Assembly: GCA_964558375.1 (NCBI GenBank)
Contig: CAZLCD010000001.1
Coordinates: forward strand, 17,091-81,090
DNA from: an uncultured Candidatus Saccharibacteria bacterium
Lineage (GTDB): Bacteria > Patescibacteriota > Minisyncoccia > Phycocordibacterales > PALSA-1337
DNA length: 64,000 nt
Direction of reading: 5' to 3'
Positions 1 through 64,000 of the stretch are shown piece by piece. Made by a program: the position numbers and the translations under genes. How positions within the stretch are numbered: the stretch's first letter is position 1; each line of letters opens with the position of its first letter. A model generated the notes under the pieces. That model was not told where the DNA came from. It saw only the letters and a list, made by a program, of their open reading frames with translations, and made no database searches.

Positions 1-232
1 TAAATTTCTGAGCATTGGTATCGACATATTCTTTAATATCAATCCCGAGGGCTAGCGCATTTCTTTGAACCTTTATCCCATGCTCATCTGTACCAGTGTT
101 GAAAAACACTTCATAGCCTTGCGACTTTTTGACCCGCGCTATGACATCTGCACGTATAAATTCCAAAGCATGTCCAATATGAGGCTCGGCGTTTGCGTAA
201 GGCAAGGTGGTTGTTATATAGAAGTTCTTCAT
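1..232 (-). CDS. metG: Methionyl-tRNA synthetase, N-terminal part (gene continues beyond window start)
   Basis: Minus-strand translation from ATG at 232: MKNFYITTTLPYANAEPHIGHALEFIRADV... (class I HIGH motif region typical of MetRS). ATGA start/stop overlap with the downstream peptidase gene. Confidence 0.7.
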   Translation of the reverse strand, partial: MKNFYITTTLPYANAEPHIGHALEFIRADVIARVKKSQGYEVFFNTGTDEHGIKVQRNALALGIDIKEYVDTNAQKF

Positions 233-1500
233 TTGAAAGTTAGGATCTTTTTAAATTTATTATCATCTTTATATGGACCTATTATAGCCAAGTTTAGCTT
301 TTCATCAACAAAGATCATTTTGGCAATATTCTGTATTTCCTCCGGCGTAACCTTTTCCATCTCCTCTATTTCCTCCATTGGAGTTTTGACTTCCCCTTTC
401 AAAATATTGGCGATAGCCACATACTCTGCTCTAGCGTCTGAAGTCTCAAGTCCCAAGAGAAATCCACCCTTGATAGAATCCTTAACCATTCTCAACTCCC
501 TCTCAGAAATTGGTTCGTCTATTAATTTCTTACACTCATCAATTAAAGTTTTAATAACTTCTTCAATCCTTGAAACATCAACCCCAGCAGAAATAGTAAA
601 TATTCCATGATCTGTGTATGTATCATTGTAAGCATTTACATAGTACCCGACACCCATCTCTTCACGAAGTTTCTGGAAAAGACGCGAGCTCATACCCTTA
701 CCCAGAACAGCTGAGAGCATACTTATCGCGGGGTCGTATTTATTTTTTGCATCAAAGGTTCTTACACCCAAGACAAGATGCGCTTGATCCGTCTCTTTAA
801 ATTTAAGAGAGATCGCTGGCTCGCCTTGAACCTCTTTAATTAAAAGCTTTTTACTTTTCTTTTCTGTAGAAATATTTGAAAAATATTTTGAAACTTTTTC
901 TATAATACTTTTTTCATCAAATGACCCAGAAACAATGACTGTGGTAGCCTCGGTTACATAATGATCCTTTATATAATTTACAAAATTATCTCTTGTAAAG
1001 CTTCTGACAGTCTGTTCATTGCCGGCTATATTCCACCCCGCTGGCTGATCTCCATATACAAGTTCCATAAAAATATTATGGATATTTCGATGTGGCATAT
1101 CTTGATACATTTTTATTTCCTCAACTATCACCCCTTTTTCTTTTTCAATTTCTTTTTCATTTAATAAAGGATTTAAATAAATGTCAGATACGACATCGAG
1201 AGCTGTGTCTATATGCTCTGGACTAACTTTGGCATAGTAGCCTGTGTATTCTTGAGAAGTAAAAGCATTGTACTGAGCTCCTAGAGATTCTAGTTCGCGA
1301 GAGATATCTATGGATTTCGGACGCTTAGATGTACCCTTAAAAACCATATGCTCAAGAAAATGCGAAAGGCCACTCACCTCTTTTGTCTCATATTTTGAAC
1401 CTGTTTCGACAGTTACAAGAACTGTAACAGCGGGATTGTCGACCATTGGGACGGTGATGACCTTGAGGCCATTTGGGAGAATTGTTTGGTGGAATTGCAT
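229..1500 (-). CDS. M16 family (insulinase-like) zinc peptidase
   Basis: HxxEH inverted zinc-binding motif (HFLEHMVFKG) near the N-terminus, about 420 aa, typical M16 architecture. Confidence 0.8.
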   Translation of the reverse strand: MQFHQTILPNGLKVITVPMVDNPAVTVLVTVETGSKYETKEVSGLSHFLEHMVFKGTSKRPKSIDISRELESLGAQYNAFTSQEYTGYYAKVSPEHIDTALDVVSDIYLNPLLNEKEIEKEKGVIVEEIKMYQDMPHRNIHNIFMELVYGDQPAGWNIAGNEQTVRSFTRDNFVNYIKDHYVTEATTVIVSGSFDEKSIIEKVSKYFSNISTEKKSKKLLIKEVQGEPAISLKFKETDQAHLVLGVRTFDAKNKYDPAISMLSAVLGKGMSSRLFQKLREEMGVGYYVNAYNDTYTDHGIFTISAGVDVSRIEEVIKTLIDECKKLIDEPISERELRMVKDSIKGGFLLGLETSDARAEYVAIANILKGEVKTPMEEIEEMEKVTPEEIQNIAKMIFVDEKLNLAIIGPYKDDNKFKKILTFK

Positions 1501-1509
1501 GGGGTTAGG

Positions 1510-2835
1510 TTACAAAATAAACTCTTTTATATAAGATATCAACCCCTCCACCTTTACCCTCTCCTGCTTTCCACTATCCCTATCCCTCACCGTTACTCCT
1601 TCATTTTTTTCAATTGTATCAAAGTCTATTGTCACACAAAGAGGTGTACCTATCTCATCTTGTCTTCGATATCTTTTACCGATGTTTCCATTGTCGTCAA
1701 ACACCACTCCATCTATTTCTTTACGGATCATTTCATAAATCTCGCGAGCCTTCTCTACAAGCAATGGTTTGTTTTTAAGCAAAGGAAAGATAGCAACTTT
1801 AACAGGAGCAATCTTTGGAGAAAGTTTCAAGTAAACTCTTTTCTCGCCATCTATTTCGTCTTCGGTATAAGCATCAGAGAGTACAGCGAGAACAAGGCGA
1901 TCCACACCAAAGGTCGGTTCTATACAGTGAGGGATGAATCTCTCTTTGGTTTCTTCATCAAAATACGAAAGATCTACCTTACTAGCATCTGTATGGGCCT
2001 TGAGGTCAAAGTCTGTTCTATAAGCAAGACCGAGAAGTTCCTTCTGGCCAAAAGGAAAATCAAATTCTGTATCGACACTTCTCTTCGAATAGTGCGCACG
2101 ATCTGTGTCTGGAACTTCGATTTTATGAATTTTGGAAGCAGTCAGACCGATATCTTTTAAGAAAGACATTTGATCTTCATATAAAGCATTGAAAGTTTCA
2201 TCTATTTTTTTGGAATCACGAGGATCGACAAAGTATTCTATTTCCATTTGCTCAAATTCTCTTGTGCGGAAAATAAAATCTCTAGGAGCAATCTCATTGC
2301 GGAAAGCCTTACCGATCTGTGCTAAGCCAAAAGGAAGCTTGGGATGAATACTGTCTATGATATTTTTAAAATTAACAAACATACCCTGCGCAGTTTCCGG
2401 ACGGAGATATGAGACAGAATCTTCACTTTCTGTAGCACCGACAGAAGTTTTGAACATCATATTAAATTGTCGAGCCTCGCCGAGAGCACCTTCACAATCT
2501 GGACATTTCTTGGGATCTTCGAGTTGATCCGCACGGAAGCGATGTTTGCATTTCTTACATTCAACAAGAGGATCAGAGAAGCCACTTACATGACCACTAG
2601 CCTTCCAGACACTTTGATTCATAAGTATAGAAGCGTCTACTCCGTACATATCTGCTCGATCTTTAACGAAACGTTTCCACCACAGTCCCTTTATATTATT
2701 TTTTAAATCCAGACCAAAACAAACATAGTCCCACGTCCCTGCCAACCCACCATATATTTCTGATCCCTGAAAAATAAAACCCCGCCTCTTGCAGAGTGAT
2801 ATTATCTTTTCCATCTTTGTTTCTTCTTTTTGCAT
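1510..2835 (-). CDS. glyQS: Glycyl-tRNA synthetase (alpha2 dimeric type)
   Basis: Class II aaRS motifs and strong GlyRS-like sequence ([20 protein letters not shown]-like N-terminus, Cys-rich insertion CKKCKHRF...CPDC). Confidence 0.9.
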   Translation of the reverse strand: [441 protein letters not shown]

Positions 2836-2846
2836 TTAAATTAAAA

Positions 2847-4790
2847 TTATCTCACAACCTTTTCATCTCCATCTTTGAAAGTCGGATCTGAGCCGAACCT
2901 TGTCGTCAATGGATTTAGATTACTACTTAGAGATTGATTTGTAAAATCGTCCTGACCAGTGAGAGTGGCCTGATTAACCAAAACCGGGAATTGACCAACT
3001 TGAGTAACACTTGGAGTAACTGCGACTTGGAAAGAAACCTGATGACGATTGGTAGAATTGTTAAGGGTATAAGTGCCGATATCTCCTACATTCCAAACGA
3101 TAGTTCCATCGAGTTCATTGAAACTAATATTCTCAGTTGAGGGACTAGTCTTGCCCGTCCATTTTACATGAGCAGGAATACTCGCGGTAACTTTTGCATT
3201 ACTAACCGAGCTTGAGGTATTGTCTATAGTCCAAACTATAGTATAAGTAGTCTCTTGCTCGGCTTTCGGCGGAATAGGTCCGGTGTTGGTAAAAGGACCG
3301 GTTGAGCGAATAACCTGTCCACCGATAGAGACATTTGATGAAACCTTTATATATCTTTCAGCACTAGAGGAAATCGTTTCTAATGTATCAGACTCCGAAT
3401 TCCTTTTGCCCACAACCTTTACCAAGATTTTCATATCTGGATTAATAATAAACTTTGAAGAAGAGTTGAGATTGCGAGGAATGATACTGAAGCTCACCCT
3501 GCCACTTCCGCTAGCTGGGATGCTTTTCAAATCTCTAGTGTTGATCTGATTCCAAACAATTTCATTGTCGGCAGATTTGTACAAACCTTGTTCAGGAGAA
3601 ACAGAATTTTTGTCAAAAGAACTACCGGAGAAACCTACATGAACTTCGGCATCGATAATAGGTGTAGGTAAGTTGTTAAAATATTCGATAGCGACCCTTA
3701 GAGAATTGTCAAAAGAAGCCACATATTCTTGACCATCATCATCTCCATTTAGAGATAAGCCGATATTTATAAAAGGCTTTTTGATACTAATCTCTTTTGA
3801 AGAGTTGATGTATTCGGTGCCGATAGCCTTGGTATTGGTGAGACTCTGCGCACCCGCTACAAATCGAAAGATTCGATTTTCATCATCCTGACCATCGATC
3901 TTCCCTCTTATCTTTATCACCTTCTTGCCACCCGGAGGAATGTCGCCGATTTTCCATAGAGAATTTTCATTTAATGGTTTCAAGTCCGAACTAACATAGC
4001 TAAATCCGAAAGGATAGACAGATTTTAATAAAAGATTTTTGATAATCTCCTTCGAATTTGAATTCATAGTTACCGTAAGGTCGAACTCCTGACCAGAATT
4101 AACTTCTTCAATGGAATCCACTGTCAAGGTAAGTGGAGTTGAACCTATAAGCAAATCAAAAGTCTTTTCTTTTTTAAAGATGGAAGTAGAACCTTTAACA
4201 CGATATTCTATAGTAACCTTAATTTCTTTTTTACTATTTTCTTCACCATAGACAATGGCTTGAACAGTTTTTCGACCGACTCCACCAGAAGGAATATCAC
4301 TTATAAGTTCTCTAAAATTTTTTAATTCTTTAGAGCTATCATTTGCCTCAGTTGCCCCAGCTGGGAAATCGACGATCAGGTCGACTGTTTCGAGTTTGAT
4401 ATTATTATAATTTGAAACTTGAATATCGAAGGTCACCGGCTCGCCGCCAGCCACAGATACAGGTCCGTCAATAGTAATGTCTATATTGTTCGCCGAAACG
4501 ATATTTGATCCATTGAAAACCAAGTAGGCACCCGCACTCAAAGCCAGCACAAAAAATATAATCGACCCTATAAGAATTTTTGTAAAAAATGACATGGATG
4601 TATCTTTGTAACGCTGATTAAGTTTAATTTCATCAGGAGTTTCTTCCTTATGTTCCCAGTCACTTTGAATATCTGTACTCTGTTGCTCAAAGCGAAGGCG
4701 CCTTTTGGTGCGAATATTTGGAACATTGGGAGAATAAAGCGATTTTTTTAGCTCTTCAATTCGACTCTTTTCCTCTTGATTCATATGCAC
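2847..4790 (-). CDS. Hypothetical membrane-anchored protein with large beta-rich extracytoplasmic region
   Basis: Single N-proximal TM helix (ILIGSIIFFVLALSAGAYLVF) after a charged cytoplasmic N-terminus, followed by about 550 aa rich in T/S/N/G with repeated beta-like segments. No recognisable catalytic motif. Confidence 0.5.
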   Translation of the reverse strand: MHMNQEEKSRIEELKKSLYSPNVPNIRTKRRLRFEQQSTDIQSDWEHKEETPDEIKLNQRYKDTSMSFFTKILIGSIIFFVLALSAGAYLVFNGSNIVSANNIDITIDGPVSVAGGEPVTFDIQVSNYNNIKLETVDLIVDFPAGATEANDSSKELKNFRELISDIPSGGVGRKTVQAIVYGEENSKKEIKVTIEYRVKGSTSIFKKEKTFDLLIGSTPLTLTVDSIEEVNSGQEFDLTVTMNSNSKEIIKNLLLKSVYPFGFSYVSSDLKPLNENSLWKIGDIPPGGKKVIKIRGKIDGQDDENRIFRFVAGAQSLTNTKAIGTEYINSSKEISIKKPFINIGLSLNGDDDGQEYVASFDNSLRVAIEYFNNLPTPIIDAEVHVGFSGSSFDKNSVSPEQGLYKSADNEIVWNQINTRDLKSIPASGSGRVSFSIIPRNLNSSSKFIINPDMKILVKVVGKRNSESDTLETISSSAERYIKVSSNVSIGGQVIRSTGPFTNTGPIPPKAEQETTYTIVWTIDNTSSSVSNAKVTASIPAHVKWTGKTSPSTENISFNELDGTIVWNVGDIGTYTLNNSTNRHQVSFQVAVTPSVTQVGQFPVLVNQATLTGQDDFTNQSLSSNLNPLTTRFGSDPTFKDGDEKVVR

Positions 4791-4808
4791 AATTATAGCA
4801 TACCTCTA

Positions 4809-5378
4809 TTACAAATGACTTGCCTTAAGGGCAGAGTTCACAACTTCGACAATCTTTTTTTTATCCACCTTAAATGATTCAAGTAATTCTTGGTTCAAAA
4901 GATTATTTTCAACATATTTAGAAAAATTTTTGTTTGAAATATATCCAAGGGTATTGAGAATTCTTAGTATAGTCAGACATTCTATAGCTTCATAATTTTC
5001 TTCTTTAATCTCTTCTTTGATCGGGGTCTTATATAATTCCTCTATAATTTCAAATAGCTTTTCGTTTTTTTCTTCGCCATGAAGTAAACGCTTCAATAAT
5101 TTTAAGATTTTTAAATGCAGAATAGTTCCGGAAGTAGAAGTATATGGAAGTTCATGAGCACCCGTCACTCTCCAAACTTCCTTGCCTCGAACCACAGAAA
5201 TATTTGAGAAATTTGCATCCTGCACATGATAGCGAAGTTTGGACTGTGCCAACCTTATCCCCTGCGCCACCGCCCCTATCATCCCAAAGTCTTTTGTGAA
5301 GAGTAACAGAAACTTCCCCGCTTCGCCGTAAGGGCTACTATGAACAATAAACGCTGGGGTGGTGTAGATGTGATGCAT
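4809..5378 (-). CDS. recO: DNA repair protein RecO (short form lacking C-terminal zinc finger)
   Basis: N-terminal OB-fold region matches RecO (AFIVHSSPYGEAGKFLLLFTKDFGMIGAVAQGIR vs E. coli [34 protein letters not shown]). Confidence 0.65.
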   Translation of the reverse strand: MHHIYTTPAFIVHSSPYGEAGKFLLLFTKDFGMIGAVAQGIRLAQSKLRYHVQDANFSNISVVRGKEVWRVTGAHELPYTSTSGTILHLKILKLLKRLLHGEEKNEKLFEIIEELYKTPIKEEIKEENYEAIECLTILRILNTLGYISNKNFSKYVENNLLNQELLESFKVDKKKIVEVVNSALKASHL

Positions 5379-5382
5379 TTAT

Positions 5383-8300
5383 TTACCTCTCGATCTTCAT
5401 TTTAAGAGTAAGATCTCCTAGAGTGATCTGTTCTATATCTAAAGACTTAAACTCAATATCTTTTAATAAAGTTGCTTTTAGAATTGTCTCTTTATTTCTT
5501 AAAATCAAATCTGAATTGTCTTTCGATGAATCGATAGCGAGAACTACTTGATCTTTTATAGTCAAATTGCTCTCCTTCCTCAACTCCTGTATCGCTCTTA
5601 TAAGCTCGCGTACTATTCCCTTTTCTTTCAGATCTGGAGTGATGGTTGTATCCAAGACTACTTCTTCGTTAAGATTTTTATCGAAGACAACTTCTAGAAC
5701 ATTGACCTCGTCTTTTATTAACTCGAGCAAATCAGTAGGGATAGATTTCTTTATTGTAAGTTTTGATAGAGGTTGTCTGACATTGATCTTGGCTTTCATG
5801 CGCGCTTCAAGTCCTAGAGATGCCGTTATGCGCACTTCTCTCATATTTTCCAAAACACTATTATCAAATTTTGAAATCTCTGGCCAAGATTCTAAATGAA
5901 CACTTTCCTTCTCGCCCTTTAAACGAAGATAGATATCTTCTGCGATAAAAGGCATAAAAGGTGCCATCAGTTTTGTAAAATCGATAAGTATTTTTCTTAA
6001 GGTGGAAAGTGCCAAATCTCTATCACTCAAGTCTTCTCCTTTAAAACGATCGCGGGATCGACGCAAATACCAAGTCGAAAGATCGTCGACAAAATCCGCG
6101 ATAGGTCTAGAGGCTTTATCGACTTCGTATTTTGAAAGATTATCAGTGATGTCTTTTGTGATTTCATTGAGCCTTGTCATGATCCATATATCGAGAACAT
6201 GAGTACTTGCTGTATCTTTTTTAACTAATTTCTTTTCTAAAATATCAGGTGCGTACATTTCATAAAATGAAACGATATTGTTGAGACGACCGATATGTTT
6301 TTTGACGACTTCATCTACACCCTTTTCGGAAAAGGCAAAATCTTGACCCTTGACCACGGGCGAAGACATGAGGAAGTATCGAAGTGCATCAGCCCCGTAC
6401 TTATCCACCATAAGCATGAGATTTGGATAATTCTTTTTAGACTTTGACATTTTTTGACCATCTTCCGCTAGAACAAGACCGTTAACCACTACTTGTTTGT
6501 ATGGACTTTTGCCGAACAGCGCCACCCCAAGCACAAGCATGGAGTAGAACCATCCACGAGTCTGATCCAAACCTTCGGCGATAAAGTCTGCAGGATAACC
6601 CTTGGTCTTTCCCAAAATTTTACTAAATGGTCCAGGCTTTGGATTGAAGTCGCATTTGTTAAATGGATAATGTGCTTCACCGAAAGGCATAGAGCCGGAT
6701 TCAAACCAACAGTCAAAAACTTCCGGAACTCTTTGCATTTGATTGCCTTTTTCTGAAATAAGTTCTATGTCATCAATGAAAGGTCTATGAAGATCGATCT
6801 CGTATTTTTCATTGTGAGGTAAAGGATGGAAGTCGAGCTTTCTTGGTTTGGAATTTTTATTGTAATGTTCAGCTGAACCACGCAAAGCTATGGACTGCTT
6901 TTCATCCAAACCTTGCACGACGGTCTCGAGAAGGAAGAGTGGTGTATCGTGAGAGACAATTAGGATATTTTGACCCTTGTAACTTTTTTCCATATCATAG
7001 ATAAAATCCCCTACTCTCTTTTTTATATCAGTATAATTTTCACCTCCTTCAGGTGTCTGTGTAAAACGGTCTTTCTGAGCAAAGGCGTGCATAAAATCAT
7101 TGAAGTTTTTACCATTCCACACTCCAGCATTAAGTTCTGTGAGTCTATTGTCAGTTATTATCTTTGAGGCATCCAAATTAAGCTTCTTTGAAATAATTTC
7201 TGCGGTTTCTTTTGTTCTAATAAAAGGAGAAGTAAAAATTAGATCAATCTTTTTATTAGACAACCACTTGGAAGCATCGCTAGCTTGCTTTTTACCCATC
7301 TCACTAAGATGATGCGGATTGTCGGCTCGTGAACTTATGATTGCTTTTGTATTGTTTTCTGCTTCACCGTGCCTGCATACATAGTAAGTATTTCTAGCAT
7401 GACTATACTTTTTTAGATCATTTATAGAGCCTATCACCTTACACTCTTCAGTCTTGATATCCTTCCACACAGGAAGAGGTGCACCCCAGAAACGTGAACG
7501 GGAAATAGCCCAGTCTCGAGCACCGAGAAGCCAATTGCCGAACCTTCCCTCGCCCACCTCCTTTGGAACCCAGTCGATTTTTTTGTTTTCATTTACAAGC
7601 TTGTCGCGAATCGCTGTGACTTTTACAAACCAAGAAGAAGAAGCGTAGTTTAAAAGCGGAGTGTCGCAACGCCAACAATGCGGATACGAGTGAATAATTT
7701 TTTCTTTAGAGAAAAGGATATTTTTGTGAGCAAGGTATTTTATAATCTCAATATCTGCTTTTTGATGAGTTTCTATTTTATTGGCCTTATCCTCTGCTGT
7801 GTCCTTTGGCTTTACATCTTGCCCTGCAAAGTCTGTAACTTCTTTTTTGAATTTACCATCAGTACCAACATGTTGAATAAATGGCAGATTATTTTTTAAA
7901 GATAATTCATAATCATCAGCACCAAAAGCGGGAGCAATATGCACAATACCAGTCCCAGCATCTGTTGTAACAAAATCTGCTCCATAGATCTTCCATCCAT
8001 TCTGGAGATTTTTTAATTTGGCATCATCTGAATAATAATTAAAAATTGGCTCGTAAGACTGGCCGATGAGATCTTTGCCTTCTATCTCTTCGAGGGTTTT
8101 ATACTCTGTCTTTATAACTGATAGTCTGGATTGAGCAAGAATAAACTTTTCATTATTTATTTCTATCTTTATATATTTGATTGAGGGATTTATAGCCAAA
8201 GCCACATTCCCCGGTAAAGTCCAAGGGGTTGTAGTCCATGCCAAGAAAAAAGTATTCGCCTCGCTATTTTTTTCATCTTTCAATTTAAATTTAACATAGA

Positions 8301-8934
8301 CAGAAATATCTGTAATATCTTTATAACCTTGAGTCACTTCAAAATTGGAAAGTGTCGTTTCGCATCGCGGACAAAGGTTCATAGACTTGAACCCTTCGTA
8401 TATCAAACCTTTTTTATAGAGTTCAGCGAAAGCCCACCACACAGACTCGGTGTAGCTTGCATCCATAGTCCTATAATCATTTTCCATATCCACCCACCTT
8501 CCGAGGCGAGGAATTATCTTTCTCCAATCACTTGCATATTTCATCACACTGCCTTGTGCCATGGCATTGAACTTACCTATACCGTAGTCCACAATATCTT
8601 TTTTCGAGGCCAATTTTAATTCTTTCTCAACGATATTTTCTACAGGCAGACCATGACAATCCCAACCCCAACGACGGCGCACCCTATAGCCTTTCATAGT
8701 TTTGAAACGAGGAATAATGTCTTTGATAGTTCCAGGCACTACATGTCCATAGTGTGGCTCTCCAGTCGCAAAAGGTGGTCCATCATAGAAAACAAAGTCA
8801 CCCTTTGGCGAGCTCTTTTCCAAAGTCTTTTTGAAAATATTGTTCTTTTCCCAAAAGGCCAGTATTTTCTCCTCGGTCTCGGCTACCTTGCTTTTCTCTT
8901 GGGTTTTGTCTGTATTTATCGGTTCATTCTGCAT
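5383..8934 (-). CDS. ileS: Isoleucyl-tRNA synthetase carrying an internal histidine-phosphatase-like domain
   Basis: HIGH-type motif (PPFATGEPHYGH), KMSKS present, full-length IleRS similarity. About 190 aa inserted between the WGAPLPVW and DCWFESGS blocks, containing an RHGEAENN motif and a second His motif (LIVSHDTPL) of the histidine phosphatase superfamily. Confidence 0.9.
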   Translation of the reverse strand: MQNEPINTDKTQEKSKVAETEEKILAFWEKNNIFKKTLEKSSPKGDFVFYDGPPFATGEPHYGHVVPGTIKDIIPRFKTMKGYRVRRRWGWDCHGLPVENIVEKELKLASKKDIVDYGIGKFNAMAQGSVMKYASDWRKIIPRLGRWVDMENDYRTMDASYTESVWWAFAELYKKGLIYEGFKSMNLCPRCETTLSNFEVTQGYKDITDISVYVKFKLKDEKNSEANTFFLAWTTTPWTLPGNVALAINPSIKYIKIEINNEKFILAQSRLSVIKTEYKTLEEIEGKDLIGQSYEPIFNYYSDDAKLKNLQNGWKIYGADFVTTDAGTGIVHIAPAFGADDYELSLKNNLPFIQHVGTDGKFKKEVTDFAGQDVKPKDTAEDKANKIETHQKADIEIIKYLAHKNILFSKEKIIHSYPHCWRCDTPLLNYASSSWFVKVTAIRDKLVNENKKIDWVPKEVGEGRFGNWLLGARDWAISRSRFWGAPLPVWKDIKTEECKVIGSINDLKKYSHARNTYYVCRHGEAENNTKAIISSRADNPHHLSEMGKKQASDASKWLSNKKIDLIFTSPFIRTKETAEIISKKLNLDASKIITDNRLTELNAGVWNGKNFNDFMHAFAQKDRFTQTPEGGENYTDIKKRVGDFIYDMEKSYKGQNILIVSHDTPLFLLETVVQGLDEKQSIALRGSAEHYNKNSKPRKLDFHPLPHNEKYEIDLHRPFIDDIELISEKGNQMQRVPEVFDCWFESGSMPFGEAHYPFNKCDFNPKPGPFSKILGKTKGYPADFIAEGLDQTRGWFYSMLVLGVALFGKSPYKQVVVNGLVLAEDGQKMSKSKKNYPNLMLMVDKYGADALRYFLMSSPVVKGQDFAFSEKGVDEVVKKHIGRLNNIVSFYEMYAPDILEKKLVKKDTASTHVLDIWIMTRLNEITKDITDNLSKYEVDKASRPIADFVDDLSTWYLRRSRDRFKGEDLSDRDLALSTLRKILIDFTKLMAPFMPFIAEDIYLRLKGEKESVHLESWPEISKFDNSVLENMREVRITASLGLEARMKAKINVRQPLSKLTIKKSIPTDLLELIKDEVNVLEVVFDKNLNEEVVLDTTITPDLKEKGIVRELIRAIQELRKESNLTIKDQVVLAIDSSKDNSDLILRNKETILKATLLKDIEFKSLDIEQITLGDLTLKMKIER

Positions 8935-9050
8935 AATTACTAGCTATTCTAGCATTTTTCGTACAGGTTTTCTAATTTTCAATTGTCCGATTTTCTCGTA
9001 CACTTCACTTCCTTCATCTTCAACCTGTGACATTTTGCCACGCTTTCACC

Positions 9051-10751
9051 CTACATCCTCCCCGGAACTTTGATTCCTAGTACCCACAAACCATTCTGCA
9101 TTACTTGTGCAAAAACTTTGGTGAGCAGAACTCTGTAGGAAGAAATAGGATCTTCTTCATTAATAATCTGATGATTGGCATAGTAGAAATTGAAAGCGGA
9201 AGAAAGCTCGGTCAAATAGGTCACGATATGACTTGGTGCGTATTCAAGTCTAGCTCTTTCTATAATTTCTGGGAAACGTACTAGAAGCCTTTCGAGAGAG
9301 TCTATCTTTTCTGGTAAAGTTTTGATTTCTTCTGAGATTTTAGAATCTTTTGCTTTGGAGATGACGGTATTGGCACGGACAACGGCATACTGAAGATACG
9401 GACCAGAATCCCCTTCAAAAGATAGAGCTTTGTCTGGATCATATATAATATCTCCACCGATAGATTGACGAAGAATGGTGTATTTTAATCCTGCAATCGC
9501 GACTTCTGTCAGAACTTTATTTTTCTCTATATCGTCAAAATCTCTATCTTTAATTTTATCTTGCACAAGAGTTTCAAATTCTTTGATCAAATCTTCCGCT
9601 GAAACAATATTTCCTTTTCTCGAAGACATCTTACCGCTCTTCGGACGAAGAATGCCATGACTTATATGTTTAGTTTTTGAAGCCATGTTTGTATCGATCT
9701 GTTTTAGTACAGCGAGTATAACTTTAAAATATGCATTCTGTTCATTTGCAGTGATTACGATAGATTCACTAAGGTCTGGATACAATTTAAATTTATTTTC
9801 TGTAAGACCAAGTTCTTTGGCTTCGTATGTAGGCAAGCCTTGAGAATTGATGAACACTCGAGTATGTTCGCCGTATTTCTCTCCAGGAAAGACTATCGCC
9901 CCCTGGCTTTCTTCAAAAACTCCCTTTTTAAGAAATTCTTTCACGATCTTCACGCCATCATCAGCAACCTCGCTTTCAAAGAAAAAGTTGTTGAACTTGG
10001 TTCCGAGTTTCTCGTAAATTTCGTCAAAATATTCAAGACTAAGCTTTCGACCAGCACCATAAACCTTGTTTATTTCTGCGTCAGATTTTTCAAAGATCTT
10101 TTTGTTTATCTCAATAATTTCTTTTTTTGCAATTTCATCGGTTTCGTATTTTTCTGAACCAAGAACATACATATCTCCAAGAAACTTTATAGAAAAGCTT
10201 TTCTGTGCTTTATATTCTTCACTTTTACATACTGCCCAGATAGTCTTTGCCACATGCAGACCTACATCTCCCTGATAGCAAGCACGTATAACTTCAGCTC
10301 CAGAAAATTCTACTATTTTAGAAATGGACTCCCCTATTGTATTCGCCATAAGATGACCAATATGAAAAATCTTAAATGGATTCGGATCAGTGTATTCGAC
10401 CATTATTCTTTTGCCATCATCCAATTTAATCTTTCCAAAATTTTCTAAATCTTTTGATACTTCTATTATCTGATTCGCAAAATATGTATCGGCTATTTTA
10501 AAATTAATAAACCCCGGGCCGGCGATCTCTACCGATTCGACATTCTCTGGAATTTCTTTTTTAAATTCCTCAATGATTTTCTCTGCGAGAACCTTTGGCG
10601 ATACACCAAGAGACTTGGCATGCATCATGGCGATGTTCGAAGAAAAATCTCCATATTTTATATCCTCTGGATGATCCAATTTTATAAATGGATCAGAAAT
10701 ACCAGCCTTTTCTGAGGATTTCTTTAGCTGTTCGGTAATGGTTTTAATCAT
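9051..10751 (-). CDS. argS: Arginyl-tRNA synthetase
   Basis: HIGH motif (HIGHLMANTIGESI), ArgRS N-terminal and anticodon-binding regions, about 566 aa. Confidence 0.9.
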   Translation of the reverse strand: MIKTITEQLKKSSEKAGISDPFIKLDHPEDIKYGDFSSNIAMMHAKSLGVSPKVLAEKIIEEFKKEIPENVESVEIAGPGFINFKIADTYFANQIIEVSKDLENFGKIKLDDGKRIMVEYTDPNPFKIFHIGHLMANTIGESISKIVEFSGAEVIRACYQGDVGLHVAKTIWAVCKSEEYKAQKSFSIKFLGDMYVLGSEKYETDEIAKKEIIEINKKIFEKSDAEINKVYGAGRKLSLEYFDEIYEKLGTKFNNFFFESEVADDGVKIVKEFLKKGVFEESQGAIVFPGEKYGEHTRVFINSQGLPTYEAKELGLTENKFKLYPDLSESIVITANEQNAYFKVILAVLKQIDTNMASKTKHISHGILRPKSGKMSSRKGNIVSAEDLIKEFETLVQDKIKDRDFDDIEKNKVLTEVAIAGLKYTILRQSIGGDIIYDPDKALSFEGDSGPYLQYAVVRANTVISKAKDSKISEEIKTLPEKIDSLERLLVRFPEIIERARLEYAPSHIVTYLTELSSAFNFYYANHQIINEEDPISSYRVLLTKVFAQVMQNGLWVLGIKVPGRM

Positions 10752-10831
10752 GTGAATATTCTAGCATTAAAAGACTTTCTTTGGCGAAATTTGACTTTTT
10801 TACAATACATGTTAGCTTATATGAAGACTTC

Positions 10832-10951
10832 GGATTGGTACGGGAGGTTGTTAAGTTTTGCAGCCTTGCAGCGCCAGAGCGCTCGACAAAGACGTCTTTT
10901 TGTTGCCGTACCAATCCTATACCCGCGTAGCTGACTTACCAGTTGCGCGGG
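10832..10951 (-). promoter_or_regulatory. Structured GC-richer element in argS leader / glyA 3' region
   Basis: Perfect 12-bp inverted repeat (ggattggtacgg 10832-10843 / ccgtaccaatcc 10906-10917) enclosing two small palindromes, followed by a GC hairpin cccgcg...cgcggg (10922-10951) and a T-rich run. Confidence 0.3.
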
Positions 10952-10962
10952 TTAATTTTTAT

Positions 10963-12186
10963 CTATTTCTTAAGAATCTTATCGATCCTCTCCGCAATCT
11001 TTTTCATATCCTTTTCTTTCTTTCCACGAGTTGTCTCTGCGGCGGTACCGAGTCTTATACCAGAAGGATCTGTAGGAGGTCTAGTGTCGAAAGGTATAGC
11101 GTTTTTGTTTACAATTACCCCCTCTTTTTCTAGTCTATCACTTGCCTCTTTGCCAGAGATTCCTTTGAAGCCATTCTTCTGCGGACTAAAAGTATCGATG
11201 AGTATAAGATGACTATCTGTTCCTCCAGAAATTATTCTCCAGCCATGCTTCGCCAATTCTTCCGCAAGAACTTTTGCATTCTTTTTTACTTGGCTCGCGT
11301 ATTTTTTAAAAGCAGAAGTCGAAGCCTCCTTTAAAGCTACTGCGACCGCGGCAACCTGATTCATGTGTGGACCACCCTGAAGTCCTGGGAAGACGGCTTT
11401 GTCTATAAGGTCACCGATACTATATTCTATATTTTTATTATCTTTATTTGTTTTTGATATTTTTTTATCATTTCTTGAAAAGATAATAGCACTACGAGGA
11501 CCACGGAGAGTTTTGTGGACTGTTGTTGTTACGATATCTGCATATTGGAAAGGGCTTGGATATACCTTACCCGCCACAAGACCTGCGATATGTGACATGT
11601 CTATCATGAGAAGTGCGCCACAACTATCTGCTACTTCGCGAAGTTTTTTAAAATCAATCTGACGAGGGTATGCAGTATAACCACCGACGATTATTGTAGG
11701 CTTTTCCCGCAATGCTATTTCTTTTAATTCATCATAATCAAGAAGCTCGGTATTTTTATTTACTCCATATGGAATCTGTGTCCAAAACTTACCAGTCGCT
11801 GACACTTTGTGACCATGAGTAAGGTGACCTCCTTGATCAAGGGACATGCCCATTATTTTTCCACCCTGAGGAACGAGTGCGAGATACACAGCCAAGTTTG
11901 CCGGCGAACCGGAGAGAGCTTGGACATTTACATGCCAGTCATGAGCCTTAAGATCAAAAAGGTTTAGAGCTCGCTCGATAGCCAAAGACTCTACCTTATC
12001 CACTACTTCATTGCCACCATAATAGCGCTTCATTGGATAACCTTCTGCGTATTTGTTCGTAAGCTCTGAACCAAGAGCCTCAAGAACGTCCTTTGAAACA
12101 TAGTTTTCTGAAGCTATGAGGTTCACAACCGACTTTTGGCGCTTCTTTTCGGTATCAATTAGTTTTTTGATTTGTGTATCTTTCAT
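10963..12186 (-). CDS. glyA: Serine hydroxymethyltransferase
   Basis: Strong SHMT similarity from internal Met (MKDTQIKKLIDTEKKRQ...ASENYVS...). The six-frame ORF extends 53 codons upstream, but the likely true start is the ATG at 12186. Confidence 0.9.
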   Translation of the reverse strand: MKDTQIKKLIDTEKKRQKSVVNLIASENYVSKDVLEALGSELTNKYAEGYPMKRYYGGNEVVDKVESLAIERALNLFDLKAHDWHVNVQALSGSPANLAVYLALVPQGGKIMGMSLDQGGHLTHGHKVSATGKFWTQIPYGVNKNTELLDYDELKEIALREKPTIIVGGYTAYPRQIDFKKLREVADSCGALLMIDMSHIAGLVAGKVYPSPFQYADIVTTTVHKTLRGPRSAIIFSRNDKKISKTNKDNKNIEYSIGDLIDKAVFPGLQGGPHMNQVAAVAVALKEASTSAFKKYASQVKKNAKVLAEELAKHGWRIISGGTDSHLILIDTFSPQKNGFKGISGKEASDRLEKEGVIVNKNAIPFDTRPPTDPSGIRLGTAAETTRGKKEKDMKKIAERIDKILKK

Positions 12187-12257
12187 GGTGGTTATGCGAT
12201 TATTGATGCTTGTAATAAAAGCAATTGTAGCATTATATAAAAAATGGACAAATAAAA

Positions 12258-12312
12258 AAGGGGCTGGAGTCGAACACATGCAATATGTGACGACCCAGCG
12301 CCCGATGTTTGT
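12258..12312 (-). terminator. Rho-independent terminator downstream of tmk
   Basis: On the minus strand: GC stem (gggcgctgg...ccagcccc) with an internal hairpin, followed by a T-run (tttttt). It lies between the tmk stop and the glyA start. Confidence 0.4.
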
Positions 12313-12429
12313 GGTGATATCCATCACTCTGTAGTGAATTGTCACTCACGAGCTGTTAAAAAACAGCTTTTATGACTAACGTCTACTGTTCAATGTGCGG
12401 ACATCAAATAGATTACACCCGTCACTATT

Positions 12430-13062
12430 TTAAGTCAATAGTTTTTCCACAGTTTTGAGAAACTCCACCTTCACCTCTTCAAAAGGCCTGTTTGCGTCAA
12501 TCACAACATGTGGAACTTTTTTTAGAAAGATCTTATAGCCCTTTCGCAATAATTTATGAAAATCCACTTCCCTATCATCAAAATGATTGCCTTCTGTATT
12601 CTTAGAATTCCGAGAACGTGCACGCCTCAAACCCTCTTCAACATCTACATCGAGATAAATATAAAGATCGGGTTTTCTTGAGATATGACTTCTCAAATTC
12701 CAAAATAATTTTTCTAGATGTTTACCTTTCTGTGCATGAATCTGATAGGCATAAGAAGAAGCGTCGAAGCGATCAGAGATTACATTTTGACCTTTGGCGA
12801 GAGCAGGTTTTATAAGTTTCTCTACATGGTCAAAGCGCGCGGCGAACATCAGGCATATCATAGTCTCAGCCACAGCGTCTTTGGAAAGTGGGTGCTTGAG
12901 CGCTGTCTCTCTTATAGCTTCAGCGTAACTAGAGCCTCCAGGTTCACGAGTGAGAAGCACGGAGTCTCCAAGCTTTTCTTTGAGAGCCTTTATGAGGGAT
13001 GACTTCCCTGCACCTTCTCCACCTTCTATTACAATAAATTTGGGTTGTTGATGTTTAGTCAT
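12430..13062 (-). CDS. tmk: Thymidylate (dTMP) kinase
   Basis: P-loop IEGGEGAGKSS, TREPGG motif, length about 210 aa. Confidence 0.85.
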   Translation of the reverse strand: MTKHQQPKFIVIEGGEGAGKSSLIKALKEKLGDSVLLTREPGGSSYAEAIRETALKHPLSKDAVAETMICLMFAARFDHVEKLIKPALAKGQNVISDRFDASSYAYQIHAQKGKHLEKLFWNLRSHISRKPDLYIYLDVDVEEGLRRARSRNSKNTEGNHFDDREVDFHKLLRKGYKIFLKKVPHVVIDANRPFEEVKVEFLKTVEKLLT

Positions 13063-13135
13063 TGGAAATATTCTAGCATAGAAAAAGCGAGGTACTGTAC
13101 TTTGACAGCCCTCGCGTGAAAAGTGCGTGATGCGA

Positions 13136-13876
13136 TTATTTGGGAGGAGCCACTACCCCTCTTGTCATAACAACTGAATCCGCAGTGCTAGTTAGACCAC
13201 ATGCGCAAGTTTCCAATGTGCAATTCGGGCATCCTTTCCCAAAGACACTCAGATATTCTGCCATCAGACTCATTGGAAACCCCTGGAGCTCAGAAATTGT
13301 ATTCGCAACCGCAAACAAATTCGCGATTACATCAACAAGCTCCAACACCACTTCTTCGAAGAGTTTATTAGTGTGGCGAGCTACGTAGTCGATATATGCT
13401 TCGAGTAATTCTGCACCCTCTTCAGTTAGATGTGCTCCTGAATCCACTAAAGTGTTTTGAGGATAAATTCCTGCAAACATGAATTGCAGTCCAGCAACCG
13501 AAAGTGGGACGGGTAAATTTCCAGCTGGAGTTTCCAAACCTCTTACACTCGCCCGCTTATTGCCACAGGCACAAGGTGCTGTAGTGCAGTAGGGACAAAC
13601 TCCGGGAAATCTTTTCCTGACTTCCATATCCAGATCCAACGATAGGTGATTTGCCAGTGCCAAAGACCAGGAAAAAGCCATTACCGTACCTCTTCTGATA
13701 TCTTCTGCCTTGCCCTTACGAATCCCTTTGGTTGCTATAGTTGCGTAACGCAAGATCTTCATACACATTTGTGTAGGGCTGTACACTCGGCTATTTTGTA
13801 GCCAATATATTTCCCGATTTAAAGACTGAACATGGTAGAAGCTAACCCTTTCAGGGGGCGGTAGTATAGTGAGCAT
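13136..13876 (-). CDS. MazG/DCTPP1-like all-alpha NTP pyrophosphohydrolase domain protein with two CPxC-x4-CxC cysteine clusters
   Basis: Core EEGAELLEAY...EEVVLELVDVIANLFAVAN resembles the DCTPP1/MazG EVGELAELFQW...QEELSDVLIYLVALA helices. Two near-identical Cys motifs (CPYCTTAPCACG, CPNCTLETCACG). Local GC content is clearly higher (about 45%) than flanking genes. The start codon is uncertain. Confidence 0.45.
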   Translation of the reverse strand: MLTILPPPERVSFYHVQSLNREIYWLQNSRVYSPTQMCMKILRYATIATKGIRKGKAEDIRRGTVMAFSWSLALANHLSLDLDMEVRKRFPGVCPYCTTAPCACGNKRASVRGLETPAGNLPVPLSVAGLQFMFAGIYPQNTLVDSGAHLTEEGAELLEAYIDYVARHTNKLFEEVVLELVDVIANLFAVANTISELQGFPMSLMAEYLSVFGKGCPNCTLETCACGLTSTADSVVMTRGVVAPPK

Positions 13877-13937
13877 ATTTTTATTTAATTGTGATTGTTT
13901 CTGTCTGAATAAAACCTATCACCACTCATGAAAAATA

Positions 13938-14360
13938 TCAATTCCCCGTACTTCCAAAACCTCCTTTACCTCTAGCGGTCTCTGTGAGATTTTCTACTTC
14001 ATCGAACTCTACATGCTCTACTTTTTGAATGAGAAGCTGAGCGACTTTGTGTCCTTTTTCAAATTTAAAACTTTCCTCTGAAAGATTCATAAGACCGACA
14101 TGGATTTCACCTCTGTACCCAGAATCTATTACCCCTCCGAAAGTTTTTATCCCATACTTATGCGACAAACCACTTTTATCCCAGATCAATCCCACATACC
14201 CTTCTGGGATTTCTATAGCAATACCGACTGCTATAGATTTCCTTTCTTGAGGATCCATCTTGAAAGCATCGATAGCAAATAGATCCATGCCTGCATCACC
14301 AGGATGAGCGTGTTTTGGAATCTGAGCATCTGGATGGAGTTTTTTAATTTTGATTTTCAT
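13938..14360 (-). CDS. dut: dUTP diphosphatase (trimeric dUTPase)
   Basis: dUTPase motifs (GVIDSGYRGE, RGKGGFGSTG), 140 aa. Confidence 0.9.
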   Translation of the reverse strand: MKIKIKKLHPDAQIPKHAHPGDAGMDLFAIDAFKMDPQERKSIAVGIAIEIPEGYVGLIWDKSGLSHKYGIKTFGGVIDSGYRGEIHVGLMNLSEESFKFEKGHKVAQLLIQKVEHVEFDEVENLTETARGKGGFGSTGN

Positions 14361-14361
14361 T

Positions 14362-14853
14362 TTATTTTTTAAATTGATTCCCTATTATATTATTAACATT
14401 TTTTTTATTAAAATGGATCTCAGAATTTTCTAAGAGGTAAATCGTTTTGATTTTTACTTTAGCCATCCTATCGCGACACCACCGACAAAGCCACCAATGG
14501 CCCCATAGATACAGCTCTGATCCAGTTAGATCAAAACCTTTAACCAAAGCATCTTCTATAGCCTTAACTTCGCTATGATTTTTGGGATGACAGCCTTCAC
14601 ACAATTCATAGCCTTGTCCAGTTGGTATATTCAATCTTACTCGTTCACAAATATTAGAATTATGATAATCACTACCATTTGTGCCGTATCCAATAATGTT
14701 TTTATTCGAGACAATTACAGAGCCAGCTGGCATTGTCTTATCTAAGGAATATAACCTTGCATACTCCTTTGCAGCAGACATATAGACATTGTCCACAGGA
14801 ACATACCCTTGTATAAAGGGCTCTTCGAAATAATCTTCTTCTGATTCATCCAT
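14362..14853 (-). CDS. dCMP deaminase family (ComEB/DCTD-like zinc deaminase)
   Basis: HxE (HSEVKAI) and CxxC (LCRWC) catalytic zinc motifs, plus an upstream CEGCH cluster typical of the dCMP deaminase second zinc site. There is a 1-nt spacer to dut. Confidence 0.7.
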   Translation of the reverse strand: MDESEEDYFEEPFIQGYVPVDNVYMSAAKEYARLYSLDKTMPAGSVIVSNKNIIGYGTNGSDYHNSNICERVRLNIPTGQGYELCEGCHPKNHSEVKAIEDALVKGFDLTGSELYLWGHWWLCRWCRDRMAKVKIKTIYLLENSEIHFNKKNVNNIIGNQFKK

Positions 14854-14906
14854 ATTAGAATTAATTATTATTGTAGTATATAATAAATCTACTTTAAAGG
14901 CATACT

Positions 14907-15743
14907 ATGACAAAATTTGACGAAATCTACAGAGACCTTGTTAGCAACATAATGACAAATGGTATTGCCGAAATTTCCGAAAGAACTCGTCAAGAAACTA
15001 GAGCCATACCGGGCGCACACTTCTCTATTGATCTCGAAAAGGACGGCTTCCCACTTTTAACTTTAAGAAAAATCCCCATCAAGATGTTCGTAGCTGAACA
15101 AGTCTGGTTTATCTCTGGGGCACGTAAACCAGAAATATTTTTGAGAGATTACACAAAGATCTGGGATTTTTTTACAAACCCTGGAGATGTAGTAACTGTC
15201 GCTTATGGTTATAGATGGAGAAAACATTTTGGACGTGATCAGCTTGCCCTTTTGATCGATCTACTTGAAAAAGAACCTAGTTCTAGACAGGGAGTAATTA
15301 TAACTTGGGATCCAGCGCAAGATGGACTATCTTTGGCTAAGAAAAAAAATGTGCCTTGTCCATATTCATTTACAGTAAACATAATAGGCGGAAGACTTCA
15401 TCTGCATAATATAGTCAGATCGAATGACATAATATTAGGTTGTCCTAGCGATGTCGCTGGTTTCGCCTTACTTCAATGTATACTTGCACAACGGCTTGGT
15501 GTAAAACCAGGAATATATTCTCACTCTATTTCCAATGCTCATATATATGACAATCACTATGAAGGTGCGGAAAAAATAATATCGAGGACCAATGATCATC
15601 CGACTATAAAACTTGAATTACCAGAAAATGCTTTTACACTCGCAGAAAAGATGGATAAGGGATTAACTGATGCTATAATAGAAAATCTAACAAAACAGTA
15701 TGCTCCAATGGAAGCAATACAGGGTTTAAAAATTGCAATATAG
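14907..15743 (+). CDS. Thymidylate synthase (ThyA) fold enzyme with Asp at the dUMP-specificity Asn position (possible dCMP-directed methylase/hydroxymethylase)
   Basis: Gap-free alignment to E. coli ThyA across the active site: PCPYSFTVNIIGGRLHLHNIVRSNDIILGCPSDVAGFALL vs [40 protein letters not shown]. Catalytic Cys, Glu58, Asp169, His207 and Tyr209 are conserved. Asn177 is replaced by Asp, Arg127 by Gln and His147 by Pro. Confidence 0.85.
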   Translation: MTKFDEIYRDLVSNIMTNGIAEISERTRQETRAIPGAHFSIDLEKDGFPLLTLRKIPIKMFVAEQVWFISGARKPEIFLRDYTKIWDFFTNPGDVVTVAYGYRWRKHFGRDQLALLIDLLEKEPSSRQGVIITWDPAQDGLSLAKKKNVPCPYSFTVNIIGGRLHLHNIVRSNDIILGCPSDVAGFALLQCILAQRLGVKPGIYSHSISNAHIYDNHYEGAEKIISRTNDHPTIKLELPENAFTLAEKMDKGLTDAIIENLTKQYAPMEAIQGLKIAI

Positions 15744-15754
15744 AAAATAAAATT

Positions 15755-16390
15755 ATGTCCGTAATCACAAAAAACAAAATACTTGAAAAGATAAAGTCTG
15801 GAGATATTTCATTTAAGCCAGAACTAGATACCTTTCAGTTACAAGGCCATTCAGTAGACTTGCGCTTAGGCTTTACCTTCATGATACCCAAGTCTTGGCA
15901 TATGACACCAAAGGGCCGAGAAGCTTTCGACATTACTCATTTTGACAAAAAGTCTAGTGAATATTTCGATATAATAGAGCTAGAACAAGGACAATATTTC
16001 GACTTGTTACCTCATGAATATATACTCGTTGCTACTTTTGAGAAAATAAAATTGCCAGATAATATCATGGCTATCCTCTACCCTCGTTCATCTACAAATA
16101 GAAAAGGTATGTCACTAGACCTCACGGGGATTATCGATGCTGGATACGAAGGACAATTGATTTTACCTATCAGAAACAACACTCATTCACAGACAGTGAG
16201 ACTATACCCCGGCGAGAGACTTTGCCAAGTAGTGTTCGAAGAACTTTCTGATTCAGTAGAACATAAAAGTAAATACCACAACAAAGATGTGATCGATGGT
16301 GTTCAAAAAGAAAAGAAAGATGAGGTGGATTTTATAATGAAAGGAGATATTAAAGGTCTTAAAGGACAGTTTAAGGTAGGGTTGGAATAA
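15755..16390 (+). CDS. dcd: dCTP deaminase
   Basis: Dcd motifs (DLRLG, GIIDAGYEGQLILPIRN), about 210 aa. Confidence 0.85.
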   Translation: MSVITKNKILEKIKSGDISFKPELDTFQLQGHSVDLRLGFTFMIPKSWHMTPKGREAFDITHFDKKSSEYFDIIELEQGQYFDLLPHEYILVATFEKIKLPDNIMAILYPRSSTNRKGMSLDLTGIIDAGYEGQLILPIRNNTHSQTVRLYPGERLCQVVFEELSDSVEHKSKYHNKDVIDGVQKEKKDEVDFIMKGDIKGLKGQFKVGLE

Positions 16391-16411
16391 ATTCAAAAGT
16401 TTTTATATAAA

Positions 16412-17617
16412 TTAAATATTTCCACCATCGGTTTCACTATACGGTCTGATTATGAACTTACCCTGATCTCTTAATGTTTTTTCAGTCTCGTCTGGATTTG
16501 AGGAAATAATATTACCTGCTTCATAGAAAAACTTGGAGTCTCTGGCATAATTATCCAAGATAACTTTGAAGGTACTTGCATCAGCCCCCTCTAACTTTTT
16601 GTGGCCATAGTAAACAGAAACTCCGTCACTCATGTATATATCATAACTACCACCACATCCTATATATGTTGTATTCTGTGTTAGTAGTTTAAATGTTTCT
16701 GGATTAATTCCTTCTATCTTTTTTCCATCATAGAAAACATGACTTCTATCTCTAGATATATAGTGCCAACAAATATTAGCATCTTCATATGACTCATCTA
16801 TATTCCCCCAAACAATAGTTTTGAAGGTTTGTGGGTCTGCATCAATAATTATTTGACCTTTATAATAAACATTATTTTTATCCAAAGTATAGAGGTGTTT
16901 CTTATCTATATTTGAATTAAATTTATTTTCCAAAAGCTTAAACGAGTTTGGATCAGCTCCTTCTATTTCTTTAAAAACATTAGAGGAAGAAGATGCTATA
17001 TAAGTTAGTTTATAGATTTTGTTGTCAACCCAAATATAATCCCGTGATATCGGTTTTATGTTTTTTCCTTTTAATTCCTTATACTCTGTGAAGCCACGAC
17101 CATTAGAATAGCTGTAAATATTATCTTTATCTTTAAAATACGCGTAGCCCAGATAAGTGGCGTCGACTGATGGTGCTAAAAATCTATCGACCTTGGAATC
17201 GCGATAACCAATAAAAGAATAGAAATCTTTTGCTATATGCGGTAAGTTATCATCAATTGATACAAAAGAAGAACTATCGACGAGAGGTTGTATACTAACT
17301 CCAGATATATCAGATATTCTGGTATCTATACTCCATACAAACAAGCGATCTTTCACAAACCAACTATTTACAGCTTGAAATCCATCTTGCGTAAAAGGAG
17401 TTTTTCTGAAACAGAAATCATAGTGAGTGGTACAAACTTTTATGTATATATCATCACCAATCGTATATAACTTAAAATGTGAATTGAAAAGTTTAGGTTC
17501 TTCAAGTTTTTTATCTTCTTGTCGTTGATTCGCATATAATGTAAACATAGAAATTATTGCGATGATAATCACAACATATACAACTACTATTTTTATCTTT
17601 AGGTTTAATTTATCCAC
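16412..17617 (-). CDS. Membrane-anchored DKNYY repeat family protein
   Basis: N-terminal TM helix, then repeated DKNNVYYKGQ...ADPQTFK / DGKKIEGINPETFK / EGADASTFK units characteristic of DKNYY-type repeats. Confidence 0.55.
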   Translation of the reverse strand: MDKLNLKIKIVVVYVVIIIAIISMFTLYANQRQEDKKLEEPKLFNSHFKLYTIGDDIYIKVCTTHYDFCFRKTPFTQDGFQAVNSWFVKDRLFVWSIDTRISDISGVSIQPLVDSSSFVSIDDNLPHIAKDFYSFIGYRDSKVDRFLAPSVDATYLGYAYFKDKDNIYSYSNGRGFTEYKELKGKNIKPISRDYIWVDNKIYKLTYIASSSSNVFKEIEGADPNSFKLLENKFNSNIDKKHLYTLDKNNVYYKGQIIIDADPQTFKTIVWGNIDESYEDANICWHYISRDRSHVFYDGKKIEGINPETFKLLTQNTTYIGCGGSYDIYMSDGVSVYYGHKKLEGADASTFKVILDNYARDSKFFYEAGNIISSNPDETEKTLRDQGKFIIRPYSETDGGNI

Positions 17618-17637
17618 TTTTATAATTTATAATTAAA

Positions 17638-18288
17638 CTAGAGAAATTTAATCGAGTCTAAAATATGGTTAAATATCTTTCTACAGTTTTCAGTTTGTTT
17701 ACGTGTTCTGTCAGGATTTAATTTTAAAAAATCATAGTTAGTAAAATTCACAGAATCGTAATTACAAGCAGATTGCGTTAGTCCCACAAATCTATTTTCT
17801 TTTCTATAAAACCCTTTCAATGAATGACCTATTTCCAAATCACCCTCATATATAGTCATTCTGGTATCTGTTTTATATTTATCTTTTGTGATTTCCTTAT
17901 CGAACTCTGGGAATATATCTTGCTCTACTATATCTGTACTGCGTGGATCTGTAGGTATCAAGATAGTATTTTTTTGAGAATATATCCTTATCTCATGATA
18001 GCCCATATTATATCGATCATACTTAGCGGTTTTACCTATAGGGATAATCATAGATATGGTGCCGTCATCCCTATCTTCAGAAAGAAAGTCTTTTTTAATA
18101 TAGTCAAATGAGATACCTAGTTCAGCATTTTCTTTTCTTTCCCAAACTATATTTTCATAGTCAATATCTATGAATAATCCATCGTCTTTATTATTTTTAT
18201 AGATATAAAAACTAGTACAGATTATAAGAAATATAACCACATAAGATATTATTACGGATGATTTTAAATTTAACTTCCTCATATCCAT
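17638..18288 (-). CDS. Hypothetical membrane-anchored protein
   Basis: Single N-terminal TM helix (VIISYVVIFLIICTSFYIY), no recognisable domain. Confidence 0.4.
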   Translation of the reverse strand: MDMRKLNLKSSVIISYVVIFLIICTSFYIYKNNKDDGLFIDIDYENIVWERKENAELGISFDYIKKDFLSEDRDDGTISMIIPIGKTAKYDRYNMGYHEIRIYSQKNTILIPTDPRSTDIVEQDIFPEFDKEITKDKYKTDTRMTIYEGDLEIGHSLKGFYRKENRFVGLTQSACNYDSVNFTNYDFLKLNPDRTRKQTENCRKIFNHILDSIKFL

Positions 18289-18311
18289 AATTTATCATTA
18301 AATTGGATAAA

Positions 18312-18346
18312 TAAAAAGGGAGCCTACAGTGAAGTAGACTCCCGTG
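18312..18346 (-). terminator. Hairpin terminator downstream of the M23 peptidase gene
   Basis: gggagcctac / gtagactccc 9-10 bp stem followed by a T-run on the minus strand (A-run 18312-18320 on plus). Confidence 0.4.
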
Positions 18347-18377
18347 AATTGGGTTATTACCCAGGAAACAAAGAGCT

Positions 18378-20471
18378 TTACGGATTGAGCCAGAGGTTTG
18401 GTTCAATCACTTTTTCGTCTTGAGCGAATTTGCCATATGGATCAACAACCCTAAGCATTTTAGAATTGTTGTCGGTACGCCAAACTGAAAAATGGAGGTG
18501 GGGTTTTTCAGCACCTTTATCTCCAACTTTACCAATAATTGCACCTTTTGTGACCGACACACCACTTTTAGGTTTCCAGTTATTGGCATCAGTTTTATCT
18601 ACAAACGCAGACTCAATGTCTGATAAATGCAAATAGCGTGTATAGTAACCGTTATTATGATCAATGATTAGTCCATGGAATTCTCTCATGTTATCAGATG
18701 GTAATGTTGTAAACTTTTCACCTTGATAACTCTCGAATTTACTTAGGTCATCCGGCCCAACTGTTTTACCACTCGCTGGGGCATATATAATTGTTCCTAT
18801 TCCATATGGATAATCATAACCATCGTGACCATCATATTGAAGAGCTGAGGGACCTGCTTTTACTGTACCTACATAATCGAAAGGTAAATTGAGAACACTT
18901 TGAACTGTGGGCAGTATGATAGATAATCCACCATCACTTATCCTTACAGTCCCTTCGATTGCATGAATAAATTCTTCTCCAGCTTTTAAGACTGGAAAGA
19001 TATCTCCATTAAGGGTAAGTATGAACTTATCGACAGCATTTTCACCTGCAAACCTTTTCCCGTGATCCATAATTGCAGACACTTTTGCATCTACAAGTTT
19101 GATACCTGGTGCCAATGGGAAGCTTAGGAAAGGTTGGATCGATAGTTTGTCGTAGAATGCCCATCGGAACATCTCACTACTATTTGGATTCCGAATCGAT
19201 TGCTCTTTAAGATCTATCCTCTCAGCTGTATCTCCAGTGAATTCTTTTGCAGTCAGTGGTGCCCATCCTGTACCATCCTTCGAGGACTCCATCACCTGTA
19301 TATATCCAACTTGAGTCGCAGGTGCCTGAACGATTTCAGGACGAGTAGGTTCAGGGAAGCTTACAAGTTCTACTGGCTGACGACGGAATAGCAGAGTCAT
19401 TGCTGTACTGTGAGCCGTAATACTGAATGTATAGTCTTGGCTCACAGAATACAGATCGGAATCATCACTCTTCCACTCCAAGAACCTATGTCCAGAAGCA
19501 GGATTAGCTTTGAGCGTAACTCTAGTGCCTGCAGGAAACATATAGCTGTTTCCTGCAGCTGGCACAATACCGCCACCTACATCCGATGGATCGATAGTAT
19601 AGGAACCATTTCCATTAACATTTATTGTAAGTTCATAGAGTTTCGGCTTGAAGGCAACATTCACGGTTTTATTGGCTGTGACGCGCGATAGAGTGTAAGT
19701 ATTACCGCCAGTTTGAACTCTGGAGTTATTTACAAACCATTTGTCGATTTCATAATCTGAGTTAGCAGTAGCAGTGAAGCTCAAGCTACTATAGCCTTCT
19801 GCAGATAAGCTTCCTGCGGGACTGATATTTCCACCACTACCGGCAGATGCGTTCACAGTATAGACATTTCTAACAACTTTTAACACGACATCATCTATTC
19901 GAAATGTCGTATACAAGTTATTGTCAGTTTTGACTTTGAACATCAGATAGCATGAAGCTGCCGCCACAAGATCACCGAGAACCAACGAATGTGATTTCAG
20001 TGAGTAATTTCTTGAATCATTGTTTTGATCTTTATTCTTGTTTGAGTAATGAGCAAGAGGTTCTTCATGCGCCAAATCCCCATTGTAATCCAAAAATCTC
20101 AACATAACATCGAGCTTATCGTATTCCAACGATGTACCTTCGGCACTTGTGACATTAAGATAATAACTTACCTCAATCCTGTCTGCAGAGTCTTCCGGCT
20201 TAGGAAGTATGTACTGATAGAGTGCACCGTCTGCACTAAATGTCGTAGAATTCACATCTCCCAGGTATCCATAGTAAGATCCATTGCGAGCATTGACTCC
20301 TTGGATTATCCCAGCGCTTGTTGTAGCGCCTCCAGTATAACGAGTGATAGACCATGAGGATCTATTGTTTTCAAAACTACCGCCTAGTATTCCATCTCTG
20401 GATACTTCGCTCGATTTCAATGTAAAAACAGTGAGCACGAGCATCGACAAGCAGACAATTAACTTCTTCAT
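18378..20471 (-). CDS. Secreted M23 (LytM-type) metallopeptidase with large N-terminal beta-rich domains
   Basis: Signal peptide (MKKLIVCLSMLVLTVFTLKS). C-terminal M23 motifs: HxxxD (GHDGYD), YTRYLHLS, HLHF (HxH). Confidence 0.75.
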   Translation of the reverse strand: MKKLIVCLSMLVLTVFTLKSSEVSRDGILGGSFENNRSSWSITRYTGGATTSAGIIQGVNARNGSYYGYLGDVNSTTFSADGALYQYILPKPEDSADRIEVSYYLNVTSAEGTSLEYDKLDVMLRFLDYNGDLAHEEPLAHYSNKNKDQNNDSRNYSLKSHSLVLGDLVAAASCYLMFKVKTDNNLYTTFRIDDVVLKVVRNVYTVNASAGSGGNISPAGSLSAEGYSSLSFTATANSDYEIDKWFVNNSRVQTGGNTYTLSRVTANKTVNVAFKPKLYELTINVNGNGSYTIDPSDVGGGIVPAAGNSYMFPAGTRVTLKANPASGHRFLEWKSDDSDLYSVSQDYTFSITAHSTAMTLLFRRQPVELVSFPEPTRPEIVQAPATQVGYIQVMESSKDGTGWAPLTAKEFTGDTAERIDLKEQSIRNPNSSEMFRWAFYDKLSIQPFLSFPLAPGIKLVDAKVSAIMDHGKRFAGENAVDKFILTLNGDIFPVLKAGEEFIHAIEGTVRISDGGLSIILPTVQSVLNLPFDYVGTVKAGPSALQYDGHDGYDYPYGIGTIIYAPASGKTVGPDDLSKFESYQGEKFTTLPSDNMREFHGLIIDHNNGYYTRYLHLSDIESAFVDKTDANNWKPKSGVSVTKGAIIGKVGDKGAEKPHLHFSVWRTDNNSKMLRVVDPYGKFAQDEKVIEPNLWLNP

Positions 20472-20664
20472 ATGACCTATTCGCTTTCATTTTGTGTTTG
20501 TTTTCAACTTCCACTACCGTATCTAGCACAAACCAAATACAGCCTCGTACACTTTCGCATAGTAAGCACATCACAATAGATGCGCGGGAATTCTTTTTAT
20601 ATTTTATTTTAAATAGATACTTGGGTCAAGATTTTTAATCCAATTTTAATGTTATAATATTTCT

Positions 20665-21183
20665 ATGATCAAAGTCTTCATCATCGCTGCGGTTAGTGCC
20701 GATGGTTTCATAGCCAAGGACAGCCAACATGCCGCCCTTTGGACCAGCAAGGCCGACAAGAAGCGCTTTATCGAGCTTACCAAGCGTGCAGGAGTGGTGG
20801 TTATGGGCTCTACAACTTACAAAACTTTGGGGAGGCCACTTAAGGAGCGCGTCAATATTGTATATTCCAAAAATCAAAGTTTCGAAGGTGCAGAAGTTAC
20901 ACAAGATAATCCAAAAGATTTAATTAAAAAACTCGAAGAAAGAGGTTTTAAAGAATTAGCCATCTGTGGTGGATCTCATATATATTCTATGTTTCTAAAA
21001 GCAGGAGTAGTAGATACTATTTTTCTAACCATAGAGCCGATTATTTTTGGTAAAGGTATTACCCTATTCAATGAGGATTTGCATTACTTTTTAAAATTAA
21101 AAAACTCTCAAGCCTCAGAAAGTTCCGGATCACTTCTTTTAGAATATTCTGTCGATTATAGTGGAGCACCGAAGTTAAGTTAG
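20665..21183 (+). CDS. folA: Dihydrofolate reductase
   Basis: DHFR pattern IAAVSADGFIA...VVMGSTTYKTLGRPLKERVNIVYS...ICGGSHIY matching E. coli [24 protein letters not shown]...IGGGRVY. Confidence 0.7.
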   Translation: MIKVFIIAAVSADGFIAKDSQHAALWTSKADKKRFIELTKRAGVVVMGSTTYKTLGRPLKERVNIVYSKNQSFEGAEVTQDNPKDLIKKLEERGFKELAICGGSHIYSMFLKAGVVDTIFLTIEPIIFGKGITLFNEDLHYFLKLKNSQASESSGSLLLEYSVDYSGAPKLS

Positions 21184-21188
21184 GGAAT

Positions 21189-21311
21189 AAAAGCTAGAAG
21201 CACAATTGTATTGTGAAGCAGACTCCGCAGGCGAGTAGTCGCCGAGGATTAAGAAGTTTTTAGCAAAAAACTTCTGGTCTGCGGAATAATACAATTGTGC
21301 TTTTAGCTTTT
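21189..21311. repeat. Structured element or MITE-like unit with 24-bp terminal inverted repeats
   Basis: aaaagctagaagcacaattgtatt (21189-21212) is the near-perfect reverse complement of aatacaattgtgcttttagctttt (21288-21311). The interior holds two further hairpins (gcga gtag tcgc; agaagttttt agc aaaaacttct). It sits in the convergent folA/rplK intergenic region. Confidence 0.4.
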
Positions 21312-21365
21312 GGAACAAATAAAAAACACTAGTACATATTTCTTAGTGTTTTTTATTTAGACCTA

Positions 21366-21788
21366 CTACTTAACATCCACACCCATAGATCGGCAAGATC
21401 CTTCGATGATCTTCATCGCTGCCTCGATAGTACTAGCATTAAGATCTGGCATCTTTCGTTCTGCGATCTCTCGAACCTGAGCTTTGGTGATAGTACCTGC
21501 ACGCTTTACAGCATGTTTACCTGCACCCTTTTCAATACCGACAGCCTTTAGGATAAGAGAACTTGCTGGAGGAGTCTTCAAAACGAAATCATAAGTACGA
21601 TCATCGTAGACAGTGATCACAACAGGGATAAGGTCACCGATCATGGTCTTTGTAGCATCGTTGAACTTCTTGGTGAAGTCCCCAATATTAACACCAGCCT
21701 GACCCAAAGTCGGACCAAGTGGAGGAGCAGGAGTCGCCTTTCCTGCAGGAGCGATTACTTTTACTTTTTTAATTATTTTCTTAGCCAT
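21366..21788 (-). CDS. rplK: 50S ribosomal protein L11
   Basis: Highly conserved L11 sequence ([22 protein letters not shown]...). Confidence 0.95.
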
Positions 21789-21843
21789 TTTTTTAAATTA
21801 TTTATATAGTGCCTCTAGAAGCATGAGGTATAGAGATACTACT

Positions 21844-22389
21844 TTAAATCTTGCCAACTTGCAAGAAATCGAGCTCTACTGGAGTCTCTCTTCCAAACAT
21901 AGAAACAAGTACCTTAACCTTACCGCGACTGTCATCCACTTCACTCACCTTACCTTCAAGGTCTTTGAAAGGCCCGTCGACAATCTTAACCATCTCTCCT
22001 TGAGCGAGGTCGATAGTGTGTTTGACCTCGTCTTTATTCATACGAGCAAAGAGTGTGTCTACTTCTTTCTTTTCAAGAGGAACTGGAAAAACTCCAGAAC
22101 CTACGAAACCAGTAACTCTTGGGGTATTGCGAACCACATACCAAGAATCATCGGTTACAACCATGTCTACCAGCACATATCCAGGATAGATCTTCTCTTC
22201 TTCTTCGATTCTCTTCCCTCCTTTTATTTTGATTTTCTTTTCTGTAGGTACAAGAACATTGAAAATACGATCCTCCATTCCTAGAGATTCTATTCTTTGC
22301 TTTAAGTTGCGAGCTACAGCGTTTTCGTATCCAGCATAAGTGTGTATAGCATACCAACTTCTTTCTCCTCCAATTTGTTGTTTTGACAT
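21844..22389 (-). CDS. nusG: Transcription termination/antitermination factor NusG
   Basis: NGN and KOW regions (WYAIHTYAGYENAV...GEMVKIVDGPFKDLEGKVSEVD). Classical secE-nusG-rplK order. Confidence 0.9.
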   Translation of the reverse strand: MSKQQIGGERSWYAIHTYAGYENAVARNLKQRIESLGMEDRIFNVLVPTEKKIKIKGGKRIEEEEKIYPGYVLVDMVVTDDSWYVVRNTPRVTGFVGSGVFPVPLEKKEVDTLFARMNKDEVKHTIDLAQGEMVKIVDGPFKDLEGKVSEVDDSRGKVKVLVSMFGRETPVELDFLQVGKI

Positions 22390-22411
22390 ATTTTTTAAAT
22401 TTAAAAATTAA

Positions 22412-22588
22412 TTAAACAAATAATGTAAGAAGTCTAGAGAAGATATAGTCGAAAACACCTAAAAGTAGAGCCGTTAGGATAGATACCGCAACTACAAGTA
22501 TAGAGTAGGAAATAGCCTGTTTTCTGCTTGGCCATGTGACATGCGCCATTTCTGCACGAGTTTCTTTGATATATTCTGCTATTTTCAT
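22412..22588 (-). CDS. secE: Preprotein translocase subunit SecE (58 aa, below the ORF-track cutoff)
   Basis: Manual translation: MKIAEYIKETRAEMAHVTWPSRKQAISYSILVVAVSILTALLLGVFDYIFSRLLTLFV. Single TM helix, position immediately upstream of nusG. Confidence 0.7.
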   Translation of the reverse strand: MKIAEYIKETRAEMAHVTWPSRKQAISYSILVVAVSILTALLLGVFDYIFSRLLTLFV

Positions 22589-22602
22589 AGTTTTAAAGTT
22601 TT

Positions 22603-22647
22603 TTTATTAAAAAACCCCGAAGGGGGTAGTAACTAAATACTACCCCC
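22603..22647 (-). terminator. Rho-independent terminator
   Basis: Perfect 10-bp hairpin gggggtagta-actaaa-tactaccccc plus adjacent cccc-gaa-gggg and a T-run on the minus strand, downstream of the DUF541 gene. Confidence 0.55.
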
Positions 22648-22693
22648 TTATGAGCTTTGAGTCAAGGAAAAGGCTTCCTTAGACTATTTGTAA

Positions 22694-23473
22694 CTATCTG
22701 ATCTCGTAACTGATAGAAACTCTAGCTGTAACCTTCTGTTCTCCTACAGGAATCTCTGGGGCACTAGCTGCTTTTATATTCATAACATCTCCACCCATAG
22801 CAGACATTTCTCTTGCGTATGGATATACTTGTTCATCACTAGAATCATAGAAACTTGTGATCTTTACTAGCTTTACACCAAGGTCCTTTGCAATCTTCTG
22901 TGCTTTCTCTTTTGCATTTGCAATAGCCTCTTCACGAGCAATAGCTTTAACAGAATCTAGATCGTCAATAGCAAACTGTAGACCATTCACAGTTTGTATT
23001 CCGGCTTTACCTATAGAATCAAATAGTTCTCCAGCTTTTGCAAGATCGCGAATCTTAACTTCGATTGTCTGATTGACATCATAGCCAGTCAAAACATTTT
23101 TTCCATTTGGACAGCCATATTGAGTACAGATGCCTTGATTGTATTCATAATGAGGGTTAATAGAATATGAAGATGTCTTTATATCTTTTTCGAGAACACC
23201 CCCAGCTTTCACAGCTTTGAGAGCAGTGTCAATTTTCATTGTAGCTTTTTCTTGAGCTTCCTTTACTGTCTTTGCAGTTTCATTTACAGCAAATGAAAAT
23301 GTTGCAATATCAGGAATAGAGATAGCTTCACCCTTACCATTTACAGAGATGATATTCATCATTGGTGAATCATCACCTAGAGTTTTTAATTGTTTAATAG
23401 AAATAACCGCTAAGAAGATAATAAGGAACACTCCTACCCACTTTATTATATTGTAAATTTTTTCTTGATTCAT
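22694..23473 (-). CDS. SIMPL/DUF541 family periplasmic protein
   Basis: N-terminal TM/signal anchor plus the conserved DUF541 pattern (ISVNGKGEA...PDIA.FSF.V...AKT...A...A). Confidence 0.65.
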   Translation of the reverse strand: MNQEKIYNIIKWVGVFLIIFLAVISIKQLKTLGDDSPMMNIISVNGKGEAISIPDIATFSFAVNETAKTVKEAQEKATMKIDTALKAVKAGGVLEKDIKTSSYSINPHYEYNQGICTQYGCPNGKNVLTGYDVNQTIEVKIRDLAKAGELFDSIGKAGIQTVNGLQFAIDDLDSVKAIAREEAIANAKEKAQKIAKDLGVKLVKITSFYDSSDEQVYPYAREMSAMGGDVMNIKAASAPEIPVGEQKVTARVSISYEIR

Positions 23474-23527
23474 ATATTTTTAGATTTAGATTTTAGATTG
23501 GTGATTAATATGATAATACGACCTGCT

Positions 23528-24334
23528 TTAGGCATTATAACAGGCATCGATGAGATTTTCAAATAAAGCGAGCACCGTCATCTGCCCCACACCACCAGGC
23601 ACAGGAGTGATCATACCCACAATATCTTTTACTTTTTCAAAATCTACATCCCCTACCAGTCTCTCTTCTAGCCTAGTAATGCCGACATCGACCACTATCT
23701 GCCCTTCTTTAAAGAATTTTTGATCAAAGAAAAGTGCTCTGCCAGTAGCCAAGATAACAATATCTGCATCTTTTGTTTTTTCAGCGGTGTTTTCTGTACC
23801 TTTATGGCAGACAGTAACGATAGCGCCTTCTTCATGACACATACGAGATATAGGCTCTCCTACGAGTTTGGAACGACCAACTATAGTAACCTTTTTTTGA
23901 GCCAAGTTGATTTTATAAAATTTAAACAATTCCTTTACCCCACGCGCTGTGGCTGGCATAAACTTTGTATTGCAATTCAAACCATCGATATCTTTAGAGG
24001 CGTTTATAGAATTTAAAATAATTTCGGAATTTAAATGTGAAGGTAAAGGCAATTGAGTGATGATGCCGTGCACCTCTTTATCATTATTGTATTTTTCTAT
24101 TATTTTAATTAGCTCATCTTGTGTGATCCTTTCATCGAGTTGTACATGAACTTCCTTGATTCCCATTTTTTGCGCAAAGCTTTTCTTGGCTTTAATATAA
24201 GAATCTGAATCTGCTCTATTGCCAACTTGGATTATCACTAGGCAAGGCAATACAGAAAGACCTTCGATCCTTGTTTTTAAAAAAGAAGTATAGTGCTCGC
24301 GTGCTTTTCTTCCATCAAGAATAATTGCTGTCAT
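23528..24334 (-). CDS. folD: Bifunctional methylene-THF dehydrogenase/methenyl-THF cyclohydrolase
   Basis: FolD similarity throughout (ILDGRKA..., GRSKLVGEPISRM, PVPGGVGQMTVLAL). Confidence 0.9.
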   Translation of the reverse strand: MTAIILDGRKAREHYTSFLKTRIEGLSVLPCLVIIQVGNRADSDSYIKAKKSFAQKMGIKEVHVQLDERITQDELIKIIEKYNNDKEVHGIITQLPLPSHLNSEIILNSINASKDIDGLNCNTKFMPATARGVKELFKFYKINLAQKKVTIVGRSKLVGEPISRMCHEEGAIVTVCHKGTENTAEKTKDADIVILATGRALFFDQKFFKEGQIVVDVGITRLEERLVGDVDFEKVKDIVGMITPVPGGVGQMTVLALFENLIDACYNA

Positions 24335-24343
24335 ATCATTAAG

Positions 24344-25039
24344 CTACCATGATTTTTTTGGAATTTCTATAGTTACAGTTTTCTGCTCTTTGGTTGTGGC
24401 AGTTTCAAATGAAAGCGAAGTAGCTGTCAAAGCGATCTTTTGATCTGGTAGTCTTATGGTAGAGCCGTATTTACTATCCCCCACTATTGGATGTCCGATA
24501 TGGGAAAACTGCGCACGTATCTGATGATGTCGCCCAGTCTTTAAAATTATTTTTAAAAGAGAAAAGTCATTTTCTTTTTTGATTAATTCATAAGATAATT
24601 CTGCCCTATCAGAATCTTTGACCTCATTATCAAAAACTTCTGAGAAATTCTGATTCTCATCATGCTTTATAAAATTTATTAAAGTCTTTTTATCTTCTAT
24701 GATATTTCCATGGATCCATGCATGATAAACTTTTTCTATAGTATGATTTCTAAATTGTTCTGAAAGTCGTGAAGCCCCCTTTGATGTTTTTGCAAACAGC
24801 ACCACCCCATCTACGTTTCTGTCTAGACGATGAATAAGTCCTAGGAAAACATTACCAGGCTTTTCGTATTTATTTTTTAAATACATTTTAACCTCTTCAA
24901 TCATAGATATTTCACCACTCTTATCACCTTGCACCAAAGTTCCAGCCGGCTTATATACAGCGATCAAATGATTGTCTTCGTATAGGACTTTTAGGGTTTC
25001 CATGGAAATTTTATTTGCTAAATCTCGCAAAAATCCCAC
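24344..25039 (-). CDS. RluA-family pseudouridine synthase
   Basis: Catalytic HRLDRNVDGVVLFAKT motif. Confidence 0.8.
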   Translation of the reverse strand: MGFLRDLANKISMETLKVLYEDNHLIAVYKPAGTLVQGDKSGEISMIEEVKMYLKNKYEKPGNVFLGLIHRLDRNVDGVVLFAKTSKGASRLSEQFRNHTIEKVYHAWIHGNIIEDKKTLINFIKHDENQNFSEVFDNEVKDSDRAELSYELIKKENDFSLLKIILKTGRHHQIRAQFSHIGHPIVGDSKYGSTIRLPDQKIALTATSLSFETATTKEQKTVTIEIPKKSW

Positions 25040-25871
25040 AAGGCAGTAGTCTACCAGTCTTACTTTCTTCTAGAGTCAGCTCTCCCCTCTCTATAGAACC
25101 CCCAAACTTTTCAACTAGAGGCTTCAAAACATTTTCATAAGCTATAGCAGAATATCCAGCAGAGTATCCATTTATTATAAAAAACAGAGGCTTGTCTGAA
25201 AGAAGTTTTATGCAGTCCTCAACTAAAGAAATAAAATGCTCTTCGATTTTCCATATCTCTTTGTTTGCCCCATGACCGAAAGCTGGTGGGTCCATGATGA
25301 TAGCGTCATACTTGTTCCCTCTTTTAATTTCTCTGCCGACGAAGACTCGCGCATCTTCGAGAATCCAACGAATAGGCTTGTCAGCAAGGCCAGAAAGCTC
25401 TGCATTTTCGCGAGCCCAAGTGATGGCAGATTTTGAACCATCGACATGCACAACTTTTGCTCCAGCTTGAGCGCAAGCGAGTGATGCTCCACCTGTATAT
25501 CCAAAAAGATTCAATACATCTACACCTTCATTTCCTTTTAAAATTTCCCTCATCCATTCCCAATTCGCAACTTGCTCTGGAAAAAGTCCAGTGTGCTTGA
25601 AGGCTGTAGGCTTTATCCAAAATTTCAATCCTCCAAAATCAATAGGCCATTTCTCGAGCTTGCCATTTTTATCAAAATTTTTGTATATCCACTCTGCTGA
25701 AGTTTCGGATCGAGAAAAGCTAGCATCGGCAATTTTCCAAGATTTTTCATCTAGATTTTTCCTCCACAAAGCTTGTGGATCTGGACGAGACAAAACCACC
25801 TTGCCAAATCTTTCGAGCTTTTCACCATCTCCAGAATCGAGAAGCTCATAATCTTTTTCTTTATTTTTCAT
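25011..25871 (-). CDS. Class I SAM-dependent (rRNA) methyltransferase, RlmI/RlmK-like
   Basis: Rossmann GYTGGAS SAM-binding motif and DPPAFG motif. Its 3' end overlaps the RluA-family gene. Confidence 0.55.
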   Translation of the reverse strand: MKNKEKDYELLDSGDGEKLERFGKVVLSRPDPQALWRKNLDEKSWKIADASFSRSETSAEWIYKNFDKNGKLEKWPIDFGGLKFWIKPTAFKHTGLFPEQVANWEWMREILKGNEGVDVLNLFGYTGGASLACAQAGAKVVHVDGSKSAITWARENAELSGLADKPIRWILEDARVFVGREIKRGNKYDAIIMDPPAFGHGANKEIWKIEEHFISLVEDCIKLLSDKPLFFIINGYSAGYSAIAYENVLKPLVEKFGGSIERGELTLEESKTGRLLPCGIFARFSK

Positions 25872-25873
25872 AA

Positions 25874-26350
25874 TTAATTATTTTTATGATTATGATTTTT
25901 TGCAAAAACATAAACAGCAAAGCCAAAGATACTAATAGAACTAAGAGCCGACAAAGCACAATACTGGCAGAAAGCTTTTATTATAAAAGCCATTAAGAAA
26001 ATAAAGTATAAGGAAGCTAGACAACCGACCACAGAAAGAGCTAGCGCAATTCTCAAATAAATCTCTTTCTTTGAATCAAGGTGAGCAAAAAGCAAAATTG
26101 CGACAACTAGATAATAGATGGAACCAAAGAGAGATTGTGGTATACCCATGAACTCTGAATACCTACTAGTTAAAACTGTTTCGCAACCATCTATAGTGCA
26201 TGGTGGTATCTCACCTTGATAATGTTTGACTGTCAGAAAAGTAGCATCAGCAAAGCCAATAAAAGCAATGATAAGAAGGACTATCGGCAGCCATTTAGGA
26301 AGTAGTTGTAGTTGAAGCGGCGTCTTCAATAAGTTTTTTAAATTCTTCAT
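25874..26350 (-). CDS. Vitamin K epoxide reductase (VKOR) family membrane protein
   Basis: Loop cysteines (CTIDGC) and TM CxxC (CQYCALS), about 4-5 TM helices. Paired with the adjacent DsbA-like gene. Confidence 0.6.
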   Translation of the reverse strand: MKNLKNLLKTPLQLQLLPKWLPIVLLIIAFIGFADATFLTVKHYQGEIPPCTIDGCETVLTSRYSEFMGIPQSLFGSIYYLVVAILLFAHLDSKKEIYLRIALALSVVGCLASLYFIFLMAFIIKAFCQYCALSALSSISIFGFAVYVFAKNHNHKNN

Positions 26351-26951
26351 AAGTTTGTGGATTTTTTATTTTTTTACCATTCAAGAAAAATGTAGGGGTA
26401 CTGTCTACCTTGGCCTTCATACCGCTCTTTACATTATCATTTATCTTGTCCTCTACAGCCTTCGAAGCATAGTCTGCCTTAAATTTAACAATATCGAGCC
26501 CAAGATTTTCGGCATAAGTATTGAACACTGAAGCAGTATCAGTTAGTGCAGACCAATTTTCTTGATTATTAAAAATCATACTATACATTTCCCAAAACTT
26601 ACCCTGAATTCCAGCCGCTTCAGCAGCCTTGGATGCTGGCACAGCATTTGGGTGACTAGCTAGAGGAAAGTGACGATATACTACTCTAACCTTGTCAAAA
26701 TTTTCCTCAGATAACTTTTCTACCATAGGGAAAAACGCTCCGCAAGCTGGGCACTGGAAATCACTGTATTCTATAAGAACCACAGGAGAAGAAGTGGCAC
26801 CCTTAACCCAATCATTCTCTGTAACTTGCTCAACAGAAGCGATACCAGCACTTTCCCTCTCAGCCTTATTGGCCGCCGCAATCATACCCCAAGTAATAAG
26901 TCCAATAACAATAATAAAACTGCCCCAGGTCAATATTCGTTTTGTATTCAT
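26295..26951 (-). CDS. DsbA-like thioredoxin-fold thiol:disulfide oxidoreductase (membrane-anchored)
   Basis: N-terminal TM helix and CxxC active site (FQCPACGAF). Confidence 0.65.
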   Translation of the reverse strand: MNTKRILTWGSFIIVIGLITWGMIAAANKAERESAGIASVEQVTENDWVKGATSSPVVLIEYSDFQCPACGAFFPMVEKLSEENFDKVRVVYRHFPLASHPNAVPASKAAEAAGIQGKFWEMYSMIFNNQENWSALTDTASVFNTYAENLGLDIVKFKADYASKAVEDKINDNVKSGMKAKVDSTPTFFLNGKKIKNPQTYEEFKKLIEDAASTTTTS

Positions 26952-26961
26952 ATGGGGCCTA

Positions 26962-27531
26962 TTATAGCAGATTTGAGAAACCGATCAAAAGATAGATACC
27001 GAGAATGTTCATGAACAAAGTAATAGGTATGAGCACAGCAATTTTAATTTTTGACATTCCAAGCAAGGTCACGCCAAATTCGTCTGGCAAAGGAGATGCG
27101 ATAATCAGTGCCCCGAGAAGTGGAGATAACCATTTCATAAAACCAAAGTGTAGAGATTTGAAAATATATTTTACAGTTGATGGTTTTAACACTTTCATAA
27201 GATCCGAAGCGAAACGATCTCTGATAAAGAAAAATAAAATCATATCTCCACACATCGCGCCAAGCCCTCCCCAGAAAGCGATACCATGTAGTGGAAAATC
27301 TTTTGCAAGATGAACCAAAGCTATAGATGAAGGAGCTAGAGTGAAAGCAGAAGTAAAAAATATACCAGTGATAAAAGAAGCTAGGATATAGTAATCCCTA
27401 AATAGAGAAATTACATAATCAATAACACCCATCTTTGAGAGAAAGATAGCGATAATAACACCGATAGCAATCATGAATAGATCATGAAGGAAAACTCTAT
27501 GCTGCTTTTTTATATGGATTTTTTTATTCAT
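26962..27531 (-). CDS. Hypothetical integral membrane protein
   Basis: Multiple hydrophobic helices, no motif recognised. Confidence 0.4.
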   Translation of the reverse strand: MNKKIHIKKQHRVFLHDLFMIAIGVIIAIFLSKMGVIDYVISLFRDYYILASFITGIFFTSAFTLAPSSIALVHLAKDFPLHGIAFWGGLGAMCGDMILFFFIRDRFASDLMKVLKPSTVKYIFKSLHFGFMKWLSPLLGALIIASPLPDEFGVTLLGMSKIKIAVLIPITLFMNILGIYLLIGFSNLL

Positions 27532-27545
27532 GTTTTATTTATACT

Positions 27546-27989
27546 TTATTCATGATGATACTTCTCACCTCTCAAAATACTAAAGCCTCTATATATCTGC
27601 TCGGCCAAAATACCACGGACAAGCTCATGAGGAAAGACGAGCGTGGATAGTGACCAAGAAAAATTGGCTTTCTCTTTAAGGGAATCGCTGAGGCCGTAAG
27701 CACCACCGATAATGAAAATCAAATTTTTGACACTTTCATTCATTCTTTTATTTAGGAAATCTGAGAAGATTGGCGATGTCATAGACTTCCCTTTTTCATC
27801 AAGGATAACCACGAAAGAATTTTCTGGAATTGCCTTGAGAATTTTTTCACCCTCCTCCTTTTTGTCTGAAGTTCCAATGAACTTCCATTCGATATTTGAA
27901 TAATGAGAAATCCTAGAGGTGTATTCTAAAACAATATCTTGCGCGAGATAGTCTTTATTCTTACCTGGAGAAAAGATGATAATGTTCAT
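27546..27989 (-). CDS. rlmH: 23S rRNA (pseudouridine1915-N3)-methyltransferase RlmH
   Basis: SPOUT RlmH signature (IIGGAYGLS...LSTLVFPHELVRGILAEQIYRGFSILRGEKYHH). Confidence 0.85.
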   Translation of the reverse strand: MNIIIFSPGKNKDYLAQDIVLEYTSRISHYSNIEWKFIGTSDKKEEGEKILKAIPENSFVVILDEKGKSMTSPIFSDFLNKRMNESVKNLIFIIGGAYGLSDSLKEKANFSWSLSTLVFPHELVRGILAEQIYRGFSILRGEKYHHE

Positions 27990-28097
27990 CCCAGTATTAT
28001 AACAGGTTTTACTTATTTTCCCCCTTCCATCTCAAGAAAAATTCTTTTATAAATAACAATCCCCAGACCGTATTGTCTGGGGAGCTTCGCGTATTTT

Positions 28098-28403
28098 CTA
28101 CGAATTCGTAAGTTTTGCAGTTGGTGGAAGGTTCTTCTGTAACACTTTTCGGATGACTTCTTCCACTTTTTCTGGGTAGTAAGTGGCCGAACCTCCCTGC
28201 CTAACACTGAGAATCACGTTGCCGTATCCAGAGATGACTTTGGCATCTTGGATACACAGAGTGACTTCCGTAAGCACGATTTTTCTTTCATGGAGAAATC
28301 CTGAGATTTCTCGTAAAAGTTTTTTGTGAACTCTTTCCCAAGACTTCAATCTTTTCAGGTTAGGTCCTAGGAGTGAAATTGAAACTGTGGTATCTGTACT
28401 CAT
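28098..28403 (-). CDS. Hypothetical protein, possibly divergent ribosome silencing factor RsfS-like
   Basis: Position immediately upstream of rlmH (the conserved rsfS-rlmH arrangement) and a weak match to the RsfS DVIVHVMQ motif (NVILSVRQ). The sequence match is poor. Confidence 0.3.
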   Translation of the reverse strand: MSTDTTVSISLLGPNLKRLKSWERVHKKLLREISGFLHERKIVLTEVTLCIQDAKVISGYGNVILSVRQGGSATYYPEKVEEVIRKVLQKNLPPTAKLTNS

Positions 28404-28548
28404 AGCAAAAACGGTGATTTGTTTTGGTTGAGAAGTTTATTTGTACTTTCAACATTAACCTACCTTTAAACTCAAGAGCTGTCAAATAAACAAAGAGCCC
28501 GCCGATTTTGCGGCAGGCATGGGTCGATGTTCACCTAATGCATTTAAG

Positions 28549-28923
28549 TCAAAGTTTGGAAACATTTTCTGGAGGCAGATCTAAAGCTATAAGAATGTCA
28601 TTGCGCAGCACTTTGTTGTAATTAGTCCCGCACTTAATATTCGCATACGCAATCTCCAGAATGTCCCACCAAGGAAGACCCTGTTGCTGCAACCCTTCAC
28701 ACCAAAAAGATCCTCGATGAATCAGCCGCCCCGTCAATTCACACAAGACAGCTGTTAGTGGTGAGAAGATCATTTCACTTCCCTTTCTTTTCAAATGAAT
28801 GCAACCATTTAAATGAATGCGACCATCCAATGGTCCTTTGGGTTCAACCCACGACTCCCAATTCTCTTTATCTCTGCCAATCCGCAATAAAACTTCTAGA
28901 AACTTCGATGTGTCTAAGTTCAT
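28549..28923 (-). CDS. Hypothetical protein (slightly higher GC)
   Basis: ORF only; contains a short tandem duplication (RIHLNGCIHLK). Confidence 0.35.
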   Translation of the reverse strand: MNLDTSKFLEVLLRIGRDKENWESWVEPKGPLDGRIHLNGCIHLKRKGSEMIFSPLTAVLCELTGRLIHRGSFWCEGLQQQGLPWWDILEIAYANIKCGTNYNKVLRNDILIALDLPPENVSKL

Positions 28924-29025
28924 AATTTCCTTTCCCTTCGATCATTATAGTTGTCTAAAATTAAATAGTAGCACAGAAGGAGGGAGAGTCAAAGGAAAAG
29001 TTTGCCTTGTATTTTTTATTTATCT

Positions 29026-29346
29026 TTATTCCACCTTAACCGCCGTTCCAGAAATAGTGATCATAAGCATAGAACCTTTTGCACCCACAGTCTCATAGTC
29101 AAAATCAATTCCAACTATAGCATTCCCTCCTAGCTTTTGAGCCTCCTCTTCTAGCTCTCGTATTGCCAAGATTTTTCCTTCATCCAATTTCTTTTCATAA
29201 GTTGCAGAACGACCACCAACAATATCTCTTACACTAGCGAAAATATCACTAAAGATATTGGCACCGATGATCACATCTGCGGTTATGATACCGAGATACT
29301 CTGTAATTCTTTTACCTTCTATATTTGGTGTGGTTGTTTTAATCAT
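29026..29346 (-). CDS. YbjQ/UPF0145 family protein
   Basis: Conserved UPF0145 pattern ([32 protein letters not shown]...[16 protein letters not shown]). Confidence 0.7.
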
Positions 29347-29496
29347 GGTTTTTGTGATTAGCTTTTATGGGATGATTATACTATAGATTTAGAACCTTTA
29401 TACAATTTAAATATAATATTATTTTAAATTGGTAAAAGATTTTTGAGTATGGGGAATTAAAAAAGTCGCTGGGCGAAACCATGCGACAAGATGTGG

Positions 29497-29677
29497 ATTA
29501 TTTCGAAAACTCCGTGAAAGCTCTCATGAGCGGTACACCCAGAGAAATTCCGAGTACCGCCAAAGAAGTTGCTAGGCCAAATCTGTAATCCCCTGTTGCA
29601 CTTCCAACAAGAAGACCTGAACCTATGATGGAGATAGCCCAAACGATAAGAAGAACTTGTCTGCGTGTTAGTTTCAT
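29497..29677 (-). CDS. Possible small two-TM membrane protein (about 59 aa, unlisted)
   Basis: Manual translation MKLTRRQVLLIVWAISIIGSGLLVGSATGDYRFGLATSLAVLGISLGVPLMRAFTEFSK. The exact frame and ends could not be confirmed (count is off by one nucleotide). Confidence 0.25.
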
Positions 29678-29746
29678 AAAGTTTATACTAGCAAATTAAA
29701 TTGATTAGTCAACAAACTTCCGTAGAAAAAGCACACCGGGTTTGGA

Positions 29747-30028
29747 TTAGATAGTACTAGCTTGTATAGCAGAAAAAATTATAAAGAAAATCACGTCTAC
29801 AGCTAGTGCAAAGAAGGTGAGATATTTACCACTTGATCCTTTCAATACATATATAAGCGAGATCAGTGAAAAGAGTGTAGATAATGATGCCGCCACTAAT
29901 CCAAGCATTATTAAACCAAGACCTCCAAAATCTCTACCTAATGAATTGGTTGCGTAAATAAATACAAACACCACTACTGGTAATGATAATAAAAATCCTA
30001 GAACTGAAGTTATGCTGGTATTTTTCAT
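29747..30028 (-). CDS. Small hypothetical membrane protein
   Basis: Three hydrophobic helices in 93 aa. Confidence 0.35.
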   Translation of the reverse strand: MKNTSITSVLGFLLSLPVVVFVFIYATNSLGRDFGGLGLIMLGLVAASLSTLFSLISLIYVLKGSSGKYLTFFALAVDVIFFIIFSAIQASTI

Positions 30029-30103
30029 ATCTCTAATATTACCATGTTTTTATTTTTTATAGGGGTGCCGTCGTAGAGGAAGTTAGAACTATATTTAGAT
30101 AAC

Positions 30104-30607
30104 TTAGATATAATTTTTTATCTTCTCCACAACACCTGACTCATTTAAAGAATCATTATTAAAACGTTTGCCCTGCTCTTGCATTTTCTCAATCAAATAA
30201 TCGTGAGATCGCCATTCTATAGTACTTTCTCTTTCCACATCTTCTTGACTCCTTAGTTCAGGTTTGAAACTTTTTGTTTTTACAAGAAAATATAATGTAG
30301 TCTTTTCTATCCGAGAATCTTTTCCTGGGTCGAAGTATTCATCTCTTGTAGATCCGATATAATCAATAATTTCTCCCGTGATACCGAATTCTTCCATGAG
30401 ACCCCTGTGGAGAGTCTGTTCGATAGTCTCCCCCATTTCCATAGTCTCTCTCATTAAGATATAAAAGTTTTTAAATTCTAAAAAAGACTTATGCCCTTTT
30501 ATTTCTTTAAAATAATGACAACAGATTTCATTTTTCTCATTTATCGCTACAGCACCAACCGAAAGATGGTAAGGATGTTCTTTTGTACCTTTGAAGTAGT
30601 TTTTCAT
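30104..30607 (-). CDS. NUDIX hydrolase (degenerate Nudix box)
   Basis: GETIEQTLHRGLMEEFGI approximates the Gx5Ex7REUxEExGU box. Confidence 0.5.
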   Translation of the reverse strand: MKNYFKGTKEHPYHLSVGAVAINEKNEICCHYFKEIKGHKSFLEFKNFYILMRETMEMGETIEQTLHRGLMEEFGITGEIIDYIGSTRDEYFDPGKDSRIEKTTLYFLVKTKSFKPELRSQEDVERESTIEWRSHDYLIEKMQEQGKRFNNDSLNESGVVEKIKNYI

Positions 30608-30659
30608 GAATGATCATAATTAGCTTTTATGGAATAATTATACTATAGATTTAAGACCC

Positions 30660-31511
30660 CTATCCAAGCTTAATGAGAACCAGAACTACGATAGCCAGCA
30701 AAATAAATAGTACCTTATGACGTGTAAGTTTCTCTCCGAAAAACTTCCAAGCCACAATCGAACTCACCAATATATAGAAACTATTGATAGTGTATACCAA
30801 TGAAAATGGTCCGATTGAAAGCGCCTTCACCATAGCCACGGTTCCAACAAAAGTTAAGGTACCGATAAGAGCAGACCACATTATTAATTTTCCATCTATT
30901 TTCCTTTCAACTGATCGATTATTCTTATTTAGAAGTAGGATAAGCACAGAGGCAATCGTAGCAAAAAACAATTGCCAAAAGATGTAGTCGCCCATCACAC
31001 TGGATATCGAACCAGACTTTTGGATAAATTTGATGAAGGTTGATAGCAAAATAATACCCATTGCAATAGGTATTAAACCGTTACTCAGAGTTATATGCTT
31101 ATGTGTATGATTATAGAAACCAATGAGCAGGAATGTTCCGATAAGTGCAACTATTTGTAAAACTGAAAGAATGTCATTGAAGAAGAAAATACCGATAATC
31201 ACAACGAGAACATGTGAACCTAAACTGGTTATTGGAAAAGATGCACTTGTATCGAGTCTTTTTAATATAACCATAACAAGAAGTACATATGATGCATTTG
31301 CGATTCCCCATAAAAAGCCGAAAAGCATTGTGTGCACATCAAAAGATATATCATCCCTAAAGAATACAAAACTCAAAATTGTACCTACCATAAAACTGAG
31401 GACTGAGTAGATAAATTTATTGTAACCCTTTGCTGCAGGAACCTTGAATAAGGCTTGCATGCCACCAAAGGCAACCATAGCGATAATCGAATTGATAAAC
31501 CATGAATCCAT
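30660..31511 (-). CDS. Multi-TM membrane protein, possibly DMT/EamA-like transporter
   Basis: About 10 predicted TM helices with an internal two-half repeat pattern. Confidence 0.4.
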   Translation of the reverse strand: MDSWFINSIIAMVAFGGMQALFKVPAAKGYNKFIYSVLSFMVGTILSFVFFRDDISFDVHTMLFGFLWGIANASYVLLVMVILKRLDTSASFPITSLGSHVLVVIIGIFFFNDILSVLQIVALIGTFLLIGFYNHTHKHITLSNGLIPIAMGIILLSTFIKFIQKSGSISSVMGDYIFWQLFFATIASVLILLLNKNNRSVERKIDGKLIMWSALIGTLTFVGTVAMVKALSIGPFSLVYTINSFYILVSSIVAWKFFGEKLTRHKVLFILLAIVVLVLIKLG

Positions 31512-31593
31512 AGAATAAAGTATACCTCGTAATAGACAGAGTTAGAACTATATTTGAGAAAAGGAATGATGCGACAATTTATGTTCCAGAGCT

Positions 31594-32088
31594 TTACAAT
31601 TGCAGATTTCTAATTTTAAATAATAAGTAAATCGCCAAGATTGTTAGGATTACTGGGATATCAAAAACAAATAAGGACATCATAAGCGAGCCGAAAGTGG
31701 ATGTGTCTAATAGAGCAGCAGAAATATTTCCACCAAATAGAATACTCCCAACCCAAAAAACAAAAACGAGGAATAGTGAGTATGGGATCCCCAAAACTGT
31801 TATTAAAATTAGGGATGAACGGATCCACTTTTTTATATTTGGTGCCTTTCTGTATATTTTTAATGTAGTTAAACCAAAAAGAAGGATGGATATTATTGCA
31901 CATAAAAGTAGTAGCCAAAATATATAGACATCATTTGATTCCACAATTGTCTTTGTCAGATATAAATCTCTTAAGCCTAACAAACACATTGTAGGTAAAT
32001 AAATAGTCAGAGCTGCAAAAAATATACCGAGTCCATACCTTGTGGAGATGTAGCGTTGTTGAATATTCATTAATATAAATTGTAACAT
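31594..32088 (-). CDS. Hypothetical membrane protein (start trimmed to avoid tRNA-His)
   Basis: The six-frame ORF extends to 32184 across the tRNA-His gene. The internal Met at 32088 (MLQFILMNIQQRY...) is the more plausible start. Confidence 0.4.
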   Translation of the reverse strand: MLQFILMNIQQRYISTRYGLGIFFAALTIYLPTMCLLGLRDLYLTKTIVESNDVYIFWLLLLCAIISILLFGLTTLKIYRKAPNIKKWIRSSLILITVLGIPYSLFLVFVFWVGSILFGGNISAALLDTSTFGSLMMSLFVFDIPVILTILAIYLLFKIRNLQL

Positions 32089-32143
32089 ATTCGAACCCAA
32101 AATACCCCCTGTTTTTATACAGAAGTAACCTAATATAACGATG

Positions 32144-32215
32144 GGTGCCCAGAGAGAATCGGACTCTCGACTCAGGTTCCACAAACCCGGGTTTTACCAC
32201 TAAACTATGGGCACC
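32144..32215 (-). tRNA. tRNA-His (anticodon GTG) with encoded G-1
   Basis: Cloverleaf on the minus strand: 8-bp acceptor including G-1:C73, D-stem GTTT/AAAC, anticodon loop TTGTGGA, T-arm GAGAG-TCCGATT-CTCTC. No CCA encoded. Confidence 0.8.
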
Positions 32216-32310
32216 ATATCACGCTTAGCTATTATATCAGCAAAACGTTGTGTCTCAACACTATCATGATGTACTAGAAAATGGCAATTGGATACCTATA
32301 AATTCATTAG

Positions 32311-32394
32311 TGCCCAGGAGAGGACTCGAACCTCCACGCCCGTGAGGGCTTATCCACCTCAAGGATAAATGTCTACCAGTTTCAACACCTGGGC
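32311..32394 (-). tRNA. tRNA-Leu (anticodon GAG), long variable arm
   Basis: Minus strand GCCCAGG acceptor, anticodon stem TATCC/GGATA with loop TTGAGGT, long variable arm, T-arm GGAGG-TTCGAGT-CCTCT. Confidence 0.8.
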
Positions 32395-32415
32395 ATTTAA
32401 AACCAAACAAAAACC

Positions 32416-32853
32416 CTAAGCCGCCACTTCTTCCTCCTTCTTCTCTTCAGCTACTACTGCATCGTGTTTTGTATCTGTATTCTGATCCTTATCAATAGAA
32501 AGCATACGGCGCATCTGGCGGCGGATTTCTTTTGCAGCCTTTTCACGCACAAAGTAAAGCTTTGCTCGGCGAACCTTAGAACGACGTAGAAGTTCAACCT
32601 TATCGATCATAGGAGTGTATAGAGGGAAGATCTTCTCAACACCCACACCATCGATCACCTTTCTTACAGTAAATGTAGCTCCGGCTTCAGTACCGTGCTT
32701 ACGAGCTAGAACCAAGCCTTCGAAAGCCTGTAGACGTGTCTTACCCTTCTCTTGAATCTTTTGCCAAACTTTCACAGTATCTCCAGGTTTAATATCCAGA
32801 GTCTTTCTCTCTTCTATCTTAACGGATGAAATAATATTAGTATTTGTTGCCAT
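32416..32853 (-). CDS. rplS: 50S ribosomal protein L19
   Basis: Conserved L19 sequence (PGDTVKVWQKIQEKGKTRLQAFEGLVLARKH...FTVRKV). Confidence 0.9.
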   Translation of the reverse strand: MATNTNIISSVKIEERKTLDIKPGDTVKVWQKIQEKGKTRLQAFEGLVLARKHGTEAGATFTVRKVIDGVGVEKIFPLYTPMIDKVELLRRSKVRRAKLYFVREKAAKEIRRQMRRMLSIDKDQNTDTKHDAVVAEEKKEEEVAA

Positions 32854-32880
32854 AATTTTTATTGTGTAGTGTAGACAAAT

Positions 32881-33627
32881 CTAACACAGCTCCTTGATTT
32901 TCGCAACTTCAGCGATACCTAGTTCAGTAAAAGCATTTATAAAGTCCTTAGGAATTGGAGCTTTTACTAAGATCTTTTTACCAAGAACATTTGTGAAATT
33001 TATACTATAAGCATGTAGAGCATTCCTAGTAAAACCTATTGTATTGGTCTTTTCTGGAGCATAAAGCCCGTCGCAGACAACAGGATGGTTTAAAGCCTTA
33101 AAGTGAACACGGATCTGATGAGTTCGACCGGTCTTGGGTTCAACCTCAAGGAAAGAGTACCCCCCTCTAGTAGAGATAAGGGTGTACCAAGTCTCCGCAT
33201 CACGAAGCTCCCCTCTTGCGCCACGAGTGGCTGACCATCGACGAAAGTCTTTTGGACTTCTACCTATTGGACGATTTATAATACCAAACTGATCTTTTAT
33301 TTCTCCATATACGAAAGTAAGATACTTTTTGACAAGTGTTCTCTCTTGAAACTGCTCTTTGAGACATGCATGCCCTGCTTTTGTCTTGGCTATAAGAAGT
33401 ACACCAGAAGTATCACGATCAAGCCTATGTACGATGCCCGGACGCTCTATGACACCATAGTCCTTAGTCTCTATTGGCTCTCCAACATTCTTAGTCTTTG
33501 GATAATTTTCCAAAACCCAATCCGTGATGAATGGACCTTTTGACTTTCCGTCTGGATGTATGACAATACCCGCAGGCTTGTCTATGGCCACAATGTCTTT
33601 GTCTTCGTATAAGATAGGGATTTGCAT
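32881..33627 (-). CDS. RluA-family pseudouridine synthase (start trimmed)
   Basis: HRLDRDTSGVLLIAKT motif. The six-frame ORF runs into the tRNA-Val gene, so the start was reassigned to the ATG at 33627 (MQIPILYEDKDIVAIDKPAG). Confidence 0.8.
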   Translation of the reverse strand: MQIPILYEDKDIVAIDKPAGIVIHPDGKSKGPFITDWVLENYPKTKNVGEPIETKDYGVIERPGIVHRLDRDTSGVLLIAKTKAGHACLKEQFQERTLVKKYLTFVYGEIKDQFGIINRPIGRSPKDFRRWSATRGARGELRDAETWYTLISTRGGYSFLEVEPKTGRTHQIRVHFKALNHPVVCDGLYAPEKTNTIGFTRNALHAYSINFTNVLGKKILVKAPIPKDFINAFTELGIAEVAKIKELC

Positions 33628-33641
33628 AGCTTGGGTTCTAG

Positions 33642-33714
33642 TGCGCGATGCAGGACTCGAACCTGCGACCTTTCCAGTGTAAATGGATTGCTCTACCAAC
33701 TGAGCTAATCGCGC
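33642..33714 (-). tRNA. tRNA-Val (anticodon TAC)
   Basis: Minus strand GCGCGAT acceptor, D-arm GCTC-AGTTGGTA-GAGC, anticodon loop TTTACAC, T-arm GCAGG-TTCGAGT-CCTGC. Confidence 0.8.
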
Positions 33715-33767
33715 ATTAAGATTTATTTATACACTAATAAATAGGAAAATTCAAGGATAATTTGTAA

Positions 33768-33812
33768 AAAAATTAAAATCACCTCCTACAAAATAGAAAG
33801 TGATTTTAATTA
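33768..33812 (-). terminator. Hairpin terminator downstream of the DUF378 gene
   Basis: 9-bp stem taaaatcac...gtgatttta followed by a T-run on the minus strand. Confidence 0.4.
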
Positions 33813-33840
33813 AATCTTATGTTCCTAACCTCCCTACAAT

Positions 33841-34092
33841 CTACACTGCTGAACTTGTTTCACAGCAATCCTTACAAGTTTTCTTATGTGTAACGATAAG
33901 ATAAATAGCTGATAGACCTACTAGTATATAGACTACTTTTGCGATAACTGCAGGCAAGTATTCTACTATACCCATACCTGAAGCACCCAAACCTAGACCA
34001 ACCAATAACCAATTCAAGCCTCCTACGATAACCAAAATAAATGCAATTGTGTGTAATACTTTCATAATATTTGATAAATTATTAATAATCAA
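33841..34092 (-). CDS. DUF378-like small membrane protein
   Basis: LVIVGGLNWLLVGL motif typical of DUF378, two TM helices. The start may be the internal MKVLHT. Confidence 0.5.
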   Translation of the reverse strand: MIINNLSNIMKVLHTIAFILVIVGGLNWLLVGLGLGASGMGIVEYLPAVIAKVVYILVGLSAIYLIVTHKKTCKDCCETSSAV

Positions 34093-34169
34093 TTACTGCG
34101 ATAATTATACCATTTTACACATAGCAAAGCATAGAGGTTATACACAACTATTCAACAGTTAATCCATAA

Positions 34170-34191
34170 ATGTGCCTTCGGTAGGAATCGA
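34170..34191 (-). repeat. 22-nt duplicate of the tRNA-Arg 3' end (att-like direct repeat)
   Basis: atgtgccttcggtaggaatcga at 34170-34191 is identical to 34347-34368 (T-loop 3' part, T-stem 3' strand and acceptor 3' strand of tRNA-Arg). The 155-nt spacer is GC-rich. Confidence 0.5.
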
Positions 34192-34349
34192 GTCACAGGT
34201 CTCGGACTGACGTCCTCGCCCGCGACCCCGCCTCGCTCGATGCAATTCGCTACGCTCATATAGCATCTTCGCTCCGGCCGTTCGATTCCTACAATAAGTC
34301 ATCTGTGGTACATAAAATACCGAGATAAACTCGGCATTTTATGACCATG

Positions 34350-34421
34350 TGCCTTCGGTAGGAATCGAACCTACATCAAGACCTTAGAAGAGTCCTGTTC
34401 TATCCATTGAACTACGAAGGC
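34350..34421 (-). tRNA. tRNA-Arg (anticodon TCT)
   Basis: Minus strand GCCTTCG acceptor, D-arm GTTC-AATGGATA-GAAC, anticodon loop CTTCTAA, T-arm TAGG-TTCGATT-CCTA. Confidence 0.8.
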
Positions 34422-34463
34422 TATTAGAAGAATATACCAGTAAAATGCTAAATTTACAAAATT

Positions 34464-34793
34464 TTACAAAGAAGGATCTTTTACAGTACCAAAACCTTTT
34501 TTAATTTGAGCTTGTATCTCTGCCTTAAGATCAAACAATTTTATTATCGATTGCAGCTCTTTTTTATCGAAAATTTTAGATACGGACTTTTTCGCGGCAG
34601 TAGAACCTTGAGAGCCACTGTCTATAACTTTTTCATATAGTAAGAATCCACCATAGACTAGTCCTGCGGTGCAGATAAAGCCGATCAACAAGATAGTTAG
34701 CCAATCGACAAAGGGGTTTCTGCCTATTTCCCGGATGGAGCCGTAGACCGAAAGGTTTGGTACATTATTATATTTTTTATTAAAGGGGTTCAT
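34464..34793 (-). CDS. Small hypothetical membrane protein (last gene of the pilMNO operon)
   Basis: One TM helix. Lies 3 nt downstream of the pilO-like gene. Confidence 0.35.
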   Translation of the reverse strand: MNPFNKKYNNVPNLSVYGSIREIGRNPFVDWLTILLIGFICTAGLVYGGFLLYEKVIDSGSQGSTAAKKSVSKIFDKKELQSIIKLFDLKAEIQAQIKKGFGTVKDPSL

Positions 34794-34796
34794 AAA

Positions 34797-35297
34797 TTAT
34801 TTTGTAGTTAGGACAGATAGGTCAAAGGTCATCTCCCATTTTTTATCTCTATTAAATAGACTAACATTTTCAAGAGAGATACTATAAGGCAAATTCTCGA
34901 TCAATGTTAGTGCTAGCATCACATTGATCCATCCTCCTTTTATATCTATATGCGTTCTGACCTTGAGGGCATCTTTTACAATAGAGGAAATTCTTATTTC
35001 GGTTTTAGAGCTGGGACCGATGGATTCTATGGTCTTTATAAAATTTAAAACTTTACTTTCTGAAACAAATAAATTTGGGAGCTTTGCTCGGTCGATAGCG
35101 GTGTCTTTATAGACTTGCATAAGTTCATTTTCATATTGTTGCTTACCCCTCTCAGTCTCGACCTCTTTACTTACCTTTAAATAATTTTCTTTTTGCTTCA
35201 AAACCGTGTCGTAGACATACCAATATCCAAAACCTGAAACCAAGAAAGTGGCAGTTGCAAAGAAAATCAATATATAGTGTTTGGAATTTGTTTTCAT
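34797..35297 (-). CDS. pilO: Type IV pilus assembly protein PilO-like
   Basis: N-terminal TM, coiled segment, then a C-terminal beta domain. Third gene of the pilM-pilN-pilO order. Confidence 0.5.
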   Translation of the reverse strand: MKTNSKHYILIFFATATFLVSGFGYWYVYDTVLKQKENYLKVSKEVETERGKQQYENELMQVYKDTAIDRAKLPNLFVSESKVLNFIKTIESIGPSSKTEIRISSIVKDALKVRTHIDIKGGWINVMLALTLIENLPYSISLENVSLFNRDKKWEMTFDLSVLTTK

Positions 35298-35300
35298 ATT

Positions 35301-35849
35301 TTATTTGAAAGTGATGAGCATAGCGAAGTCTATATCCTTGACCTTGGTAAAATCCGATATTGGCAGCTCTACACTAAATACCGAAGGGTTATTTTGAAAA
35401 ATTTCTTTGAAGTTAAAGAGGTCTTCTCTGGTCAAGGCTCTACCCTGTACTACGACCTTGGCTGTAGACGAAGCATTGGTAGAAGCCGAGACACTGAAGG
35501 CACTGAGAGTGATGGACTTAGTTTTAAGCTCGGCAGTTTTTTTGATAAAGTCAGAGTAGAAAATATTTCTTTGATTGGATTTAATTTTTTTCAATAATTC
35601 TGCATCGCTCGTCAGTTCTTTGGTAATCTGAGTAATACTCAAATTACTTTCCCCTTCTGTATCTTTTTTAATTTTCTCCAAAGAACTTTGCTCTTGTGAG
35701 TAGATAATCATATACGAAGGTATCAGAGAAGCGATACCAAGAATTAGCGCACAAGAAAGAAAAAACATAAGCATCACGAAGACGCGAGTGCGGTATTCCC
35801 GTCTCAAAGCATGCATTTCTTTTTCTGGTAAAAGTGTATAGTGAATCAT
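35301..35849 (-). CDS. pilN: Type IV pilus assembly protein PilN-like
   Basis: Short cytoplasmic N-terminus, single TM helix and periplasmic domain. Lies between pilM and pilO. Confidence 0.5.
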   Translation of the reverse strand: MIHYTLLPEKEMHALRREYRTRVFVMLMFFLSCALILGIASLIPSYMIIYSQEQSSLEKIKKDTEGESNLSITQITKELTSDAELLKKIKSNQRNIFYSDFIKKTAELKTKSITLSAFSVSASTNASSTAKVVVQGRALTREDLFNFKEIFQNNPSVFSVELPISDFTKVKDIDFAMLITFK

Positions 35850-35855
35850 AAAAAT

Positions 35856-36794
35856 TTATGGCAAAGCTAGACCTGCGGCCACGGCGTATTCGAGCGAATC
35901 GTCATGTTTTAATTTTGGAATATGATGCGCGTTTGAAAAAGCATTTCTCCAGATTTGGGCCAGCTCTACTGGAATCTTTGGATCTGGAGAGAGGTTCGAA
36001 AATCCACCAACTCGAACCGCATCACATCCAGCAAGAATAATGCGATTGATAGGTGCGCCATCACCATAGTCGAGCCAATACGTATAGACTTTATTTAATT
36101 CTCTTTGAAGAATCGAAATATCTGCACCTTTCTCTATAGCTAGGGTTGAAGTGAAGCACACTACCCCGCCACAGACAATATATATACCCACTTTTCTGTT
36201 CATGCTATTTACAATTATCTGAGTCTCAATTGAATCCCTAGGAACCACCGCATGTGCTATGGCCTTGGCTTGTATTTCAAAAGAAATCACTTGAACTCCA
36301 GCCGCAGAAATGACCTTGAGATAAGAATCGACCAACTCTTTGGGAGCCACCGAAACACTTGCTTGAATTTTACCATTTTTATTTATATCAGGAATTCTGT
36401 CATAGAAAAATATCGCGTCCTTGGCTGCTAGAGGAACATTTTCCTCGAGCTTGAAGTCAATTTTTTGACGTATCTCATCTTCGCGAGCATTGGCAATTTC
36501 TGTTTTAAAAAGATACATGCGTTCTTCTGGTAGCGAAGCCTTAACCGTATGTATTCTCAAACTCTTGGTCAAAGAATGAATAGCCGCCCCAAGTTCCGCT
36601 TCGTTTTTTATATGACCACCCTCTACTACCCCAGCCTTTAGGGGAATGGAGCCGTAGCGATGCAGCTTATAGCTACTTATGCCTTTGGAAAAATCTATAC
36701 AGTGGACAGCGTCGTCAGAAATATCCAAGCCTGCATAGTGAATATTCAGAAACTTTGGCGGTGGAAATAATTTGAAAAATGTCTTGGTAAACAT
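35856..36794 (-). CDS. pilM: Type IV pilus assembly ATPase-fold protein PilM
   Basis: Actin-like fold protein with AGLDISDDAVHCI N-terminus typical of PilM. Confidence 0.7.
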   Translation of the reverse strand: MFTKTFFKLFPPPKFLNIHYAGLDISDDAVHCIDFSKGISSYKLHRYGSIPLKAGVVEGGHIKNEAELGAAIHSLTKSLRIHTVKASLPEERMYLFKTEIANAREDEIRQKIDFKLEENVPLAAKDAIFFYDRIPDINKNGKIQASVSVAPKELVDSYLKVISAAGVQVISFEIQAKAIAHAVVPRDSIETQIIVNSMNRKVGIYIVCGGVVCFTSTLAIEKGADISILQRELNKVYTYWLDYGDGAPINRIILAGCDAVRVGGFSNLSPDPKIPVELAQIWRNAFSNAHHIPKLKHDDSLEYAVAAGLALP

Positions 36795-36822
36795 GTGAGC
36801 TTGCCCACTATTATAACATACC

Positions 36823-37425
36823 CTATTTCCTAGTTTTCAAAAATTCAATGATTGGCGGAATAAAGGAGATTACGATTATTATTAAAACAATCGGCGTTAA
36901 GTATTTTTCGGCATCAGGAATGATATTGCCCAAAATATAACCGAGCCCAAGCATTCCCCAAGTCCAGATGAAGCCACCGACAATATTGTATTTGATAAAT
37001 GTTTTGTATTCCATGCCGGCAATACCAGCCACTATCGGCGCGAAGGTTCTAACAATGGGGATGAACCTGGCTAGGATTATGGTTTTCACGCCGTGCTTTT
37101 CATAAAATCTCTGTGCATGTTCAATATGCTTTTTGTGAAAAAAAATCGAATCCTCCTTTTTAAAAATCATCGGTCCGGTTTTGCGGCCAAAAGAATAGCC
37201 GACACTATCGCCAATCACAGCTGCCAAGAAACATAGTATGAGCAACCAGAAAATCGATATCAAATCTTGCGAAGCCAAGAATCCAGCGGTGAACAGAAGC
37301 GAATCTCCCGGCAAGAAAAAGCCGAAGAATAACCCGGACTCGGCAAAGACAATAAAGACAACACCGAGCAAGCCCAAGGTTTTTATAATAATTAGCGGAT
37401 CAAGCAAATTGTGTAGCCATTCCAT
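36823..37425 (-). CDS. DedA family membrane protein
   Basis: DedA signature (FAESGLFFGFFLPGDSLLFTAGFLAS...GRK.G). Confidence 0.7.
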   Translation of the reverse strand: MEWLHNLLDPLIIIKTLGLLGVVFIVFAESGLFFGFFLPGDSLLFTAGFLASQDLISIFWLLILCFLAAVIGDSVGYSFGRKTGPMIFKKEDSIFFHKKHIEHAQRFYEKHGVKTIILARFIPIVRTFAPIVAGIAGMEYKTFIKYNIVGGFIWTWGMLGLGYILGNIIPDAEKYLTPIVLIIIVISFIPPIIEFLKTRK

Positions 37426-37451
37426 AATTGTTTTTCTATTTTACTTATTTT

Positions 37452-37856
37452 TTATTTTGCTTTGGTGCCTGCAGGAATATTTGCACTCGGCTCAAGTAAA
37501 GAAAAGGCGCCTTCGGGAGTTGAGAGAGCAAAAAGCATTCCATTACTTTCAAAACCTTTTATCATACGAGGCTCTAGATTGGTCACGAACATGCAGGTTC
37601 GGCCGATAAGGATCGTCGGATCAGGAAAGTACGTTGAGATACCGGAGACAATCTGACGAGGAGAGCCCTCCGCAAAGTCCACCATGAGCTTCAATAGCTT
37701 GTCCGTCTCAGGGATTTTCTCAGCAGAAAGTATCTTACCGCTTTTTATTTCTACCTTTGCAAAATCTTCGTAGGAGATTTTTGATGTATTATTTTTTAAT
37801 ATGTCTTCCATATGTTTTATATATTTTATCTTACTATTTTGATCTCCTCTTATCAA
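37452..37856 (-). CDS. tRNA-binding domain protein (CsaA/Trbp111/MetRS C-terminal domain-like)
   Basis: OB-fold tRNA-binding pattern (KVEIKSGKILSAEKIPETDKLLKLMVDFAEGSPRQIVSGI...VTNLEPRMIKGFESNGMLFA). Confidence 0.7.
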   Translation of the reverse strand: MIRGDQNSKIKYIKHMEDILKNNTSKISYEDFAKVEIKSGKILSAEKIPETDKLLKLMVDFAEGSPRQIVSGISTYFPDPTILIGRTCMFVTNLEPRMIKGFESNGMLFALSTPEGAFSLLEPSANIPAGTKAK

Positions 37857-38229
37857 GAAAGCTTTGAAGTATCAGAGCTGCAGCGGAAGCATCAAGCATA
37901 TCGTTTTTACCCTGAAATCTTTCAGCATTGGCACTAGTCATGAACTCTGGTTCGAGATGTACGATGAATCCCTCCTTCTCCAAATCCATTTTAAAATTGA
38001 GACTTTCAGGCAAAATAGTGTTGGCCTCCCCTTTATAATTTTTCGACTCCCCTATTACTATTTCTTTTACTTCTTTTGTTTTGGCGACAGAGACCACATC
38101 TGCCAAAACTTTCTCTCTTAGATGTTTCGAATTATTCAGCACAATAAGTGGCATAGCAAACTGCCCTTCTTCATCAGAAAAGGCAATGCCTACGCGCTTG
38201 GATCCATAGTCGATACCGAGGAGTTTCAT
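37834..38229 (-). CDS. ruvX: Holliday junction resolvase-like RNase H fold protein RuvX/YqgF
   Basis: MKLLGIDYGSKRVGIAFSDE N-terminus typical of YqgF. Confidence 0.85.
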   Translation of the reverse strand: MKLLGIDYGSKRVGIAFSDEEGQFAMPLIVLNNSKHLREKVLADVVSVAKTKEVKEIVIGESKNYKGEANTILPESLNFKMDLEKEGFIVHLEPEFMTSANAERFQGKNDMLDASAAALILQSFLDKRRSK

Positions 38230-38297
38230 GGGTTTAGTGTACTCTAAGTTGAATTTTGTAGCAAAATATGGGAGTATTTGAGAGTTATGAAGTATAC

Positions 38298-38384
38298 GGA
38301 TGGGTGCCAGAGTGGTCTAATGGAACAGTCTTGAAAACTGTCGCCCGCGCAAGTGGGCCGTGAGTTCGAATCTCACCCCATCCG
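38298..38384 (+). tRNA. tRNA-Ser (anticodon TGA), long variable arm
   Basis: GGATGGG acceptor, anticodon stem ACAGT/ACTGT with loop CTTGAAA, long variable arm, T-arm TGAG-TTCGAAT-CTCA. Confidence 0.8.
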
Positions 38385-38390
38385 CAGATT

Positions 38391-38885
38391 ATGGAGATCT
38401 TAGAATCAAAAATAAATAGAGCAAAAGAACTAATTTATACAAGTAGACATATTTCACTTGCTACTACAAATGCAGACGGTTCACCTCACAATAGTCCTGT
38501 TAGATTTTTCTATGATGAAAAACTTGAAAATATATATTGGGGTTCAAATACCGAAGCTTTACATTCTCAGAATATACTAAGAACTGGTCAGATATTTGCG
38601 GTTTTATTTGATAGGATAGAATACGGTGGAGTTTATATAAAATGTGAAGGTGGTCATATACTTGAGGGGAAAGAATTAGAAGTTGGATTGGAAATTACCA
38701 ACTCTTCGAGGACAAAGGAGGGGCAACAAAAAATTAATTTGGATTATTATTCAGAAGGAAGTGTTCAGAAAATGTGGTCAGCAAAAATTACTAATATTTG
38801 GATAAATATGCCAGTGAGAGATGAGAATGGTTTTATATTAAGAGATGAGAGAGTAGAATTAGACAGAAATATTTTAAAGTTCTAA
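38391..38885 (+). CDS. Pyridoxamine 5'-phosphate oxidase-like FMN-binding family protein
   Basis: PNPOx-like split-barrel pattern (ISLATTNADGSPHNSPVRFFYDE...). Starts 7 nt after tRNA-Ser. Confidence 0.6.
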   Translation: MEILESKINRAKELIYTSRHISLATTNADGSPHNSPVRFFYDEKLENIYWGSNTEALHSQNILRTGQIFAVLFDRIEYGGVYIKCEGGHILEGKELEVGLEITNSSRTKEGQQKINLDYYSEGSVQKMWSAKITNIWINMPVRDENGFILRDERVELDRNILKF

Positions 38886-38907
38886 ACGCATCTAGCTACT
38901 CCCGCAC
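38881..38907. repeat. Direct repeat copy 1 (pairs with 39801-39827)
   Basis: tctaaacgcatctagctactcccgcac vs tctgaacgcatctagtcactccctcag. About 24/27 identical, flanking a higher-GC two-gene cassette. Confidence 0.5.
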
Positions 38908-38981
38908 TAGACGATATATACTTTATGTGTTAATATATTTTCAGACTGACAATTTCGTCATCTGAACAAAAAAGGTAAATC

Positions 38982-39383
38982 TTGAATACAATAGAACTTG
39001 CAAAGATGCTAATGGAAAAATTAGACATCTCGTATGTTGAGCTCGCTATACAGTGTGGACTTAAGCGACAAACTGTTTACGAAAATCTTCAACGTGCCGC
39101 TTCTGGCAAATCAAAAAGGGAAGGTTTTCATATGATGGTGCTACGACTTGCTCTAAAAAATGGCTTCGAAGCTGAAGCACTAACGGTTCTCTTCGGGGAA
39201 AGTAAATCACTGAGAGTTTCTAGTTTAACTCGTGCGGGAATCATGTATCCTGACCTGACTCTGTACGAATTATCCAAACTCCGCAATGCTGAGGAGGTGA
39301 CCCGCATGTCGTCGCTTCCCGCTGAAGTCATCAAGTCTATCATCGAGGAATCCCGTTCCAAAGGAAAAAATGAGAAAAAATGA
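38982..39383 (+). CDS. Hypothetical HTH-containing protein (higher GC)
   Basis: Helix-turn-helix-like segment ELAIQCGLKRQTVYENLQ. GC about 47%, against about 33% in flanking DNA. Confidence 0.4.
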   Translation: MNTIELAKMLMEKLDISYVELAIQCGLKRQTVYENLQRAASGKSKREGFHMMVLRLALKNGFEAEALTVLFGESKSLRVSSLTRAGIMYPDLTLYELSKLRNAEEVTRMSSLPAEVIKSIIEESRSKGKNEKK

Positions 39384-39712
39384 AAACATCAAATAAGGTC
39401 CGTAAGGCGGCCCTGAGGCAATACCCAAGGAAGCTCGCCAAACTCCGTTCCCTAGTGAGAAAAGGAACCAAAAACCATGAAGCTGTGCGAGAAACAGCTG
39501 AGGAAGTTCTTGGACTGCTGCAACTTCTCTTCCCTGTCGCACAGAAATGTAAGGGTGTGGATGATGTGGAAGCCATCGGAATGAGGGTTCGAGGAGGTCT
39601 CGGTTTTTGCTTGGAATGTGATAACCCTCCATTACCTCCAAATAATATCCTTTGCAAAGAGTGCCTTACTAAATTCCACGGAGGATATTCCTCAGCCTGT
39701 ACAAGGAAGTAG
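39380..39712 (+). CDS. Hypothetical basic protein with C-terminal CxxC...CxxC zinc-ribbon (higher GC)
   Basis: 4-nt ATGA overlap with the upstream HTH gene. C-terminal CLECDNPPLPPNNILCKEC. Confidence 0.4.
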   Translation: MKTSNKVRKAALRQYPRKLAKLRSLVRKGTKNHEAVRETAEEVLGLLQLLFPVAQKCKGVDDVEAIGMRVRGGLGFCLECDNPPLPPNNILCKECLTKFHGGYSSACTRK

Positions 39713-39800
39713 AGATGCCCTCAACCGAACCACAAGGCCAGTGAACTTCATCACTGGCTTTTTTACTGAGTTTAAATTTAATACTCTTCAGATCTATAGT

Positions 39801-39827
39801 TCTGAACGCATCTAGTCACTCCCTCAG
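39801..39827. repeat. Direct repeat copy 2
   Basis: See copy 1 at 38881-38907. Confidence 0.5.
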
Positions 39828-39849
39828 ATTAGTTTTATAATAACCCCCT

Positions 39850-40482
39850 ATGCCCCACCATCTAAATGAAGAATATGTGTTGGCTGAGATAGAAAAATTA
39901 AAGTACCCTTACGGACTTAATAGTGTAATAAGATTTAATTTAAAAAGAGAAGAAACTTTTCAAACCCAAAGTGTAGCTGAGCATGTAACAAACATGATCT
40001 TTCTGGCCCATTACTTTCGAGACCTTGAAGACCCTCGACACGAACTAGATTTTGAAAAAGTAATCAAGCTTATAATGACGCATGATATGGGTGAGATCGA
40101 GACGGGTGATGTGATTGTTGTTCACAAAAAAGAAAGTCATGAAATTTTAGAAAGAGAGGCGATCAAGTTGGTCAGACAAAAATCTCCAGAATTTATTGCA
40201 AAAGAAATAGAGAGTCTATACGAAGAATTTGAGAGTCCAGAAACACAAGAAGGTAGGTACGCAAGAGCTATTGATAAGCTTGAGGGTCAGATGTTTTGGA
40301 TGGATAAGAAAGGAGTAGAAATGGTAGTTCATATACACAAGACGGTTGGATTGAAGACAAAGATTGTTCATCCTATACATATGAAGAAAGTATTTGATAT
40401 GCTAGATGACTACAACTTCCCTGTTATAAAAAGATTTCTAGAGGTTATGGAGAAAAAGAAGTATTCGTATGGGGTGATCTAG
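39850..40482 (+). CDS. HD-domain phosphohydrolase, YfbR-like 5'-deoxynucleotidase
   Basis: YfbR-type motifs (ETFQTQSVAEHVTNMIFLAHYF; THDMGEIETGDV). Confidence 0.65.
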   Translation: MPHHLNEEYVLAEIEKLKYPYGLNSVIRFNLKREETFQTQSVAEHVTNMIFLAHYFRDLEDPRHELDFEKVIKLIMTHDMGEIETGDVIVVHKKESHEILEREAIKLVRQKSPEFIAKEIESLYEEFESPETQEGRYARAIDKLEGQMFWMDKKGVEMVVHIHKTVGLKTKIVHPIHMKKVFDMLDDYNFPVIKRFLEVMEKKKYSYGVI

Positions 40483-40534
40483 GAAGACTTAAATAAATTG
40501 CAGAAACAGCAAAAATCTGTTAGATTTTCTAAAT

Positions 40535-40607
40535 GCGCCTATAGCTCAGTCGGTAGAGCATCTCCCTTTTAAGGAGTGGGTCGTTGGTTCGATTCCAACT
40601 AGGCGCA
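40535..40607 (+). tRNA. tRNA-Lys (anticodon TTT)
   Basis: GCGCCTA acceptor, D-arm GCTC-AGTCGGTA-GAGC, anticodon loop CTTTTAA, T-arm GTTGG-TTCGATT-CCAAC. Confidence 0.85.
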
Positions 40608-40611
40608 CAAA

Positions 40612-41124
40612 ATGAGCAAAGACGAAACTATCCCTGAATTTGGAATTAAAAGGGAAAATGAAGAACGTAGAGATGGTGGATGTGCTGTTGTTTTTGATCC
40701 GCAGACTCAAAAGTATGCGGTGGGTAAACAGACAAAAGATGGCCTATTTAGATTATTTTCTGGTGGAGTTGATGCAAGTGAAGATATCCAGGAAGGTGTT
40801 CTGCGTGAAGTAATTGAAGAGAGCGGGCTTAATGATTTTAAATATATAGAAAAGATTGCGGAAGCTTTTTCTCACTATCACAATAATCTGCGCAATGTAA
40901 ATCGAGTCGCTAAAGCCACTTGTTTTTTAATTATTCTTAAAAGCACAGACCTTACCGATGTGAAGCTTGAAGAGCATGAAAAGTTTACCTTGGCATGGGC
41001 TACAGCAGAGGAGATTATCTCTAATTGGCAGTCAAGAAATCAGAACAAAGATTATGATCATTGGATTTATTTTTTTAATAAATCTGTAGCTAGAGCAAGG
41101 GAGTTGGGGTATGTTCCAAAATAA
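40612..41124 (+). CDS. NUDIX hydrolase
   Basis: Canonical Nudix box GGVDASEDIQEGVLREVIEESGL (Gx5Ex7REVxEExGL). Starts 5 nt after tRNA-Lys. Confidence 0.7.
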   Translation: MSKDETIPEFGIKRENEERRDGGCAVVFDPQTQKYAVGKQTKDGLFRLFSGGVDASEDIQEGVLREVIEESGLNDFKYIEKIAEAFSHYHNNLRNVNRVAKATCFLIILKSTDLTDVKLEEHEKFTLAWATAEEIISNWQSRNQNKDYDHWIYFFNKSVARARELGYVPK

Positions 41125-41247
41125 ATTTGTCTTTTTTAAATTATTTTGATAAGATTGTAACGTGCTTGAAGGGCTTATGCTCTCTTACGGCTTTCCGCTG
41201 TTACAAGCACAACAAAATACATCGCTTTACTGCGGTGTTTTTTGTTT

Positions 41248-41715
41248 CTATTCCTCATCCCCTATTCCAGAGTGGAGTATCCTGTCATTATCCTTATTTG
41301 TCTTCCAATAAGGAATTATGCTCCAAAAAAATTTATTACCATTTTCTATTTGTTTTATTACCACCCTAATACGCTTAGAATCTAATATTGCTATGAATTC
41401 AAAATAAGTAACATCTTTTAATACATACTCCCAGCGAGAGTTATTTTTAACTAATTCAAAGCTTCGACCATTTCTCTTACCTTGTAATGTGTGAGAACTA
41501 GAGATAATTATGGGCGCATACTTTAATATCCTAAATCTTCTATATTGATCCTCCTGTAACCTTTTTGAATTTCTCTTTTTAAATTCAATATGCTCAAATC
41601 CTTTTTGATTAAAAGAGACTTGTCCCTTAAAATACGGACAATAGGCCTCTATTAGAGTTTTATAATAAATCTCCATTTCTTCCTTCAGTTTTTTGAGTTT
41701 TTCTTCATCTGACAT
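41248..41715 (-). CDS. Hypothetical protein
   Basis: ORF with charged N-terminal helix, no motif recognised. Confidence 0.4.
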   Translation of the reverse strand: MSDEEKLKKLKEEMEIYYKTLIEAYCPYFKGQVSFNQKGFEHIEFKKRNSKRLQEDQYRRFRILKYAPIIISSSHTLQGKRNGRSFELVKNNSRWEYVLKDVTYFEFIAILDSKRIRVVIKQIENGNKFFWSIIPYWKTNKDNDRILHSGIGDEE

Positions 41716-41859
41716 AATTATTGTAATATTGATAATAATGATATCAATTATATAGATCGGACATTAAGAAAAGATAAAGGAAAAATAAAGATTTGATAAA
41801 GATCTCAACTAGACAATGGTTTTTAAATAATAGGAAGCCATACAGGGCCCTCCTCCCCT

Positions 41860-42780
41860 TCAAAAAACTACCCTCCCAAGCCACCCCCTAGAATCATCAA
41901 CCTCCCCCATTCGAATATCGTTGTAGGTCTTCATAAATTCCTTTGTGATTTTATTTTGTGGGATTACTTTACCATCTATACTTTTTATGGAAACGATATT
42001 AGCCGAACTACCAGAGAGAAAGACTTCATCAGCATTGTACAATTCTTCTTTTGTAATCTTTTTCTCTACGCATTGAACACCCTTCATCTTGGCAATTTCT
42101 ATAACAGTATTTCTCGTGATACCTTCTAGAATGTCACTATCAGTATCTGGTGTAAAAAGTACTCCATCCTTTATCACAAAAACATTTGCCACAGTCGCCT
42201 CAGAGACATGACCAGCGCTATTTAGAGAAATGGCTTCATCAAAACCTTTAAGTAAAGCTTCATTTTTTATGAGGCAAGCATTGGCATAACTTCCATTGAT
42301 CTTAGCCTTGGGAGGTATCATATTGTGAGCAATGCGTATCCATGAAGAAATGCAGGTATTTATTTCTTCTTTACCGTAGAAAGATTTTGCAGGAATAATA
42401 TACATAGACATATCAGTTTTCAATCCACTCATGCGAGTACCAATAGCGTTCTCATCAATAAAATACGCGACACGCACCAATGCATTTTCTTTAATATTAT
42501 TTTTATAAATCAAATCCTTCACAACTTTTTCAAATGCATCATATGAAATAAAATCAGCAAAAGGATTCATACTGACAATTAAGCTTGATTTGCACAGTCG
42601 ATTATAATGATCTTTCAATCTAAAAGTATAGAGCCCATCTGTTCGCGAAATAATATTGAAAACCGTATATACACTCATACCATATAGAACGGAGGAACTA
42701 GCGATGCTTAGATTTGCATCTTTAAATGGGACGAAGTCACCACGAAGATAGCTGATTGTATTTTCTAGTTTGAATGACAT
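41860..42780 (-). CDS. Class IV PLP-dependent aminotransferase (IlvE/DAAT/PabC-like)
   Basis: Fold-type IV pattern (GDFVPFKDANLSIASSSVLYGMSVYT...NVFVIKDGVLFTPD...). Confidence 0.7.
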   Translation of the reverse strand: MSFKLENTISYLRGDFVPFKDANLSIASSSVLYGMSVYTVFNIISRTDGLYTFRLKDHYNRLCKSSLIVSMNPFADFISYDAFEKVVKDLIYKNNIKENALVRVAYFIDENAIGTRMSGLKTDMSMYIIPAKSFYGKEEINTCISSWIRIAHNMIPPKAKINGSYANACLIKNEALLKGFDEAISLNSAGHVSEATVANVFVIKDGVLFTPDTDSDILEGITRNTVIEIAKMKGVQCVEKKITKEELYNADEVFLSGSSANIVSIKSIDGKVIPQNKITKEFMKTYNDIRMGEVDDSRGWLGRVVF

Positions 42781-43415
42781 AGGATAATTTCTTCAAGTTT
42801 TGTTTCAAGTTCATACTTCCCTCGTCTTGATTCATGATAAATATCAATGAGTTTTTCGAGGGTCGGATATAAGTCTTTTTCACTTATTCCATTCAAAATC
42901 ATGGTTTTGACTTTCCAGAAGATCATACCATGAATAGCTTCCACAGCCTCGCCTTTATCGATCGCTTTTCTATACAATACCCAAGCCTCTTTTTTATTTC
43001 CCCGACCAAAAGCATCAGCCAAAGCGAAGGCATTGTACTCGGATTTTAAAGATTTTTCTACCAGATCAAACATCATAGTCTTCTCTGCTTTCTTTTCGAT
43101 TTTTGTAATGGTAGCTTTATCGAGTTTACCTTCCATTACAATAAAAATGTTTTCTGATTCAGAAATTGCTTTTAAGTTCTCTATGAATCCTTCTTTATTT
43201 TCTTTTTTGGCACACAGCCTATCGAGAAGTAAGATGCCTTTGCTTACAAAAAGTCCTTGATTGCTCGTATATTCTTCAAGTCTAGATGCATCGAAGTTTT
43301 CTTCATCAATTTTTAAGAAAAATGCATCAGGTTTCTTTTTTCTCAAAGAATTTACAAGTTCCAAAGCTTTGGTCTTAACTTTCTCAATATCTGTACCGTG
43401 ATAGAAATAAATCAT
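42765..43415 (-). CDS. holA: Possible DNA polymerase III delta subunit-like protein (short)
   Basis: Weak N-terminal clamp-loader delta-like pattern (MIYFYHGTDIEKVKTKALELV...). Adjacent to polA. Low confidence. Confidence 0.35.
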   Translation of the reverse strand: MIYFYHGTDIEKVKTKALELVNSLRKKKPDAFFLKIDEENFDASRLEEYTSNQGLFVSKGILLLDRLCAKKENKEGFIENLKAISESENIFIVMEGKLDKATITKIEKKAEKTMMFDLVEKSLKSEYNAFALADAFGRGNKKEAWVLYRKAIDKGEAVEAIHGMIFWKVKTMILNGISEKDLYPTLEKLIDIYHESRRGKYELETKLEEIILCHSN

Positions 43416-43442
43416 AGTTTTATATATTTTCTGTGTGGTTCT

Positions 43443-45878
43443 CTATTTCATCTCTCCCCAATTTTTCCCAATAGCAAAATTGGCTACGGCTTTAATTCCT
43501 TTAATATCTTTCGGATCAATTACTGACTCCATAATCTCTTTTATCTTAGCAACAACTTTCTTTGAGAGATCTTCTCTGATTTCATAGACAAGTTCATCAT
43601 GAACCTGCAAGATAAGGTAAACGTCTTTCTCCATTTTTTCTGAGACAATATAATCATCAATTCTTTTCATAGCAATCTTTACAATATCCGCATTGGTTCC
43701 CTGAATAGGCGCATTGATAGCCATGCGCTCCGCCATAGCTTTAATAAAAGGTAGTTTGGAATTGATACCTTCAAAGTATCTTTTTCTACCAAAGAAAGTT
43801 TCGGTATAACCCTTTCTCTGCGCTTCAGCTTTAGTATTATTCAAATAATTTGCAAGTCCGGAAAACTTTTTGAAATATTCATTATAAAATTTCTGCGCCT
43901 CCGCTCGATCCGTCCCTTCACCGAGATTTTGGCGAAGAGCATTGACCCCCATACCATAAAGTATTCCGAAGTTTATAACCTTGGCCTTGCGACGCATTTC
44001 TTTATCGACCTTATCCAAAGGCACTTCAAAAACTTCCGAGGCTACCGCCGTATGCACATCCTCCCCTTTTGTAAAAATTTCAATGAGCCTTTCATCTCCA
44101 GAAAGAAAAGCGGCGATGCGAAGCTCGATCTGAGAATAGTCGAGAGATGCCAAAACGAAATCTTTTGGAGCAATAAAGGCCTTTCGTATAGCACGACCAA
44201 GCTCAGTTTTTATAGGGATGTTCTGAAGGTTGGGACCTTGAGAAGACATACGTCCAGTGGTTGATCCTGCTTGTAGGAAGTGTGCATGCAAACGACCGTC
44301 CTTATCCACAAGAACAGGGATAGTGTCTATGTAAGTTGAAAGAAGCTTTTGAAGTTCTCGGTATTCAAAAAGAAGTGGCACGATAGGGTGAGTATCACGA
44401 AGCTTTTCGAGTTCAGATTCACGAGTAGATCGAGCACCACCTGAAGTCTTTTTCAAACCCTTGGCAGTGAGAGCCATTTTATCAAAAAGAATTTCACCAA
44501 GCTGTTTTGGAGAGTTGATATTAAACTCTACTCCGGCATATTCCCAGATCTTTTTCTCAAGTTTAGAAAGTTCAGTATGATAAGTCTTTGAAAGATCTTT
44601 AAGAAAATCGACATCGACCTTCACACCTCTTGTATCCATCTTTTCAATAATTGGAATAATTGGCTTTTCGATATCTTCATAAACTTTTCGCAGACCCCTC
44701 TTATCCAGTTCAGAAAAAACTATTTCCTTAGCTTTAGTAAAATCAGTTTCTCTAGTAAATTCTTTAATGTCGTCTAAGCTAGGATCTGTAAGGTTAGAAT
44801 TAACTAGCCACAGAGCCACCGAAGTTTCGGTCAAATCATTTTTAGAAATATTCTCTTCTATTTCTACAATTTTATTTTTATCATTTCCCTTTTTTTCTTC
44901 ATCTTGCTGACTATCTTTATTTTCCAAACCCAGAGTGGATTTTAATCTAGCCCCCAAGGTACGAAATTCCAATTCATTGAACAACTTGGATACTTTTTCA
45001 ATATCAATGCCTGACATAAATTCTTTTTCTGGCAAATCAAAATCAATTGGTGCATCACGACGAATGGTTGCAAGCATTTTACTAAACTCTGCTTCTTCTC
45101 TACCCTCTTTAAGTAAAGTTAGTATGCGATCCGTAATGCCGACTTTTTTAAATTTAATTTCGCTTTTTTCTTTATTAAGTTCTTTATAGATATTTTCAAT
45201 AGTGCCAAATTCTTTTATAAGAATAGTCGCAGTCTTTTCGCCAATACCAGCAATACCGATAATATTATCAGAAGGATCTCCTCTTAGACCTTTGTAATCC
45301 GGCAGAAGCTTCGGACCAAAACCGAATCTTTCATTAACCGCATCCTCATCATAGATAATTGTATCTTTAATCCCCTTTTTTAAAGTGTAGACTTGAACCT
45401 TTTTGTCATTGATAAGTTGCAAAGTATCCATATCACCAGAAGCGATAACAATATCAATTTCTTTATTATTTTTTAATTTTTCAACTATAGTGCCGAGCAT
45501 ATCGTCAGCTTCGAAACCTGCCTTATCATATATAGGAATATCGAAAGCTTTGAAGACATCTCTCGAACGTTTGATCTGGGTTATGAGATCGCCATCGGTT
45601 TTGGCACGACCAGCCTTGTAATCTTTATAGGCATCATTGCGAAAGGTCGGTCCAGGAAGATCGTAGCAAGCTACCACATAGTCCGGCTTAAGTTCGCCGA
45701 CAATTTTAATAAGCATAGTTGTAAGGCCATATAGAGCCCCTGTAGGCTCGCCTTTTGCCGAAGCAAAGTCAGGCAAAGCATGGTATGCCCTGTGTAGTAT
45801 CGCATGTGAATCAAGAAGTATAAGTCGTTTGGCCATATGGCTATTGTACCTCAAATTTGAATTCTCTAGAATTTTCAT
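43443..45878 (-). CDS. polA: DNA polymerase I
   Basis: 5'-3' exonuclease N-terminal domain (LILLDSHAILHRAYHAL...) and family A polymerase motifs (RRKAKVINFGILYGMG; QVHDELVYE). Confidence 0.9.
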   Translation of the reverse strand: MKILENSNLRYNSHMAKRLILLDSHAILHRAYHALPDFASAKGEPTGALYGLTTMLIKIVGELKPDYVVACYDLPGPTFRNDAYKDYKAGRAKTDGDLITQIKRSRDVFKAFDIPIYDKAGFEADDMLGTIVEKLKNNKEIDIVIASGDMDTLQLINDKKVQVYTLKKGIKDTIIYDEDAVNERFGFGPKLLPDYKGLRGDPSDNIIGIAGIGEKTATILIKEFGTIENIYKELNKEKSEIKFKKVGITDRILTLLKEGREEAEFSKMLATIRRDAPIDFDLPEKEFMSGIDIEKVSKLFNELEFRTLGARLKSTLGLENKDSQQDEEKKGNDKNKIVEIEENISKNDLTETSVALWLVNSNLTDPSLDDIKEFTRETDFTKAKEIVFSELDKRGLRKVYEDIEKPIIPIIEKMDTRGVKVDVDFLKDLSKTYHTELSKLEKKIWEYAGVEFNINSPKQLGEILFDKMALTAKGLKKTSGGARSTRESELEKLRDTHPIVPLLFEYRELQKLLSTYIDTIPVLVDKDGRLHAHFLQAGSTTGRMSSQGPNLQNIPIKTELGRAIRKAFIAPKDFVLASLDYSQIELRIAAFLSGDERLIEIFTKGEDVHTAVASEVFEVPLDKVDKEMRRKAKVINFGILYGMGVNALRQNLGEGTDRAEAQKFYNEYFKKFSGLANYLNNTKAEAQRKGYTETFFGRKRYFEGINSKLPFIKAMAERMAINAPIQGTNADIVKIAMKRIDDYIVSEKMEKDVYLILQVHDELVYEIREDLSKKVVAKIKEIMESVIDPKDIKGIKAVANFAIGKNWGEMK

Positions 45879-46284
45879 CTATAAAAGTGCAGTAGATTTT
45901 AACATGGTCTTCCGGTAAGATTTCTTTAACATTTTCTGGCCATTCTATAACTATTAAATTGTTTGGATTATCAACTATCTCTTCAAAGTTTAAGTCTTGC
46001 AATTCACTTGCCTTTTCTATCCTATAAGCGTCGATATGTATAAGTCTTTTAAAGTGATTGTGTTTTGTCTCATAAAGTTTTTCTATAACAAAAGTGGGGC
46101 TAGTGATATTTTCTATAATTCCTAATTCTCTAGCGACTGCTTGAGTAAAGGTTGTTTTGCCAGAGCCGAGATTTCCATAAAGTCCTACTATCGTAGCTTC
46201 ATTGCTTTTGAAAGGTAAAGAAGCAAGCCAGTCTTTGGCAAGGCTTTGTGTTTCTTCTAAGGATTTAGTGATGATGGGTTTCAT
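45841..46284 (-). CDS. tsaE: tRNA threonylcarbamoyladenosine biosynthesis protein TsaE
   Basis: P-loop GNLGSGKTTFTQAVAREL typical of YjeE/TsaE. Overlaps the polA 5' end. Confidence 0.8.
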   Translation of the reverse strand: MKPIITKSLEETQSLAKDWLASLPFKSNEATIVGLYGNLGSGKTTFTQAVARELGIIENITSPTFVIEKLYETKHNHFKRLIHIDAYRIEKASELQDLNFEEIVDNPNNLIVIEWPENVKEILPEDHVKIYCTFIDENSREFKFEVQ

Positions 46285-46359
46285 TTAAATTTGGTGGGGG
46301 TTTAGATAATATAGCATAAAAAAACCTCCGCTCTGAGGGGCGGAGGAGTTTGGGAACGT

Positions 46360-46899
46360 TTACTGCGATAAACTTCTTGGAACATAAGGACGTGGCAACT
46401 GAGGCCAGTGTCCCGCGGGTTTCGGTTGAGGTCTTTTCTTAAGGTAGTCTTTGAACCCCTCAGGACCAAGGTCTTCTTCTAGCTTTTTGAAAGCGGCTTC
46501 TTGCGCAATGGCACGAGAAGCAGCTTCATTGTGAGATTTTGATGATTTCGCCAGAAATCTGGCTGATTCTTCATCAAAGGCTTTTGGATCACCTGACTTG
46601 GCAACAAGAATACGGTCCTGACCTCTGATGTTTGGGTACTTAATCGAAGCCCCAAAGTCATTCAGCTGTTTTGTTCTTTGTTCAAAAACAGTGATGGCTG
46701 TCTTTTTTGGATCCTCAACAACTGGAGCTATTGCTAGCTCTAGGTTTTCTGAGGGTGTGTCTGTGAACACAGCTCCACTAGTCTCCACCACACTGACTTC
46801 TTCAAACAAGACTTCCTTGGAGACCTTTTTTGAAGTAATTAGGGTTGTAGAGATGACAACAAGAAACAGTACGGTGATAGCGACTGTAAGTCTTTTCAT
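46360..46899 (-). CDS. Hypothetical secreted protein
   Basis: Signal peptide (MKRLTVAITVLFLVVISTTL). Confidence 0.4.
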   Translation of the reverse strand: MKRLTVAITVLFLVVISTTLITSKKVSKEVLFEEVSVVETSGAVFTDTPSENLELAIAPVVEDPKKTAITVFEQRTKQLNDFGASIKYPNIRGQDRILVAKSGDPKAFDEESARFLAKSSKSHNEAASRAIAQEAAFKKLEEDLGPEGFKDYLKKRPQPKPAGHWPQLPRPYVPRSLSQ

Positions 46900-47684
46900 A
46901 ATTTTGTAAGTTTGGGCGGTTTAGGAATGACTGGGGTGAGGTAGTTTGGAGGAAAAGATATGATTTCTTCTTCGTTGAAAACAAATGCACTTACCGCAGG
47001 CTGATTGCTCAGCCTAGCATTATTGGCTTCGGACAGACCAAGTAAGTAAAATATTTTTTCACGAGGTTGAAAAAGTCTTCTTGCCCTCATCGTTTGCTGT
47101 TGCGTACGACAAGGGATGTCGAGTATTTGTGGTCCATTCGCAAGGTTGCGAGCAAAGAACAGGACGGGGCTCCCTACTTCGATGGTTTGCAAGTATCCGT
47201 CCGTTGTTGATGTGGTGCCAATCTTGGTCGGATACCAAGTAATTGGGAACATTCTGGAAGCTGGAAATGAATTTGTGCTTCCATGAACTCCCCCAGTGAC
47301 TCCAACAACGTGAACTTCATCGTAGCCTATTGGCTCGTATGATTCTGGACCAACTTGTCGATAATACTCGATAACCATATCGGCGAAGTTGAATGGGAGA
47401 TGATGATATACTGTGCGAGTAATGATCAGCACCTCTGCATCCAACTGATATTGAATACGACTAACATCTTTCCAGGATTTGAATCCCGGAACAACAGATA
47501 CGTTTTGACGTACAGTCAGAGAATATGAACAGTTGGTTGGACTTAGTCCAACCATTTGTGCATTGCCGCACAACGTTGACATAACCAAAACCAACCACAC
47601 CAACACCGATGACAGAAGATTTCTTGTCTTCATAAGTTTTTGGGACTTGTTTGTTGAGGTTTCAATGAGCATCCAAGTGTACAA
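46896..47684 (-). CDS. Hypothetical secreted protein (higher-GC island)
   Basis: Signal-like N-terminus. GC about 44%. Confidence 0.4.
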   Translation of the reverse strand: MYTWMLIETSTNKSQKLMKTRNLLSSVLVWLVLVMSTLCGNAQMVGLSPTNCSYSLTVRQNVSVVPGFKSWKDVSRIQYQLDAEVLIITRTVYHHLPFNFADMVIEYYRQVGPESYEPIGYDEVHVVGVTGGVHGSTNSFPASRMFPITWYPTKIGTTSTTDGYLQTIEVGSPVLFFARNLANGPQILDIPCRTQQQTMRARRLFQPREKIFYLLGLSEANNARLSNQPAVSAFVFNEEEIISFPPNYLTPVIPKPPKLTKL

Positions 47685-47885
47685 TCGTAACCGGATGAGA
47701 GCATGGGGCGTGGTGACACGTCACATATATCCACCTAAACCTTACTGCTTAATAGAATTTTGTCAACTATTGACATTTTCTACTTTAAGCGTACTATTTT
47801 GCCCAGCAAGGAATTGATTTTAGAGCGTCTGAAACCGTTAGGTTTCCTCGAAAAATCAAGCTCTTTGAAAGCGAAAGGCATTAAA

Positions 47886-49232
47886 GTGAAAACATTAAGT
47901 CTTAGTTTCATTGCGTTATGGATGGTTCTGTCCACGATGGTAAGTCAGGCTCAAGTGAACCTGACAATCTCAAAAACCGATAATTCTGTCGAAGTAAGGT
48001 GGCCAACAATTATTGGCGGAACCTATAACCTCTGGTCGTCATCAAACATGACATCATGGTCATCACAAACAATCACAGCGACTGGTTCAGCAATATCAGT
48101 TCGTAGCGAAGTTGCAAATCGTTTGCAGATGTACAGAAGAGTCTCACGTTTAGCCTCGCCAAACGGAGGGTTCCTAAATCTTAAGAATGGACAGGTTCTC
48201 TCAAACACGGTGGCCTTACAAATCTCCGGATTCACCACCGATTCGTCTCAGGTCGGTTACATTGCCCTGCTTGATATCGTTGGATCAATAACCAATCAGA
48301 TTGGAAGGATTGATCTTGGTAATATTACAAATCGACAGTTTGTGGTCGACACCAGATACTTAGCTATTGGAGCTCATAAATTTGGGCTCCAGCTAATCAG
48401 CCTTACTGGTTCAGAAACCGGAGATGGATCATCTATCACCTACAGCGATCCAATCGATGTTGTAGTGAGCAATCCGATTTCTTTAACACAGAACGAAATC
48501 ACGCATATTCCTTATGGGAAAAACTATGTCATATGTGAGGATGCTGGATATTTCGAAAATTCAATTCGTACAAACATTGAGAATGTTCTAATCGAGGGTT
48601 TAGTAGGTTTTCAACAACTTGGACCACATAGAGACCTGCGTACAGGAATCTGGAATGATAATCCTTGGAGTTGGAATATTATGAAAACACCGGATGATTG
48701 GACTAATCTCAACTTATTCCAAATGGGTGGACACTACGGTATCAGCCCAACGCATGCAATCTTCTTTGGTCGTGGTGACCAAAGTGGATATTATGGGGAT
48801 AGAAATGATCCTATATCCCAATTCAGCACAAAAACCCTTCAGGGTTTAAGTCTGTCAAATAGATTGACGTTTGGTCTATTCATTGGTCATGAACCACGGG
48901 CTCTCATTCATCTCTTGGGAGAGACACGTAAAAGAACCTTGCAGGAGTTGAGGAATCAAGGATTGTTCCCTCGATATTTTGCTTATCTCCGAGGCCCTCA
49001 CGATCAGGATCGTGAAAATGGAGACATCTCAGAAGATGAGGAGATCTTCTGGACACGATTCATAAATAGAATCGGCCGACTCAACGCTCTAGGGTTTTCT
49101 GAATATACTTATGCTCAGGCAAGGGTGTACGCCAGTTTCAGGGATGATGGAACCCACAATCCAGTATCCGATAGGTTTGACTGGATGGGTTGCGAGGACC
49201 TTCGCCTCGATGAAATTGTTTTGGAGCGTTAA
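47886..49232 (+). CDS. Hypothetical secreted protein (higher-GC island); GTG start
   Basis: A GTG at 47886 gives a classical signal peptide VKTLSLSFIALWMVLSTMVSQA|QV. The six-frame ORF begins further upstream at 47760. Confidence 0.45.
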   Translation: MKTLSLSFIALWMVLSTMVSQAQVNLTISKTDNSVEVRWPTIIGGTYNLWSSSNMTSWSSQTITATGSAISVRSEVANRLQMYRRVSRLASPNGGFLNLKNGQVLSNTVALQISGFTTDSSQVGYIALLDIVGSITNQIGRIDLGNITNRQFVVDTRYLAIGAHKFGLQLISLTGSETGDGSSITYSDPIDVVVSNPISLTQNEITHIPYGKNYVICEDAGYFENSIRTNIENVLIEGLVGFQQLGPHRDLRTGIWNDNPWSWNIMKTPDDWTNLNLFQMGGHYGISPTHAIFFGRGDQSGYYGDRNDPISQFSTKTLQGLSLSNRLTFGLFIGHEPRALIHLLGETRKRTLQELRNQGLFPRYFAYLRGPHDQDRENGDISEDEEIFWTRFINRIGRLNALGFSEYTYAQARVYASFRDDGTHNPVSDRFDWMGCEDLRLDEIVLER

Positions 49233-49331
49233 GCAGTTAGACATACTTCCCCGGCAGCGATGCTGGGGAATGTTTTTTATACAAACAAAAACCCGGTCGT
49301 CTGCAACAAGTGCAAACGCCGGGGGTGAAAA

Positions 49332-49700
49332 CTAACGGTAGTGCTGGTAGTACCTCCTCCTTTCTGGATCATAGGACTCATGCGTCCTATTCCAGGTTCT
49401 CCTCTCCATATCAATCCTGGGTCCGTAGTACGGATCCCAAGATTTATCGACTCGGGTATCCGTTCCTTGATCGTGATCGTATCTGTACGATCCGTCCCAT
49501 GATTGAACATGAACAGATCTCCTCCGTGGACCTTGAGGGAAAATTTCATCCACCTCAGTCTGTCCCATTGGGGCAAGGTTCCATTCTTGACCCCTCACTG
49601 GTCGTGAGTACGTAGTACCATTGTGGTTGTTCCAGCTTATGCAGCCGGAAGTCATAACCGCCACCAACATGCCAAAGAACAAAACAAACTTATTTTTCAT
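49332..49700 (-). CDS. Small lipoprotein rich in R/Y/W/D (higher GC)
   Basis: Signal peptide with lipobox-like TSGC. Highly charged aromatic C-terminus. Confidence 0.4.
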   Translation of the reverse strand: MKNKFVLFFGMLVAVMTSGCISWNNHNGTTYSRPVRGQEWNLAPMGQTEVDEIFPQGPRRRSVHVQSWDGSYRYDHDQGTDTRVDKSWDPYYGPRIDMERRTWNRTHESYDPERRRYYQHYR

Positions 49701-49822
49701 AACTACGCTTACCTTTCTGGTTAAAATTTCCTAACGTTTACTGACACCCTAACAGTATATCACAAAACAAGGTAAAGTCAATACCCTCCAAATTTAGCTT
49801 ATGAGATATAATAAAACCCATA

Positions 49823-51493
49823 ATGATCCAATTTGACGAAGACAAGCAAAACAGAAAAATCGACGAACTTCTAAAGCGCGAAGAGGAGGAACTCGTCCAA
49901 CTCCTTTCTGCAAAATACAGCATCGAATACGTAGACCTTTCCATCACCCTCATCAACACCGACGCCATGCGACTTATCGAGGAAAAGAAAGCCAGAGAAG
50001 CAAAGATGGTTGCCTTTTCACTTGTAGACAAAAAGCTCAAGATCGCCGTACGACTACCAGATGATGTGAAGACTCAAGAGATAATCAACGAATTGAAAGC
50101 TAAGGGATATATAGTCACCATAGCCATCACCTCAATGGCAAGTCTGGAGCGTGCATGGAAATCTTACAAAGACCTTTCTTTTGCTTATGAGACCAAGTCT
50201 GGTTCACTTGATGTAAATAGTGACGAAATATCTGCAGTCATAGATCAAGCCCAAGGATTACCGACAATCATTTCTATACTTGAAGAAATTTTATCAATGA
50301 AAAAAAGCTATCGAGTATCAAGAATACTAGAAACAATAATCGCTGGTGCCCTAGCGACAGGAGCATCCGATGTACACATTGAGCCAGAGGAAGAATACAT
50401 TGGTCTGCGATACAGACTCGATGGAGTGCTGGTGCATGTAATTAATTTTGACAAAGACACCTATGCCCTACTGCTGTCTCGTATCAAACTTCTTTCTGGA
50501 CTAAAATTAAATATAAAAAAAGATTCTCAAGATGGAAGATTTAGCGTACACATCAAAGATTCAGATATAGAAATCCGTACATCCATACTACCCGGTGCAT
50601 ACAATGAATCCATCGTAATGCGTATATTGAACCCCAAGTCCATCGGCGTGCCACTCGAGGAGCTTGGCATACCACCGAAACTTTTAACAATGATTCTAAA
50701 AGAAATAGAAAAGCCAAATGGTATGTTGTTAACTACAGGACCTACAGGTTCAGGAAAAACCACAACTCTTTATGCTTTTTTAAAGAAAGTTCATAACCCT
50801 ACAGTCAAGATCATCACAATCGAAGATCCTATCGAATACCATCTGCCAGGAATAGTCCAGACACAGACCAATGACAAAGGCTATACATTCTTAGATGGAC
50901 TACGATCTGCACTAAGACAAGATCCAGACATTATCATGGTTGGTGAGATCCGAGACGGGGAGACAGCAGCTATCGCCATCAACTCCGCGCTTACAGGTCA
51001 CCTTGTTTTCTCTACCCTTCATACAAACAGCGCCGCAGGAGCCTTCCCTCGCCTCATCGACCTAGGAATCAATTCGAAGATTATGAGCTCTGCTATAAAT
51101 ATAGTGCTAGCCCAACGTCTTGTTCGTAAACTTTGTGAACATTGCAAAAAACCCGTCGCTATAGAAGGAAATATTAAGACGCAGATAGACAATGTTATTT
51201 CTACGATTTTTGATAAAAGTGAAATACCAGCAATGCCTGCAAATATCTTTACAACAGGTGCCTGTGAAAAGTGCAATCAGACAGGATACAAAGGCAGAAT
51301 CGGTATCTATGAAGGTATGAGGATAACCCCAGAGGTCAATAGTATTATAGAAATGAATCCAAGTGAAGAAGAACTAGAGAAAGCTTCCGCTCCACAATCA
51401 ATACTTACCTTAAAACAAGATGGCGTGATAAAAATCTTGCAAGGAATCACATCTTTTGAAGAACTTGAGAGAGTAATCACTATTGAGAATTAA
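49823..51493 (+). CDS. pilB: Type IV pilus assembly ATPase PilB (GspE family)
   Basis: Walker A GPTGSGKTTTLYAFL, Asp/His boxes, C-terminal tetracysteine (CEHC...CEKC). Confidence 0.85.
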   Translation: MIQFDEDKQNRKIDELLKREEEELVQLLSAKYSIEYVDLSITLINTDAMRLIEEKKAREAKMVAFSLVDKKLKIAVRLPDDVKTQEIINELKAKGYIVTIAITSMASLERAWKSYKDLSFAYETKSGSLDVNSDEISAVIDQAQGLPTIISILEEILSMKKSYRVSRILETIIAGALATGASDVHIEPEEEYIGLRYRLDGVLVHVINFDKDTYALLLSRIKLLSGLKLNIKKDSQDGRFSVHIKDSDIEIRTSILPGAYNESIVMRILNPKSIGVPLEELGIPPKLLTMILKEIEKPNGMLLTTGPTGSGKTTTLYAFLKKVHNPTVKIITIEDPIEYHLPGIVQTQTNDKGYTFLDGLRSALRQDPDIIMVGEIRDGETAAIAINSALTGHLVFSTLHTNSAAGAFPRLIDLGINSKIMSSAINIVLAQRLVRKLCEHCKKPVAIEGNIKTQIDNVISTIFDKSEIPAMPANIFTTGACEKCNQTGYKGRIGIYEGMRITPEVNSIIEMNPSEEELEKASAPQSILTLKQDGVIKILQGITSFEELERVITIEN

Positions 51494-51563
51494 CAAGATA
51501 GCCTTGTCAATTGAATTTTGAAAAAATGAGGAGTAAGATTGATGGTAGACAATCAGGTGCGTG

Positions 51564-51713
51564 AATCTCTAAACAATACTTTCAATGCGATCACCAAAAG
51601 TTAAACGTAGCCTCAAGGATAGTCCCAGTAGGTATGCACAAGTGCATACAACCAGAGCGTCCTCAAAACTACATCAGATGACTTGAACAAACAAGCCATA
51701 TTGTTTAGAGATT
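51564..51713 (+). ncRNA. Candidate structured RNA (6S-like symmetric hairpin) upstream of ruvB
   Basis: 15-bp closing inverted repeat (aatctctaaacaata 51564-51578 / tattgtttagagatt 51699-51713), non-complementary interior, and a perfect 8-bp palindrome gtatgcac-aa-gtgcatac exactly at the centre (51632-51649). Strand assignment is arbitrary. Confidence 0.3.
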
Positions 51714-51792
51714 TATGAACCCGATTAAGATGTTACAATGTAAATATACGGTTAATATTGATTCATATAAAGACTAGCATAAGATATTAAAT

Positions 51793-52785
51793 ATGTCAAG
51801 TGATAATAAAGATACGGCTATAGAAACAAGTCATCTGGACCAGACCTTGCGACCATCGCGCTGGGCTGATTATATTGGTCAAAAGTCCATAAAAGACAAT
51901 CTTCATATACTACTTACAGCAGCACAGGAGAGAAAACATCCACCTGAGCATATACTTTTTTATGGTCCACCAGGACTCGGCAAAACAACCCTTGCACATC
52001 TTATTGCAAAAGAGAGCGGAACGCAAATGAAAGTGACATCAGGACCAGCAATACTTAAGGTTGGTGACCTTGCCTCTATCCTTACCAACCTCTCTCATGG
52101 AGACATACTTTTTATAGACGAAATACACCGCTTGAACAAAGCCATAGAAGAAGTTCTCTATCCAGCTATGGAAAGTGGGGTGCTAGATATCATTATCGGC
52201 AAAGGTCCTTCAGCAAGAACCATACAATTAGAGATCCCTTCTTTTACCCTTATCGCTGCTACCACACGTATAGCCATGATCTCTTCCCCACTGCGGTCAC
52301 GTTTCTCTGGGGGTGTCTTCAAACTTGAATTTTATACAGAAAAAGAGATTGGTGAAATTATAAAACGCTCTTCAAAGATACTGGGCATAGATATACACGA
52401 CAAAGCTATCGAGGCCATATCTTCTCGCAGTCGCTTTACCCCAAGAACAGCAAACTACTTTTTAAAGAGATGTCGCGACTATGCCCAAATAGAAAAAACT
52501 CTCCTATCTCAAGATATAGTAGAGAAAGCCTTAAAGATGTTAGGTATTGACCATCTTGGTCTCAACAATGCAGATAGAGATATTTTGAAAGTAATGATAG
52601 AAAAATTTGGCGGAGGTCCCGTAGGTCTCAATACCATAGCTGCTGCCCTTTCGGAAGAGCAAGCTACTATCGAAGAGGTTTATGAACCCTACCTCATACA
52701 GCTCGGCTTACTTGAAAGAACACCTAGAGGAAGAATGGTGACAGAGAAAGCTTACGGGCATTTAAATATAAAAAACCGCCCTTAG
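51793..52785 (+). CDS. ruvB: Holliday junction branch migration ATPase RuvB
   Basis: AAA+ Walker A GPPGLGKTTLAHLIA, RuvB-specific regions. Confidence 0.9.
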   Translation: MSSDNKDTAIETSHLDQTLRPSRWADYIGQKSIKDNLHILLTAAQERKHPPEHILFYGPPGLGKTTLAHLIAKESGTQMKVTSGPAILKVGDLASILTNLSHGDILFIDEIHRLNKAIEEVLYPAMESGVLDIIIGKGPSARTIQLEIPSFTLIAATTRIAMISSPLRSRFSGGVFKLEFYTEKEIGEIIKRSSKILGIDIHDKAIEAISSRSRFTPRTANYFLKRCRDYAQIEKTLLSQDIVEKALKMLGIDHLGLNNADRDILKVMIEKFGGGPVGLNTIAAALSEEQATIEEVYEPYLIQLGLLERTPRGRMVTEKAYGHLNIKNRP

Positions 52786-52796
52786 GGCGGTTTTTG
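52771..52796. terminator. Bidirectional rho-independent terminator
   Basis: aaaaaccgccc-ttag-ggcggttttt: perfect hairpin flanked by an A-run and a T-run, overlapping the ruvB stop. Confidence 0.6.
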
Positions 52797-52797
52797 T

Positions 52798-52995
52798 TTA
52801 CTCTTCCCACTTATCCTTAAAAGGATCGACTTCTTCATCGTCTAGAGCAGAAATTTCATCTTCATCCTCTTCTTCAAGCGGTTCACCAACGATCAAGTCT
52901 GGATCAAGCACCTTCTCTTCATCATCCAAGATAACTTCTTTCATTTCAGAAACAGTATCCTCTTTCTTTACATCTTCTTTTTTAATCTTTGGCAT
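52798..52995 (-). CDS. Small highly acidic hypothetical protein
   Basis: 65 aa, more than 40% D/E. Confidence 0.3.
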   Translation of the reverse strand: MPKIKKEDVKKEDTVSEMKEVILDDEEKVLDPDLIVGEPLEEEDEDEISALDDEEVDPFKDKWEE

Positions 52996-53070
52996 TTTTT
53001 TAATTTAAATTTACTTTTATCTTTTAGATTTCATATTTGTAACAAAACTACAAATATTTTGCAACCATAT

Positions 53071-53559
53071 TTAGTTGTGGATAACGTTTTTTTGAGTTTT
53101 TGTATGAGCTTCACAGGTTATCGCTACAGCTATTGCGTCGTATTCATCATCTAACATCTTTCTTTTATCAAATTTAATTTTAAGTAAGAGAGGAATCATT
53201 TTTATAATCTGACTTTTATCACTACCTCCATGACCAGTAACAGCTACCTTTATCTGAGGTGGGCTGTATTCATGTATTGGGATATCTCTAAGGCTCGCTT
53301 CGTAAGCTATGACACCTCGCGCTTCGGCTACCTTCATGGCTGTTTTTTGATTCTTAGTTATGAAGAGCGATTCTATGGACATAACTTCCGGAGAAAATTC
53401 TTCTATGACCGCCCTTACTCTTTGCCCAACCTCTTTTAATCTTTTGTGAAAATCATCTTTAGGAGAAGTCGAAAAACATTCGGAGTGAATCAAGATCCCA
53501 TCATGGATTATTGCAATCCCTACCCTATCGTATCCGGGATCTATACCGATTATTCTCAT
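53071..53559 (-). CDS. ruvC: Crossover junction endodeoxyribonuclease RuvC
   Basis: MRIIGIDPGYDRVGIAI N-terminus with catalytic Asp, RNase H fold. Confidence 0.85.
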   Translation of the reverse strand: MRIIGIDPGYDRVGIAIIHDGILIHSECFSTSPKDDFHKRLKEVGQRVRAVIEEFSPEVMSIESLFITKNQKTAMKVAEARGVIAYEASLRDIPIHEYSPPQIKVAVTGHGGSDKSQIIKMIPLLLKIKFDKRKMLDDEYDAIAVAITCEAHTKTQKNVIHN

Positions 53560-53572
53560 AGATAATTAATAG

Positions 53573-54103
53573 TTATTCGGCATTAGTGTAAACATCTTGA
53601 ACTTCGTCATTTTCTTCGAGGGCTTCTACCAAAGTCTGCAGAAGTGATATGTCCGCGTCTTCAAGTGGCATAGTCATATTTGGAACCACTCCTTCTGCAC
53701 TTTTTGTAAATGCCCAAGAGGCACTTCCAGGCGAAGCAAGCTCTGAGCCGTGTTTGGCAAGAATAGCCTTTATCTCTTGAGCAGCCTTGTTGCGATTGTC
53801 GGTAAGAGCTTCGATGAGTATAGCGACTCCGCCTGGACCGTAGGATTCGTAAGTGATGTGTTCCATCTGAGCACTGTTGTCTGTCGTCGCCTTTTTTATC
53901 GCTCGATCGATAGTATCGTTTGGCATATTTTCTTTCTTTGCTTTTTCTATAGCCAAGGCCAGTCCTGGGGACTTCATATTGCCACCAGCTTTCTTTGCTT
54001 CTACAGAGATAAAGCGCACAAGCTTTCCAAAAACTTTACTTTTCTGTCCATCATTCTTAGCCTTCTGATGCTTGATCTTTGAAAATTTATTATGTCCGGC
54101 CAT
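53573..54103 (-). CDS. yebC: YebC/PmpR (TACO1) family protein, short form
   Basis: MAGHNKFSKIKHQKAKNDGQKSKVFGKL...NMPNDTIDRAIKK matches the YebC N-terminal region. Confidence 0.75.
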   Translation of the reverse strand: MAGHNKFSKIKHQKAKNDGQKSKVFGKLVRFISVEAKKAGGNMKSPGLALAIEKAKKENMPNDTIDRAIKKATTDNSAQMEHITYESYGPGGVAILIEALTDNRNKAAQEIKAILAKHGSELASPGSASWAFTKSAEGVVPNMTMPLEDADISLLQTLVEALEENDEVQDVYTNAE

Positions 54104-54122
54104 GGTTTTATTTTTTAAAGTT

Positions 54123-55340
54123 TTAATTGACCACCATCTTCACGAACCTCTTCTTCCCTATCCTCAAAGTCACACTATCTGAAGCTTTGAGAAAAATATC
54201 GGAGATGATTTCATCTGTACCAACAACAGATACAGCATTACCTTCTACAAGACGCTTCCAGTCTGCATTTGAGCTCACCACTTCTGCCTTTACCAAAGCA
54301 TCACGAACACTTGATCCACGCGCTATTTGTATTTCCATAATATCGTCTGGCACTTCACCTTTTGAAAAAGTTTTTTCGAAAGCTTGTTCAGCTTTTTGTG
54401 CTGCTTCACTTCCATGAATCATATTTATAATTTCTTTGGCTAATTTTATTTTAAATTCTTTTGGATTTGTACCAGATTCTATAGATTTTTTAATTGAGTC
54501 AATTTCTTCAAGGGAAATATCAGTAATAATTTCAAACCCTGGGATAATTAGATTATCAGCCCAGCTCATCACTTTTCCAAATATCTCTTCTGCACTCTGG
54601 TCTAAGCTAACCATATTACCTTCTGTTTTGCCCATTTTCTTACCAGAAGAATCTATGAGAAGCTTGCTTGCTATCACAAATTTTTCTTTTTCCTTCATCT
54701 TCTTCATAAGATCGCGGCCCATAAGCATATTGAAGGTCTGATCATTACCCCCCACCTCGCCATCTACATCCATAGCTACAGAATCATAGCCTTGCATCAA
54801 AGGATACATAAGTTCATGCAAGAAAAGATCTTTGCCTTCTTCTATTCTCTTCTGAAACATGTCGCGCTTGATAGTCTGAGCATGACTTACTTGAGACATC
54901 AATTTTAAAATATCTTCTAGAGTCATCTTGGCCAACCATTCGGAGTTGTATCTCAAGGTCGCCGGATTGTCTCCATCGAACGATATAAAGCGTGAAGCTT
55001 GCTCTTTATATAACCTGCAATTTTCTAAAACTTTTTCATGCGTTAATGGCACGCGAGCAGACATCTTGTCTGTAGGATCGCCGATCATTGCTGTAAAGTC
55101 TCCTATGAGGAGGATAATCTTATGACCAAGCTTTTGGAGTTGTGCTAATTTTTTTAAAGGAATTAAGTGCCCAAGATGCAAGGTCGGCCCAGTCGGATCG
55201 ATACCAAGATAGAAAGAAAGTTTCTCCCCCTTCATCATTTTGCTTTTCAAAAAGTCTTTGTTGGGGAAAATAGCTTCGACGCCTCGAGACAAAACTTCAT
55301 CGATCACTACTTCTTCTGAATTTTTTTTATCAGTTATCAT
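54123..55340 (-). CDS. tyrS: Tyrosyl-tRNA synthetase
   Basis: HIGH-type motif GIDPTGPTLHLGH, KMGKT (KMSKS variant), C-terminal S4-like domain. Confidence 0.85.
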   Translation of the reverse strand: MITDKKNSEEVVIDEVLSRGVEAIFPNKDFLKSKMMKGEKLSFYLGIDPTGPTLHLGHLIPLKKLAQLQKLGHKIILLIGDFTAMIGDPTDKMSARVPLTHEKVLENCRLYKEQASRFISFDGDNPATLRYNSEWLAKMTLEDILKLMSQVSHAQTIKRDMFQKRIEEGKDLFLHELMYPLMQGYDSVAMDVDGEVGGNDQTFNMLMGRDLMKKMKEKEKFVIASKLLIDSSGKKMGKTEGNMVSLDQSAEEIFGKVMSWADNLIIPGFEIITDISLEEIDSIKKSIESGTNPKEFKIKLAKEIINMIHGSEAAQKAEQAFEKTFSKGEVPDDIMEIQIARGSSVRDALVKAEVVSSNADWKRLVEGNAVSVVGTDEIISDIFLKASDSVTLRIGKKRFVKMVVN

Positions 55341-55380
55341 AATTCTATGTAATATAGCATAAATATGCTAAAATCTCGAA

Positions 55381-57921
55381 ATGAGTCGTAAGAAAAAGTT
55401 CCTCAGACATATCAAGTGGCATATAGTAAAACCGCTTCTCATTTTGAGCTTATCTCTAGTACTTATATTGTCTAGTATAGGTATTATATGGTTTTCAACC
55501 TTAAAGATTCCAGATCTAAGTGCTTTCGAGGCACGCAAGGTTACTCAATCGACAAAAATCTTTGACCGAACTGGAGAGATACTGCTTTATGATGTACACA
55601 ATGATGCTAAGCGCACCATAATTGCCTTTGAATACATTTCAAAATACATAAAAGACGCGACAATCGCTATAGAGGATTTGGAATTTTATACACATAAAGG
55701 AATCAAGCCTACAGCCATTCTTCGTGCAGTTTTGTCGAACCTTGCTCCGGGTGGTCTAACTCAAGGAGGTTCAACCATCACTCAGCAAGTTATAAAAAAC
55801 TCTGTTTTAACAAAAGATAGAACAATCACAAGAAAATTGAAGGAGTGGATCTTGGCTTTGAAACTCGAGAAGGCTCTTACCAAGGATCAGATACTAGATA
55901 CCTATCTCAATGAAAATCCTTATGGAGGAAGTATCTACGGAGTAGAAGAAGCTAGCAAAACTTTCTTTGGAAAAAGCGCTCATGATGTGACATTGGCTGA
56001 AGCTGCCTACATTGCGGCTATCCCCCAAGCTCCGACGTTTTATTCTCCATATGGCCCAAACAAAGCTCGCCTAGACCTAAGGAAAAATCTAGTCTTGCAA
56101 CAAATGAAGGCCAATGGCTTTATAACCGACGAAGAATATCAAGCTGCATCCAAGGATGAAGTTAATTTCTTAGAAAAAAACACAACGGGTATACGTGCTC
56201 CCCACTTTTCCCTATATGTCAAAGAATATTTGGTAAATAAATACGGCGAAGAAGTAGTCGAAGAAGGTGGTTTAAAAGTTACAACAACTTTAAATTATGA
56301 TTTTCAAGAAAGAGCCGAAAAGGTTATTTCCAATTTTGCACCAAACCTTGCATCACAGTTCAATGCAAGCAACACCGCCATGATAGCCATAGATCCAAAA
56401 ACTGGAGATATTTTGACCATGGTTGGATCTCGAAATTATTTTGACAAAGAAATACAAGGAAATTTTAATATTACAACTGCTTTTAGACAACCAGGATCGA
56501 CCTTCAAACCCTTCGTCTACGCTACAGCTTTCATGAAGGGTTATACTCCGGAAACAGTCTTGTTCGATACAAAAACAGAATTTTCTTCAGAATGTACACC
56601 CGAAGGTAAACCAAAAAATCCAAAAGACGATATAAAAGTCTGTTATTCTCCAGACAATTATGACGACATTTTCGAGGGACCACAGACCATACGTACAGCC
56701 CTTGCTCATTCTAGAAACATACCCGCAGTAAAAGCTCTGTACCTTGCCGGCATTTATGACTCCATACAAACAGCCGAAGCCATGGGAATAACCAGCCTAA
56801 AAGATCCGGATCGTTACGGACTAACCTTGGTGCTTGGAGGTGGAGAAGTATCTCTCATAGAACTTACAAGTGCTTATGGAGTCTTTGCAAATGATGGTAT
56901 AAGAAATCCATATCGATCGATACTAAAAGTCGAAGACAAAGATGGCAATATTCTAGAAAAAGCAGAGTTCAACCAAACCCAAGCCATACCAGTACAAGTT
57001 GCTCGTCAAATATCCGACATACTATCTGACCCCTCCGTTCGGTTGAGTGGTGTCACTTCAGCGGTTGGCCATCTCAACAGACAGATTGCCACTAAGACCG
57101 GAACAACCAACGACTTCCGCGATGTATGGATCGAAGGCTATACACCGAACATCGTGGTCGGTGCCTGGGCCGGCAAAAATGACAATACCCCGATGGAAAG
57201 AAAGGTGGCCGGCACTATCATCACCCCTGTCTGGGGAGCCTTTATGTCAGAGATAAATGATATTTTAGAAAAAGAAAATTTCAAGAAGCCAGAGCCTTCA
57301 TCTCCCGATGTAAAGCCAGTCCTTCGTGGTATCTGGAAAGGAGGAGTATCTTATAAAATAGACTCTATTTCACAGAAGCTAGCCACAAACTTTACACCTT
57401 TAGAATTACAAAAAGAAGTAGTTTTCAATAATGTACACACTATTCTTCATTGGCTAGACAAGAAAAATCCAAACGGAGAACCATTGAAAGATCCGAAGGA
57501 AGATTCCCAATATGAAAACTGGGAATATGGTGTTCGAAAGTGGCTTGATGGTTACAAGCTCACCAACCCAAGTTTTGCAGAAACAAATGAGATCAAAATC
57601 CCGACAGAAACTGACGATGTCCACACCGCAGAAAATATCCCAAAAATTAGCATAGTCTCCCCAAAGTCTGGAGACAAGGTACCTTACGGAACAAGAACCT
57701 TTATCAAGATCAGCCCTGTGGGCAAGTACCCTATCAAAAAATCCGAGCTATACATAAACGACAAGTATGTATTATCAAGTGAAATAAACCCAACATCCAT
57801 AAGTTTTATACCAGAAGACATAAACAATATACAAGACAAAAACATCATAAAGGTTGTTGTCTACGATGCAGTCTTAAACAAAGCCGAGGCGACTGTAGAT
57901 ATAGAAATTACCAGGGAGTAA
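55381..57921 (+). CDS. Class A penicillin-binding protein (transglycosylase + transpeptidase)
   Basis: N-terminal TM, GT51 motifs (EDLEFYTHKGI, GGSTITQQ), transpeptidase SxxK/SxN/KTG (STFK...KTGTT). Confidence 0.9.
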   Translation: MSRKKKFLRHIKWHIVKPLLILSLSLVLILSSIGIIWFSTLKIPDLSAFEARKVTQSTKIFDRTGEILLYDVHNDAKRTIIAFEYISKYIKDATIAIEDLEFYTHKGIKPTAILRAVLSNLAPGGLTQGGSTITQQVIKNSVLTKDRTITRKLKEWILALKLEKALTKDQILDTYLNENPYGGSIYGVEEASKTFFGKSAHDVTLAEAAYIAAIPQAPTFYSPYGPNKARLDLRKNLVLQQMKANGFITDEEYQAASKDEVNFLEKNTTGIRAPHFSLYVKEYLVNKYGEEVVEEGGLKVTTTLNYDFQERAEKVISNFAPNLASQFNASNTAMIAIDPKTGDILTMVGSRNYFDKEIQGNFNITTAFRQPGSTFKPFVYATAFMKGYTPETVLFDTKTEFSSECTPEGKPKNPKDDIKVCYSPDNYDDIFEGPQTIRTALAHSRNIPAVKALYLAGIYDSIQTAEAMGITSLKDPDRYGLTLVLGGGEVSLIELTSAYGVFANDGIRNPYRSILKVEDKDGNILEKAEFNQTQAIPVQVARQISDILSDPSVRLSGVTSAVGHLNRQIATKTGTTNDFRDVWIEGYTPNIVVGAWAGKNDNTPMERKVAGTIITPVWGAFMSEINDILEKENFKKPEPSSPDVKPVLRGIWKGGVSYKIDSISQKLATNFTPLELQKEVVFNNVHTILHWLDKKNPNGEPLKDPKEDSQYENWEYGVRKWLDGYKLTNPSFAETNEIKIPTETDDVHTAENIPKISIVSPKSGDKVPYGTRTFIKISPVGKYPIKKSELYINDKYVLSSEINPTSISFIPEDINNIQDKNIIKVVVYDAVLNKAEATVDIEITRE

Positions 57922-57930
57922 TGCCCCTCT

Positions 57931-58188
57931 TTACTTAATATCCTTTATAAAAAACTCTTTGGGGTTCGCGCCGAGCGCTTTCAATATACTATTCTTTTTA
58001 ATAAAAATCTGACTTTTTATAGCTGAGCTGGTTTTTATTTTCAAAATCCCCTCCGCAACAGATATATGTTCCATGGGTATCTCCTCCCCTATTTCTTTCT
58101 TTAGGATTTTAGCGATAGCCATGCGTTTACCGATTTCCTTTACAGCCGAAGATTTAAATTTATCAAAAAAAGATCCGATCTCTTTCAT
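57931..58188 (-). CDS. Small hypothetical protein downstream of dnaN (possibly DUF721/DciA-like)
   Basis: Position immediately after dnaN only; no motif confirmed. Confidence 0.3.
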   Translation of the reverse strand: MKEIGSFFDKFKSSAVKEIGKRMAIAKILKKEIGEEIPMEHISVAEGILKIKTSSAIKSQIFIKKNSILKALGANPKEFFIKDIK

Positions 58189-58190
58189 AT

Positions 58191-59300
58191 TTATCTATTC
58201 ATAGGCATCACCAAGTATCTAAAGGATGTATCGGAAACAGGAAGAATAATCATGGGTTTGTTCAGTCCACTAAAATTCAAGGTGACACTGTCAGAATCAA
58301 TGGACTGAAAGCAATCGATAATGTATTTGTAATTGAAGTTTATTTCTAGCGCTTCCCCTGTTATCACCGCATCCAAACTTGTGCTGTTTTCACCAATATC
58401 ATTGTTTTTGGTTTTGATTTCACAAACCTTGGATGATGGATTTATTTTAAAGTTGATTTGATTAAATTTATCAGAAAATATATTTGAAAGTTTGAGAGCA
58501 TTGACCAAGTCTTGTTTCAAAGCTACCACTTCAGTTGTAGTTACCTTTGGGATAATCTGTTTATAGTCAGGGAAAACACCATCGATCACCCTAGAGATGA
58601 GGTAAATATCCTTATAACTAAAGGATATTTGGTTTTTATCGAGCACAATCTCTATTTCATCATTTATACCCTCCAATATTCTTATAATGTCCGGAATATT
58701 TTTGTAGGGTATCAATATTTGACCGAAATCCTTAGTCTTTTTTATTTTTACCTTTTTCTCTGCTAGTCGAAATGAGTCTGTCGCCACGAAAACTACAAAT
58801 TCTCCGTCGCAATAAATATAAACACTGGATAATTCAGGTTTAATACTAGAAACTGAAGCACTATACCAGACAGATTTCAATCCCTTAGCAAAATCACTAC
58901 CATTTAGGCTAAAAGAGTTTTCATTTGAAGCTACCCTTGGAATACTTGGGAAGTCGTCTGCGCTTATGGTCTTGATTAACCCAGAACTGCGCGGAGAGAG
59001 GATTTTTAAGTTACTTTGATCAGTGAGTAGTGTAATATTATTTTCATCATCTGTTATACCATTTAAAAAGGAATTGATTATCTGCGCAGGGACAGCTAAA
59101 ATCCCACCCTCTTCTATCTTTGCAGGAACAACTATCTCAATACCTAGATCTAGGTTTGTGGATTTTATAACTAAACTGTTTTTGGAAGAAGCGTCTATCA
59201 ATAAACAAGAAAGAACCGGTAGGGTCATGTGCTTGCCCGCCACCTTCTCGGCATAACCGATCGCTAATTTGAATTTACCCTGTGAACATTCTATTCTCAT
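58191..59300 (-). CDS. dnaN: DNA polymerase III beta sliding clamp
   Basis: Three-domain beta-clamp similarity. Start reassigned to the internal ATG at 59300 (MRIECSQGKFKLAIGY...). Confidence 0.9.
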   Translation of the reverse strand: MRIECSQGKFKLAIGYAEKVAGKHMTLPVLSCLLIDASSKNSLVIKSTNLDLGIEIVVPAKIEEGGILAVPAQIINSFLNGITDDENNITLLTDQSNLKILSPRSSGLIKTISADDFPSIPRVASNENSFSLNGSDFAKGLKSVWYSASVSSIKPELSSVYIYCDGEFVVFVATDSFRLAEKKVKIKKTKDFGQILIPYKNIPDIIRILEGINDEIEIVLDKNQISFSYKDIYLISRVIDGVFPDYKQIIPKVTTTEVVALKQDLVNALKLSNIFSDKFNQINFKINPSSKVCEIKTKNNDIGENSTSLDAVITGEALEINFNYKYIIDCFQSIDSDSVTLNFSGLNKPMIILPVSDTSFRYLVMPMNR

Positions 59301-59538
59301 GTTTGTGTATATATTATATATAAATCTTATTACTATTATTAGTCCTGTGGATATGGTGATAAGTGGTATAAACCCATACATAGAGCCATATTACAGCTCT
59401 CGTCCATGTGGATATTTTTATAATAAGTTCTTGAGGTTTTTTCATATTTTTATTTTTCTAATTTTATTCTCAAGTTGTTCATATATCAATCACCATCAAT
59501 CAACAGTTTTTCCACAAGCTTACCAACAAGCTTATCCA
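59301..59538. promoter_or_regulatory. Candidate oriC (DnaA-box cluster plus AT-rich unwinding region) between dnaA and dnaN
   Basis: DnaA-box-like 9-mers: tgtggatat at 59346 and 59407 (reverse complement of aTATCCACA), ttttccaca at 59506, ttatccact at 59532. AT-rich tatatattatatataaa at 59308-59325. Confidence 0.5.
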
Positions 59539-60885
59539 CTACATCATTGCGCGGATCTGGGAAATCTCATTAACCAAAACAGAGTTTGTTTTGAGTTCAC
59601 CCTTTATCTTTTCACAAGAATGTATAACGGTAGTATGATCTCTTCCACCAAGCTTGTCCCCTATTGAAGGGAAAGAAACATTGAAGTCTTCTCTAAGAAT
59701 ATACATTATCACTTGGCGAGGCTTCACCACCTCCTTTTTTCTTGTTTTATCCAAGATACTGTCTTCACTTACATTATAGAAGTCTGTTATTAATTTTATT
59801 ACTTCCTTTATAGATATGTTTTTCTTTGGCTTGGTATTGTTTTTAACGAGATTTTTGATCTCTATTAAGCTCAAAGGGCGGTTTTTGAGTTGAGTCTGGC
59901 AGACAATGGCATTGATAGTCCCCTCTATTTCTCGGATATTGGTCTCTATATTTGCAGCTAAAAAGTCCAAGACTTCGTTACTAAGCTCGACATTATTCAT
60001 AAGACCCTTAGCCTTGAGAATGGCGATTCTGGATTCATTGTCAGGCTCAGGAATGTCGATAATCATCCCCGCTCCGAAGCGAGACTTCAATCTGCTTTCA
60101 AGACCGGGGATGAAGTTTGGATGCTTGTCTGAAGAAAAGACTAATTGGCGGTTGCTCTGGTAGAATGTTTCAAATAGATGAAACAACTCCTCTTGAAATT
60201 TTTCTTTACTAGCAAAAAACTGGATATCATCCATGATAATAACATCATATTTTCTATACTTATCTTTGAATTTTTGTATGCTATTTGTCTGTAAAGAAGA
60301 AAAGTATTCGGAACCAAATCTCTCCGAGGTCAAATAAAAAACCTTTTTCTGAGGAAAATCCTTTTTTATATGATTGCCTATGGACTGTATAAGGTGAGTT
60401 TTTCCAACACCAGTGTTTCCGTATATAAATAGAGGGTTGTATGTGGCTCCGGGATTTTTGATCACCGCCTTTGAAGCAGCATGGGCAAGTTCATTGAAGG
60501 GACCGACAATAAAGGAGTCAAAAACGTATCGAGGATTGAGATTATCCTCCTTGTTTATATAGAAATTTTCCAAAGGCATGGAAATGGTGGGGCTAAACTG
60601 AGATGGCTTGTTCTCGACAGGCTTTTTCTTGTCGCTACTTTTAACAATAGAGTATTCGAGTGCTCTTATCTGATCATCGAGCTGCCTTAAGCTCTTAAGT
60701 ATAGCGTTGTGATATTTTTTGTATAGCCATTGTTGAATAAAAGGGTTAGGAACACCAAGATATATCACCCCCTCCTCTTTTTTGACTATGTAGGTGTCTT
60801 TGAACCAAGTAGAAAAATTGTTTTGTGAAATGGCAATTTCCAAATCTATAAGCGCTCTATTCCATAAATCACTATAATCTTTCAT
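59539..60885 (-). CDS. dnaA: Chromosomal replication initiator DnaA
   Basis: AAA+ Walker A GNTGVGKTHL, DnaA domain IV. Confidence 0.95.
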   Translation of the reverse strand: MKDYSDLWNRALIDLEIAISQNNFSTWFKDTYIVKKEEGVIYLGVPNPFIQQWLYKKYHNAILKSLRQLDDQIRALEYSIVKSSDKKKPVENKPSQFSPTISMPLENFYINKEDNLNPRYVFDSFIVGPFNELAHAASKAVIKNPGATYNPLFIYGNTGVGKTHLIQSIGNHIKKDFPQKKVFYLTSERFGSEYFSSLQTNSIQKFKDKYRKYDVIIMDDIQFFASKEKFQEELFHLFETFYQSNRQLVFSSDKHPNFIPGLESRLKSRFGAGMIIDIPEPDNESRIAILKAKGLMNNVELSNEVLDFLAANIETNIREIEGTINAIVCQTQLKNRPLSLIEIKNLVKNNTKPKKNISIKEVIKLITDFYNVSEDSILDKTRKKEVVKPRQVIMYILREDFNVSFPSIGDKLGGRDHTTVIHSCEKIKGELKTNSVLVNEISQIRAMM

Positions 60886-61006
60886 GAATAAATTTTTTTA
60901 GATAAAATAATAAAGTAATTATATACTTGTTTATAAATTAGCAAACTTGTGGAAGTCGTATAACTATGTTGATAAACTGTGGATTATAATATATACTACT
61001 TTCACT
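60886..61006. promoter_or_regulatory. dnaA upstream region with additional DnaA-box-like sites
   Basis: cttgtggaag and ctgtggatta (TGTGGAT core) within the AT-rich spacer between dnaA and rpmH. Confidence 0.4.
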
Positions 61007-61141
61007 ATGTCATTTACATACCAACCAAAGAAAAGAAAGAGAGCAAAGACACATGGATTTTTGGTGCGTTCAAAGTCGCCTACAGGACGAAATGTCCTTA
61101 GACGTCGACGTACAAAAGGCCGTAAAAAGATAGCTGTATAA
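61007..61141 (+). CDS. rpmH: 50S ribosomal protein L34
   Basis: [44 protein letters not shown]. Internal start within the listed ORF; classical rpmH-rnpA-yidC order. Confidence 0.85.
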
Positions 61142-61142
61142 T

Positions 61143-61478
61143 ATGCTACCTCGATCAGAGAGGATTTCTACAAAACTATTCAAAGAAGTAATACAGAAAG
61201 GCGCTATACACCATAGCGATTTTCTTATTCTGAGAAGTCAAAAAACCCTTAATTTGAGCCGTTTTGGCATATCGGTGCCCAAGAAAGTCGCCAAGACAGC
61301 TGTCTTGAGGAATAAAATCAAGAGAAGGCTCTATTTAATTATAAAAAGCTTGAAACCAAGGATATCCATACCGACAAACACTATAATTATAGTAAAAAGT
61401 GGCTTGGAAAAGGCCAACCTGAAGCAAACCCATGAAGAAGTAGTCAAAATCTTTGTTAAAAGTGGGATTTTGAAGTAG
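61143..61478 (+). CDS. rnpA: RNase P protein component
   Basis: Basic protein with RNR motif region (RNKIKRRLY). Sits between rpmH and yidC. Confidence 0.8.
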   Translation: MLPRSERISTKLFKEVIQKGAIHHSDFLILRSQKTLNLSRFGISVPKKVAKTAVLRNKIKRRLYLIIKSLKPRISIPTNTIIIVKSGLEKANLKQTHEEVVKIFVKSGILK

Positions 61479-61488
61479 AATACACATT

Positions 61489-62214
61489 ATGTTTTCATAT
61501 CTATATCACACCCTCATCTTTAATCCACTTTACAATGGACTTATATTTTTGTTCGACACCGTACCATTCATAGATGCTGGCTTTGCGGTGATTATTTTCA
61601 CCATCATCGTGCGCCTAATACTCTTCCCTCTTTCCAAGAAAGCCATAGTCACTCAAGTTCGCATGAAAGAGATAGAGCCAGAGCTAAATAAGCTAAAGAA
61701 AGCAGTTCCAGACAAGCAACAGCAAGCCTTGAAGGTTATGGAACTCTATAAAACAAAAGGGGTCAATCCTTTTTCAAGCTTCTTCCTACTATTCCTTCAA
61801 CTTCCTATCATCTGGGCACTATACTCCATTTTCTTAAATTCAGGTCTACCTAAAGTTCAAGAAAGTCTACTCTATAGCTTCGTATCTATACCAGAGATCA
61901 ATATGAGTTTCTTAAGTTTTGCCAACATCGCAGACAAAAGCATCTTTTTTGCTCTCTTGGCTGCAGTTGCTCAATATTTACAGCTACACTTCTCACTTGC
62001 TTCAAGCGGACCTGTTGCAAAGTCGGACAATCCATCCATGGATATGGCTCAGAACATGATGAAAAATATGAAATACGTTTTCCCTGTTATGGTTTTCCTC
62101 ATCTCCTACAAAATATCAGCCGTAGTCGCTATATATTGGACAGTTAGTAGTTTATTCACTTTAGCTCAAGAGATTGTAGTAAAGAAACATTTGCTGGCTC
62201 ACAAACCGCTATAG
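61489..62214 (+). CDS. yidC: Membrane protein insertase YidC (short YidC/Oxa1 form)
   Basis: Five-TM core with a conserved hydrophilic groove region. Synteny after rnpA. Confidence 0.8.
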   Translation: MFSYLYHTLIFNPLYNGLIFLFDTVPFIDAGFAVIIFTIIVRLILFPLSKKAIVTQVRMKEIEPELNKLKKAVPDKQQQALKVMELYKTKGVNPFSSFFLLFLQLPIIWALYSIFLNSGLPKVQESLLYSFVSIPEINMSFLSFANIADKSIFFALLAAVAQYLQLHFSLASSGPVAKSDNPSMDMAQNMMKNMKYVFPVMVFLISYKISAVVAIYWTVSSLFTLAQEIVVKKHLLAHKPL

Positions 62215-62239
62215 GCTAAAAGTTAGACTGACCTTTCTT

Positions 62240-63496
62240 CTATTGGTTGAGGTCTAGTGACCACAATGTCAGATCCCCTTTGTTTATGAAATAGAGGAAG
62301 TCTTCTCTAGGATCCAAGACTAAGTTGGTTGCATCGATAATTTTGTCTGAAAGTGTAAGAAGGTTTGCAAGTATATGAACTTCACCTGTGACAGTGTCTA
62401 GATGCCATATCTGATCCACAAAAGACTTTGATCCCTTATACCATTCATCTGGATACACCCCACTCTCTATCTCAGAGGGTACAGCACAATACACTTCATT
62501 TTTTCGGAGTGTGCTCCACACACATTTGTCAGCTAAGGTTTTGAAGATAACTTCAGTTGTTGTTCCATTTTCAATATTTAGAAGTCTGGTTGCTATACTA
62601 TCCCCATTTGTACCAGAGTATATTGCTTTCTTACCATCGCGACTTATCTTGGCTGAAAGTCCCTTTACCCCACCGAAAATCTTCTTTGTTTTGCCAGTTT
62701 TGGTATCAATACTATACATATATCCAGAAGATATAGCAGAACCCTTAGTTGTAATACTTATTGTAGAAGTCTCTGGCCAATCAATGTTCACTTGTGTAAG
62801 AGGAATATCAGAAATTTTCGTCTTATTTTTTTCATCAAAGGTAGAGATATATCCTATTCCCTTTCCACCCTCTATATTCCAACTAAAGATTTTATTCTCA
62901 ATTGGTGAGACGACGATCTGATCTATTTCTTGGGATAGATATCTGCCACGTATTTCATATGGAGAAAGGGTCGAGGTCGATGACGCTGTCATTTGCGTTT
63001 TTCGTATTTCTGAATAGAAGTTCGTCACTATATCTGAATTTTCTTTTAAATATCTCAAGATCACTACATCCAAGTTTTTATTCCAATAGCTTTCATATAC
63101 TTTCGGTAATGTTGTATTTGAAATTTTATTTATCTCTTCTCTATCTCCGAAAGCCTCACTTACATGCCCTGTTCCTCTATCTACAAACCTCACCACAGAT
63201 GAGCTTGCTGTACTACTAGCTGACATACCTGCTGTAGGTGTAGTGCTTAGTTGACGCAGCTTCGGTAATTGTCTTGTGACGATATCTGGGGTCGAAGTCG
63301 CTGTACTTGTGGCTGTTGGTTCTACATTATTTACTGGTGGCTTTACATTGTTGCGGAAGAATGGAAAGAAGCCTTTAGGAGTCTCAGTACCGTCTGGGGC
63401 GAGGTATACATCAGGGTTCTGAGTGTAATACCAATAATACACTCCACCAGCGAGGAGTAATATTATAACTATAGCTACAATGATTTTCTTGAGCAT
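62240..63496 (-). CDS. Hypothetical membrane-anchored protein, probable beta-propeller periplasmic domain
   Basis: N-terminal TM, S/T-rich linker, then repeated beta-strand segments. No catalytic motif. Confidence 0.4.
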   Translation of the reverse strand: MLKKIIVAIVIILLLAGGVYYWYYTQNPDVYLAPDGTETPKGFFPFFRNNVKPPVNNVEPTATSTATSTPDIVTRQLPKLRQLSTTPTAGMSASSTASSSVVRFVDRGTGHVSEAFGDREEINKISNTTLPKVYESYWNKNLDVVILRYLKENSDIVTNFYSEIRKTQMTASSTSTLSPYEIRGRYLSQEIDQIVVSPIENKIFSWNIEGGKGIGYISTFDEKNKTKISDIPLTQVNIDWPETSTISITTKGSAISSGYMYSIDTKTGKTKKIFGGVKGLSAKISRDGKKAIYSGTNGDSIATRLLNIENGTTTEVIFKTLADKCVWSTLRKNEVYCAVPSEIESGVYPDEWYKGSKSFVDQIWHLDTVTGEVHILANLLTLSDKIIDATNLVLDPREDFLYFINKGDLTLWSLDLNQ

Positions 63497-63497
63497 T

Positions 63498-63986
63498 TTA
63501 TTTTTTCTTTAATGTTTTTTCTATAAGGTCTATTCTGGCTTGCATCATTTTGGTGTATTGATCTAAAGTAATTCCTATGGCAACCACGGGCGCAGGATTG
63601 GCAAGGGCGGCTTTATATTCTGTGAGTTTGTTATTTATAAGTTTTACCTCAAATTCAGGCGGGTTAGTAATTCCTTGAAATTTACTTACAGAATTTCTTA
63701 TTACCTCCTCTTCTTTTATTTGATCCAAATAAAATATTTCTTGCTTTCTCAAATTTAAACCAGCTACTCTATCAGTCGCATTAATAATCTCTATTTTCTG
63801 ATCATAAACTTCTTTAATTGTATTTTCGATAATGGTGATTTGTGCTCTATCTAGTGCACCGGTACTGGTATGAATAAGATCATAAGCTCTAGCAAAGTTT
63901 ACTTGACCAACAGCTTCTGCCTTCAATTTATTTTCTGTGACAACCCCCTTCTTTACATCAAGTTTTAATTTCTCTAATTCAACCAA
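63498..63986 (-). CDS. Hypothetical coiled-coil protein (N-terminus may lie beyond the listed start or window)
   Basis: ORF begins with a non-ATG (TTG) codon in the track. Helical, K/E-rich sequence. Confidence 0.3.
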   Translation of the reverse strand: MVELEKLKLDVKKGVVTENKLKAEAVGQVNFARAYDLIHTSTGALDRAQITIIENTIKEVYDQKIEIINATDRVAGLNLRKQEIFYLDQIKEEEVIRNSVSKFQGITNPPEFEVKLINNKLTEYKAALANPAPVVAIGITLDQYTKMMQARIDLIEKTLKKK

Positions 63987-64000
63987 CTCCTCCTCAGTCA

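Follow-up and report, generated by a model that had tools for sequence, protein, structure and literature searches.

A histidine phosphatase domain within the CP3 peptide of a type-2 isoleucyl-tRNA synthetase from Patescibacteria

The type-2 isoleucyl-tRNA synthetases (IleRSs) of known structure, those of T. thermophilus (1ILE), P. megaterium (IleRS2, 8C8U) and yeast (7D5C and 8WND), are built in one order: Rossmann fold, CP core, CP1, CP2, CP3, anticodon-binding domain and a C-terminal DUF5915-type domain, with the HIGH and KMSKS signatures. The protein described here follows the same order, but where these structures have a turn of 1-2 residues it carries a phosphatase of ~200 amino acids. 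The closest structural relatives of that extra domain are small branch-1 histidine phosphatases, among them PspA from Hydrogenobacter (4IJ5), PhoE/YhfR from Geobacillus (1H2E and 1EBB), the alpha-ribazole phosphatase CobC (6E4B and 6NRU) and the mycobacterial GpgP (4PZ9), all of which are free-standing enzymes, whereas the domain studied here is embedded in an aminoacyl-tRNA synthetase (aaRS). The aaRSs are among the best-studied enzymes, and we know of none with an active phosphatase. Full-text literature searches returned no published description of this architecture, a search for aaRS fusions in CPR bacteria turned up unrelated papers alone, and we found no characterised IleRS with an inserted phosphatase, in agreement with a first-pass annotation of this DNA that had called the architecture non-standard.

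The synthetase body and the site of insertion

The ileS open reading frame (5383 to 8934, on the minus strand like every feature given below) runs uninterrupted for 1183 amino acids and corresponds to a type-2 (eukaryote-like) IleRS with an internal histidine phosphatase domain. The NCBIfam model TIGR00392 (ileS) matches it in two stretches, with the insert between them, at 897.5 bits against a cut-off of 621.4, which is far above chance and bears out the earlier identification as IleRS. In comparisons with the PDB, the yeast, P. megaterium (IleRS2) and T. thermophilus enzymes were the top matches (E values of 1e-193 to 1e-213), and because these type-2/eukaryote-like chains outscore the type-1 IleRS of S. 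aureus (1e-94), we assign the enzyme to type 2.

The sequence features expected of an IleRS are present. The HIGH signature of the class I active site reads HYGH (aa 61-64; 8743 to 8754) and is nearly invariant among 121 orthologues. The CP1 editing domain (approximately aa 201-420; 7675 to 8334) includes the invariant blocks WTTTPWTLPGN and GTGIVHIAPAFG, with invariant columns across the same orthologues at W233-N243, G327-G338 and D341, and IleRS editing domains solved on their own (1wk8 and 1ue0) are among its PDB matches. The KMSKS signature was located by motif position in the reading frame (aa 828-832; 6439 to 6453), and Pfam recognises both the helical anticodon-binding domain, Anticodon_1 (aa 915-1058; 5761 to 6192), and the C-terminal DUF5915 that is typical of type-2 IleRSs (aa 1092-1183; 5386 to 5661). 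With both signatures, the editing domain and the anticodon-binding domain intact, the synthetase body is predicted to charge and proofread tRNA-Ile in the normal way. Two more specific identities were rejected. The models for the mupirocin-resistant IleRSs MupA and MupB gave 747 and 722 bits against 1900, as a generic type-2 relative only, and ileS_w_GNAT (NF040702) gave 339 bits against 1999, with no GNAT domain detected by Pfam in the protein.

The canonical alignment is interrupted in CP3, the limits of which were taken from published work (PMC7955072 and PMC7191050). The linker between CP2 and CP3, SRSRFWGAPLPVW (aa 478-490; 7465 to 7503, from its motif position), is the counterpart of residues 453-465 of yeast IleRS, which line the pocket for the tRNA CCA end and for reveromycin, with D527 and W529 also lining the CCA-end pocket (PMC7955072). 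The N-terminal half of CP3 follows (aa 491-511; 7402 to 7464, from the orthologue and PDB alignments). The CxxC zinc knuckle of CP3, common in orthologues, is gone from this protein, which reads KDIKTEECKV; the zinc-binding cysteines of T. thermophilus CP3 (PMC7191050) are thus missing here, while some insert-carrying orthologues have them. After the inserted domain (aa ~512-712; 6799 to 7401, placed by PF00300, AF2 and Foldseek), the canonical alignment picks up again with the C-terminal half of CP3 (aa 713-736, IDLHRPFIDD...; 6727 to 6798), and PEVFDCWFESGS (aa 737-748; 6691 to 6726) re-enters the second half of the Rossmann fold.

Alignments with the PDB IleRSs break at query residue 515 (chain residue 496) and restart at query residue 713 (chain residue 498), from which we take the extra segment to be ~200 amino acids. 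The first-pass annotation had given the insert the coordinates 6820 to 7401, which correspond to aa 512-705, and had counted ~190 residues between the conserved IleRS blocks; the spacing between SRSRFWGAPLPVW and PEVFDCWFESGS is in fact 246 residues. It had also put the insert within the catalytic core, but going by the alignment break the insertion site is the tip or distal part of the peripheral CP3 connective peptide, and not the core strands of the Rossmann fold.

A complete branch-1 histidine phosphatase domain

The Pfam model PF00300 (His_Phos_1) covers aa 518-678 with its positions 2-163 out of 194, at an E value of 4.4e-33 and a score of 115 bits where the cut-off is 21.7, and tRNA-synt_1 stretches flank the match on both sides. 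The initial reading of a complete branch-1 histidine phosphatase inserted in frame within one open reading frame therefore stands, and its catalytic motifs lie where they had been reported: RHGEAENN (aa 521-528; 7351 to 7374) with R521, the nucleophile H522, G523 and N528, RTKETA (aa 573-578; 7201 to 7218) with the second phosphate-binding arginine R573, and LIVSHDTPL (aa 658-666; 6937 to 6963) with the second catalytic histidine H662. The predicted general acid/base is E600 (7135 to 7137), in the motif TELNAGVWNG. All four elements are invariant in the 121 orthologues. Across ~360 fused copies, the R-H-R-E/D-H pentad (R521, H522, R573, E600 and H662) is retained in ~99%; the position of R573 is arginine in 362 of 363, and that of E600 is Glu or Asp in ~99% of the fused copies and in 61 of 62 free copies. 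Mean pairwise identity is 55% for the insert against 73% for the core; the insert evolves faster than the IleRS core but is still under clear constraint.

AF2 modelled the insert alone with a pLDDT of 94.6 and a pTM of 0.91, and the full-length protein with a pLDDT of 85.3, the blocks of the insert scoring 92-97 and its junctions being of high confidence. The Foldseek neighbours of the insert model are PspA (4ij5/4ij6), CobC (6e4b), PhoE (1h2e) and GpgP (4pz9), with TM scores of 0.66-0.70 and a probability of 1.00, and the PspA residue opposite H522 in the alignment is H9, which is mutated in 4ij6. As far as the fold is concerned, then, prediction agrees with the first assignment. The insert shares with these small phosphatases the Arg-His...Arg...Glu...His arrangement and the phosphatase-type motifs E-x3-G-x-W-x-G and GGE, at 20-27% identity. 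A cap subdomain and a GGE-x-Y motif are further features in common with the small-molecule phosphatases PhoE, PspA and CobC; in a few lineages (L068 and L075) the cap region is shortened. On the model, the fold is that of a branch-1 histidine phosphatase of the PhoE/PspA/CobC kind and not that of a dPGM.

A chance match or an artefact was rejected on the E value of 4e-33, the identical reading frame on an independent contig and the hundreds of orthologues. A structural module without catalysis, a neutral or selfish insertion, and a misassembly or frameshift are likewise very improbable as explanations of the insert. The faster evolution of the insert and the shortened caps would suit such an explanation, but ~99% of copies keep the catalytic pentad, a public contig of independent origin and hundreds of separate assemblies contain the same reading frame, confidence in the modelled junctions is high, and neither repeats nor intein-like features are required as an explanation. 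The conservation data largely refute it.

We also rejected several specific identities for the insert. dPGM-type enzymes carry ERHYG around the acid and HGN around the second histidine, motifs that are missing from the insert, which reads TELNAG and SHDTP; the best match, NF038349, reached 98 bits against 225, and all bacterial dPGM models stayed below 50 bits. Against the NCBIfam equivalog cut-offs, PspA scored 80.6 (350), CobC 89.6 (162.9) and SixA 46.3 (74.5), the SixA match covering the N-terminal third only. The dPGM, PspA, CobC and SixA identities were set aside because every equivalog threshold was missed, and no NCBIfam equivalog model was reached by the insert or by its free relatives. 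PADLOC models likewise gave no match to the insert or to one free homologue, so it is not a known anti-phage defence protein.

The histidine phosphatase family includes protein phosphatases, and toxin kinases that target aaRSs are known. One could therefore propose a protein phosphatase like SixA, Sts-1 or PGAM5 that acts on IleRS or a partner, for example to undo inhibition by a HipA-like kinase, and an intramolecular substrate would fit the flexible insertion site. The SixA match of 46 bits is in line with this but is weak and partial, failing its cut-off over the N-terminal third, and the cap subdomain and GGE-x-Y motif are those of PhoE, PspA and CobC; we regard the proposal as improbable, though a cognate kinase may be encoded in the window, where the Pfam scan covered the eight genes nearest ileS.

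What we predict instead is a complete ~200-aa PhoE/PspA/CobC-like phosphatase, spliced into distal CP3 with R521, H522, N528, R573, E600 and H662 intact, that would hydrolyse phosphomonoesters by way of a phosphorylated His522, E600 serving as the acid, and would not be a mutase dependent on 2,3-BPG. The substrates suggested at first (alarmones, cyclic phosphates and Ap4A) are speculative, and several of them are phosphodiesters or anhydrides, which are not the usual chemistry of histidine phosphatases, and an alarmone or dinucleoside polyphosphate is not favoured here. Our tentative candidates are a phosphorylated tRNA end and small phosphorylated compounds, whether metabolites or nucleotides.

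Distribution, free homologues and other insertion sites

The insert is not rare. PF00133 and PF00300 occur together in all 120 of the best full-length homologues (56-94% identity), of 148 cluster representatives at 50% identity 143 have the phosphatase domain, and Patescibacteria of the Paceibacteria/Parcubacteria lineages account for at least 107 GTDB species genomes with the fused architecture. In our set of 80 fetched loci, 75 have the N-terminal part, the insert and the C-terminal part in one open reading frame within an argS-ileS-recO synteny, and a reading frame identical to the present one exists on an independent public contig. The IleRS with a CP3 phosphatase is the normal ileS product of a large Patescibacteria clade.

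In the window (the whole 64-kb stretch of DNA analysed), argS lies directly upstream of ileS (9051 to 10751) and recO, a conserved syntenic partner, directly downstream (4809 to 5378). In relatives, a free His_Phos gene of ~190 codons sits between argS and ileS. The free homologues are ~30-60% identical to the fused CP3 copies (mean 45%), and in all seven loci examined the gene is directly upstream of an ileS without insert, with a gap of at most 4 nt or an overlap in five. The pairing of His_Phos and ileS persists where argS has relocated. A free His_Phos copy within 8 kb is absent from all 80 fused loci, and no second, free copy was found elsewhere in the 64-kb window.

Given a free gene just upstream of ileS and often overlapping it, both activities would already have been co-transcribed before fusion. 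The insert belongs to the same subfamily as this free gene of related, insert-less lineages, and we infer that the event ran from free gene to insert, turning a co-transcribed pair into a single polypeptide. The selfish insertion raised in the first-pass annotation fits poorly because the domain derives from, or shares ancestry with, this host gene immediately upstream of ileS in relatives. With the phosphatase encoded separately just upstream of ileS in relatives, it is probable that both enzymes cooperate in a manner so far undescribed.

His_Phos domains also occur at two other IleRS loops, sites B and C, in other lineages, and sometimes as two copies in one protein. Site B was placed by Pfam breaks (tRNA-synt_1 model positions 314-335) in P0346, P0363, P0374 and P0381, and site C at about aa 909, in the numbering of the present protein, by a global MAFFT alignment in which the inserts aligned with one another. 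The equivalent of site B in the window protein, the loop after HYPF (aa ~757-781; 6592 to 6666), is merely a short low-confidence extension (pLDDT 59-71 in blocks 75-78); elsewhere this site holds a His_Phos, Ser_hydrolase or P-loop domain. In a nearest-neighbour analysis, free copies and those at site A (CP3), B and C were all ~35-45% identical among themselves, and by nearest neighbours of the core the free-neighbour and fused states are interleaved. Capture of the same domain at two or more other loops suggests selection for physical and stoichiometric linkage, and with it a functional coupling of the phosphatase to IleRS.

Related IleRSs of the clade also host NUDIX, GNAT (P0383 and P0371), Ser_hydrolase and P-loop kinase-like domains, the last alongside His_Phos in P0353 and with Pfam matches that are below threshold. 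An IS200-like Y1 transposase domain is hosted by the IleRS scaffold as well. Insertion of unrelated small enzymes (NUDIX, GNAT, kinase-like and serine hydrolase) means that IleRS could be a mere permissive host with no chemical link to its guests.

Possible roles and relation to known systems

Taken together, the conserved domain architecture, the predicted fold, the synteny and the use of several insertion sites make it quite likely that the housekeeping type-2 IleRS of Paceibacteria/Parcubacteria-type Patescibacteria has become bifunctional through a CP3 phosphatase that is coupled to IleRS.

The main competing explanation, which we rate as a serious one though somewhat below even chances, is an ordinary metabolic phosphatase (for a sugar phosphate, phosphoserine or a cofactor precursor) that is unrelated to aminoacylation and sits in or beside ileS because a minimal genome thereby secures its constitutive co-expression and because the surface loops of IleRS accept inserts. 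The nearest structures are metabolic phosphatases. To our knowledge AMP is the sole phosphomonoester among IleRS substrates and products, and chemically unrelated domains (NUDIX, GNAT, kinase-like, Ser_hydrolase and the IS200-like Y1 transposase) share the scaffold. However, an overlapping operon already gives simple co-expression, His_Phos and ileS stay paired even with argS moved away, and repeated capture into three internal loops, sometimes twice per protein, is left unexplained.

A phosphatase that serves the IleRS reaction system itself is less likely, yet worth weighing. Its target might be a 3'-terminal phosphate or pyrophosphate on tRNA-Ile acceptor ends that are damaged or modified by toxins, or it might clear a nucleotide by-product or inhibitor such as AMP, 3'-phosphonucleotides or pAp, as a repair or housecleaning activity in cis. 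We know of no histidine phosphatase with RNA 3'-end-healing activity, and the proposal is entirely inferential, with the P-loop matches that might be enlisted for it under the Pfam thresholds. The domain is, all the same, repeatedly tethered at several IleRS loops, and the inserts that co-occur in the clade (NUDIX; P-loop kinase-like with His_Phos, as in P0353; GNAT; Ser_hydrolase) are of kinds that have nucleotides, RNA ends or aminoacyl groups as their targets. CP3 is also flanked by residues of the CCA-end pocket (the 453-465 linker and D527/W529 in yeast; PMC7955072).

A broader and more speculative version, which we consider rather unlikely, would make IleRS a platform for "care" enzymes (His_Phos at three loops, NUDIX, P-loop kinase-like, GNAT and serine hydrolase) that serve its own substrates, with the CP3 phosphatase as a cis-acting repair or antidote module that frees the acceptor ends of tRNA-Ile, or IleRS itself, of a blocking phosphate or pyrophosphate after toxin attack. 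If true, this would be a previously undescribed class of aaRS-embedded tRNA or enzyme repair.

Returning to the bifunctional IleRS that we favour, a large uncultivated clade keeps a phosphatase tied to its IleRS, encoded upstream in an overlapping gene or embedded in one of three loops. Such attachment, combined with strict conservation of catalytic residues, is a strong "Rosetta stone" signal for an IleRS function involving a phosphomonoester that has not been considered, with a nucleotide, a tRNA end or a phosphoprotein as candidates. That CP3 and two further loops accept whole-enzyme insertions may be useful for aaRS engineering, and the finding adds to the picture of function packing in ultra-small genomes.

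Among described proteins, the IleRS with an N-acetyltransferase domain (NF040702) is a precedent for an IleRS with an extra enzyme domain, although the accessory domain is a different one. Histidine phosphatases covalently joined to a second enzyme are found, as here, in the Rv2228c-type RNase H/acid phosphatase (NF005567), where the partner is a nucleic-acid enzyme, and in PFK-2/FBPase-2; the insert gave partial matches to both, with 92 bits against a cut-off of 326 for NF005567 and hits to PFKFB chains. These are end-to-end fusions, whereas the window protein has a loop insertion. In that respect a parallel is the CP1 editing domain of class Ia aaRSs, a hydrolytic domain that sits in a connective peptide of the Rossmann fold as the phosphatase sits in CP3, and which indicates that such insertions are well tolerated in this class. 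CP1, however, is a universal domain of ancient origin whose role is defined and whose substrates are aminoacyl esters, whereas the CP3 phosphatase belongs to one lineage only.

The window protein and its insertion site

A single uninterrupted ORF (window 5383..8934, minus strand) encodes the 1183-aa window protein, which scores 897.5 bits against the NCBIfam IleRS model TIGR00392 (cut-off 621.4), the match being split into two stretches. The Pfam domains tRNA-synt_1 (E 9e-135), Anticodon_1 and DUF5915 are recognized, and the profile search placed His_Phos_1 (PF00300) at aa 518-678 with an E value of 4.4e-33, flanked by two tRNA-synt_1 stretches. The first-pass annotation had read the interval 6820-7401, which corresponds to aa 512-705, as a histidine phosphatase domain inserted in a continuous reading frame, and both the frame and the profile match bear this out. 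The motifs on which that reading was built are all in place: the conserved IleRS blocks SRSRFWGAPLPVW (aa 478-490) and PEVFDCWFESGS (aa 737-748) on either side and, between them, RHGEAENN (aa 521-528), RTKETA (aa 573-578) and LIVSHDTPL (aa 658-666). An identical protein is present on an independent public contig (Logan, SRR12762304), ruling out an artefact of the window.

The best PDB matches of the window protein are those of yeast (8WND and 7D5C), P. megaterium IleRS2 (8C8U) and T. thermophilus (1ILE), with E values of 1e-193 to 1e-213, compared to 1e-94 for the type-1 S. aureus enzyme. By comparison with these solved structures, the window protein is assigned to the type-2 (eukaryote-like) IleRSs. 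Alignment with the yeast enzyme is interrupted between aa 515 and 713 of the query (chain residues 496 and 498), so ∼200 residues (aa ∼512-712) stand in place of a turn of one or two residues. In yeast IleRS, the connective peptide CP3 covers residues 459-526. It is immediately preceded by a linker (453-465) and immediately followed by D527/W529, and both contribute to the lining of the pocket that accepts reveromycin and the CCA end of the tRNA (PMC7955072). The CP3 subdomain lies at the periphery, varies in structure and may or may not contain a zinc motif (PMC7191050). Judged from the alignment break and these published limits, the insert is located in distal CP3, outside the Rossmann core strands. 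A domain is therefore inserted, as proposed at first pass, but in this peripheral position rather than in the catalytic core.

A CxxC...CxC zinc knuckle is retained around the insert in many orthologues in the alignment. Its cysteines are lost from the two CP3 halves of the window protein (window 7402-7464 and 6727-6798), in contrast to those orthologues and to insert-less relatives (for example, proteins P0003 and P0007 and the ileS of locus L088). The loop after HYPF carries a lineage-specific extension, PKPGPFSKILGKTKG (window 6592-6666, aa ∼757-781), which is modelled with low confidence (pLDDT 59-71) and occupies the exact position where other lineages hold inserted domains.

Catalytic residues, fold and family of the insert

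The 120 best-matching full-length homologues, at 56-94% identity, were aligned with the window protein. R521, H522, G523, N528, R573, E600, E632, R640 and H662 are among the positions of the insert that do not vary, and they cover the canonical catalytic residues of the histidine phosphatase family. The R-H-R-(E/D)-H set is retained in ∼99% of ∼360 fused copies, pooled from protein matches and genome loci, and in 60 of 62 free copies, where the domain is a separate gene. Mean pairwise identities of 55% for the insert and 73% for the synthetase core show that the insert changes faster than the core, yet is clearly constrained.

Structure prediction, proposed as a check at first pass, gave a confident phosphatase fold. 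Modelled alone by AlphaFold2 with an 80-sequence alignment, the insert reached a pLDDT of 94.6 and a pTM of 0.91; in the full-length model (pLDDT 85.3, pTM 0.75), its blocks scored 92-97 and the junctions ∼90. The nearest solved structures (TM 0.66-0.70, sequence identity 20-27%) are small phosphatases, namely, PspA (4IJ5/4IJ6), CobC (6E4B/6NRU), PhoE (1H2E), GpgP (4PZ9) and a riboflavin-pathway HFP (9MMH), and PspA H9, the residue mutated in 4IJ6, aligns with H522. The window protein is bifunctional in architecture, joining in one chain a complete synthetase and a phosphatase whose fold and catalytic set are both intact.

Scores of the insert and of its free relatives stayed under all NCBIfam equivalog thresholds, and identity of the insert with dPGM (dPGM_arch, 98 bits against a threshold of 225), CobC (90 against 163), PspA (81 against 350) and SixA (46 against 74.5) was rejected. 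We take its acid motif TELNAGVWNG and second-histidine motif SHDTP to be of the phosphatase rather than the dPGM type. On this basis, the insert is assigned to an uncharacterised subfamily, and it is predicted to be catalytically active, most probably as a phosphomonoesterase.

Fused and free copies across genomes

With the insert and its flanks as query, 22 fragments with both PF00133 and PF00300 were found at 34-69% identity, labelled Patescibacteria, Paceibacterota or Vogelbacteria, together with many free ∼190-aa proteins with PF00300 only. Both domains were present in 120 of the 120 best matches of the full-length window protein. The survey of orthologues showed the insert to be common in relatives: it was present in 143 of 148 representatives among the best 150 profile matches (from 1.84 billion cluster representatives) and at 107 loci or more when one genome was scanned for each GTDB species. 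At 75 of 80 of these loci, a single ORF spans the insert together with the N- and C-terminal parts of the synthetase on either side of it, and most of the 80 have argS upstream and recO downstream. The loci are labelled Paceibacterota, Zambryski-, Taylor-, Nomura-, Adler-, Wolfe-, Colwell-, Yanofsky- and Doudnabacteria, Minisyncoccia and, once, Gracilibacteria, with many third-party assemblies labelled Saccharibacteria. Since the fused form is widespread in homologues, cluster representatives and GTDB species loci, it is the form of ileS that a large clade normally carries. In two species (L068 8001-8549 and L075 8001-8558), the insert is shortened to ∼183 aa: both core halves are kept, and the deletion takes out profile positions ∼90-120, which form the cap region.

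Among the cluster representatives, the domain also occurs at further IleRS positions and in double copies. Site A, the CP3 site of the window protein, breaks the tRNA-synt_1 Pfam model at ∼263-272 of 414 and is occupied in >180 proteins; site B follows the DxWFxSG...HYPF segment (model break 314-335; P0346 and P0370); and site C lies after KMSKS and before Anticodon_1 (P0344, P0385 and P0381), so that the model runs unbroken to 405-413, and in the numbering of the window protein it falls near aa 909. Double copies combine A+A (P0273), A+B (P0345), A+C (P0267) and B+C (P0363 and P0374), and locus L077 is a further case of an alternative position or doubling. Free, A, B and C copies share ∼35-45% identity in all comparisons.

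Other small enzyme domains sit in internal loops of IleRSs of the same clade: NUDIX (P0388 aa 226-343), GNAT (twice in P0383 and once in P0371), a weakly matching P-loop kinase-like AAA_18/AAA_33 (P0353 aa 747-869), Ser_hydrolase PF06821 (P0381 aa 562-734) and an IS200-like Y1_Tnp transposase domain (P0371 aa 340-461). This variety favours the main rival explanation, that the phosphatase is an unrelated housekeeping enzyme for which IleRS is merely a permissive carrier, whereas the repeated capture of the same domain at internal IleRS loops argues against it.

The free genes, with a mean of ∼45% identity to their best fused match, bear on the same question. At seven of the seven loci examined, an insert-less ileS (953-977 aa) lies shortly downstream on the same strand. 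The two genes overlap or are ≤4 nt apart at five (P0028, P0049, P0054, P0061 and P0070), and one gene intervenes at each of the others, a 238-aa ORF or a Fic-domain gene (L089 5807-6934, one genome). The order argS-His_Phos-ileS, with only small ORFs between and recO usually next, holds at five of the seven; the window has the same argS (9051-10751), ileS and recO (4809-5378) order, all on the minus strand, and differs from these five in that they keep His_Phos as a separate gene. At the other two loci, argS is missing from the stretch shown or lies six genes upstream, and the His_Phos-ileS pair is maintained at both. No free copy was found within 8 kb of the fused gene (0/80 loci), nor a second His_Phos in the 64-kb window. 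Because the N-terminal cores of the insert-less partner IleRSs form two groups, at ∼60% and ∼42% identity to insert-bearing enzymes, the linkage spans a deep divergence. The insert belongs to the same subfamily as this operon partner of ileS, is widely conserved and occupies several insertion sites. Overlapping genes already secure co-expression, a further point against a merely permissive carrier, and we infer that selection favours physical and stoichiometric coupling of the phosphatase to IleRS.

Two loci with the free His_Phos-ileS pair (L002 1-502; L004 1-132) also have a NUDIX gene, situated several kb upstream of the pair, and L002 has an additional, second His_Phos gene in the same region. 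Around ileS in the window, translation and nucleotide genes are abundant (1-2835, 9051-13152); the features there include a class I aaRS fragment (2-250, minus strand), an M16 peptidase (232-1509), a class II aaRS (1513-2835), glyA (10966-12345) and tmk (12433-13152). Six tRNA genes form a loose cluster at 32143-40608 (His-GTG, Leu-GAG, Val-TAC, Arg-TCT, Ser-TGA and Lys-TTT), and the window holds no tRNA-Ile gene.

Candidate substrates and comparison with known synthetases

The alarmones, Ap4A and cyclic phosphates suggested in the first-pass annotation are anhydrides or diesters, atypical substrates for the histidine phosphatase family. More speculatively, the domain might act on tRNA-Ile ends, nucleotide by-products or IleRS itself. 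Such a role would be compatible with CP3 being anchored at the CCA pocket (PMC7955072), with the flexibility of the insertion site and with the kinds of domain that are inserted alongside.

We found no description in the literature of a histidine phosphatase domain within an aaRS, and public annotations of the fused proteins read only "isoleucyl-tRNA synthetase" or "class I tRNA ligase family protein." Synthetases with appended or inserted domains are an already known phenomenon, and GNAT-containing IleRSs are already covered by an NCBIfam model.

Follow-up and report, generated by a model that had tools for sequence, protein, structure and literature searches.

The question raised by this locus is whether a compact set of deoxypyrimidine genes makes thymidylate in the ordinary manner, through dUMP, or by methylating a cytosine nucleotide first and deaminating it afterwards. 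The genes lie in a 64,000-nucleotide stretch (the window) of a Parcubacteria (Patescibacteria) chromosome, and were found as follows, all six central reading frames agreeing in position and strand with the first-pass annotation, as did the presence of glyA, folA and folD close by:

10963–12186, minus strand: glyA, serine hydroxymethyltransferase (ORF translation)
12430–13062, minus strand: tmk, dTMP kinase (TIGR00041, 149 bits, cutoff 83)
13136–13876, minus strand: Cys-rich MazG-superfamily protein, 246 aa
13938–14360, minus strand: dut, canonical trimeric dUTPase (TIGR00576, 156 bits; NF001862, 151 bits)
14362–14853, minus strand: zinc nucleotide deaminase (PF00383, E 6.6e-10)
14907–15743, plus strand: ThyA homolog (PF00303, E 1.3e-52)
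15755–16390, plus strand: Dcd-family protein of the trimeric dUTPase fold (TIGR02274, 118 bits)
20665–21183, plus strand: folA, dihydrofolate reductase (PF00186, E 2.3e-18)
23528–24334, minus strand: folD, methylene-THF dehydrogenase/cyclohydrolase (PF02882, E 4e-53; PF00763, E 5e-31)

The start of glyA was set at the Met which agrees with its orthologs, that of locus L072 beginning MKDIQIKK. The gaps are short, as had been remarked. The minus-strand genes from tmk to the deaminase gene are separated by 73, 61 and 1 bp, the last of these lying between the deaminase gene and dut downstream of it; the deaminase gene and thyA diverge from a spacer of 53 bp, and 11 bp separate thyA from the gene provisionally called dcd.

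The core order, glyA-tmk-(dut)-deaminase in one direction and thyA-"dcd"-folA in the other, is kept in relatives. Among 80 related Parcubacteria loci the deaminase gene and the dcd-like gene each adjoin thyA in 77, folA adjoins thyA/dcd-like in 65, glyA and tmk are within the cluster in 63 and 53, respectively, and dut lies no more than 10 kb from thyA in 36. In most relatives folA is a direct neighbor of thyA/dcd-like; in the window an insertion of about 4 kb (16412–20471) has pushed it away. FolD provides folate-cycle context and is outside the conserved core.

The replacement of Asn by Asp in the ThyA homolog, on which the first-pass annotation had built its proposal, is borne out: the segment GCPSDVAGFALL aligns with the matching segment of solved thymidylate synthases (TS), and Asp at the site of E. 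coli Asn177 (D182 of the window protein) does not vary among the window protein and its 80 orthologs. C151, N148, R171, S172 and D174 are likewise invariant in all 81 sequences. Reportedly, a further study found that the N177D mutant of the E. coli enzyme methylates dCMP.

Residue 177 is regarded as the determinant of specificity (cited in PMC13326640), and the work of Liu and Santi (1992, 1993) and Graves et al. (1992), as it is cited in PMC13326640 and bioRxiv 10.1101/2024.12.05.627091, describes a switch from dUMP to dCMP upon changing Asn177 to Asp; in the engineered Lactobacillus casei N229D enzyme, cited in the same two sources, this one substitution at the equivalent site gives dCMP methylation. 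Whereas N229D and N177D are laboratory mutants of poor activity, the Asp of the Parcubacteria occurs in nature, is invariant and comes together with other conserved changes. There are natural precedents as well, since experiments showed production of 5-methyl-dCMP by the enzyme of phage Xp12 and by five of seven metagenomic relatives of the Asp type (bioRxiv 10.1101/2024.12.05.627091), and the linked deaminases turn 5-methyl-dCTP into dTTP (bioRxiv 10.1101/2024.12.05.627091; PMC12088426).

It is to this Xp12 clade that the window ThyA has the greatest affinity. The two agree at every signature position checked (D177, N143, P147, F83 and D169), and have in common the motif WDPAxDG..KNVPCP and a four-residue insertion ahead of the catalytic Cys151; canonical TS has N, L, H and W at 177, 143, 147 and 83. 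With HMMs of the Xp12 clade, canonical ThyA and the hydroxymethylases, the Parcubacterial proteins scored 224, 160 and 117 bits, respectively, and profile scores in the reverse direction were 172–192 versus 91–135. BLASTP aligned the window protein with the Xp12 enzyme at 35% identity (E 7e-55), a level not above that of certain canonical TS proteins (36% with the Brucella enzyme over the conserved core), and an exclusive grouping of Parcubacteria with Xp12 had a neighbor-joining bootstrap of just 0.55. We predict from these residues that the Asp-type ThyA is a dCMP C5-methyltransferase yielding dihydrofolate; the linkage to DHFR and the TS-like C-terminal tail of the family fit reductive methylation rather than hydroxymethylation.

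The "dcd" gene had been counted as a dCTP deaminase, and it was claimed that every step from dCTP through dUTP and dUMP to dTMP is encoded here. That assignment had to be rejected. Where E. coli Dcd has its catalytic Glu, E138, Pro is present in 77 of 77 orthologs, and one residue is deleted at A124, while S111, R115 and the "ID" Asp of dUTPases (Dut D90, M. tuberculosis D83) are retained; the dCTP-to-dUTP step is therefore unsupported. The best PDB matches are the bifunctional Dcd:dut of M. tuberculosis (2qlp) and a Bacillus halodurans chain (4xjc), which we take to be bifunctional also. Judging from its residues the protein is probably a (d)NTP pyrophosphatase, acting on dCTP to give dCMP or on dUTP to give dUMP.

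The product of the gene at 14362–14853 is a divergent zinc nucleotide deaminase of the CDA fold, resembling dCMP deaminases. Its H93-x-E95 and C123-x-x-C126 motifs are invariant, as are C69, C85, C88 and H119, which suggest a possible second metal site. The AF2 model (pLDDT 89) has as its closest structural neighbors the dCMP deaminases 4p9e, 1vq2 and 7fh4. Its predicted substrate is 5-methyl-dCMP, or 5-methyl-dCTP, which would be converted to the thymidine nucleotide.

Taken together we would put at about one in two the probability that the module runs from dCTP to dCMP, 5-methyl-dCMP, dTMP and dTDP without passing through deoxyuridylate, as the cellular counterpart of the Xp12 module; all substrates and products in this flow we infer. 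The Dcd-derived protein, lacking the deaminase Glu and keeping the dUTPase-type Asp, would split dCTP into dCMP and pyrophosphate. The Asp-type ThyA would then move the one-carbon unit of 5,10-methylene-THF to C5 of dCMP and reduce it, giving 5-methyl-dCMP and dihydrofolate, with FolA and GlyA regenerating the cofactor, the latter as 5,10-methylene-THF. The zinc deaminase would convert 5-methyl-dCMP (or 5-methyl-dCTP) to dTMP (or dTTP), and Tmk would phosphorylate dTMP. Dut would hold dUTP low; a minority of lineages also have a small MazG, or else the Cys-rich MazG-like protein, which may act similarly. Comparative evidence thus strengthens one half of the original idea, methylation of dCMP followed by deamination, through the invariant Asp, the Xp12 signature, the HMM scores and the deaminase and DHFR linkage. 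Directly established are the identities of the genes, the residues of the active sites and the fact that these do not vary, the conserved linkage, and the affinity to the Xp12 clade. Against the scheme, dut is in the same operon here and present in 36 of the 80 loci, and it is just as conceivable that the Dcd-like protein is another dUTPase; dUMP would then come from both, and its only consumer would be a synthase that uses dUMP. A further thymidylate synthase, ThyX, may be encoded outside the loci compared. A free pool of 5-methyl-dCMP also risks uncontrolled incorporation of 5-methylcytosine, and no dedicated safeguard against this is conserved at the loci.

If the scheme is correct, these ultra-small bacteria may, throughout the class Parcubacteria, arrive at T by a methylation of C that precedes its deamination. 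Class-wide, their loci bear an enzyme with the signature of the Xp12 dCMP methylase in its active site where one would have expected an ordinary thymidylate synthase.

Xp12 is the documented precedent for thymidylate derived from a deaminated 5-methyldeoxycytidine nucleotide. Its module comprises the dCMP methyltransferase (a TS homolog), a DCTD-family 5-methyl-dCTP deaminase, DHFR and a pyrophosphatase/HAD hydrolase, and among 44 viral loci a deaminase was found in 40, DHFR in 33 and a pyrophosphatase in 41. As in the phage, the Parcubacterial TS homolog is linked to a CDA-fold deaminase, DHFR and a nucleotide pyrophosphatase. Unlike the viral module, it is chromosomal and conserved over a bacterial class, with tmk, dut and glyA linked. 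The deaminase belongs to another subfamily, having no BLASTP-detectable similarity to that of Xp12, and a Dcd-derived protein occupies the pyrophosphatase slot in place of MazG/HAD; neither is orthologous to its phage counterpart. T4 offers a further parallel, in which gp56 (dCTPase/dUTPase) feeds dCMP to the Asp-type TS homolog gp42 with the dCMP deaminase Cd alongside. Gp42, unlike the Parcubacterial enzyme, hydroxymethylates, has D at position 143, lacks the C-terminal tail and requires no DHFR at that step.

Might this be simply a tidy housekeeping cluster, as had also been proposed? The Asp-type ThyA would then methylate dUMP, the deaminase would convert dCMP to dUMP, Dut and the Dcd-like protein would hydrolyze dUTP to dUMP, and Tmk, FolA and GlyA would complete the pathway. 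We consider this possible, though on balance doubtful. Every gene is from a family of the canonical pathway (Dcd or Dcd:dut, Dut, ThyA, FolA, Tmk), the operon includes dut, and true thymidylate synthase genes typically show synteny with folA (PMC11974145), as thyA does here. The cluster's strong conservation beside argS and ribosomal-protein genes is what one would expect of an essential function, and Glu-less Dcd-like proteins among solved structures (9ln0) may be dUTPases. The window ThyA passes TIGR03284 (124 versus a cutoff of 108) but fails the remaining NCBIfam thymidylate synthase equivalogs, for example with 143 bits versus a cutoff of 327. Furthermore, where a canonical ThyA has Asn177, His147 and Leu143 it carries Asp, Pro and Asn, respectively, its signature residues all being those of experimentally verified dCMP methylases. 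The reading is weakened again by the Dcd homolog, since it is difficult to reconcile a loss of Glu138 within this lineage with dUMP having stayed the key intermediate.

A cell resembling Xp12 itself, in which dCTP is depleted, 5-methyl-dCTP supplied and DNA cytosine largely or wholly 5-methylcytosine, with dTTP coming from deaminated 5-methyldeoxycytidine nucleotides, seems improbable to us. The parts list is that of the fully 5-methylcytosine phages (pyrophosphatase, Asp-type TS, deaminase and DHFR), the Dcd-like protein could be the dCTP-depleting enzyme, and, as very weak evidence, a scan of 1.24 Mb around the cluster turned up no ORF resembling a C5-DNA-methyltransferase. However, the kinase linked to the module is of the canonical dTMP type and not a dedicated 5-methyl-dCMP kinase, which speaks for dTMP as the intermediate, and nothing in the sequence demands such a reading. 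Reports of globally modified Patescibacteria DNA were not found in the literature searched, and long-read assemblies (MFD isolates), presumably nanopore-based, are among the loci.

Synthesis of 5-hydroxymethyl-dCMP or 5-hydroxy-dCMP for hypermodification as in T4 (also raised in the first-pass annotation) or RB69 is very unlikely: Asp177 is indeed common to dCMP hydroxymethylases and 5-hydroxy-dCMP synthases, but position 143 is Asn rather than the Asp/Glu typical of the former, Asp169 is retained rather than the Asn diagnostic of the latter, the hydroxymethylase HMM scored lowest, DHFR linkage implies production of dihydrofolate, and the cluster has no conserved glycosyltransferase or kinase module.

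The remaining gene, for the Cys-rich protein, had been labeled MazG/DCTPP1-like and cast as a sanitizer of modified dCTP. Its pairing with the Asp-type ThyA, proposed as a check, was seen in only 1 of the 80 related loci, which removes the ground for that role; for the same reason the gene is a lineage-specific accessory insertion, and its nearest homologs are located in unrelated gene contexts. Membership in the MazG superfamily holds, the narrower comparison with DCTPP1 does not. No significant profile match related T4 gp56 to this family, although both are all-alpha. The protein is two-lobed and NTP-pyrophosphatase-like, with two CxxC-x4-CxC knuckles, and shares with the MazG/dimeric all-alpha dUTPase/DCTPP1 superfamily its fold and the EExxE...ExxD metal motif, borne on the C-terminal lobe.

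All six open reading frames which the first-pass annotation had placed between positions 12430 and 16390 of the window were found there, and its report of glyA (10963–12186, minus strand), folA (20665–21183, plus) and folD (23528–24334, minus) near the cluster was also correct. The neighbors in the window include genes for IleRS, ArgRS, RecO, L11, NusG, tRNAs and PolA; these, with the names that homologues carry, assign the window to a Parcubacteria/Paceibacteria (Patescibacteria) chromosome. The features are:

12430–13062, minus strand: tmk (TIGR00041, 149 bits)
13136–13876, minus strand: Cys-rich protein of 246 aa; Pfam, NCBIfam and PDB sequence searches gave no match
13938–14360, minus strand: dut (TIGR00576, 156 bits)
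14362–14853, minus strand: protein with a cytidine/deoxycytidylate-deaminase domain (PF00383, E 6.6e-10, a weak match)
14907–15743, plus strand: ThyA-family protein (PF00303, E 1.3e-52)
15755–16390, plus strand: Dcd-family protein (TIGR02274, 118 bits, cutoff 92.8)
16412–20471, minus strand: block of a DKNYY-family protein, a 216-aa hypothetical protein (GC 0.29–0.32) and a 697-aa M23 peptidase with InlB B-repeat-like domains

Among 80 related Parcubacterial loci, surveyed within ±10 kb, the deaminase gene divergently adjoins thyA in 77 and the Dcd-like gene lies downstream of thyA in 77, while folA adjoins in 65. The gene glyA was found in 63/80, tmk in 53/80, dut in 36/80 and the Cys-rich gene in a single locus. 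Based upon these counts the conserved unit is glyA-tmk-(dut)-deaminase <> thyA(Asp)-dcd-like-folA, the arrows marking divergent transcription. In the window folA is displaced by about 4 kb by the low-GC block at 16412–20471, the three genes of which stand between the Dcd-like gene and folA, neighbors in most relatives; the block looks like an insertion.

The motif GCPSDVAGF of the window ThyA aligns, residue by residue, with GVPFNIASY of solved thymidylate synthases (TS), so that E. coli Asn177 is Asp in this protein, and the Asn-to-Asp switch proposed in the first-pass annotation is confirmed. A family search gave 2,406 matches, the best 120 of them at 72–100% identity. When the window protein was compared with 80 orthologues from distinct Parcubacterial genomes, Asp182 (E. 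coli 177), the catalytic Cys151 and Asn148 (the position of E. coli Leu143) were invariant in all 81 sequences, as were Arg166, Ser167 and Asp169 in E. coli numbering, the last being Asp174 of the window protein; Pro152, at the position of E. coli His147, occurs in 78/81. This invariance of the active site shows ThyA(Asp) to be functional and under constraint, not the product of a gene in decay. That it has the TS fold is indicated by the PF00303 match together with the catalytic Cys in 81/81. It scores 124 bits against TIGR03284 (cutoff 108) and 143 against NF002497 (cutoff 327), and the remaining NF models are likewise below cutoff. No ThyX motif was found in the ORFs of the 64-kb window, a scale at which such a scan is uninformative.

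Among phage proteins, ThyA(Asp) is nearest to TS homologues from phages of Xanthomonas (Mallos and Xp12), Achromobacter, Pseudomonas, Rhodobacter and Ruegeria. Its similarity to the Xp12 protein is 35% identity [BLASTP, E 7e-55]. Parcubacterial and Xp12-clade proteins have in common D177, N143, P147, F83 and D169, the motifs YGYRWRxHFGRDQL and WDPAxDG...KNVPCP, and a 4-aa insertion before the catalytic Cys, whereas canonical TS have N177, L143 and H147, and hydroxymethylases an acidic residue at 143. The D177/N143/D169 pattern is the same in Xp12, Mallos, Axy14, RcRudolph, ZQG1 and Tedan, and the D/NP signature occurs in 43 of 44 IMG/VR loci with an Xp12-type TS. Residue 177 distinguishes dUMP from dCMP enzymes and residue 143 methyl from hydroxymethyl transfer, D169N being found in 5-hydroxy-dCMP synthases (PMC13326640). 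The Parcubacterial proteins score 224 bits against an HMM of the Xp12 clade, 160 against one of canonical ThyA and 117 against one of hydroxymethylases, and reciprocal profile scores were 172–192 versus 91–135 bits. A neighbor-joining (NJ) tree, a simple method, also groups Parcubacteria with Xp12; the intrusion of two phage hydroxymethylases on long branches leaves the exclusive grouping with a bootstrap of only 0.55. We judged affinity on profile scores, shared indels and signature residues instead.

In the Xp12 genome the genes for hydrolase, TS, deaminase and DHFR are consecutive, as they are in its phage relatives. The 44 IMG/VR loci carry an Xp12-type deaminase in 40, DHFR in 33 and a MazG/HAD-type hydrolase in 41 cases, and the Parcubacterial linkage to a CDA-fold deaminase and folA is of the same kind. 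The window ThyA has every feature of an Xp12-type dCMP methyltransferase that can be judged from sequence. None of the 44 IMG/VR loci has a TS more than 44% identical to it, and in none was the Parcubacterial deaminase or Dcd-like gene found, which indicates that the Parcubacterial clade is cellular and not a phage contaminant. PHROGs gave family names and nothing further. In vivo production of 5-methyl-dCMP (5mdCMP) is reported for the Xp12 enzyme and for five out of seven Asp-type homologues from metagenomes; Asp-type enzymes are typically linked to genes of the dCMP-deaminase family, and these linked deaminases convert 5mdCTP to dTTP (bioRxiv 10.1101/2024.12.05.627091). The Xp12 deaminase has the same role, for which 1982 papers on "a new thymidylate biosynthesis" are cited (PMC12088426).

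The window deaminase belongs to a family of about 1,050 members in Patescibacteria, named deaminase or deoxycytidylate deaminase. Its HxE and CxxC motifs are invariant, and so are C69, C85, C88 and H119, consistent with a second metal site and hence with the two-zinc type suggested earlier. The predicted structure is confident (pLDDT 89), and its top Foldseek matches are dCMP deaminases, namely 4p9e, 1vq2 and 7fh4 from cyanophage S-TIM5, T4 and chlorovirus PBCV-1; TadA and RibD rank lower. The family is divergent, scoring 18 bits against the dCMP deaminase model TIGR02571 (cutoff 219). BLASTP detected no similarity to the Xp12 deaminase, which is rejected as an orthologue; if the two share a role, the window protein is a non-orthologous replacement.

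The Dcd-like protein does not bear out the step from dCTP to dUTP which the first-pass annotation had assigned to it. Glu138, the deamination catalyst in the Dcd family (E. coli), aligns with Pro, which is present in 77/77 orthologues; the protein reads ILPIRN where Dcd and Dcd:dut have TLE(L/F)xN. The Glu is kept in four aligned Dcd or Dcd:dut proteins (E. coli, B. halodurans 4xjc, M. tuberculosis 2qlp/2qxx and the variant 4a6a), and a fifth chain, 9ln0, deposited as dCTP deaminase, has Met. Deposited Dcd structures include the variants E138A and E138D (entries 1xs4 and 2v9x). The best solved relatives of the window protein are two bifunctional ones, 4xjc and the M. tuberculosis Dcd:dut 2qlp, both ahead of E. 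coli Dcd. Thus it matches Dcd at the family level (TIGR02274, above cutoff), and departs from it at Glu138 and in the Ala124 loop, where one residue is deleted relative to E. coli Dcd. Ser111, Arg115 and the Asp of "ID" are kept, and Asp122 is newly invariant in the window protein and its 77 orthologues among the 80 loci. D128 and the Ser-Ser of P-R-S-S are invariant or nearly so, the Arg being present in 75/78. The "ID" Asp corresponds to the catalytic Asp of dUTPase motif III (E. coli Dut D90, M. tuberculosis D83), and D83N is an inactivating mutation of M. tuberculosis Dut (PMC5519681). The Parcubacterial family annotated as dCTP deaminase is, on these residues, almost certainly devoid of deaminase activity. 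It would derive from a Dcd:dut-like ancestor, having kept nucleotide binding and lost deamination, and probably retains pyrophosphate release. Its substrate might be either dCTP, which would yield the dCMP used by an Asp-type TS, or dUTP. T4 gp56, considered as a relative, is unrelated.

We would put at roughly 0.5 the probability that this module works like the Xp12 system and makes thymidylate via 5mdCMP. The Dcd-derived protein may supply dCMP from dCTP, possibly keeping feedback by dTTP, and ThyA(Asp) would convert dCMP to 5mdCMP and DHF, with FolA and GlyA recycling the folate; the zinc deaminase would then yield thymidylate, to be carried onward by Tmk. The changes of Asn to Asp in the synthase and of Glu to Pro in the Dcd-like protein are two independent active-site changes in one lineage, and both argue against a route through uracil intermediates. 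The 80 loci form one clade, so that the association of D177 with P138 is effectively one evolutionary event.

Less probable, though the strongest of the alternatives, is a canonical route in which dUMP is methylated despite the Asp. The cluster in the window includes a canonical dut, the Dcd-like protein might itself act as a dUTPase, and the phylogenetic support for the 5mdCMP model is modest; the hallmark of dUMP-dependent ThyA, Asn177/His147 with its hydrogen-bond network to uracil O4 and N3-H, is absent, and Asp182/Pro152 stand in its place. We consider it improbable that Parcubacteria replace most or all of their chromosomal cytosine with 5-methylcytosine (5mC), as does phage Xp12. Were this true, they would be the first cellular lineage with base substitution at the level of the nucleotide pool, a possible benefit being protection of their own DNA while the nucleic acids of a host are scavenged. 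A scan of 1.24 Mb for C5-DNA-methyltransferase motifs found none in ORFs and is uninformative at such a scale. Other C5 products are very unlikely: compared with the T4 gp42 type of dCMP hydroxymethylase, in which the acidic residue at 143 admits water and a closing C-terminal tail is lacking, Asn148 is invariant and not acidic and a TS-like C-terminus is present, and the Asp169-to-Asn change of the RB69 gp48 type of 5-hydroxy-dCMP synthase is absent, Asp174 being invariant.

The textbook view, as far as we are aware, is that every cell makes dTMP by methylating dUMP via ThyA or ThyX, and we know of methylation first and deamination second only from phage Xp12 and its relatives. Literature searches found no report of the Asp variant, a Glu-less Dcd or a 5mdCMP pathway in Patescibacteria, nor of ThyX distribution or global 5mC in them, and published reconstructions name the gene simply thyA. 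The phage chemistry is known; what would be new is that a bacterial class has it in the chromosome as its conserved module for thymidylate, assembled with another kind of deaminase and a protein derived from Dcd. If the 5mdCMP reading is true, the order in which T is made from C is reversed in one of the largest radiations of uncultivated bacteria. More than 2,000 protein clusters that databases list for Patescibacteria as "thymidylate synthase" or "dCTP deaminase" would then need new annotations, and metabolic reconstructions of Parcubacterial symbionts would change. Where the phage dCMP methylases came from would again be in question, since transfer between cell and phage could have gone in either direction, and pool-derived 5mC in Parcubacterial genomes would become a question.

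The Cys-rich protein has seven close homologues and, by profile search, 1,127 representative clusters in a family without a name. Its C-terminal half has an invariant EExxE...ExxD motif, and two CxxC-x4-CxC knuckles are likewise invariant in the family. The family profile matches MazG 1vmg (E 2.8e-4) and members give marginal Pfam MazG matches. The protein has the four-helix fold and motif of the MazG, or all-alpha NTP pyrophosphohydrolase, superfamily. It is not specifically similar to DCTPP1/RS21-C6 over other MazG proteins, and the first-pass proposal of a DCTPP1-like sanitizer of modified dCTP loses that footing; nor does the gene accompany the Asp variant, co-occurrence with which had been suggested as a check, beyond 1/80 related loci. 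The closest homologues with usable context lie among unrelated genes, and in the window the gene is the most GC-rich of the cluster. It is an accessory gene for a pyrophosphatase-like protein of the MazG superfamily, and its pairing with the Asp variant is not conserved. T4 gp56 was rejected as a direct relative (hhalign probability 0.6). Two family homologues (P0264 and P0271) have a C-terminal GGDEF diguanylate-cyclase domain fused, a hint that the family may sense nucleotides and not serve house-cleaning alone.

A small canonical MazG lies inside the thymidylate cluster in 7/80 loci:

11609–11947, plus strand, in locus L072: small MazG
about 8400–8740, minus strand, in each of loci L034, L040, L056, L078 and L086: small MazG
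2921–3250, in locus L081: small MazG

In L072 this gene overlaps the stop of the Dcd-like gene, and a distant Cys-rich copy adjoins folA. In the other six loci the small MazG gene follows either the deaminase gene or the Dcd-like gene; in 5/7 it is downstream of the deaminase, where dut sits in other genomes. The cluster has thus repeatedly recruited nucleotide pyrophosphatases, of three different folds.

Promoter and terminator scans of the window gave nothing decisive. Between the Cys-rich gene and tmk, at about 13085–13115, an inverted repeat rich in GC (GCGAGG...CCTCGC) has a T-run after it on the minus strand and resembles an intrinsic terminator directly after the Cys-rich gene. The automatic scan missed it, probably because of its long loop.

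Elsewhere in the window, an IleRS-like protein of 1183 aa (5383–8934, minus strand) bears a His_Phos_1 domain at residues 518–678, inserted in the class I synthetase core so that the tRNA-synt_1 match is split. A 490-aa ORF at 47760–49232 (plus strand) has no Pfam match, and 46000–50000 is the most GC-rich stretch (0.42–0.44, window 0.38). Six tRNA genes (His, Leu, Val, Arg, Ser and Lys) lie at 32143–40608, among pseudouridine synthase, PilM-like and VTT-domain genes.

Follow-up and report, generated by a model that had tools for sequence, protein, structure and literature searches.

The stretch of DNA analysed here (the window) covers 64 kb of a 330-kb contig and is chromosomal DNA of a Patescibacteria (Parcubacteria-type) bacterium. 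It holds a complete thymidylate cluster, which includes the gene of a ThyA-fold enzyme with a cytosine-type signature (14907..15743, plus strand; 278 aa), recognized by a match to Pfam PF00303 (Thymidylat_synt, 179 bits) and by residue mapping. This gene is separated by 53 bp from a divergent gene on the minus strand, which codes for a CDA-fold mononucleotide deaminase of the dCMP-deaminase-like type (14362..14853). The AT-rich intergenic region between the two (14854..14906), as read from the sequence, contains a box resembling TATAAT, and a ribosome-binding site, AAAGG, precedes the ATG by 5 nt; the promoter scan gave consensus matches only. On the other side the ThyA gene is followed, after 11 bp and on the same strand, by a homologue of dCTP deaminase (Dcd) that has lost the catalytic glutamate (15755..16390). 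The minus strand further carries a canonical trimeric dUTPase (Dut; 13938..14360; TIGR00576 with 156 bits against a cut-off of 102.55, and PF00692), dTMP kinase (Tmk; 12430..13062; TIGR00041 with 149 bits against a cut-off of 83, and PF02223) and serine hydroxymethyltransferase (SHMT; 10963..12345; PF00464, 538 bits over residues 54-453). The true start of the last is probably Met54 of the ORF, at about 12186, and the enzyme is predicted to regenerate CH2-THF. Dihydrofolate reductase (DHFR; 20665..21183, plus strand; PF00186; best PDB match Thermotoga maritima 1cz3, E 5e-30) is found 4.9 kb downstream of the ThyA gene, from which three unrelated minus-strand genes (16412-20471) separate it; FolD, the methylene-THF dehydrogenase/cyclohydrolase (23528..24334, minus strand; PF02882, PF00763), belongs to the peripheral one-carbon context. 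A preliminary description of this DNA had placed the ThyA gene beside folA, which is wrong, as its neighbors are the deaminase and the Dcd homologue; it had also overlooked that the gene is part of the cell's own thymidylate cluster on a bacterial chromosome.

One further minus-strand gene, 13136..13876, codes for a lineage-specific, all-alpha, NTP pyrophosphatase-like protein of 246 aa with the MazG/dimeric-dUTPase fold and two CPxC..C.C motifs. It has no match in Pfam or PHROGs and only seven homologues, one of them named NTP pyrophosphatase by JGI, across which the EE..E..E and E..D motifs are invariant. It might, speculatively, be a house-cleaning enzyme for dCTP or 5-methyl-dCTP.

The arrangement of the cluster is widely preserved. 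Across 80 related species genomes, the neighborhood includes the deaminase in 79, in each of which it adjoins the ThyA gene, the Dcd-like gene in 77, SHMT in 65, DHFR in 64 and Tmk in 53. In those 64 the DHFR orthologue follows the ThyA gene at a distance of no more than about 1.7 kb and is usually the next gene. FolD lies some 3-7 kb away from the ThyA gene in 39 of the 80 loci, a dUTPase homologue within 8 kb of it in 35, and a homologue of the pyrophosphatase-like protein is present in one. The flanks are made up of housekeeping genes (aminoacyl-tRNA synthetase, RecO, L11, NusG and tRNAs), and the cluster is conserved together with the same host genes in these 80 species-level genomes, which come from several Parcubacteria lineages; one scan matched at least 256 species-level genomes. 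A motif scan recovered no second ThyA-like motif in the 64-kb window, in agreement with the preliminary description, and no ThyX motif in the window or in about 1 Mb of related flanks.

We placed the active-site residues of the ThyA-fold protein by HMMER alignments to solved thymidylate synthases, by a MAFFT alignment with E. coli ThyA (reference sequence identical to PDB 1aob; its numbering is used throughout) and by a 157-sequence alignment. The preliminary description had reported a gapless alignment to E. coli ThyA over 40 residues around the active site, the presence of the catalytic residues and a departure at the specificity position, and each of these observations holds. The gapless stretch runs PCPYSF...GFALL. 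The residues retained are Arg21, Glu58, Trp80, Tyr94, Arg126, Cys146, Arg166, Ser167, Asp169, His207 and Tyr209, i.e. the ThyA fold is accompanied by the catalytic cysteine and by the phosphate- and ribose-binding residues. The substitutions are Trp83 to Phe, Arg127 to Gln and His147 to Pro, all three of them already listed in that description, together with Phe176 to Ser and Asn177 to Asp. All three alignments independently put Asp at the Asn177 position (PSDVAG against PFNIAS in E. coli ThyA), and the 157-sequence alignment shows Asp there in T4 gp42 and in the enzyme of Xanthomonas phage Xp12 as well. Hence, the protein departs from canonical ThyA (EC 2.1.1.45) at Asn177, His147 and Trp83, and its signature can be summarized as Asp177, Pro147, Phe83, Gln127 and an N-V-P-C-P motif around the catalytic cysteine.

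This signature is a property of the whole family. The 120 homologues nearest to the protein, 72-100% identical to it, all have Asp177, Phe83, Arg126, Ser167 and the Asn three residues before the catalytic cysteine (C-3), and 116 have Pro147; not one has reverted to Asn177. Such conservation means that Asp177 is neither a sequencing error nor a chance change. Asp177 is likewise found in all 75 related-genome ORFs selected by a motif pattern. In a broader set of 150 cluster representatives about 128 have Asp177, 105 of these with Pro147, and most have Phe83; the canonical combination W83/H147/N177 is seen in 19, every one of which retains both His and Trp. More distant Asp-type relatives have a deaminase gene directly after each ThyA gene, and in an independent lineage the two are naturally fused (P0140), next to another Dcd homologue of the Pro type; a PRA-PH-ThyA(Asp) fusion also exists.

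Published rules of specificity allow this signature to be read. In canonical ThyA the pairing partner of the uracil O4 and N3-H is Asn177, and His147 networks with O4 of dUMP. The characterized cytosine-acting members of the fold, T4 CH, MilA and BcmA, all have Asp at 177, and our alignment finds Asp there in the Xp12 enzyme too; all natural enzymes with Asp177 that have been characterized act on a cytosine nucleotide, and an engineered Asn-to-Asp change switches thymidylate synthase to dCMP. In a metavirome study, positions 177 and 147 were the two that best told cytosine-modifying ThyA homologues from canonical ones, and the second of these, with its change of His147 to Pro, also agrees with a dCMP-directed enzyme. 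According to the MilA study, Arg126 and Ser167 mark deoxyribonucleotide substrates and Lys126/Ala167, as in the CMP hydroxymethylases MilA and BcmA, a preference for ribose; on the Arg and Ser of the present protein we reject CMP as its substrate. As to the product, hydroxymethylation goes with an acidic side chain at C-3, the L143 position, which lets water reach the methylene intermediate: T4 gp42 has Asp there in its D-F-M-C-T motif. The present protein has Asn, in an N-V-P-C-P motif identical to that of the enzymes of Xp12, Mallos, RcRudolph and AMA2, with which it also shares Asp177 and Pro147. Retention of Asp169 indicates that it is not a 5-hydroxylase, and the linkage to DHFR points to a reaction that releases DHF, i.e. 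transfer of a methyl rather than a hydroxymethyl group. The preliminary description had predicted a dCMP-directed methylase or hydroxymethylase; the direction towards dCMP fits the published rules, whereas the hydroxymethylase half of the prediction is disfavored by the Asn at C-3 and by the DHFR synteny of the relatives.

The closest experimentally characterized relative, as judged by sequence comparison, is the Xp12 dCMP methyltransferase (167 bits, 35% identity), ahead of E. coli ThyA (100 bits, 27%) and T4 gp42 (33 bits, 22%). The Xp12 ThyA homologue has been experimentally shown to make 5-methyl-dCMP, and the neighboring deaminase family to deaminate 5-methylcytosine nucleotides. Strong kinship to the Xp12 clade was expected, but is countered by the profile comparisons: the family scores 257 bits with the Xp12 clade against 227 bits with canonical synthases, a preference of 30 bits, which shrinks to 12 bits (250 against 237.5) with the five signature positions masked. 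Outside the signature, then, canonical synthases are only modestly more distant from the family than the Xp12 clade is. In a neighbor-joining tree the canonical W83/H147/N177 sequences group together and the deep nodes lack support. Given the small profile preference and these unsupported nodes, kinship is weak evidence and the signature has to bear the argument.

The Dcd homologue passes the family model (TIGR02274 with 118 bits against a cut-off of 92.8; PF22769) and yet lacks the catalytic Glu138. In HMMER alignments without gaps to Dcd structures its LILPIRN stands opposite ITLELFN or ITLELSN, with Pro at the Glu138 position of E. coli Dcd (reference sequence verified against PDB 1xs1) in the window protein and in 77 of 77 related genomes; Ser111, Arg115 and Asp128 are kept. 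Glu138 is essential for deamination by Dcd. Deamination is therefore not expected of a protein with Pro in its place, and we predict a non-deaminating dCTP pyrophosphatase that supplies dCMP; archaeal Dcd-like dUTPases set a precedent for a hydrolase-only member of this fold. The PDB structure set for Dcd includes an E138D variant (2v9x), and a literature search on Glu138 mutants gave unspecific results. No relatives of the Glu-less homologue were found in the IMG/VR viral contigs.

The divergent deaminase, with matches to PF00383 (39 bits, cut-off 25) and to MafB19-deam, is a CDA-fold enzyme: the H.E, C..C and extra C.R/C.GC zinc motifs are all invariant in its family, the family profile matches the S. 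mutans dCMP deaminase 2hvv (E 2e-8), and the top Foldseek matches of an AF2 model (pLDDT 88) are the dCMP deaminases 4p9e, 1vq2, 7fh4 and 2w4l. It belongs to a CPR-specific subfamily with a GHWWC..CW motif as against FPC..C in the Xp12-type deaminases, to which it is 20-26% identical; the comparison yields no marker of specificity, and the PHROGs library has no match for it. A preprint reports that selectivity of deaminases for 5-methylcytosine is polyphyletic. In phages, ThyA and deaminase genes are co-located in 70% of cytosine-modified contigs against 6% of unmodified ones. The predicted reaction here is the conversion of 5-methyl-dCMP to dTMP.

We propose, as the best explanation of these features, that the ThyA-fold enzyme, a counterpart in cells of the enzyme of phage Xp12, provides this Parcubacteria-type bacterium with its thymidylate-forming methylase and acts as a dCMP C5-methyltransferase in a permuted route from dCTP through dCMP and 5-methyl-dCMP to dTMP; on the strength of the active-site residues we regard this as on balance probable. 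The Dcd homologue would hydrolyze dCTP to dCMP and PPi. Cys146 of the ThyA-like enzyme would attack C6 of dCMP, with Asp177 accepting a hydrogen of the N4-amino group and protonating N3, and the methylene group of CH2-THF would be transferred and reduced by hydride transfer to give 5-methyl-dCMP and DHF. DHFR and SHMT would recycle the folate, the divergent deaminase would take the 4-amino group off 5-methyl-dCMP to give dTMP, and Tmk would phosphorylate the latter. The usual order of deamination, hydrolysis and methylation would thereby become hydrolysis, methylation and deamination, and dUMP would not be an intermediate. The clustering of SHMT, Tmk, Dut, the deaminase, the Dcd-like protein and DHFR on a bacterial chromosome makes dTMP formed by deamination the likely end product, rather than a modified DNA base. 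The active-site signature points to an entire group of ultra-small bacteria whose thymidine nucleotides would arise by methylation first and deamination after. Our search of the literature found no description of a cellular 5-methyl-dCMP route or of Asp177 in CPR ThyA proteins; the papers on CPR genomes call the gene simply thyA.

The most serious alternative, unlikely though we consider it, is an ordinary thymidylate synthase that methylates dUMP despite Asp177, for instance because a protonated Asp mimics the amide of Asn. The Dcd-like protein would then make dCMP (or act as a dUTPase) and a plain dCMP deaminase would turn dCMP into dUMP, as in the familiar dCMP-deaminase route. The loss of the deaminating residue in the Dcd homologue, the adjacent deaminase, DHFR and the fusions fit a sequence of dCMP, dUMP and dTMP no less well; it is the ThyA signature alone that discriminates, and whether methylation or deamination comes first cannot be read from the Dcd and deaminase neighborhood. 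Such a synthase would be at home in a thymidylate cluster that has its own dUTPase and a deaminase nearest, by profile and fold, to true dCMP deaminases. It would also account for the retention of all catalytic and folate-closing features of thymidylate synthases, including an aliphatic C-terminus, K-I-(A/V)-(L/I), and for the near equidistance of the family from canonical synthases once the signature positions are masked. The source annotations name the protein thymidylate synthase, and it exceeds the cut-off of the thymidylate-synthase equivalog TIGR03284 (124.2 bits against 108.35). However, it fails widely the cut-offs of five of the six full-length NCBIfam bacterial thymidylate synthase equivalogs (143 against 327 for NF002497, 132 against 325 for NF002496, with the other NF-series models likewise far under), as well as that of the archaeal TIGR03283 (78 against 174.55). 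The use of dUMP would, moreover, run counter to every characterized natural Asp177 enzyme and to the switch to dCMP obtained by engineering, and would leave unexplained both the fixation of Asp177 in all 120 relatives and its co-variation with Pro147, Phe83 and N-V-P-C-P, as in the validated Xp12 methylase.

An enzyme that usefully methylates both dCMP and dUMP, with dUMP from the dUTPase and dCMP from the Dcd-like enzyme both feeding dTMP and the deaminase clearing 5-methyl-dCMP, seems improbable. The canonical dUTPase implies that dUMP is made, for which a strict dCMP methylase leaves no obvious consumer, and the full catalytic set of a thymidylate synthase is there to use it. Engineered Asn-to-Asp mutants, in the work of Hardy and Santi, reportedly keep some activity on dUMP. 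Against this, the dUTPase is near the ThyA gene in only 35 of the 80 relatives, and the loss of His147, with its networking to O4 of dUMP, argues for specialization.

We give almost no credence to a dCMP hydroxymethylase or other C5 modifier (T4 gp42-like, MilA-like or a 5-hydroxy-dCMP synthase) serving a modified base or a secondary metabolite. Asp177 is common to T4 gp42, MilA and BcmA, and the folate-pocket positions Phe176 and Trp83 are altered. Nevertheless, hydroxymethylase and 5-hydroxylase readings are effectively ruled out by an Asn rather than Asp or Glu at C-3, by Asp169 and by the DHFR synteny in 64 of the 80 relatives. The distance from gp42 and the deoxyribo-type Arg126 and Ser167, unlike MilA, point the same way; the annotated neighbors include no glycosyltransferase or modified-dNMP kinase, and on this reading the cluster would lack any way of making dTMP. 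Least credible of all is a passively carried phage-derived island or prophage module irrelevant to the host's thymidylate supply: although the contigs of the nearest relatives outside the family (43-46% identity) are phage-like, carrying genes for helicase and HNH proteins, and the best annotated phage matches are Xp12-group phages, this reading is largely refuted by the housekeeping flanks and lineage-wide synteny, and the strong constraint on the protein and the lack of relatives of its Dcd-like partner in IMG/VR also oppose it.

If the permuted route is correct, dUMP is not the methyl acceptor in dTMP synthesis across a large branch of the Candidate Phyla Radiation; the three classical steps run there in permuted order, with a module whose other known carriers are all phages with 5-methylcytosine DNA, and a core cellular pathway is evolutionarily tied to phage DNA-modification enzymes. 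Thousands of annotations as "thymidylate synthase" (EC 2.1.1.45) and "dCTP deaminase" would be wrong and metabolic models of these organisms would change, and one would predict that inhibitors of the FdUMP type have no effect on them. Natural dCMP methylases would also become available in large number and diversity, and with them possibly nucleotide deaminases selective for 5-methylcytosine, for which there is a need in methylation sequencing. A more far-reaching variant, which we deem highly improbable, is that part of the 5-methyl-dCMP is phosphorylated while dCTP is removed by the Glu-less Dcd homologue (here together with the MazG/dimeric-dUTPase-like protein), such that genomic cytosine would be largely or wholly 5-methylcytosine, introduced at the nucleotide level; phages such as Xp12 are the only known cases of such replacement to date.

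The proposed system can be compared with several known ones. With canonical ThyA (E. coli, PDB 1aob) the family shares the fold, Cys146, Glu58, Arg21/126/166, Ser167, Asp169, Tyr94, His207 and Tyr209, an aliphatic C-terminal residue and the linkage to DHFR, SHMT and Tmk; it differs by Asp177, Pro147, Phe83, Gln/His127 and Ala/Ser176, by an insertion of 4-5 residues before the catalytic Cys and by an identity of 27%. T4 gp42, the dCMP hydroxymethylase, resembles it in the Asp at the specificity position, the deoxyribo-type Arg and Ser and the substrate predicted here, dCMP; however, gp42 has Asp at C-3, Thr at 147 and no TS-like C-terminal end, and its reaction yields THF instead of DHF. The engineered synthases N229D (L. 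casei) and N177D (E. coli) carry the same single-residue switch, the one to which the preliminary description had appealed, and methylate dCMP with CH2-THF, but without the Pro147, Phe83, Gln/His127 and N-V-P-C-P insertion of the natural family. With Dcd and the archaeal Dcd-like dUTPases, the Dcd homologue shares the fold and the three retained residues, and differs in having Pro for Glu138 throughout. The nearest parallel is the module of phage Xp12, in which the dCMP methyltransferase (QNN97214.1) neighbors a 5-methylcytosine-selective deaminase and DHFR, and which recurs in PaMx74, Mallos, RcRudolph and AMA2. The two enzymes have Asp177, Pro147, Phe83, Arg126, Ser167, Asp169 and N-V-P-C-P in common, and the Xp12-group gene order of ThyA, deaminase and DHFR, plus an NTP pyrophosphatase, is echoed here by the adjacent deaminase and the more distant DHFR. 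Activity on 5-methylcytosine nucleotides has been shown for mSCD-B5, a characterized phage deaminase of this type of module that acts on the triphosphate, and for its relatives in the Xp12-associated family; the deaminase partner here is of the other, CPR-specific subfamily. Where the phage module has MazG or HAD as its pyrophosphatase partner, the present cluster has the Glu-less Dcd homologue, and position 176 is Tyr in the phage enzyme and Ala/Ser in the present family. Finally, the phage replaces all of its C by 5-methylcytosine, whereas the gene described here is chromosomal, conserved across its lineage among SHMT, Tmk and Dut, and in the company of aminoacyl-tRNA synthetase, ribosomal protein and tRNA genes.

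The gene at 14907-15743 (+) encodes a 278-aa protein of the ThyA fold (Pfam Thymidylat_synt, 179 bits). The preliminary description placed an Asp opposite Asn177 of E. coli ThyA (PSDVAG vs PFNIAS), and its residue statements are correct, because the residue mapping agrees with three alignments that all give this Asp: HMMER alignments of the query to solved thymidylate synthases, a MAFFT comparison against E. coli ThyA (reference sequence identical to PDB 1aob) and an alignment of 157 sequences. The 40 residues surrounding the catalytic Cys align without gaps. Unchanged are Arg21, Glu58, Trp80, Tyr94, Arg126, Cys146, Arg166, Ser167, Asp169, His207 and Tyr209; together with Asn177→Asp the protein has Trp83→Phe, Arg127→Gln, His147→Pro and Phe176→Ser. 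The Cys lies in an N-V-P-C-P motif, identical in the phages Xp12, Mallos, RcRudolph and AMA2, with D-F-M-C-T at the same position in the T4 dCMP hydroxymethylase gp42 (T4 CH) and L-A-P-C-H in E. coli. Ahead of the Cys is a 4-5 residue insertion, where HMMER and MAFFT disagree and which renders the structural counterpart of Leu143 ambiguous.

This signature is family-wide: among the 120 closest homologues (72-100% identity) Asp177 and Phe83 are invariant and Pro147 is present in 116. Two co-varying signatures emerge from the best 150 cluster representatives (clustering at 50% identity): an Asp177 type (about 128), with Pro147 in 105, mainly Val/Ile/Leu in the remainder and Phe83 in most; and a Trp83/Arg127/His147/Asn177 type (19). 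The latter, canonical type forms one group in a neighbour-joining tree whose deep nodes lack support; there, within the Asp type, the Parcubacteria family makes up a clade with 100% bootstrap. Published work on virome ThyA homologues ranks positions 177 and 147 as the top two discriminators of cytosine-modifying from ordinary members. Asp is the mark of the cytosine users T4 CH, MilA and BcmA, and Arg126 with Ser167 that of deoxyribose users; hydroxymethyl products go with an acidic side chain in place of Leu143, 5-hydroxy-dCMP synthases have Asp169→Asn, and 5-methyl-dCMP formation by the Xp12 homologue has been demonstrated experimentally. Pairwise, the query matches the Xp12 enzyme with 167 bits (35% identity), E. 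coli ThyA with 100 bits (27%) and gp42 with 33 bits (22%). The profile scores for the Xp12 clade and the canonical synthases lie 30 bits apart, and 12 bits apart with five signature positions masked. On sequence, the Parcubacteria family is a separate lineage, and it is the signature, not overall kinship, that argues for its predicted specificity.

The window is bacterial chromosome, with IleRS, ArgRS, a class II aaRS, RecO, L11, NusG, RNA-modification enzymes and six tRNA genes, and the closest relatives are without exception Patescibacteria/Parcubacteria MAGs. The isoleucyl-tRNA-synthetase-like protein (5383-8934 (-), 1183 aa) has a histidine-phosphatase domain (PF00300, E 4e-33; residues 518-678) inserted within the class I synthetase, flanked by catalytic-domain matches. 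On the minus strand lie SHMT (10963-12345), dTMP kinase (Tmk, 12430-13062), an unannotated 246-aa ORF (13136-13876), dUTPase (13938-14360) and a CDA-fold deaminase (14362-14853), the last divergent from the ThyA gene with 53 bp between them. As listed, the SHMT ORF begins with a GTG that precedes the Pfam match by 53 codons; its true start is probably Met54 (~12186). A dCTP-deaminase (Dcd) homologue (15755-16390 (+)) follows the ThyA gene by 11 bp. The ThyA gene had been described as lying beside folA; the DHFR gene is in fact at 20665-21183 (+), beyond the Dcd homologue and three unrelated minus-strand genes, with a Thermotoga DHFR as its best PDB match (E 5e-30) and FolD after it. Of the intervening genes (16412-20471 (-)), one codes for a DKNYY-family protein, another for a 216-aa protein lacking annotation and the third for a 697-aa M23 peptidase containing InlB B-repeats; ThyA, DHFR and Dcd adjoin one another in most relatives, unlike in the window.

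Across 80 species-level genomes (Taylor-, Adler-, Kaiser-, Campbell-, Nomura-, Colwell-, Liptonbacteria and others) the deaminase lies immediately upstream of and divergent from the ThyA gene in 79, and the Dcd homologue downstream on the same strand in 77. DHFR is found within ~1.7 kb downstream, usually as the next gene, in 64; nearby are SHMT (65), Tmk (53) and dUTPase (35). A motif scan covering the window, which is 64 kb of a 330-kb contig, and ~1 Mb of flanks from relatives detected no ThyX motif. Rather than a DNA-modification island, the locus is the thymidylate cluster of the cell. Third-party annotation records label many of the related MAGs ‘uncultured Candidatus Saccharibacteria’, although by cluster and protein identity these group with Parcubacteria/Paceibacteria lineages; the labels look unreliable.

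The Dcd homologue scores above the NCBIfam dCTP-deaminase cut-off and has Pro at the position of the catalytic Glu138 (E. coli Dcd numbering) in ungapped alignments to Dcd structures, with the reference sequence checked. As this Pro recurs in 77/77 relatives, which retain Ser111, Arg115 and Asp128, the protein is not expected to deaminate; it may instead be a dCTP→dCMP pyrophosphatase. Among structures deposited as ‘dCTP deaminase’ (PDB 9ln0/9ln3 and 8y1w, 155-156 aa), 9ln0 aligns with Met at the catalytic Glu position (LTLMLYN); hence, crystal structures of Glu-less Dcd-fold proteins may already exist with this label. The neighbouring deaminase family retains H-x-E, C-x-x-C and an additional zinc motif, and its profile matches the S. 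mutans dCMP deaminase (E 2e-8). The AF2 model (pLDDT 88) is nearest to the dCMP deaminases of cyanophage S-TIM5, T4, PBCV-1 and human; identity to Xp12-type deaminases is just 20-26%.

Similar associations recur in independent lineages. P0140 (L087:8001-9302) is a natural fusion of a dCMP-deaminase domain to an Asp177-type ThyA, adjoining a Dcd homologue that again has Pro in place of the Glu, with a ribonucleotide reductase near. Two further representatives fuse an Asp177-type ThyA to a PRA-PH/MazG pyrophosphatase domain (P0164) and to an HNH endonuclease domain (P0162). A deaminase gene adjoins each of the relatives of 43-53% identity, two of which are in phage-like contigs. The Xp12 group has the order pyrophosphatase, ThyA, deaminase, DHFR, and in virome data ThyA-deaminase co-location characterizes 70% of cytosine-modified contigs vs 6% of unmodified ones.

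The sequences establish the signature and its conservation, the synteny, the absence of the catalytic Glu from the Dcd homologue and the intactness of the deaminase motifs; all substrate preferences and the step order are inferred, in a route that we hold to be somewhat better than an even bet: the Glu-less Dcd homologue would hydrolyse dCTP to dCMP; the ThyA-like enzyme would methylate dCMP at C5, with CH2-THF as carbon donor and reductant; DHFR and SHMT would close the folate cycle; the deaminase would convert 5-methyl-dCMP to dTMP; and Tmk would yield dTDP. The main rival, an ordinary synthase using dUMP made from dCMP by the neighbouring deaminase, appears unlikely to us; the whole neighbourhood evidence, including the Glu-less Dcd and the fusions, fits it equally well, and the ThyA signature is the sole evidence against it. 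A dual-substrate enzyme would provide a consumer for dUMP from the canonical dUTPase and is distinctly improbable. The boldest extension of the dCMP-methylation route, that these Parcubacteria also incorporate 5-methyl-dCTP and have 5mC-substituted genomes, is a long shot. The preliminary description also allowed a hydroxymethylase; such an enzyme or a hydroxylase is very improbable, as the N-V-P-C-P motif and Asp169 of the query depart from the acidic Leu143-position and Asp169→Asn rules, and both the DHFR linkage and the conserved aliphatic C-terminus, K-I-(A/V)-(L/I), favor methyl transfer releasing DHF. A passive phage island is scarcely credible given the housekeeping flanks and the recurrence of the cluster across the 80 genomes.

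The phage pathway has already been described; our literature search found neither a cellular counterpart of it nor a report of Asp177 in CPR ThyA, and papers on CPR treat the gene as an ordinary thyA. The defining Asn177, His147 and Trp83 of canonical ThyA are absent from the query. At the enzyme level it appears akin to the Xp12 dCMP methyltransferase, sharing the sequence features that can be compared; that enzyme, however, is viral, whereas the gene described here is not. What appears to be new is the setting: a lineage-wide housekeeping operon of the cell, whose deaminase forms a subfamily of its own and whose Dcd partner lacks the Glu.
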